A stretch of 25,778 bases of DNA from a virus (Duplodnaviria > Heunggongvirae > Uroviricota > Caudoviricetes): the IMG/VR virus record IMGVR_UViG_2718218136_000006; one strand, given 5' to 3'. The translations under genes and the position numbers were made by a program. The notes under the pieces are model-generated. The model was not told the DNA's origin, made no database searches, and was given only the letters and a program-made list of their open reading frames with translations. Of this stretch, positions 1-25,778 are shown piece by piece. The first letter of the stretch is position 1, and the number at the start of each line of letters is the position of its first letter.

Positions 1-444
1 TTATCTCGCACGCGATTTGGGGCTACCGGGCAAAACATCCGTCAACAGTTCATCAATTTCTGTCGGGATGAAGCCTGTCAGGGAGACATCAAAATCAGCA
101 TTGATTAGGTCCGACAGCTCCATCCGCAACAGATCTTCATCCCAGCCAGCATTCATCGGCAGGCGATTATCTGCCAGGCGGTACGCCTTTTTCTGCTCAT
201 CCGTCAGGCCAGACAGAACAATGACCGGAACAGAATCCATTTTGAGCATTTCAGCCGCCATAACACGACCGTGACCCGCAATAATTTCGCCCTTTTCGTC
301 AATCAGCACCGGATTAGTCCAGCCGAATTGCTTAATACTTTCTACCAGTTGTGCCACCTGCTCAGTACTGTGCGTCCTGGCGTTGTGCGCATACGGTGAC
401 AATTCTTGTAATGGGCGATAGACTATCTTTAATTTCTCGCTCAT
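1..444 (-). CDS. ParB N-terminal (ParB/Srx-like nuclease) domain protein, 147 aa; complete (stop at 1-3)
   Basis: ORF track; ATG at 442-444 with AAGG upstream; sequence pattern ...IIAGHGRV... and acidic C-terminus recalled as ParB-like nuclease fold. Sits where lambdoid head/terminase-proximal genes begin. Confidence 0.55.
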   Translation of the reverse strand: MSEKLKIVYRPLQELSPYAHNARTHSTEQVAQLVESIKQFGWTNPVLIDEKGEIIAGHGRVMAAEMLKMDSVPVIVLSGLTDEQKKAYRLADNRLPMNAGWDEDLLRMELSDLINADFDVSLTGFIPTEIDELLTDVLPGSPKSRAR

Positions 445-471
445 ACAGCCTTGCTTTATGAATAAAACGCA

Positions 472-495
472 CCCCAGCAGCCAGTGCTACTGGGG
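472..495 (-). terminator. candidate intrinsic terminator downstream of trkG
   Basis: Inverted repeat CCCCAG(472-477)/CTGGGG(490-495) with 12-nt loop; on minus strand followed within 4 nt by TTTTATT. Read by eye. Confidence 0.3.
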
Positions 496-581
496 ACGGA
501 GGTGTTGCTGGTAAAGTTAGGTATTGGATCAATGAGTGAGTCAACATAATATTAAACTCACAATTATAAATCAGCCATATA

Positions 582-2039
582 TTAGGAGCGCCAAAAAAAA
601 CCTGAAAACAATATAATAACAGGATAAATTTCAAGGCGACCAAGAATCATAGCTATGCACATTAAGCATTTTGCAATGTCATTAAGCACTCCGAATGACG
701 ATGCAGTAGCCCCAAAACCTAATCCCATATTATTAATACATGCAGCCACTGTTGCAAATGATGTAAGAAAATCATATCCCATACCATTTAACACCAGTAT
801 AAAAAACACCGTGAAGAGAGTATAAAGAAAAAAGAAACTCCATACAGACCTCATTACACGATCTGTAACTATCTTCCCTCCTACATTTACACTCAACAAC
901 GCTCTGGGATGAGAAAGCTGATTTATCTCGTGTTTGCTTTGTTTGAAAAGTATAAGAAATCGAAGTGACTTAATTCCACCACAAGTTGAACCTATACATC
1001 CCCCAAAGAAACTTGACAACAGCAAAAACACTATCGTGTGCGTGGGCCAACTTGCATAATCCTGCGTAGCTAAACCATTATCAGTGAGCATGGAGCTGGC
1101 AAGAAAAAACGAATGAATAAAACTTCCATGCAAGTCATACATACCTATATGCCAGACCTGGAAAGAGGTAACAATGATCACCCCTAAGGCTATTAACAGA
1201 AAGAAACGAAGTTCAATATCTCTGATTAAAGGTTTTATCGTTTTTCTGCTAATAACAATATACCAAAGAGTAAAGTTGAAAGCCGATAGCAGGGAAAAAG
1301 CACCAGCCACCAGCTCAACCAAATAGTTATTAAAATATCCGATACTCTCGCTATGAGTTGAGAAACCACCAAGCGAAACTGTGGAAATCCCGTGACAAAT
1401 AGCATCAAACAAAGGCATTCCTGCAAGTCTATAACAGACAATACAAGCAATACCTAATAAAGAATAAGTTATCCACAGTGTCCGTGACGTATCGGCCAGG
1501 CGGGGAGTGAGTTTGTCATCCTTAAATGGCCCCGGCATTTCTGACTGATAAAGCTTTGCACCACCAATACCCAATAATGGCAATACTGCAACCGCCAGAA
1601 CAATAACTCCTAAACCACCTATAAAATTTAACTGTGACCGATAGTACAAATATGCCCGAGGTAATGAACTAACATCATCAATTACAGTTGCTCCTGTTGT
1701 TGTTATTCCAGAAACCCCTTCAAACAGAGCATCAATGAACGTTAAATTAAGTTCTGAGTCAATCCATAAAGGGAATGCACTAATAACAGAAAACAAAATC
1801 CAAAACATTACAATTATAATAAACCCATCACGGGTACGTAATTGAATGCCAGATTTCTTAGTTGTATACCACGCTCCGCCACCAATGCAAAAAAATATAA
1901 CGAAAGTTATAAAGAAAACGAACAGGCTTTTTTCTTTATAAAACAATGCTACAACCATTGGTGGCAACATTGAAAGACTATAGAGCCAAACCAGGAACCC
2001 ACACATATGAGTAACAACTCTTACATGAGATGTATTCAT
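582..2039 (-). CDS. trkG: TrkG potassium uptake membrane protein, 485 aa (prophage moron)
   Basis: ORF track 582..2057; start re-picked at ATG 2037-2039 (MNTSHVRV...); polytopic TrkH/TrkG-type sequence recalled as Rac-encoded TrkG. Confidence 0.9.
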   Translation of the reverse strand: MNTSHVRVVTHMCGFLVWLYSLSMLPPMVVALFYKEKSLFVFFITFVIFFCIGGGAWYTTKKSGIQLRTRDGFIIIVMFWILFSVISAFPLWIDSELNLTFIDALFEGVSGITTTGATVIDDVSSLPRAYLYYRSQLNFIGGLGVIVLAVAVLPLLGIGGAKLYQSEMPGPFKDDKLTPRLADTSRTLWITYSLLGIACIVCYRLAGMPLFDAICHGISTVSLGGFSTHSESIGYFNNYLVELVAGAFSLLSAFNFTLWYIVISRKTIKPLIRDIELRFFLLIALGVIIVTSFQVWHIGMYDLHGSFIHSFFLASSMLTDNGLATQDYASWPTHTIVFLLLSSFFGGCIGSTCGGIKSLRFLILFKQSKHEINQLSHPRALLSVNVGGKIVTDRVMRSVWSFFFLYTLFTVFFILVLNGMGYDFLTSFATVAACINNMGLGFGATASSFGVLNDIAKCLMCIAMILGRLEIYPVIILFSGFFWRS

Positions 2040-2176
2040 ATCTAAATATTCTTTCAATTATAACCACCTTGCTGCAATATTATGATTATACTGTATAAAA
2101 TTTAACTCCTCTTAGATCTTACTTCACTGTTCCTTATGAAACAATCATCAAAATGAATCATATTGTAGTTAAGATT

Positions 2177-2641
2177 TTACTTTAAACACTGTTCGGTTAT
2201 GTATTGCTGAGCACCTTCAAGTTGGGCCTGCATCATTACCAGTCGTTCCCGGAGGGTGAAATAATCCCGTTCAGCGGTGTCTGCCAGTCTGGGGGAGACT
2301 GCATTATCCACGCTGGAGGTGGCGGTGGCTTCACGCACTGACTGACAGACTGCTTTGATGCGCAACCGACGACGACCAGCGGCAACATCATCACGCAGAG
2401 CATCATTTTCAGCTTTCGCATCAGCTAACTCCTTCAGGTATTTTGCATCGAGTGCAGCAACATCACGCTGGCGTATCTGCATGTCAGTAATGATTGCGGT
2501 CGCCTGGTTGAGTTTTTCCGTCACATTATCGCGTTGCGCTTTGTAGGTAATGGCATTATCACGGTAATGATTAACAGCCCATGACAGGCAGACGATGATG
2601 CAGATAACCAGAGCATAAATAATCACGGCAACTCTGCTCAC
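2177..2641 (-). CDS. Rz-type i-spanin (inner-membrane spanin subunit)
   Basis: ORF track 2177..2656; N-terminal TM segment ([18 protein letters not shown]) then coiled-coil region, lambda Rz-like; likely GTG start 2639-2641 overlapping endolysin stop (GTGA). Confidence 0.8.
2236..2421 (-). CDS. Rz1-type o-spanin lipoprotein, embedded in +1 frame inside Rz
   Basis: 61-aa ORF with lipobox LVVVGC and proline-rich PPPPP stretch, fully nested in Rz, the classic Rz/Rz1 architecture. Confidence 0.8.
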
Positions 2642-3171
2642 TGCTCTATCCCCCAACAGGCTAATGCGCTCTCCTGATCACGACGAATAACCTGACCGTA
2701 ACAGTTATTTGAACGAAGGCGGCAATCGCGCCCCCTGTCCTTAATCCACCAGCGAATCGCCTCGCAGGCACCTTTACGATCACCTGCATTCAGCCGCTTA
2801 TAAAATGTCGACGGAAAACACTTAGCGGGGCCAATGTTATAGGGACAAAATGACGCGATACCCGCTTTTTGTGGTTCGGTCAGTGTTACTTTAATATTGC
2901 GATCCACCCATGCCAGCGCCTTATCACGCTCAATGGCATTAACCTGATCGCATTTTTCCTTCGTCAGTGTCATGCCCGGAATAACAGGTTTACCATCTAC
3001 TATCGTGGCACCGCGACAGATGGTCCATATGCCGGAACCATCGCGGTATGCCGTAGTGTGGTTACCCTCTTTTTCATCCAGAAACTGGTCAAGTATCTCA
3101 GGAGCAGATGCGCCTGCTCCAATCAGCGCCAGAACGGCCGCTGACAGGCCGTATTTGATTTTTGCGTTCAT
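2638..3171 (-). CDS. SAR endolysin (phage lysozyme, signal-anchor-release type), 177 aa
   Basis: ATG 3169-3171; N-terminal Gly/Ala-rich weakly hydrophobic segment ([17 protein letters not shown]) followed by E-x8-D-x5-T lysozyme catalytic spacing ([16 protein letters not shown]). Confidence 0.85.
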
Positions 3172-3276
3172 GGATATTTATCAGGATTTATCGGTTTCTG
3201 AACCCTGGATATGTTTATCTGCCCCGGCCTGTTGAATCAGGCGGGGAAAAGGTAAATACAATCAAGAGGATTATTT

Positions 3277-3549
3277 ATGGACAATAACACCATTTCTCTA
3301 CAGGAGTTGCTCGACTGCATTTCCAGGCTTCGGGATGATGTAAATGCCCTCACTGTTGCATTTTCATATCTGGCCTTATCAATTCCCAGAGAACAAATGC
3401 AACCAACACTGGCATCGCTCCTGCTTGAATCACGCAACCCCAAATGGTCCCAGGAACAACAAAATTCTTTTAAGTGGCTGGCGACATTACTGGAAGAAAA
3501 ATATGCTGGTAAAATTACCATTTCGGTGGAGTCTTCAGAAAATCAGTAA
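3277..3549 (+). CDS. hypothetical 90-aa protein, opposite strand to the lysis cassette
   Basis: ATG at 3277 preceded by AAGAGGA at about -9; ORF overlaps the 3' end of the YdfR-like gene convergently by 35 bp. No family recognised. Confidence 0.35.
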   Translation: MDNNTISLQELLDCISRLRDDVNALTVAFSYLALSIPREQMQPTLASLLLESRNPKWSQEQQNSFKWLATLLEEKYAGKITISVESSENQ

Positions 3550-3859
3550 TTCTTCCTGGTAGCTTTCCTTTGTAGGTTATCCACACATTCTGCGCCTCTA
3601 AAATTACGGGGCGCTTTTCCGGCGACTGCTCATCCCCTTCACATAACCCGGCAGCAACATCCAGGAAGACCTGTCTGATGCTCCTTCTGGCTGCAGCCTC
3701 ATAAAACTCCAGCGCAGCACCTTCAACACGGTCCAGCGAGATGTCCAGGTCAAAAATTTCACCGTCAAAGCGTTTTTTGTCTTGTAATGCTACAGTTACC
3801 GCAACTTTATTCTCAAAATTGCGGATCCCTTTCACAATCAGTTCATAGTCTTGGGTCAT
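3515..3859 (-). CDS. YdfR-like (DUF1327-type) prophage protein, 114 aa, between holin and endolysin
   Basis: ATG 3857-3859 with strong GAGGAGAG Shine-Dalgarno; N-terminus MTQDYELIVKGIRNFENKV... recalled as the YdfR family found at the same position in other lambdoid prophages. Confidence 0.55.
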   Translation of the reverse strand: MTQDYELIVKGIRNFENKVAVTVALQDKKRFDGEIFDLDISLDRVEGAALEFYEAAARRSIRQVFLDVAAGLCEGDEQSPEKRPVILEAQNVWITYKGKLPGRITDFLKTPPKW

Positions 3860-3863
3860 TATA

Positions 3864-4079
3864 TTACTCTCCTCTCGCAGCCTTTCTTCTGTCTTCTCTG
3901 ATTTTGAAGTACAGATTTGTCAGATAAGTCAAAAAGCCCAGAACCAGACTACCCAGCACACCGATTGCAGCCCACTGTGACGGAGTTACTCTATCGAGCA
4001 ACTGTAAAAACCAGTAGCCAGCACTGCCTGCGGAGGTGCCATAGGCGACACCCGTTGTTAACTTATCCATGGATTTCAT
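3864..4079 (-). CDS. pinholin (phage 21 S-type holin), 71 aa, dual-start MKSM
   Basis: ORF track 3864..4172 trimmed to ATG 4077-4079 (second Met at 4068-4070) behind GAGGTG; sequence ...[17 protein letters not shown]...[19 protein letters not shown] matches recalled S21 pinholin. Confidence 0.85.
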
Positions 4080-4467
4080 AACCCCCACCTCGCAGATGCG
4101 GGCGCTGTGTAATGGAAACAAAAAATGGCCACCAGCGGCCCGTAAAAAACACCCCGTCAAAAGCACCGGCATCCGCAGATGCCCTTTGCGTGGCGTTATT
4201 TGATGCGCGCCAGATGTGGCGCAAAGAAATGAAATAAGCCTTATCGAAAATTAAGGTTAATTTGATGATTTAAACCACTTCTGAAGCTTAGTAGTATGAA
4301 CATGTCCCCAGAAGGGGCCAATACTTATTATTCTTCATGGACTTTGTCCCGCGGTCTTAATCCGACGACCGCGCTACTTTTCACCCTCTCGCAAATTGCT
4401 ATCTAAAGGACGTTGTCCCACGAGTATTCCTGGATGCTCGTGTCTTTTTTTGTCCTGAGAAAGGAAT

Positions 4468-4490
4468 AAAAAAACCGCCAGATATGGCGG
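4468..4490 (-). terminator. candidate intrinsic terminator (minus strand) between tRNAs and holin
   Basis: Stem CCGCCA(4475-4480)/TGGCGG(4485-4490), 4-nt loop, followed on minus strand by a run of 7 T (4468-4474). Confidence 0.35.
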
Positions 4491-4856
4491 TTGGTCAATG
4501 CAAGGGATGAATTTTTTAATTGTTATTAAACCGAGGCGTCGGGTGCCTCCCGAAGTATTCCGTGCTGTATGGATACTGTGGTTTCCCGCTAAACCGACTC
4601 TTTAAACCACCCTCGCACTGAGGAGCACCTCTGTGGTGCGATTTACAACACCAGAATGATGCATCACCGACCCTGCCAGGAAATACAAAATCTCCACCGA
4701 TAATGCACCATTCTGCTGCCGTAAAAAAATCAGCACTGAGGCTACACCCGGCCTCAAATCATAGCCAGAGAACAGAATGCTTTTTCAAAACAACCTGCTC
4801 CCACGTAATAAAAAAATACGCCAGTGCCGTAATACAATAAGGCTTGTTTCAAATGC

Positions 4857-4931
<75 letters not shown>

Positions 4932-4934
4932 ATA

Positions 4935-5010
<76 letters not shown>

Positions 5011-5123
5011 ATTGGTTCTTCAGGGGAGCGATATCACCGATCAAAGAAGAGTTCCCCCTCAGAACCGTTTTCGATGATACGATTTAATATTCCAATCGCA
5101 ACAACAGTTTGCGTCAAGTTATG

Positions 5124-5204
5124 TAAATTTATTTATATGTTTTTATTTTATGTGAATAATTCACTTTCACTTAAAATATATACAACAACATATAAATAAA
5201 TTTA
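5124..5204. repeat. 17-bp perfect inverted repeat (TAAATTTATTTATATGT at 5124-5140; reverse complement at 5188-5204), 47-bp spacer
   Basis: Directly read; AT-rich intergenic DNA between the Q-proximal terminator and tRNA-Thr. Confidence 0.6.
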
Positions 5205-5249
5205 TTTTGAAGGCGATGATTAAATGTCGTTTCTGATATCACACCACAG

Positions 5250-5278
5250 AAACAACAAAACCCGCTCGATGGCGGGTT
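5250..5278 (-). terminator. intrinsic terminator downstream of the Q-like gene (tR'-like position)
   Basis: Stem AACCCGC(5259-5265)/GCGGGTT(5272-5278), loop TCGATG; on minus strand followed by TTGTTGTTTC. Confidence 0.5.
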
Positions 5279-5363
5279 CTATTAAAGTTTAATTGCGCTT
5301 GATTCGCCTCGCGATACAGCTTTGCGAAGCGTAGCAAAATTAAAGCAGTTTATGCGTAAAAAA

Positions 5364-5906
5364 TCAAGCCGTTTTTTGAGCGAATGATTCTCGCATGGGA
5401 ATGTATAGCGCATACTCAGCAACGGCCAACCAATTAGCAATTCGCTTTTCGCATGTGCTAAAACACCACTCTGGGTGTGCATCATTTAGCAATTCAGCCA
5501 TTTTGCGTTTGGTCATCCCCCGCCCCTCATACCGTTGCCGAAGGACGCTAATCAATCCTGGATGCTCTGCCAGCACCTCACTTATGACCCGATCAATACA
5601 TAACGCCTCTGCATCAGTACAATGTGCCAGCCAGCTCTTTTGCTTACCGTTAATCATATCCCGCAAAAAAGCCTCAAGTTCAGACTTGTTCAGACCTGCT
5701 TTTTTCATCCTCCGGAGCGCCTCGTTAATTGCCGTTTTTGTCAGCTTTTTAGAGGCCAACAACTGGTTGAACATATTCCCCGTCTTACCGCCGCCAATAT
5801 ACGACCAGCGCCCCCACATGCGCAGTTTTCCCTGAATCCAGACACTTTCCAGCGTGGTGAGACGAAGGTGTTCCCCGCTTTTGCCTATATTTGTTGGGTA
5901 AATCAT
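5364..5906 (-). CDS. putative late-gene antiterminator Q-like protein, about 180 aa
   Basis: ORF track 5364..6026 trimmed to ATG 5904-5906, which overlaps the upstream gene stop (ATGA); W-G-x-W motif (MWGRW) near N-terminus as in Q-family proteins; position immediately upstream of terminator, tRNAs and S-R-Rz. Confidence 0.5.
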   Translation of the reverse strand: MIYPTNIGKSGEHLRLTTLESVWIQGKLRMWGRWSYIGGGKTGNMFNQLLASKKLTKTAINEALRRMKKAGLNKSELEAFLRDMINGKQKSWLAHCTDAEALCIDRVISEVLAEHPGLISVLRQRYEGRGMTKRKMAELLNDAHPEWCFSTCEKRIANWLAVAEYALYIPMRESFAQKTA

Positions 5907-6193
5907 AAATAACCTTCCTTTCTCCAGATTTCTTGCGTGCGAAAAACACCTTCTGCATGCATCAGGCGTAATTCTTCTTTGGTGTAATCGCTTGTTTTTA
6001 CCCGCCAGTCGATTAGATCGTGGCATGAGCTACAGGCTATCGCCGCCTGCATATCGTGTGGTTTTGTCGCTGTTCCGCACGTCCCCGCCAGCCTGTAATG
6101 CGCCAGCACAGAGGTTTCGGGATTGTGATTGCAGTAGCCAGGGATTCTGATCTGGCACATCTGGCCTTTAGCCGCTTTACGTAAATTCACCAT
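5903..6193 (-). CDS. YbcO-like (DUF1364) nin-region protein, 96 aa
   Basis: Pattern LRKAAKG..CQIRIPGYCNHNPETSVLAH recalled from DLP12 YbcO; start ATG 6191-6193 overlaps upstream stop (TAATG). Confidence 0.6.
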   Translation of the reverse strand: MVNLRKAAKGQMCQIRIPGYCNHNPETSVLAHYRLAGTCGTATKPHDMQAAIACSSCHDLIDWRVKTSDYTKEELRLMHAEGVFRTQEIWRKEGYL

Positions 6194-6792
6194 TACGCAA
6201 ACTCCAGTAGTTGTGCGGCCACATTTTCAATTTCCTCCTGAGAGGAGAATTTACGGAACAGAATCCAGTTCCACAGCACATTCAGTACAGATTTATAAAC
6301 CTGCTGAAACTCGACTTCGTCCATATTCGCAAACGCGATGGATTTCGCCCGACGCCCACGGCTACCATCAGGATAAAAATGCTCTGTGTAAAATCCGGCC
6401 TGAATGGTTACCCACTCGCGGAAAGCCTCAAACGACTTTAGCAATGCCGTATCCCGGGTTCTGCGTGTCGCAACGGTATTCAGATATTGCTCTGCGGCAC
6501 CACTCAGGGCTGGAGTATGTTCCCGACCTACTGATTCGCACAGGTAATCAACGAAGCCTGATACCAGTTCTCGTTCTCGAGGCGTGATCGCCCCACCGAT
6601 CGGAGTCCAGTAATCGAATCCCAGTTGCAGGAGTTTGAAAAAACGCTTGTGGAATGCATAGTTACGCACACGCTTAAAGTCTGCGTGTATCCACTCGCCT
6701 ATTTTGATTTGATGCAGAAAATCGCAACTCTCCGGCGTCGCCGGGAGAAGTAAACCAGAAGAAGTTTGTTTGACCAGTTGTATATGCGCCAT
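6193..6792 (-). CDS. hypothetical nin-region protein, 199 aa
   Basis: ATG 6790-6792 with GGAG upstream; long ORF, co-oriented and coupled to the downstream gene. Family not recognised with confidence. Confidence 0.55.
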   Translation of the reverse strand: MAHIQLVKQTSSGLLLPATPESCDFLHQIKIGEWIHADFKRVRNYAFHKRFFKLLQLGFDYWTPIGGAITPRERELVSGFVDYLCESVGREHTPALSGAAEQYLNTVATRRTRDTALLKSFEAFREWVTIQAGFYTEHFYPDGSRGRRAKSIAFANMDEVEFQQVYKSVLNVLWNWILFRKFSSQEEIENVAAQLLEFA

Positions 6793-6863
6793 CGTAGTTC
6801 TCCGCTGGCGCAGTAGAATGGGTGTTCAGTCCGTTGTGCAGTATACCAGAATTAATACCAATA

Positions 6864-7076
6864 CTAACAGGATGCTCTGACTCGCAATTCATCCAGCAGT
6901 TTATCATTTCCCATAATGTCACTTAACCTCATCGGTAAAAAAATTGCCTTTCGCCCATTACGATACATCATTGATTTTTGGTTTTCAGGGAAGTAATCCA
7001 TTTCGACTATAACTGACAGGTCATCACGACGTATGACTGCGTATTTGCTACTAAATAGTTTCTTTATTTTTTCCAC
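6864..7076 (-). CDS. hypothetical small protein (about 70 aa from GTG 7074-7076; ORF track extends to 7115)
   Basis: GGAGG 4 nt upstream of an internal GTG; no ATG start available; left edge of the AT-rich island. Confidence 0.3.
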   Translation of the reverse strand: MEKIKKLFSSKYAVIRRDDLSVIVEMDYFPENQKSMMYRNGRKAIFLPMRLSDIMGNDKLLDELRVRASC

Positions 7077-7963
7077 GATGCCTCCAAGTTTATAAGTACA
7101 AGAGGTTATATCCACATAGAGACAAAAATATTAATCTTAAAAATATTTATTTCACGCCGTATATTTGTTTGTTTTATGCGCAGGCACAATGACTTTTATT
7201 TATTGTTATGCATATAATCAAATAAGTGATTGTTTTTTGCTCTTCAGATTCAGCAGGCAAAATGCATAAGGGCTGAAAGTTCTCGCATATAATACCTAAT
7301 TTACTATCACTATATTCTAAGCACTTACCAGGTGATTAGGAACGGAACCCAGTACCGTGCGAATTTTAATTATGTGCTGGGACCAAACGGTCTGAAATGT
7401 CTTCATTGGTGACGATGATTACTCTTACTTTTTGATTTTAATATTCCGGCAATAATTTTAATAAAAATCTGTTTTAACTCTGCATTTTGCTGATTCTCCG
7501 AAGAAACTATCCATCTCTACGAGGAGATCAAATGTCGTTTCAAATCAGTATGATGAGTATAAAAATCATGCCATAAATAGAAAACTAATTCGTCTGTATA
7601 GCAGTAATATTTCTGAAAATTAGTAGGATACTGTGGTAAAGAAATTCATTTCCAAGTAATTGGTAAACGCATTTGATTTGATTTTTTGTATGGGCTGTAC
7701 TGGCTAAATAACATCCGATACTTGCCAGCACTAGCGATTGCTATTGATGAGAACAATAGTGGCATCCGGCAAAGCATTTTGTAGGGGGGTATCAAGCGGT
7801 GCTAACGCATTGCGGTAAAAATTCTGTCACACTTGGCGAGCAGGCATAGAGATGATCTCATTGAATTGGTTGCAATCACAAAACACTATGCCTGCCTTTT
7901 CTATTCGCCCATTGCTGGGGAGTCCACAGCACTACTGCAGCTTTTTAGTACGATGAACAGCTA

Positions 7964-8087
7964 TTAAGTAATTTCAGAGGTATCTATCACTTTCTCAGGA
8001 GTTGTAGATAACAATTCTTTCATACGCTGATCTTCGGGAGCACGAGAAGACAGGTGTTCTAAAAACTCACGCCATTGACGCTTTGCA
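7964..8087 (-). pseudogene. orphaned 3' end (37 codons plus stop) of the GHKL ATPase gene, cut off by IS10
   Basis: Reading across the 9-bp duplication, the ATPase frame continues without a stop for 37 codons (QWREFLEHLSSRAPEDQRMKELLSTTPEKVIDTSEIT) to TAA at 7964-7966. Confidence 0.7.
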
Positions 8088-9416
8088 CTGAGAGATCCCC
8101 TCATAATTTCCCCAAAGCGTAACCATGTGTGAATAAATTTTGAGCTAGTAGGGTTGCAGCCACGAGTAAGTCTTCCCTTGTTATTGTGTAGCCAGAATGC
8201 CGCAAAACTTCCATGCCTAAGCGAACTGTTGAGAGTACGTTTCGATTTCTGACTGTGTTAGCCTGGAAGTGCTTGTCCCAACCTTGTTTCTGAGCATGAA
8301 CGCCCGCAAGCCAACATGTTAGTTGAAGCATCAGGGCGATTAGCAGCATGATATCAAAACGCTCTGAGCTGCTCGTTCGGCTATGGCGTAGGCCTAGTCC
8401 GTAGGCAGGACTTTTCAAGTCTCGGAAGGTTTCTTCAATCTGCATTCGCTTCGAATAGATATTAACAAGTTGTTTGGGTGTTCGAATTTCAACAGGTAAG
8501 TTAGTTGCTAGAACCCATGGCTCCTTTGCCGACGCTGAGTAGATTTTAGGTGACGGGTGGTGACAATGAGTCCGTGTCGAGCGCTGATTTTTTCGGCCTT
8601 TAGAGCGAGATTTATACAATAGAATTTGGCATGAGATTGGATTGCTTTTAGTCAGCCTCTTATAGCCTAAAGTCTTTGAGTGACTAGATGACATATCATG
8701 TAAGTTGCTGATAGGTTTCCAGTTTTCCGCTCCTAGGTCTGCATATTGTACTTTTCCTCTTACTCGACTTAACCAGTACCAACCCAGCTTCTCAACGGAT
8801 TTATACCATGGCACTTTAAAGCCAGCATCACTGACAATGAGCGGTGTGGTGTTACTCGGTAGAATGCTCGCAAGGTCGGCTAGAAATTGGTCATGAGCTT
8901 TCTTTGAACATTGCTCTGAAAGCGGGAACGCTTTCTCATAAAGAGTAACAGAACGACCGTGTAGTGCGACTGAAGCTCGCAATACCATAAGTCGTTTTTG
9001 CTCACGAATATCAGACCAGTCAACAAGTACAATGGGCATCGTATTGCCCGAACAGATAAAGCTAGCATGCCAACGGTATACAGCGAGTCGCTCTTTGTGG
9101 AGGTGACGATTACCTAACAATCGGTCGATTCGTTTGATGTTATGTTTTGTTCTCGCTTTGGTTGGCAGGTTACGGCCAAGTTCGGTAAGAGTGAGAGTTT
9201 TACAGTCAAGTAATGCGTGGCAAGCCAACGTTAAGCTGTTGAGTCGTTTTAAGTGTAATTCGGGGCAGAATTGGTAAAGAGAGTCGTGTAAAATATCGAG
9301 TTCGCACATCTTGTTGTCTGATTATTGATTTTTCGCGAAACCATTTGATCATATGACAAGATGTGTATCTACCTTAACTTAATGATTTTGATAAAAATCA
9401 TTAGGGGATTCATCAG
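8088..9416 (-). mobile_element. IS10 copy 1 (1329 bp), flanked by 9-bp direct duplication CGCTTTGCA (8079-8087 and 9417-9425)
   Basis: Ends CTGAGAGATCCCCTCATAATTTCCCC (inside end) and ...TCATTAGGGGATTCATCAG (outside end) recalled as IS10 termini; exact 9-bp flanking repeat read from sequence. Confidence 0.95.
8101..9309 (-). CDS. IS10 transposase, 402 aa
   Basis: ORF track; protein MCELDILHDSLYQFCPELHLKRLNSL... recalled as the IS10/Tn10 transposase. Confidence 0.95.
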   Translation of the reverse strand: MCELDILHDSLYQFCPELHLKRLNSLTLACHALLDCKTLTLTELGRNLPTKARTKHNIKRIDRLLGNRHLHKERLAVYRWHASFICSGNTMPIVLVDWSDIREQKRLMVLRASVALHGRSVTLYEKAFPLSEQCSKKAHDQFLADLASILPSNTTPLIVSDAGFKVPWYKSVEKLGWYWLSRVRGKVQYADLGAENWKPISNLHDMSSSHSKTLGYKRLTKSNPISCQILLYKSRSKGRKNQRSTRTHCHHPSPKIYSASAKEPWVLATNLPVEIRTPKQLVNIYSKRMQIEETFRDLKSPAYGLGLRHSRTSSSERFDIMLLIALMLQLTCWLAGVHAQKQGWDKHFQANTVRNRNVLSTVRLGMEVLRHSGYTITREDLLVAATLLAQNLFTHGYALGKL

Positions 9417-11284
9417 CGCTTTGCATCAGACAGAAGGTCATCCCAAGTTAATGTATACATTTCTTGTTCTCTCAATGTTTTCAGTTTCATATTTAACGTT
9501 GCATTTCTCTTTAAAAAATCATCAGCAACTAGATAACCGGAAACTCGCTTGAATGGACTTCCTGTTGCAGAGTCTAAATAAACTCTGAAAGTATTAACAT
9601 ACTCCTCAAAGCGATTGATGTGATCTTTATCTATTTTCAGCCCTGGCCTCATGAATTCAAGTACAAGCAAATGTTCACCACTTGAAAGAACTAAGTCAAC
9701 CCTTCCTTTAAAGCTTGGATCGTGTTCAATGTCTGATTCTTTTGCTGCTTCTCTAGCGATATGCTGGACATTTTTCTCAATAGCATAAGTCTCCCATTTT
9801 GGAGCTATCAGCCAAGGATTCTTCGCAATATAGTCTCGAACAGCATTTTCTAATTCTTTAGTGCGTATTCTAGTCTCAAGACCACTTATAGTATCAAGCT
9901 TAGCTTTAACTGATTCTGCTGTGTGTAAAGCCTGAATTGTATTTGCTTCGATCAATATCTCAAGCAATTTCGTTTCATCCATATCAGGAACGGAAGCAAC
10001 GCTTCTTATAAGCTCTTTTAGACGCCCTCCCTCCCATGCAGTGAGGATAGAGTTGCCTATATGCCTAAATTGCTCTGCACCGATTTGTTGGATTGATGCA
10101 ATTCGTTTCAAAGCCATTATAACCGTTTTTTTCTCTACACCTAGTTTATCTAGCCTACTTCTGAAATCATCAATTTTACTTTCAATCAGTTTGGTTTTTT
10201 CATCTGCCCGCCGATCTTTCCAGATTTTTAATAATTCGCGAACACGTTTCTGTCCCCACTCTTCTAATTTGGCAAGGTGGTGACTACTCCAATTCAATCT
10301 TTGTCGTTCAGTAGAAATCACATCATCATTAAACTCATCCAAATAATCAGCAATTACAGCCCCTGTCATATATTCAGGACCATTTTGACTTGGCAACCCT
10401 CCAGTCAAGTTAAACATAAACGGCCTTTGTGCTAATTTTTTGTGAGCGTAAATCGAGATACCTTGCAACTCATCATCCTTGATTGTTTCTTTTAAGAAAA
10501 ACACTCTCCATTTTATCTCATAACCATCAACGATTTCTTTTCCATACCCCAAACTGTCAATCTCCGTAAGAGAATCAGGTTTTTCATCTACAGTATAATC
10601 TTTTGGAAAACTATATTCTGCAGTGGCAAGAAAATTTTCGACTGGCATGGGGGTATTATTAATACGAACTAAAAATTCATCGCCGCCAGAATTGATCGCA
10701 AACCTTCTCGCCATAGATGTAGCAAAAGAAGACTCATTTAACAATCTATTTATTTTCAATGACTTAAGTGTTACTGTTGTTCCATGATTTTCTTTTTCTA
10801 ATTCTGAAGGGCCTGTGCGGAAGGTCACATCAATAGCCATGCTTTCAGTTTTAACGTAGTCATCTGACGATCTAATCTTATTTATATCCAAAGTAAAACT
10901 AGTTTTTTCACCTGTTTCTTGGCTAGTAGTACAAATTTCTATAATCTCAGCAATACCAAAACCAGCAAACTTTCCGATACCTTTTCTTCCCATTAAGTCT
11001 CGATTGAATAATTTCGACTTCGCTACAGGATTATCTTTCCTTTTATCAAAACCAACCGTAAGAAATTTCTTTTGACATTCTTCAAATGTCATTCCAATAC
11101 CATTGTCTTTTATAACAATAGTTCTATTTTCATGCGTGGGTAGTGTAATATTAACTTCGGTTGCATCCGCGTCCCAAGCATTAGAAACCATTTCAGCTAT
11201 TGCTGCTGTTGGACTTTGATACATTTGAATACCTAAATGATCAATTATCCTACCATGAAAATTTAGAAATAGTTTATTATCCAT
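9413..11284 (-). CDS. MORC/MutL-like GHKL ATPase (HATPase_c-type N-terminus) with large C-terminal region; truncated to 623 aa by IS10, original about 660 aa
   Basis: Bergerat-fold motifs read directly: EMVSNAWDA (N box), IKDNGIGM (G1), GRKGIGKFAGFG (G2). ATG 11282-11284 overlaps MTase stop by 8 nt. Stop codon 9413-9415 lies inside the IS10 end. Confidence 0.75.
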   Translation of the reverse strand: MDNKLFLNFHGRIIDHLGIQMYQSPTAAIAEMVSNAWDADATEVNITLPTHENRTIVIKDNGIGMTFEECQKKFLTVGFDKRKDNPVAKSKLFNRDLMGRKGIGKFAGFGIAEIIEICTTSQETGEKTSFTLDINKIRSSDDYVKTESMAIDVTFRTGPSELEKENHGTTVTLKSLKINRLLNESSFATSMARRFAINSGGDEFLVRINNTPMPVENFLATAEYSFPKDYTVDEKPDSLTEIDSLGYGKEIVDGYEIKWRVFFLKETIKDDELQGISIYAHKKLAQRPFMFNLTGGLPSQNGPEYMTGAVIADYLDEFNDDVISTERQRLNWSSHHLAKLEEWGQKRVRELLKIWKDRRADEKTKLIESKIDDFRSRLDKLGVEKKTVIMALKRIASIQQIGAEQFRHIGNSILTAWEGGRLKELIRSVASVPDMDETKLLEILIEANTIQALHTAESVKAKLDTISGLETRIRTKELENAVRDYIAKNPWLIAPKWETYAIEKNVQHIAREAAKESDIEHDPSFKGRVDLVLSSGEHLLVLEFMRPGLKIDKDHINRFEEYVNTFRVYLDSATGSPFKRVSGYLVADDFLKRNATLNMKLKTLREQEMYTLTWDDLLSDAKR

Positions 11285-12325
11285 AATCCGCCTCGTTTTT
11301 AGTTATATGTTCTTTGATAAGTTCAGCATGATGCTTAATGAATTCAGGGGGCAATGCATTCCCTATCATCAAAGCAGCCTTGTCTTTACCAAATTGAATA
11401 GGAAAATAGTAATCACTCGGAAAAGTTTGTAATAATGCAGCCTCTCGAAGAGTTATTGCTCTATCTTGTTCAGGATGTAAAAAACGACCTTTTGAAGGAT
11501 TAGTACATCCACTCGTAATAGTTGGAGCTACATCATCCCACCTCATACGACCGTAAACATCGCGAAAACCATTTGGATATCGTTTATGACATGGCAGCCA
11601 ATACTCGTAAGGAAGTTGAGAGCGGCTTCCCCCATCCTTAGGAATAAGACTTATAATTTTTTTAACCTTCTCAGTTCTTCTTTCTAATATATTGTGCAGC
11701 GGATCATTGCTATTTTCAGGTCGAGCCAAATGGCCTATTGCATCGCGCACAGTTATTAAATTACTATTTTTTTGAGCACGAGTAAGCTCTCCGTATCGCG
11801 AAGCAAGTAGTACCATGCGCTTACGTCTTTGTGGCACACCAAATTTACTAGCATCTTCAATTAAAACTGAATTATCATCGATATGATAACCCAATTTCTT
11901 AAGCTCCGAAGTAAACATGTTTATTCGTTCGTCAAATGCCAAAGCTGGTACATTTTCAACCATTACAACTTTTGGAAAAAAGACTTTAACAAAATCTAAA
12001 AAATTAAAAATAAGTTCATTTCTCTCATCAAAGACAGCTACTGTTTTATTTTTTGTTCTTAACGAAGAAAATCCTTGACATGGTGGACAACCTGCCAACA
12101 AATCCAGTTCACCTTGCTGAATTTTTAATTGTTTCATTAATTCATCTGGTGATATATTTTTATATCCCCATTTATTAAGTTAACATCCGGATGGTTGATT
12201 CTATAGGTTTCAGATACAATAGCTTCTTTTTCGATTGCTGATATGACATCAAAGCCAGCCATTTTTAGACCAACTGTCAAACCACCAGCGCCACAAAAAA
12301 GATCAATTGCTTTCATTTTATGCAT
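11277..12325 (-). pseudogene. Dcm-family DNA (cytosine-5) methyltransferase, split by a -1 frameshift in an A5 run (T5 on plus strand at 12157-12161)
   Basis: 62-aa ORF carries motif I (DLFCGAGG) and GDIK; 286-aa ORF carries motif IV (PCQGFS), ENV, and C-terminal GNALPP. Adding one A restores a continuous GDIKNISPDEL...ELDLLAGCPPCQ reading. Confidence 0.8.
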
Positions 12326-12361
12326 TCCATTCCATCATGTATACTATGAATCTAATCGAGA

Positions 12362-12390
12362 ATCATATGAAATTGATAGGCTTTTTACAA
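12362..12390 (-). promoter_or_regulatory. candidate sigma70 promoter for the MTase-ATPase operon
   Basis: On minus strand: TTGTAA (12385-12390), 17-bp spacer, TATGAT (12362-12367), about 40 bp upstream of the MTase start. Confidence 0.35.
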
Positions 12391-12718
12391 TCTTTATCAT
12401 CTATTTTTATTGTCTTATGTAATTTTCTTGGTTATTGGTGGAATGTAATCTCATCTGATATCCTATGTCCTAATAGATAGCAATTCTGTATGAGCTTTTA
12501 TTGCCCTCATCAGACGCTTCCTTTATGAAGTTGTTCCGAGCAATGCAGCATCGCATTTATCACTTCTTTTATGTGGCTTATGTGTCACGGCGTTGTTGCC
12601 ATCAAGGCCAGCGAACATTCCGTGCCTGTCAAACGCCGTGCAAAGCTCGTTAAACGCCCACGTCCGAACTTCGGCAAGGAAGGCATTGGCGCGGTCAACT
12701 CCTGGTAGCCAATCCTGC

Positions 12719-13141
12719 TCACTGCGCCGCCCCCTGAAAATGCCCCTGATAGAATGCCAGCACACGCTGCATAACTTCGCTCTTCCGGCACTCGCGACAG
12801 ATTATGTTCATACGCCTGTCATAGCGGCGTATTTCTCCGTCTGGTAATGACCAGATAAGGTCAGGATCAACCACAACCGTTTTTTTCACCTTTGCCCTGG
12901 ATAGTTTTTTGCGGGCGTTTTTCCAGTCCTTACGAGCCTGTTCAGAGGGAAATAACCCATAGCCAGAGTTGTATACATCGCCACTGGCAACCAACTCTCT
13001 GGCAAGAATGCTCATCAGATATCTTGTCGCACCTGTCTTGGCCTCCAGTTGCCTTAACGTCTCGCGCCCACTCTGGCGTACCAGCTCAACAACCTGCTCC
13101 TTAATTTTTTCACGCTCTTCCTGTGTAAAAACTTTTGCCAT
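12719..13141 (-). CDS. hypothetical protein, about 140 aa
   Basis: ATG 13139-13141 behind GGAGG; ORF track start at 13156 is a TTG. C-terminal end overlaps other open frames (see findings). Confidence 0.45.
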   Translation of the reverse strand: MAKVFTQEEREKIKEQVVELVRQSGRETLRQLEAKTGATRYLMSILARELVASGDVYNSGYGLFPSEQARKDWKNARKKLSRAKVKKTVVVDPDLIWSLPDGEIRRYDRRMNIICRECRKSEVMQRVLAFYQGHFQGAAQ

Positions 13142-13156
13142 AAGCGCCTCCGGCAA

Positions 13157-13870
13157 TCACTTTTCCGACACAATACGACTGGAGGAGTCGACAATCTGTC
13201 GAACAATATCCCGGTACTTGTTCAGCTCCCGCAGCGCGGCGCAGACACGCTCCCACTTCTGGACATGATTTTTCGCCCGGCGCAGCTCACGGTTTGCCAT
13301 GTGCAGCGACTGCACAATGTCCGCCACAGTTTCTGTTTTAATATCTTCCTGTGTTGCATCTTTCTGTACCGGCAACGCAACACCTGCTGGCTGAGGAAAG
13401 GCTTTAAAATCAGTTTCCGTTACCGATGCAGCTTTCGGCTCTGCTGGTAAATTATTGCCCGGTATGCAGTAACGAAATTTACCGTTCTGATTTACGCGAA
13501 TCAGGCGTCCTTTGCTGATTGCCATTGCCAGCGTTGAAGCAATTTTGCGGGATGTGGTACCGAACAGCGTAGCCAGTTCATCCGCCGTTTGTGGTCCGCG
13601 TTGTTCAATCGTCGCGGTTAAATCGCACTCTGAGATTTTCGCTACTGTTGCCGTGGTGGTTTCTTCCGGCAGTTCTGCCTGCATTGGCTGTTCCTGCTGA
13701 ACGTTGTTATCAGCCACACGCCAGGTGTACGCGCTTTTATCAACGAAACCAGCTTTTTTCAGTTCCCATAGTTCGTTCAACACTTCTTCACGACTGATAT
13801 CAAGTCGCGCAGCAAGTTCTATGGATGTGGCTTTTCCCATTGCTTTCAGTGCGTCAAAAACAGTCTCCAT
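13157..13870 (-). CDS. phage protein with two winged-helix-like segments, about 237 aa
   Basis: ATG 13868-13870 with GGGAGG upstream (alternative ATG at 13921 would overlap ydaV); HTH-like stretches [17 protein letters not shown] and [19 protein letters not shown]. Confidence 0.55.
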
Positions 13871-13892
13871 TAAAATTTCCTCCCGATAAAAA

Positions 13893-14639
13893 TTACTTCG
13901 CAGTTCCTGGCTGGACGACATTTGGACGCCAGCTCTCCCAGTTAAAATTCACCCATCGCCCGCCGTTCATGGTCATGCGATCCATAATCCGCTCGCCGAG
14001 CAATGTTTTCATGGCCTCATAGTTCAGGTTTGTCAGCATCCCCACGCTGCGCATCGACGCTGTCCGGCGATCAACAATCTGGTGCAGTACCACCTGCTCG
14101 TTTTTTGTCTCGCGCTGAATGCCAATTTCATCAAGAACCAGCAGATCCACTTCGCACAGTTCCCGCAAAAATTTTTCGCCTGATTGCCCGTCGTCATAGC
14201 TGGCGTGTAGAGCACTCATGACATCAGCCACAGTAACCACAATCACTGTCTGGCCATCTTTCAGCAGACGATTCCCGATAGCCGCCGCCAGATGGTTTTT
14301 TCCGGTACCAGGTTTTCCGCTGAACGCAAAATTTGTACACCCGGTCATCAGTTCATCAGCGATAGATTTCGCCTGGCTCAACGCGTATCGCTGACCGTCG
14401 TTCTGCACCTGGTAATTCACAAACGAGCATTTACGGTGCAACGGCTGGATGCCTGAGCGATTCAGAATTTTTTCCACCCGCAACTGGCGATTCAGGCGGT
14501 TGATCTCCTCGCTACGTTTCTGGCCTTCAGCAAGTTGCCACTCGCGCCACTCCGCTACCGTTCTGAATGGGGCGGTTACATGTGGCGGGGTCAGTCGGCG
14601 GATGCGTTCCAGAACGCCGCCTGTCGCAATATTTTTCAT
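13893..14639 (-). CDS. ydaV: DnaC-like helicase loader (lambda P analogue), 248 aa
   Basis: Walker [10 protein letters not shown] and Walker B LLVLDE read directly; position downstream of the O-like gene. Confidence 0.85.
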
Positions 14640-14645
14640 GGTTCG

Positions 14646-15440
14646 TTACCCCCTGAAGCCTGGCGGGATCGCACTGTCCGGCAACGAGACGGTGTTAACC
14701 TGTCTGAGCAACGTCTCAGGCCTAACACCTTTCGGCGCGAACAAGCCCTGGTATTCATTGGCGATGCTATGTCGAATCACCTGCTCAGGGGTAAAACCCT
14801 GCTGGCGGAATTTTTCCAGTTCCCGTATCGCCCCGTTAGCGCCCTGCTCCGTTCGAATCGGTTTTCGCAATGCCTGCCTGAACCGGACCCACTCATGCCA
14901 GAGTGTTTCCGGCAACCAATCGGGCAACTCAATAGCCTCCGGCTCGAATTTTTTAGATGCTCGTTTTTGGCGAGGGGGATTTAGGGGGAGATCAGTATTT
15001 ATATCTTCCTCTTCCTCTTCCTCTTCCTCTGGTAACGCTTTTTGATCCGTTTGTGTAACGCTGGCAGCGTTACCTTTTCGTTTCAGTTCGCGTATTTTTG
15101 TAACCCTCTCGTTTGTAATCGCCCGTTTTTTAGAGCTTTTTCCGTTATGACGTTCAAAGTTAGGTAGAGAAAGCCCACCGTTATTTTCGACCAGCCATCC
15201 AACCTGAATTAACGCATCAGCAAAACCAGCCATAAAAGTGATGCGATCTATTGCACTTTTTGTAACGCCGCGAGCGTTACACTCTGCGTTACCGTCTATC
15301 ATTTGTTGATCCGCCCATGCCCAGAAGCGAATGACTTTCCCTAATGCGGCATCTGGATCAATATTCAGAATCTCAGCAAGCCTGAATATTTCCGGCTTAT
15401 CCGGCGTAATAACCTCGAGCTTTATCCAGTTTGAAGCCAT
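14646..15440 (-). CDS. ydaU: replication initiation-like protein YdaU (start uncertain: ATG 15438-15440 with AAGGTG, or TTG at 15518)
   Basis: ORF track 14646..15518; sequence and position recalled as Rac YdaU; contains poly-Glu tract. Confidence 0.7.
   Translation of the reverse strand: MASNWIKLEVITPDKPEIFRLAEILNIDPDAALGKVIRFWAWADQQMIDGNAECNARGVTKSAIDRITFMAGFADALIQVGWLVENNGGLSLPNFERHNGKSSKKRAITNERVTKIRELKRKGNAASVTQTDQKALPEEEEEEEEDINTDLPLNPPRQKRASKKFEPEAIELPDWLPETLWHEWVRFRQALRKPIRTEQGANGAIRELEKFRQQGFTPEQVIRHSIANEYQGLFAPKGVRPETLLRQVNTVSLPDSAIPPGFRG
15005..15030. repeat. hexanucleotide repeat (CTTCCT)x4, encoding an 8-residue poly-Glu tract in YdaU
   Basis: Directly read, in frame within ydaU. 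Confidence 0.9.
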
Positions 15441-15518
15441 ATTGTTTTCACCTTGTAACGCTGTAAGCGTTACATTTAACTGATACCGAACAAAACAGTC
15501 CGGCACGATTAATTTCAA

Positions 15519-15941
15519 TCAATGCACTACGACAGAATCGCTAGGAGAACCGCCGCCGCTGAAATGTGCTTTACGGTAAACGGCCTGGACTGCATCATCA
15601 TGCGCATCAATTGCCGTACTCAGTGCATCCTGTGCCGCCAGTAATGCACGGCGTTCCAGGGTATCGAAGATGCAGAGTCGGTGACGCAGCTCGCGAGGAA
15701 GAATTGCCAGAACCGCAGGGATCAGTTTCTGAATTTTTTCCCTTTGCGCATTCGTTTCACCTTTCAACCAACGATGATAGATATTCTGCTGATTGTTCCA
15801 GTCCTTGCCTGGTACCAGGGGCAATTCGCCGCCCCCCTGGCGCAGATATTCTTCAGTAATTGCGTTAGCGACCCACGCCTGCCCTTTTTCGGCTGCCAGG
15901 GCTAACAACACTGATTCGATGTGCTCATGCTTGATTTTCAT
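15519..15941 (-). CDS. ydaT: YdaT, 140 aa (reported toxic partner of YdaS under RacR control)
   Basis: ORF track; start ATG 15939-15941 overlaps ydaS stop (ATGA); sequence recalled as Rac YdaT. Confidence 0.8.
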   Translation of the reverse strand: MKIKHEHIESVLLALAAEKGQAWVANAITEEYLRQGGGELPLVPGKDWNNQQNIYHRWLKGETNAQREKIQKLIPAVLAILPRELRHRLCIFDTLERRALLAAQDALSTAIDAHDDAVQAVYRKAHFSGGGSPSDSVVVH

Positions 15942-16192
15942 GAATCAACTCCCATCAGCTTTTTCGTAGTAGTTTTATTTCTGCCAATAGTTAAAATTGC
16001 ATCGGCAGAAAATAATCCGTTTGATGCATGAGCGATTTTTTCAGCGTAATTTGTTTCGCCGGTATATTCTGTGCGAGGCAATTTTCCGTTATCCATCCAT
16101 TTGTAGATTGCTCTTTGGCTGACACCACAAACGTCGGCCACAACAGAAACGCGAACAGTTTTGATTACATCTTCAAGTGTTTTCTGGTTCAT
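15938..16192 (-). CDS. ydaS: YdaS, Cro-like HTH protein (84 aa from ATG 16190-16192; ORF track extends to 16264)
   Basis: GAGGGTG Shine-Dalgarno before ATG at 16192; HTH segment VADVCGVSQRAIYKW; divergent from racR. Confidence 0.75.
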   Translation of the reverse strand: MNQKTLEDVIKTVRVSVVADVCGVSQRAIYKWMDNGKLPRTEYTGETNYAEKIAHASNGLFSADAILTIGRNKTTTKKLMGVDS

Positions 16193-16216
16193 ATCACCCT
16201 CACAATGTGAACTTTG

Positions 16217-16247
16217 AGTACATGCTATAACAGAACTGACAGTACAT
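16217..16247. promoter_or_regulatory. candidate operator pair in the racR-ydaS divergent control region (two AGTACAT heptamers, 16217-16223 and 16241-16247)
   Basis: Directly read repeats in the 80-bp intergenic region between divergent repressor and cro-like genes. Confidence 0.4.
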
Positions 16248-16271
16248 TCAAGAGCGAATATCATTGAACTT

Positions 16272-16610
16272 ATGGTTCATGAAGATAAAGCGCGTAAAGA
16301 GTTCGCCAGTAGGCTTGCGCTAGCCTGTGAAAACGCTGGTTATGAACAACATGGAAGGCAGGCAGAAATTGCCCGTCGAATGAAATTAACACCAAAAGCG
16401 GTTAGCAAATGGTTTAATGGTGAAACAATTCCTCGCCGAGAGAAATTAAGGGAATTAGCAACACTCATTGGAACAACACCAACCTATCTTTTGGGAGAGG
16501 ATACAGAAGAAAGTGGACAGATACGTTTCTATCAGGAGTTAAATCCAAGACAAAAATCATCATTGACCTTCTGGACGAGCTCCCTGACAGTGAGACAGAT
16601 GAACTTTTAA
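16272..16610 (+). CDS. racR: RacR prophage repressor (XRE-type HTH); 112 aa as read, possibly frameshifted near 16552-16556 with a displaced C-terminal frame to 16689
   Basis: ORF track; HTH GRQAEIARRMKLTPKAVSKWFNG; see findings for the alternative frame. Confidence 0.75.
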   Translation: MVHEDKARKEFASRLALACENAGYEQHGRQAEIARRMKLTPKAVSKWFNGETIPRREKLRELATLIGTTPTYLLGEDTEESGQIRFYQELNPRQKSSLTFWTSSLTVRQMNF

Positions 16611-16765
16611 AAACTCTTGAGGAGAAAAAACAGAAGTACAATGCAATTTACGAAGAGTTAGCACGAAAGAAAAAACAAAAAGCCTCTTAAACCAGCATAA
16701 ATCCGGTAGCGTCCCCCTCCGGGTTTGTGCTTCACTTTATCCCGTCTCATTTTTTTATACATAAA

Positions 16766-16810
16766 ATGTACTTAAAGTACTTTACAATGATGAACACAAA
16801 GTACATTATA
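16766..16810 (+). promoter_or_regulatory. candidate early-left promoter with overlapping operators upstream of ydaG
   Basis: TTTACA (16781-16786), 17-18 bp spacer, CATTAT/ATTATA (16804-16810); palindrome GTACTT-A-AAGTAC (16768-16780) and further AGTACAT copies at 16766-16772 (reverse) and 16800-16806. Confidence 0.35.
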
Positions 16811-16983
16811 TACCTACCAACCCACCCCGCCCCACAGAACGCCGGGCAATACTTCGAGTTACCAGGCAGTGGTCAGGGGTTAAGTAGCCAGCCCGAGGCG
16901 TATGAACATGACGGCAGTTGTTGATTGATACAAAGCGCAGTAGATAAAACGTTCCGCCACCCGGCGTTAAGGGGAGAGATAAG

Positions 16984-17118
16984 ATGGTGCATTACGAAGT
17001 AGTTCAGTATTTGATGGATTGTTGCGATATCACTTACAGCCAAGCTGTACAGGCTCTACGCAGCAACGACTGGGATCTCTGGCAGGCAGAAGTCGCTATA
17101 CGTAGCAACAAGATGTGA
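16984..17118 (+). CDS. ydaG: YdaG, 44 aa (below ORF-track cutoff)
   Basis: ATG 16984 behind GGGGAGAG; translation MVHYEVVQYLMDCCDITYSQAVQALRSNDWDLWQAEVAIRSNKM read by hand. Confidence 0.65.
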   Translation: MVHYEVVQYLMDCCDITYSQAVQALRSNDWDLWQAEVAIRSNKM

Positions 17119-17128
17119 GATTCGCAAA

Positions 17129-17284
17129 ATGCAAAAAATCGACCTCGGCAACAACGAATCCCTGGTGTGCGGCGTGTTCCCCAACCAGGATGGAACGTTC
17201 ACTGCCATGACGTATACCAAAAGCAAAACATTTAAAACCGAAACTGGTGCGCGCCGATGGTTGGAGAAGCACACAGTAAGCTAA
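17129..17284 (+). CDS. ydaF: YdaF, 51 aa (below ORF-track cutoff)
   Basis: ATG 17129; translation MQKIDLGNNESLVCGVFPNQDGTFTAMTYTKSKTFKTETGARRWLEKHTVS read by hand; 3' end overlaps sieB 3' end by 4 bp. Confidence 0.65.
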   Translation: MQKIDLGNNESLVCGVFPNQDGTFTAMTYTKSKTFKTETGARRWLEKHTVS

Positions 17285-17769
17285 CGATTAAAACGTCTAC
17301 TCCTGCTGTTCCAGAATAACTTCATAAAATGGGAGTATTTTTCGGTGACGAGATAATAAGAACAGTTTGCGCTATCACTCTGATGTTGAATGATGCCCTT
17401 CCGTTCTAATTTTTTCATAACCGGGTTACGGCAAGGAGAAGTGATAATAAGATTTCCTGTTTTAAGGAAATCTTTAAATACAGCGATTTCTTTCTCAGAT
17501 AAACGAAGCAATACTCGTTGCTCTGGTAGTAATGAATAATGCTTTTGAATATGTGCTCGCAATCTTGAGAAGGAAATGGCGACCACGAAAGAAAAGGCAA
17601 AAACGATAATCTGAAAGAGCCAAGGTATTTCAGTATAAGCATTGAATGCGACAGTAAACTCTTTCGGTATCAGCCAGAGAGTGAGACCAAAAATGATAAT
17701 CGTATACATAAGTCTTTCGAGTGGCTCGTTAGCAAAAAATTTCAACAATGGAGTAAATACATCCAACAT
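17281..17769 (-). CDS. sieB: SieB superinfection exclusion protein, 162 aa
   Basis: ORF track 17281..17892 trimmed to ATG 17767-17769 (MLDVFTPLL...); two hydrophobic segments; recalled as Rac SieB. Confidence 0.8.
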   Translation of the reverse strand: MLDVFTPLLKFFANEPLERLMYTIIIFGLTLWLIPKEFTVAFNAYTEIPWLFQIIVFAFSFVVAISFSRLRAHIQKHYSLLPEQRVLLRLSEKEIAVFKDFLKTGNLIITSPCRNPVMKKLERKGIIQHQSDSANCSYYLVTEKYSHFMKLFWNSRSRRFNR

Positions 17770-18210
17770 ATCAATAACTCTCAACTGTAAGGGTATTGAA
17801 ATGTTAACACAAGCTCTCGCTGTAGGGGTATAGCCGAGACCACCGAAGCCCGGAGGTGGTGAAATAAAACCGGGCACAACACGAAGGCGCATTTCCGATA
17901 TCCATAAAGAGTCGGTCTTGTCTGTTAAATTTAAATGGTGGGAGTGCGCCTCCGGTTGTAAATAACGACATTGCTGTGTGTAGTCCTGGCGGCATCAGTT
18001 TTTTTCTTGAAGTTCGGCTGATGTCCGCCCTTTTTAAAGTGAATTTTGTGATGCGGTGAATGCGGCTAAGCGCACGTGGCACAGTTAAAAGTCATGTTAG
18101 TCCTTATTGGTTTGGGTGGGAAAGCCGATTGTAATTGTTAACTGGTTGCAGTCACCTGGAGGCACCAGGCACCGCATCAACAAAGTTCATTTGTAAAAAT
18201 GGAGATAATT

Positions 18211-18432
18211 ATGATTGCACATCACTTCGGAACTGATGAAATACCACGTCAGTGTGTGACTCCTGGCGATTATGTTCTTCATGAAGGCCGGACATATATT
18301 GCCTCGGCAAACAATATTAAAAAGCGAAAACTATATATTCGTAACCTGACCACAAAAACATGCATTACTGACCGCATGATTAAAGTCTTCCTCGGTCGTG
18401 ATGGTTTACCTGTAAAGGCGGAGTCATGGTGA
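18211..18432 (+). CDS. kilR: KilR (FtsZ-targeting killing protein), 73 aa
   Basis: ORF track 18199..18432 trimmed to ATG 18211 behind GGAGA; sequence [16 protein letters not shown]... recalled as KilR. Confidence 0.85.
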
Positions 18433-18602
18433 TGACTAAGAAAATAAAATGTGCTTACCACCTTTGCAAAAAAGACGTTGAAGAAAGCAAAGCTATTGAA
18501 AGAATGCTTCACTTCATGCACGGGATTTTATCAAAAGACGAACCGAGAAAATATTGCAGTGAAGCTTGTGCCGAAAAAGACCAGATGGCACATGAACTTT
18601 AA
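18432..18602 (+). CDS. ydaE: YdaE, 56 aa, Cys-rich small protein (below ORF-track cutoff)
   Basis: ATG 18432 (alternative ATG 18426) after AAGGCGGAG; translation [18 protein letters not shown]...KYCSEACAEKDQMAHEL read by hand. Confidence 0.65.
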   Translation: MTKKIKCAYHLCKKDVEESKAIERMLHFMHGILSKDEPRKYCSEACAEKDQMAHEL

Positions 18603-18676
18603 TTAATTGACTATTCGAAACTGAATTTATGCCAGAAATGGCAGGTATTCGCTCAACCTTAATTAAGGAGAAAAAC

Positions 18677-18952
18677 ATGATTACCAATTATGAAGCCACT
18701 GTTGTAACTACCGATGACATTGTTCACGAGGTGAATCTGGAAGGAAAGCGCATTGGCTACGTAATTAAAACAGAAAATAAAGAAACCCCATTCACTGTGG
18801 TTGATATCGATGGTCCATCAGGCAACGTAAAAACACTTGATGAAGGTGTCAAAAAAATGTGCCTGGTGCATATCGGAAAGAATCTGCCCACAGAAAAAAA
18901 AGCCGAATTTCTGGCAACTCTAATTGCAATGAAATTAAAAGGTGAAATCTGA
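18677..18952 (+). CDS. racC: RacC, 91 aa
   Basis: ORF track 18629..18952 trimmed to ATG 18677 behind AAGGAG; sequence MITNYEATVVTTDDIVHEV... recalled as RacC. Confidence 0.85.
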   Translation: MITNYEATVVTTDDIVHEVNLEGKRIGYVIKTENKETPFTVVDIDGPSGNVKTLDEGVKKMCLVHIGKNLPTEKKAEFLATLIAMKLKGEI

Positions 18953-19053
18953 AAGAAATAGCCTGCGTATGACGCAGGCTATGAACAGTGTGTATCCGGC
19001 AAGATCATTCACTGAACAAAACGAATTTTAATCTGAGTTGAGGTTAAAAAACA

Positions 19054-21654
19054 ATGAGCACAAAACCACTCTTCCTGTTACGGAAAGCGAAAAAATCATC
19101 CGGTGAACCTGACGTCGTCCTGTGGGCAAGCAACGATTTTGAATCGACCTGTGCCACTCTGGACTACCTGATCGTTAAGTCAGGTAAAAAACTGAGCAGC
19201 TATTTTAAAGCTGTTGCCACGAATTTTCCTGTCGTTAATGACCTGCCCGCTGAAGGTGAGATCGATTTTACCTGGAGTGAACGCTATCAACTCAGCAAAG
19301 ACTCCATGACATGGGAACTAAAACCGGGAGCAGCACCAGACAACGCTCACTATCAAGGCAATACCAACGTCAACGGCGAAGACATGACTGAGATTGAGGA
19401 GAATATGCTACTCCCAATTTCTGGCCAGGAACTGCCCATTCGTTGGCTTGCTCAACACGGCAGCGAAAAACCGGTAACGCACGTTTCACGCGACGGACTC
19501 CAGGCATTACACATTGCTCGGGCTGAAGAACTACCGGCTGTTACTGCCCTGGCTGTTTCCCACAAAACCAGCCTGCTCGACCCGCTGGAAATTCGCGAAC
19601 TCCACAAACTGGTTCGTGACACTGACAAAGTTTTCCCTAATCCTGGTAATTCAAACCTGGGACTGATAACTGCTTTTTTCGAAGCATACCTGAACGCTGA
19701 CTACACCGATCGAGGACTGCTGACAAAAGAGTGGATGAAGGGTAATCGTGTTTCACACATCACTCGCACGGCTTCCGGTGCTAATGCTGGCGGCGGAAAC
19801 CTCACCGATCGCGGCGAAGGTTTCGTACACGATCTGACGTCACTGGCGCGCGACGTAGCCACTGGCGTACTGGCCCGTTCAATGGATCTGGACATCTATA
19901 ACCTTCATCCGGCACACGCTAAACGCATTGAGGAAATTATCGCTGAAAATAAACCGCCCTTTTCTGTTTTCCGCGACAAATTCATCACCATGCCTGGCGG
20001 GCTGGATTATTCCCGCGCCATCGTGGTTGCGTCCGTAAAAGAAGCACCAATTGGGATCGAGGTCATCCCCGCGCACGTCACTGAATATCTGAACAAAGTA
20101 CTGACTGAAACCGATCATGCCAACCCTGATCCGGAAATCGTGGATATTGCCTGCGGTCGCTCCTCTGCCCCGATGCCGCAGCGAGTAACAGAAGAAGGAA
20201 AACAGGATGATGAAGAAAAACCGCAACCATCTGGAACAACGGCAGTTGAACAGGGAGAGGCTGAAACAATGGAACAGGACGCAACTGAACATCATCAGGA
20301 CACGCAGCCGCTGGATGCTCAGTCACAGGTAAATTCTGTTGATGCGAAATATCAGGAACTGCGGGCAGAACTCCATGAAGCCCGGAAAAACATTCCATCA
20401 AAAAATCCTGTCGATGCCGATAAATTGCTTGCTGCATCACGTGGTGAATTTGTTGACGGAATTAGCGACCCGAACGATCCGAAATGGGTAAAGGGGATCC
20501 AGACTCGCGATTGTGTGTACCAGAACCAGCCAGAAACGGAAAAAACCAGCCCGGATATGAATCAACCTGAGCCAGTAGTGCAACAGGAACCGGAAATAGC
20601 CTGCAATGCCTGCGGCCAGACTGGCGGGGATAACTGCCCTGACTGTGGTGCGGTGATGGGCGACGCAACATACCAGGAAACATTCGATGAAGAGAGTCAG
20701 GTTGAAGCTAAGGAAAATGATCCGGAGGAAATGGAAGGCGCTGAACATCCGCACAATGAGAATGCTGGCAGCGATCCGCATCGCGATTGCAGTGATGAAA
20801 CTGGCGAAGTCGCAGATCCCGTAATCGTAGAAGACATAGAGCCAGGTATTTATTACGGAATTTCGAATGAGAATTACCACGCGGGTCCCGGTATCAGTAA
20901 GTCTCAGCTCGATGACATTGCTGATACTCCGGCACTATATTTGTGGCGTAAAAATGCCCCCGTGGACACCACAAAGACAAAAACGCTCGATTTAGGAACT
21001 GCTTTCCACTGCCGGGTACTTGAACAGGAAGAATTCAGTAACCGCTTTATCGTAGCACCTGAATTTAACCGCCGTACAAACGCCGGAAAAGAAGAAGAGA
21101 AAGCGTTTCTGATGGAATGCGCAAGCACAGGAAAAACGGTTATCACTGCGGAAGAAGGCCGGAAAATTGAACTCATGTATCAAAGCGTTATGGCTTTGCC
21201 GCTGGGGCAATGGCTTGTTGAAAGCGCCGGACACGCTGAATCATCAATTTACTGGGAAGATCCTGAAACAGGAATTTTGTGTCGGTGCCGTCCGGACAAA
21301 ATTATCCCTGAATTTCACTGGATCATGGACGTGAAAACTACGGCGGATATTCAACGATTCAAAACCGCTTATTACGACTACCGCTATCACGTTCAGGATG
21401 CATTCTACAGTGACGGTTATGAAGCACAGTTTGGAGTGCAGCCAACTTTCGTTTTTCTGGTTGCCAGCACAACTATTGAATGCGGACGTTATCCGGTTGA
21501 AATTTTCATGATGGGCGAAGAAGCAAAACTGGCAGGTCAACAGGAATATCACCGCAATCTGCGAACCCTGTCTGACTGCCTGAATACCGATGAATGGCCA
21601 GCTATTAAGACATTATCACTGCCCCGCTGGGCTAAGGAATATGCAAATGACTAA
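19054..21654 (+). CDS. recE: RecE exonuclease VIII, 866 aa, intact
   Basis: ORF track; length and sequence recalled as Rac RecE; 3' end overlaps recT start. Confidence 0.95.
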
Positions 21655-22456
21655 GCAACCACCAATCGCAAAAGCCGATCTGCAAAAAACTCAGGGAAAC
21701 CGTGCACCAGCAGCAGTTAAAAATAGCGACGTGATTAGTTTTATTAACCAGCCATCAATGAAAGAGCAACTGGCAGCAGCTCTTCCACGCCATATGACGG
21801 CTGAACGTATGATCCGTATCGCCACCACAGAAATTCGTAAAGTTCCGGCGTTAGGAAACTGTGACACTATGAGTTTTGTCAGTGCGATCGTACAGTGTTC
21901 ACAGCTCGGACTTGAGCCAGGTAGCGCCCTCGGTCATGCATATTTACTGCCTTTTGGTAATAAAAACGAAAAGAGCGGTAAAAAGAACGTTCAGCTAATC
22001 ATTGGCTATCGCGGCATGATTGATCTGGCTCGCCGTTCTGGTCAAATCGCCAGCCTGTCAGCCCGTGTTGTCCGTGAAGGTGACGAGTTTAGCTTCGAAT
22101 TTGGCCTTGATGAAAAGTTAATACACCGCCCGGGAGAAAACGAAGATGCCCCGGTTACCCACGTCTATGCTGTCGCAAGACTGAAAGACGGAGGTACTCA
22201 GTTTGAAGTTATGACGCGCAAACAGATTGAGCTGGTGCGCAGCCTGAGTAAAGCTGGTAATAACGGGCCGTGGGTAACTCACTGGGAAGAAATGGCAAAG
22301 AAAACGGCTATTCGTCGCCTGTTCAAATATCTGCCCGTATCAATTGAGATCCAGCGTGCAGTATCAATGGATGAAAAGGAACCACTGACAATCGATCCTG
22401 CAGATTCCTCTGTATTAACCGGGGAATACAGTGTAATCGATAATTCAGAGGAATAA
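21647..22456 (+). CDS. recT: RecT single-strand annealing protein, 269 aa
   Basis: ORF track 21590..22456 trimmed to ATG 21647 ([13 protein letters not shown]...), overlapping the last codons of recE. Confidence 0.95.
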
Positions 22457-22512
22457 TTCAGCCTGGCGGTGTAATGCACCGCCAACTTGAAATATTTTTT
22501 ATGAGAAAAATT

Positions 22513-22707
22513 ATGAGATATGACAATGTTAAACCATGTCCATTTTGTGGTTGTCCATCAGTAACGGTGAAAGTCATTTCAGGATATTACCGAGCGAAGT
22601 GTAACGGATGCGAATCCCGAACCGGTTATGGTGGAAGTGAAAGAGAAGCACTCGAAAGATGGAATAAACGAACCACTGGAAATAATAACGGAGGTGTTCA
22701 TGTATAA
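22513..22707 (+). CDS. ralR: RalR (Lar) restriction-alleviation protein, 64 aa
   Basis: ORF track 22474..22707 trimmed to ATG 22513 (MRYDNVKPCPFCGC...); Cys-rich zinc-ribbon-like pattern. Confidence 0.8.
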   Translation: MRYDNVKPCPFCGCPSVTVKVISGYYRAKCNGCESRTGYGGSEREALERWNKRTTGNNNGGVHV

Positions 22708-22888
22708 AATTACCGCTACTATTGAAAAGGAAGGTGGCACTCCTACTAACTGGACAAGATATTCAAAATCTAAACTAACGAAATCAGAATGCGAAAAAAT
22801 GCTCTCAGGTAAAAAAGAAGCAGGCGTTTCCAGAGAGCAGAAAGTAAAACTGATAAATTTTAATTGCGAGAAACTTCAGTCCTCGTGA
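22700..22888 (+). CDS. ydaC: YdaC, 62 aa
   Basis: ATG 22700 behind GGAGG, overlapping ralR end by 8 nt; ORF track 22628..22888. Confidence 0.65.
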   Translation: MYKITATIEKEGGTPTNWTRYSKSKLTKSECEKMLSGKKEAGVSREQKVKLINFNCEKLQSS

Positions 22889-22920
22889 ATTGCATTGTAT
22901 TCAAATTAAAACTTCATAGC

Positions 22921-22936
22921 TGATTATTAATAATCA
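22921..22936. repeat. perfect 16-bp palindrome TGATTATTAATAATCA upstream of xisR
   Basis: Directly read; lies 50 bp upstream of the excisionase start. Confidence 0.7.
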
Positions 22937-22987
22937 ACATCGGGCGTCAATTTCAGTCTAACATTGGCGCCTGCCAGAGGTGATGCG

Positions 22988-23203
22988 ATGGCACAAGTAA
23001 TCTTTAATGAAGAGTGGATGGTTGAATACGGCCTGATGCTTCGCACTGGTCTGGGGGCCAGACAAATTGAAGCATACCGCCAGAACTGTTGGGTGGAGGG
23101 CTTCCACTTCAAACGAGTATCTCCTTTAGGTAAGCCAGACAGCAAACGAGGGATTATCTGGTACAACTATCCAAAGATAAATCAGTTTATCAAAGACTCA
23201 TGA
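22988..23203 (+). CDS. xisR: XisR excisionase, 71 aa
   Basis: ORF track 22964..23203 (TTG) trimmed to ATG 22988 behind GAGGTG; stop overlaps intR start region. Confidence 0.8.
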
Positions 23204-23204
23204 T

Positions 23205-23640
23205 ATGTCTAAATTACCAACAGGTGTCGAGATTAGAGGTAGATACATTCGCATCTGGTTCATGTTTCGAGGAAAACGATGTCGGGAAACATTAAAAGGC
23301 TGGGAGATTACAAACAGTAATATTAAAAAGGCCGGAAATTTAAGAGCGCTGATAGTTCATGAAATAAACTCCGGTGAATTTGAGTATTTAAGACGTTTTC
23401 CCCAGTCCAGCACTGGGGCAAAAATGGTGACAACGAGAGTCATAAAAACGTTCGGAGAGCTTTGTGATATCTGGACAAAAATTAAAGAGACAGAGTTAAC
23501 AACAAACACAATGAAGAAAACGAAATCACAATTAAAAACACTCAGAATAATAATTTGTGAAAGTACCCTGATATCACATATTCGTTATAGCGATATCTTA
23601 AACTACCGGAATGAACTGCTGCATGGAGAAACGCTTTACC
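23205..23640 (+). pseudogene. intR: intR integrase, 5' fragment (145 codons), interrupted by IS10
   Basis: ATG 23205; frame runs into IS10 at 23641 and terminates after 11 IS-encoded codons; arm-binding-type N-terminus. Confidence 0.9.
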
Positions 23641-24969
23641 CTGAGAGATCCCCTCATAATTTCCCCAAAGCGTAACCATGTGTGAATAAATTTTGAGCTA
23701 GTAGGGTTGCAGCCACGAGTAAGTCTTCCCTTGTTATTGTGTAGCCAGAATGCCGCAAAACTTCCATGCCTAAGCGAACTGTTGAGAGTACGTTTCGATT
23801 TCTGACTGTGTTAGCCTGGAAGTGCTTGTCCCAACCTTGTTTCTGAGCATGAACGCCCGCAAGCCAACATGTTAGTTGAAGCATCAGGGCGATTAGCAGC
23901 ATGATATCAAAACGCTCTGAGCTGCTCGTTCGGCTATGGCGTAGGCCTAGTCCGTAGGCAGGACTTTTCAAGTCTCGGAAGGTTTCTTCAATCTGCATTC
24001 GCTTCGAATAGATATTAACAAGTTGTTTGGGTGTTCGAATTTCAACAGGTAAGTTAGTTGCTAGAACCCATGGCTCCTTTGCCGACGCTGAGTAGATTTT
24101 AGGTGACGGGTGGTGACAATGAGTCCGTGTCGAGCGCTGATTTTTTCGGCCTTTAGAGCGAGATTTATACAATAGAATTTGGCATGAGATTGGATTGCTT
24201 TTAGTCAGCCTCTTATAGCCTAAAGTCTTTGAGTGACTAGATGACATATCATGTAAGTTGCTGATAGGTTTCCAGTTTTCCGCTCCTAGGTCTGCATATT
24301 GTACTTTTCCTCTTACTCGACTTAACCAGTACCAACCCAGCTTCTCAACGGATTTATACCATGGCACTTTAAAGCCAGCATCACTGACAATGAGCGGTGT
24401 GGTGTTACTCGGTAGAATGCTCGCAAGGTCGGCTAGAAATTGGTCATGAGCTTTCTTTGAACATTGCTCTGAAAGCGGGAACGCTTTCTCATAAAGAGTA
24501 ACAGAACGACCGTGTAGTGCGACTGAAGCTCGCAATACCATAAGTCGTTTTTGCTCACGAATATCAGACCAGTCAACAAGTACAATGGGCATCGTATTGC
24601 CCGAACAGATAAAGCTAGCATGCCAACGGTATACAGCGAGTCGCTCTTTGTGGAGGTGACGATTACCTAACAATCGGTCGATTCGTTTGATGTTATGTTT
24701 TGTTCTCGCTTTGGTTGGCAGGTTACGGCCAAGTTCGGTAAGAGTGAGAGTTTTACAGTCAAGTAATGCGTGGCAAGCCAACGTTAAGCTGTTGAGTCGT
24801 TTTAAGTGTAATTCGGGGCAGAATTGGTAAAGAGAGTCGTGTAAAATATCGAGTTCGCACATCTTGTTGTCTGATTATTGATTTTTCGCGAAACCATTTG
24901 ATCATATGACAAGATGTGTATCTACCTTAACTTAATGATTTTGATAAAAATCATTAGGGGATTCATCAG
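23641..24969 (-). mobile_element. IS10 copy 2 (1329 bp), flanked by 9-bp direct duplication CGCTTTACC (23632-23640 and 24970-24978)
   Basis: Same termini as copy 1; 9-bp flanking repeat read from sequence; same orientation as copy 1. Confidence 0.95.
23654..24862 (-). CDS. IS10 transposase, 402 aa
   Basis: ORF track; protein identical to the copy-1 transposase. Confidence 0.95.
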   Translation of the reverse strand: MCELDILHDSLYQFCPELHLKRLNSLTLACHALLDCKTLTLTELGRNLPTKARTKHNIKRIDRLLGNRHLHKERLAVYRWHASFICSGNTMPIVLVDWSDIREQKRLMVLRASVALHGRSVTLYEKAFPLSEQCSKKAHDQFLADLASILPSNTTPLIVSDAGFKVPWYKSVEKLGWYWLSRVRGKVQYADLGAENWKPISNLHDMSSSHSKTLGYKRLTKSNPISCQILLYKSRSKGRKNQRSTRTHCHHPSPKIYSASAKEPWVLATNLPVEIRTPKQLVNIYSKRMQIEETFRDLKSPAYGLGLRHSRTSSSERFDIMLLIALMLQLTCWLAGVHAQKQGWDKHFQANTVRNRNVLSTVRLGMEVLRHSGYTITREDLLVAATLLAQNLFTHGYALGKL

Positions 24970-25778
24970 CGCTTTACCTGGATAATCCAAGATCCAACAA
25001 AAAAGGAAGAACCGTGCGCACAGTTGATAACTATATCGCCCTGCTCTGTTCGCTGTTACGTTTTGCGTATCAGTCGGGATTTATATCAACCAAACCATTT
25101 GAAGGAGTAAAAAAATTACAGCGAAACAGAATAAAGCCTGATCCGTTATCTAAAACAGAATTCAATGCATTAATGGAAAGTGAAAAAGGACAGAGCCAGA
25201 ACATGTGGAAATTTGCAGTTTACTCAGGACTTCGTCACGGGGAACTGGCAGCTCTGGCGTGGGAGGATGTGGATCTCGAAAAGGGAATAGTGAATGTCAG
25301 AAGAAACCTGACGATACTTGATATGTTCGGTCCCCCAAAAACAAATGCCGGGATCCGGACAGTAACACTACTGCAGCCTGCTCTTGAAGCACTGAAGGAG
25401 CAATACAAACTGACCGGGCATCATCGCAAAAGCGAAATCACCTTTTATCATCGGGAGTACGGCAGAACCGAAAAGCAAAAACTGCATTTTGTTTTCATGC
25501 CCAGGGTGTGTAACGGAAAACAAAAACCTTATTACTCGGTAAGCAGTTTGGGGGCAAGGTGGAATGCAGCAGTAAAACGTGCTGGTATTCGCCGCCGTAA
25601 TCCGTACCATACGCGGCATACTTTTGCCTGCTGGCTGTTGACGGCAGGAGCGAACCCGGCATTTATAGCCAGCCAAATGGGGCATGAAACTGCGCAGATG
25701 GTGTATGAAATTTACGGTATGTGGATTGATGACATGAACGACGAACAGATAGCCATGTTGAATGCGCGGTTATCATAG
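24970..25778 (+). pseudogene. intR: intR integrase, 3' fragment with tyrosine-recombinase catalytic region
   Basis: Frame resumes in register after the duplicated 9 bp (CTG at 24978-24980); catalytic-region motifs HTRHTFACWLL and ...EIYGMW; stop at 25776-25778. Confidence 0.9.

Follow-up and report, generated by a model that had tools for sequence, protein, structure and literature searches.

An IS10 insertion splits the integrase gene intR of a Rac-type cryptic prophage and likely abolishes Int-dependent excision without stabilising the region

The DNA analysed here, referred to below as the window, is a stretch of 25,778 nucleotides whose first base lies within a prophage and whose last base ends the stop codon of the integrase gene intR (position 25778). 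Direct reading of the sequence places the intR start at ATG 23205, 1 nt past the stop codon of the excisionase gene xisR, and the gene is divided into two parts by an IS10 element (Table 1). The first-pass annotation held that the integrase frame runs for 145 codons, enters IS10 at 23641 and resumes in register after a duplicated 9 bp, and these statements proved exact to the base. The native codons end at 23639, codon 146 spans the junction, and IS10 together with one repeat amounts to 1338 bp, or 446 × 3, which leaves the 3’ part in register. Past the junction, the intR frame gains 11 IS10-encoded codons before it reaches a TAA at 23673-23675, giving an ORF of 156 aa in total, and it meets another 22 in-frame stops (23 altogether) across the remainder of the element. 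Joining 23205-23640 to 24979-25778 restores a gene of 1236 nt, which corresponds to 411 aa and a stop codon. An uninterrupted IntR frame is not found in the window, as the break falls after codon 145.

Table 1. Features of the split intR locus, of the adjoining recombination genes and of the second IS10 copy (positions in the window)
Feature	Position	Strand	Remarks
IS10 copy A	8088..9416	-	identical to copy B in all 1329 bases, same orientation
9-bp duplication of copy A, CGCTTTGCA	8079-8087 and 9417-9425	.	its own duplication
RNA-OUT of copy A	9302-9371		Rfam
recE	19054-21654	+	866 aa, intact; 3 substitutions compared with K-12, equal length
recT	21647-22456	+	269 aa, intact; protein identical to K-12
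xisR (excisionase)	22988..23203	+	71 aa, intact; PF06806, E=6e-21; protein identical to K-12 XisR
intR 5’ fragment	23205..23640	+	145 native codons and 1 nt; arm-binding domain and about half of the core-binding domain
9-bp target-site duplication CGCTTTACC, left copy	23632..23640	.	abuts IS10
IS10 copy B	23641..24969	-	1329 bp; inside end at 23641, outside end at 24969
IS10 transposase gene	23654-24862	-	402 aa, DDE, antisense to intR
RNA-OUT antisense RNA	24855..24924	+	Rfam RF00240; transcribed toward the intR 3’ fragment
9-bp target-site duplication CGCTTTACC, right copy	24970..24978	.	abuts IS10
intR 3’ fragment	24979..25778	+	codons 146-411 and stop; remaining core-binding domain and entire catalytic domain
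Internal ORF	25014..25778	+	254 aa, GTG start; possible catalytic-domain-only product

The element within intR (copy B) had been named IS10, and it has the defining features of that element, its target being the one weak point. Its length of 1329 bp, imperfect inverted repeats, 9-bp duplication, RNA-OUT, and 402-aa DDE transposase starting 108 nt from the outside end are those of IS10 (IS10-Right of Tn10, IS4 family), which the NCBI annotation pipeline labels ‘ISVsa5 family’. The termini read CTGAGAGATCCCCTCATAATTT on the left and, as the reverse complement, CTGATGAATCCCCTAATGATTTT on the right; they agree at 17 of the first 23 positions, in line with imperfect terminal inverted repeats, of which some 22 bp are expected for IS10. 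From 23641 onwards the sequence reads CTGAGAGATCCCCTCATAATTTCCCC, the IS10 inside end. In profile searches the transposase matched PF01609 (E=1.5e-24) and the NCBIfam IS4-family model NF033591 (404 bits, with a cut-off of 152), while RNA-OUT matched RF00240 over its full length at 98.8 bits (gathering score 41). Copy B is 100% identical over 1329 bp to IS10 copies on Salmonella and E. coli plasmids, and shows six single-nucleotide differences (99.5% identity) from the IS10 adjoining srlD in DH5alpha. This IS10 is complete and apparently competent for transposition. A TAAAAT -10 hexamer is located at 24842-24847. A consensus promoter scan of the window called neither pOUT nor pIN, and the presence of pOUT is proposed here because of the RNA-OUT covariance match and the identity of the element as IS10. 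Unlike Tn10, neither copy in the window is accompanied by a tetracycline-resistance module, and therefore both are regarded as free IS10 rather than as Tn10.

The 9-bp target CGCTTTACC is present exactly twice in the 25.8-kb window, with both copies bordering IS10, and the chance of encountering a matching 9-mer at a given pair of junctions is about 4e-6. Compared with the IS10 target consensus sequences taken from PMC4574204, it fits four of the six specified positions of the classical consensus NGCTNAGCN, including a perfect GCT half-site, and it deviates from the relaxed consensus NRCNNNGYN by one mismatch. The same site is found empty, with a single copy of the 9 bp, in E. coli CH4797, a complete relative whose uninterrupted intR is base-for-base identical to the restored intR of the window.

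The identification of the interrupted gene as intR is borne out by the restored protein, which matches K-12 IntR at 409 of 411 residues, the two differences being P122L and L221M. It carries an arm-binding domain (PF12167) at residues 5-69, a weak match to PF14659 at residues 82-138, and a tyrosine-recombinase catalytic domain (PF00589) at residues 205-391. The latter lies entirely downstream of the insertion, in keeping with the claim that the catalytic region is encoded 3’ of the IS. Likewise, the statement that the excisionase and recE/recT remain intact held for all three genes (Table 1). The recombination arm from 16815 to 25778, with IS10 not counted, is 99.4% identical to that of K-12 Rac, which is integrated at ttcA, and the gene order intR-xisR-rcbA-ralR-recT-recE is conserved. 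Beyond this arm, the two elements diverge. Immunity and replication genes differ in part from those of K-12 Rac, the element of the window has a restriction-modification-like pair as well as lysis genes and two tRNA genes, and the end carrying the tail-fibre gene, pinR and ynaE is missing; moreover, intR is intact in K-12.

The wider context of the element can be read from its relatives. With its two IS10 copies taken out, the whole window matches a prophage of about 22 kb in eleven complete E. coli genomes at approximately 100% identity, and both IS10 sites are empty there. In CH4797, the element sits between uspF/sitA’ and ttcA, and comprises trkG, lysis genes, two tRNA genes, a restriction-modification-like pair, and replication and immunity genes, followed by sieB, kilR, recET, ralR, xisR and intR; head and tail genes are absent. 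In identical relatives, ttcA follows intR and starts 51 bp after it. A search for an att repeat inside the window found none, while comparison with K-12 and CH4797 places the att cores just outside it, some 950 bp ahead of its first base and some 60 bp past its last. By its gene content, the element is a Rac-type cryptic prophage remnant of about 24 kb without virion genes. As such, it is only curing that would be at stake for this remnant, and not the production of phage.

A simple cut-and-paste transposition of IS10 very probably explains the locus: the element would have entered intR of a Rac prophage residing at ttcA, duplicating the 9-bp target CGCTTTACC, with a loss of IntR-mediated excision that does not stabilise the region. 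The window also contains a second IS10, copy A (Table 1), which has removed the last 37 codons of a gene for a 660-aa GHKL-ATPase, restriction-enzyme-like protein. The two copies are identical and directly oriented, 15,553 bp apart, and assemblies often misplace such repeats, which raises the question of whether both copies and the DNA between them arrived as one composite transposon, or whether the IS10 in intR was put there by the assembly. Taken together, these two readings are barely credible. Perfect 9-bp duplications of different sequence border copy A (CGCTTTGCA) and copy B (CGCTTTACC), the two outer flanks differ from one another, and the intervening DNA is native prophage DNA, colinear with and approximately 100% identical to the prophage in the 11 genomes that lack both copies. 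A Tn10-like composite transposon is excluded on these grounds. An artefact is made unlikely by the left junction, which occurs independently in the NCBI draft assembly GCA_002514385.1, where it yields the same 156-aa product on a contig that runs 158 bp into IS10; furthermore, the junction of copy A was seen in three sequencing runs. A self-splicing intron or intein was rejected as well, since an Rfam scan returned no intron family and the insert is an IS10 with stops in the intR frame. We found nothing in support of a rejoining of the intR halves at the RNA or protein level, IS10 being a plain DDE transposon.

What, then, would be left of the integrase after such an insertion? Profiles of XerC and XerD align with IntR residues 150-383 (model positions 55-267) and 95-391 (model positions 10-271), and the alignment to the solved Tn1549 integrase begins with chain residue 57 opposite IntR residue 150. 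Together with the start of the catalytic Pfam domain at residue 205, these alignments indicate that the break after residue 145 splits the core-binding domain itself, in its middle, rather than separating two domains, so that neither fragment should be a working recombinase. At most, the operon would now yield the 156-aa fragment, with the arm-binding domain and half of the core-binding domain but none of the catalytic residues, and the 3’ part would receive neither a promoter nor a start of its own from the operon.

The 3’ part may nonetheless be expressed in another way. Copy B is oriented so that its outside end, which carries pOUT and RNA-OUT, points toward the intR 3’ fragment and onward to ttcA, and PMC9330008, citing Simons et al. 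1983, describes some pOUT transcripts of IS10 as reading into neighbouring genes. Read-through into the intR 3’ fragment and ttcA is therefore possible at this locus. In the open frame 3’ of IS10, GTG 25014 is the earliest start codon, with a good Shine-Dalgarno-like AAGGAAG (25003-25009) 4 nt upstream of it, and gene callers choose this internal start even where intR is intact; a 254-aa protein consisting of the catalytic domain only could be made from it. It might then be argued that the 156-aa N-terminal fragment and this pOUT-driven catalytic fragment associate and still excise the prophage. Such a functional reconstitution of the integrase is very unlikely in our view, as the break lies within the core-binding domain, residues 146-157 would be missing from both products, and the N-terminal fragment ends in 11 foreign residues. 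In addition, we are aware of no tyrosine integrase that has been rebuilt from fragments of this kind.

With the integrase split by a simple insertion, IntR-catalysed recombination between attL and attR would be lost despite an intact XisR. This loss of Int-dependent excision is likely, by analogy with lambda-type systems, in which excision requires Int plus Xis (PMC6379469; this is also established knowledge). K-12 Rac, whose Int, Xis and att sites are nearly the same, excises at low frequency under the control of XisR, and the excised DNA cannot replicate and is hence lost (PMC4632033, PMC11014345). For prophages without an active integrase, excision is undetectable (PMC4632033). In the literature we came across neither an intR-knockout test for Rac nor any work on this strain, and we infer the requirement for IntR from lambda-type systems and from over-expression experiments.

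It is also conceivable that the insertion is irrelevant to mobility, either because the integrase of another Rac-like prophage acts in trans, or because excision had already been lost by other means. Neither of the att sites is part of the window, nor is the remainder of the genome; structural genes are missing from what is already a cryptic remnant, and intR-like sequences occur in 2918 of 5426 complete genomes, at two places in some of them. We nevertheless consider this unlikely. The median number of intR places per complete genome is one, cross-activity between integrases demands closely matching arm and core sites (PMC6379469), and CH4797, which is 100% identical, retains both att cores with the same sequence as in the excision-proficient K-12 Rac. 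PMC6379469 counts the disruption of a recombinase gene by a mobile element among the ways in which lysogeny becomes irreversible, and like the ‘grounded’, i.e. excision-defective, prophages, the present element has its recombinase gene disrupted by an IS; we infer the same state here. For annotation, this means that intR is best recorded as a pseudogene split by IS10, in a prophage that is cryptic and probably excision-defective. Furthermore, excision serves Rac as an escape route when its repressor RacR fails (PMC11014345, PMC4632033), and a loss of excision would remove this escape from the YdaS/YdaT toxin of Rac, which operates in K-12 (PMC11014345).

Whether an excision-defective prophage is also a permanent one is a different matter. 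The first-pass annotation concluded that the element is probably fixed in the chromosome. The loss of Int-dependent excision on which this was based is a reasonable reading, but fixation is only partly supported, given the second IS10, the deletion seen in a relative described below, and the possibility of an integrase acting in trans. Two direct repeats of 1.3 kb at a distance of 15.5 kb are a standard substrate for deletion. Through RecA-dependent recombination or through the action of transposase, the 14.2-kb interval between the IS10 copies may be lost, and with it the methyltransferase gene, the replication and immunity genes, kilR, recET, ralR/ralA and xisR. Having a second, identical IS10 in direct orientation would therefore favour deletion, and does not make the region stable. 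In this respect the element differs from plain ‘grounded’ prophages, as the same IS10 copies also open a route to large deletions.

Two relatives illustrate what may follow. TUM12357, from chicken meat, carries an IS10 with the right flank CGCTTTACCTGGATAATCC at the same intR site, including CGCTTTACC. Here IS10 lies in the opposite orientation, with its inside end abutting the intR 3’ part. It differs from the IS10 of the window at 4 nt, all in the outside end (positions 24, 25, 27 and 47 are T, A, C and A in the window, versus G, G, A and G in TUM12357), and its intR 3’ part shows 5 SNPs. These differences make the insertion in TUM12357 independent of that in the window. The left flank of this IS10 is located in trkG (at what would be window position 1731), without a matching duplication, and about 22 kb of Rac is deleted. 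In Z1323CEC0004, IS10 joins a truncated recT to a truncated xisR. Both cases suggest that IS10 in this arm of Rac accompanies the loss of prophage DNA and not its preservation, and that an IS10 insertion leads to such loss as readily as to fixation. An IS in the integrase gene may thus be better read as a step toward deletion than toward fixation.

The reuse of one site invites a broader, more tentative proposal, which we hold to be doubtful but not far-fetched: CGCTTTACC and the 40 bp around it could constitute a recurrent IS target that drives the domestication of Rac in the wild, with Int-dependent curing being lost before IS-mediated deletion takes over, and with pOUT also transcribing the catalytic fragment of IntR and ttcA. 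The preference for this target is based on two independent events only, those of the window allele and of TUM12357. Rac is known to alter the tRNA-thiolation enzyme encoded by ttcA; if the proposal holds, the activity of pOUT would change the expression of this enzyme. For the remainder, IS10, intR and the Rac family are each already known, as are ordinary prophage decay and a grounded type of outcome, and the current understanding is unchanged. Only two points are mildly new, namely that one 9-bp target was hit repeatedly and that these hits go along with large deletions.

A megablast with the left junction against 5426 complete E. coli genomes returned no match covering the junction, and exact junction patterns, among them a degenerate one that allowed for either orientation of IS10, gave 0 hits in viral, metagenome and species-representative genome collections. 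The intR::IS10 allele is rare or absent in these viral, metagenome and species-representative collections, and a literature search on IS10 together with intR found nothing relevant. The apparent best hit of the megablast, Origami2-DE3, turned out to be another rearrangement, in which the cut in intR lies elsewhere and is followed by 55 bp from the inside end of IS10. With the draft assembly mentioned above, the intR::IS10 allele does already exist in a public assembly. A look-up of the 254-aa ORF mostly returned loci with an intact intR, and only two contigs (L019 and L020) had other IS ends.

The IS10 element of E. coli TUM12357 occupies exactly the same intR target (CGCTTTACC) as the copy that splits intR in the window, and lies in the opposite orientation. 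Through it, trkG (window position 1731) is now connected to the 3' part of intR, and ~22 kb of Rac is missing at this IS10. The two elements also differ in isoform: at positions 24, 25, 27 and 47 from the outside end, which lie within or beside the element's terminal region and the 3' portion of RNA-OUT, the window carries T, A, C and A, as does the DH5alpha copy, and the TUM12357 element carries G, G, A and G.

Rearrangements linked to IS10 were also found in two other E. coli genomes. In Z1323CEC0004, where intR is intact, IS10 joins a cut-off recT (window position 22248) to a cut-off xisR (window position 23037); ralR/ralA have been lost there together with the DUF1187 gene. The structure in Origami2-DE3 is a different Tn10/IS10-related rearrangement with its breakpoint within intR: the gene is broken after window-equivalent 25323 and fused to 55 bp from the inside end of IS10, beyond which follows sequence adjoining entD. 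Furthermore, two gut metagenome contigs (L019 and L020) terminate in ends of multicopy IS3-family elements inserted in intR, with junctions at window-equivalent ~25008/25009 and ~24986/24987. These lie ~30 bp and ~8 bp, respectively, past the right-hand copy of the IS10 target repeat, which places them ~5 and ~25 nt before GTG 25014. Both contigs came from a look-up that favoured this stretch of intR, so that any clustering of IS ends here is tentative.

This same GTG affects how intR is annotated. At the comparison loci L011-L018 the intR DNA is intact, yet the recorded call consists only of the 254-aa C-terminal ORF starting at the internal GTG, leaving 471 nt of the gene uncalled. Presumably, gene callers are drawn to AAGGAAG, a strong Shine-Dalgarno inside the gene, rather than to the weak one that precedes the true ATG. 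intR is therefore under-annotated in many public records.

The second IS10 of the window, identical to the copy in intR, deprives the gene for a GHKL-ATPase of 660 aa of its final 37 codons. The ATPase is recognised by PF13589 and by the PADLOC 'Type II restriction enzyme' model (1e-52). An intact gene for a Dcm-type cytosine methyltransferase adjoins the cut ATPase gene, so the insertion struck the restriction gene and spared the methylase. Three unrelated sequencing runs contain the same shortened product of 623 aa, and in one of these runs it lies in a different Rac background (recE ~96.5% identical). Its occurrence in that differing background suggests that this site, too, may be a recurrent IS10 target.

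Coordinates of features in the window and at the comparison loci
Feature	Location	Strand	Remarks
IS10 of E. coli TUM12357	L009, NZ_CP134370.1 2681343-2687695; locus 1694-3022		
Second IS10 with repeats	window 8079-9425		adjoining genes 7965-12317, minus strand
Variable IS10 outside-end positions 24, 25, 27, 47	window ~24923-24946 and ~9370-9393		
IS10 of E. coli Z1323CEC0004	L010, NZ_CP148483.1; locus ~1940-3275		
intR breakpoint in E. coli Origami2-DE3	L001, NZ_CP084529.1; locus 5865-6700		
IS3-family element end in intR	L019:1-125		gut metagenome contig ERZ918076
IS3-family element end in intR	L020:1-52		gut metagenome contig ERZ28662153
Intact intR, under-called (example)	L011:5530-6765		
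RalA antitoxin sRNA, full-length	window 22706-22884	minus	Rfam RF02694, 220 bits; opposite ralR
Two prophage-borne tRNA genes	window 4860-5010	minus	annotated Gly, Thr in CH4797

Megablast of the immunity region (14876-16815) against K-12 Rac gave no match to racR/ydaS; instead, the window carries a different HTH gene pair there, while a ydaT-type toxin gene is kept (92.8% identical to K-12). The arms flanking this differing region are 94-99% identical to K-12, a pattern of typical lambdoid mosaicism. Relative to the otherwise identical CH4797 prophage, the window has a 1-bp indel at ~4318, in the stretch that separates the tRNA genes from the holin gene.
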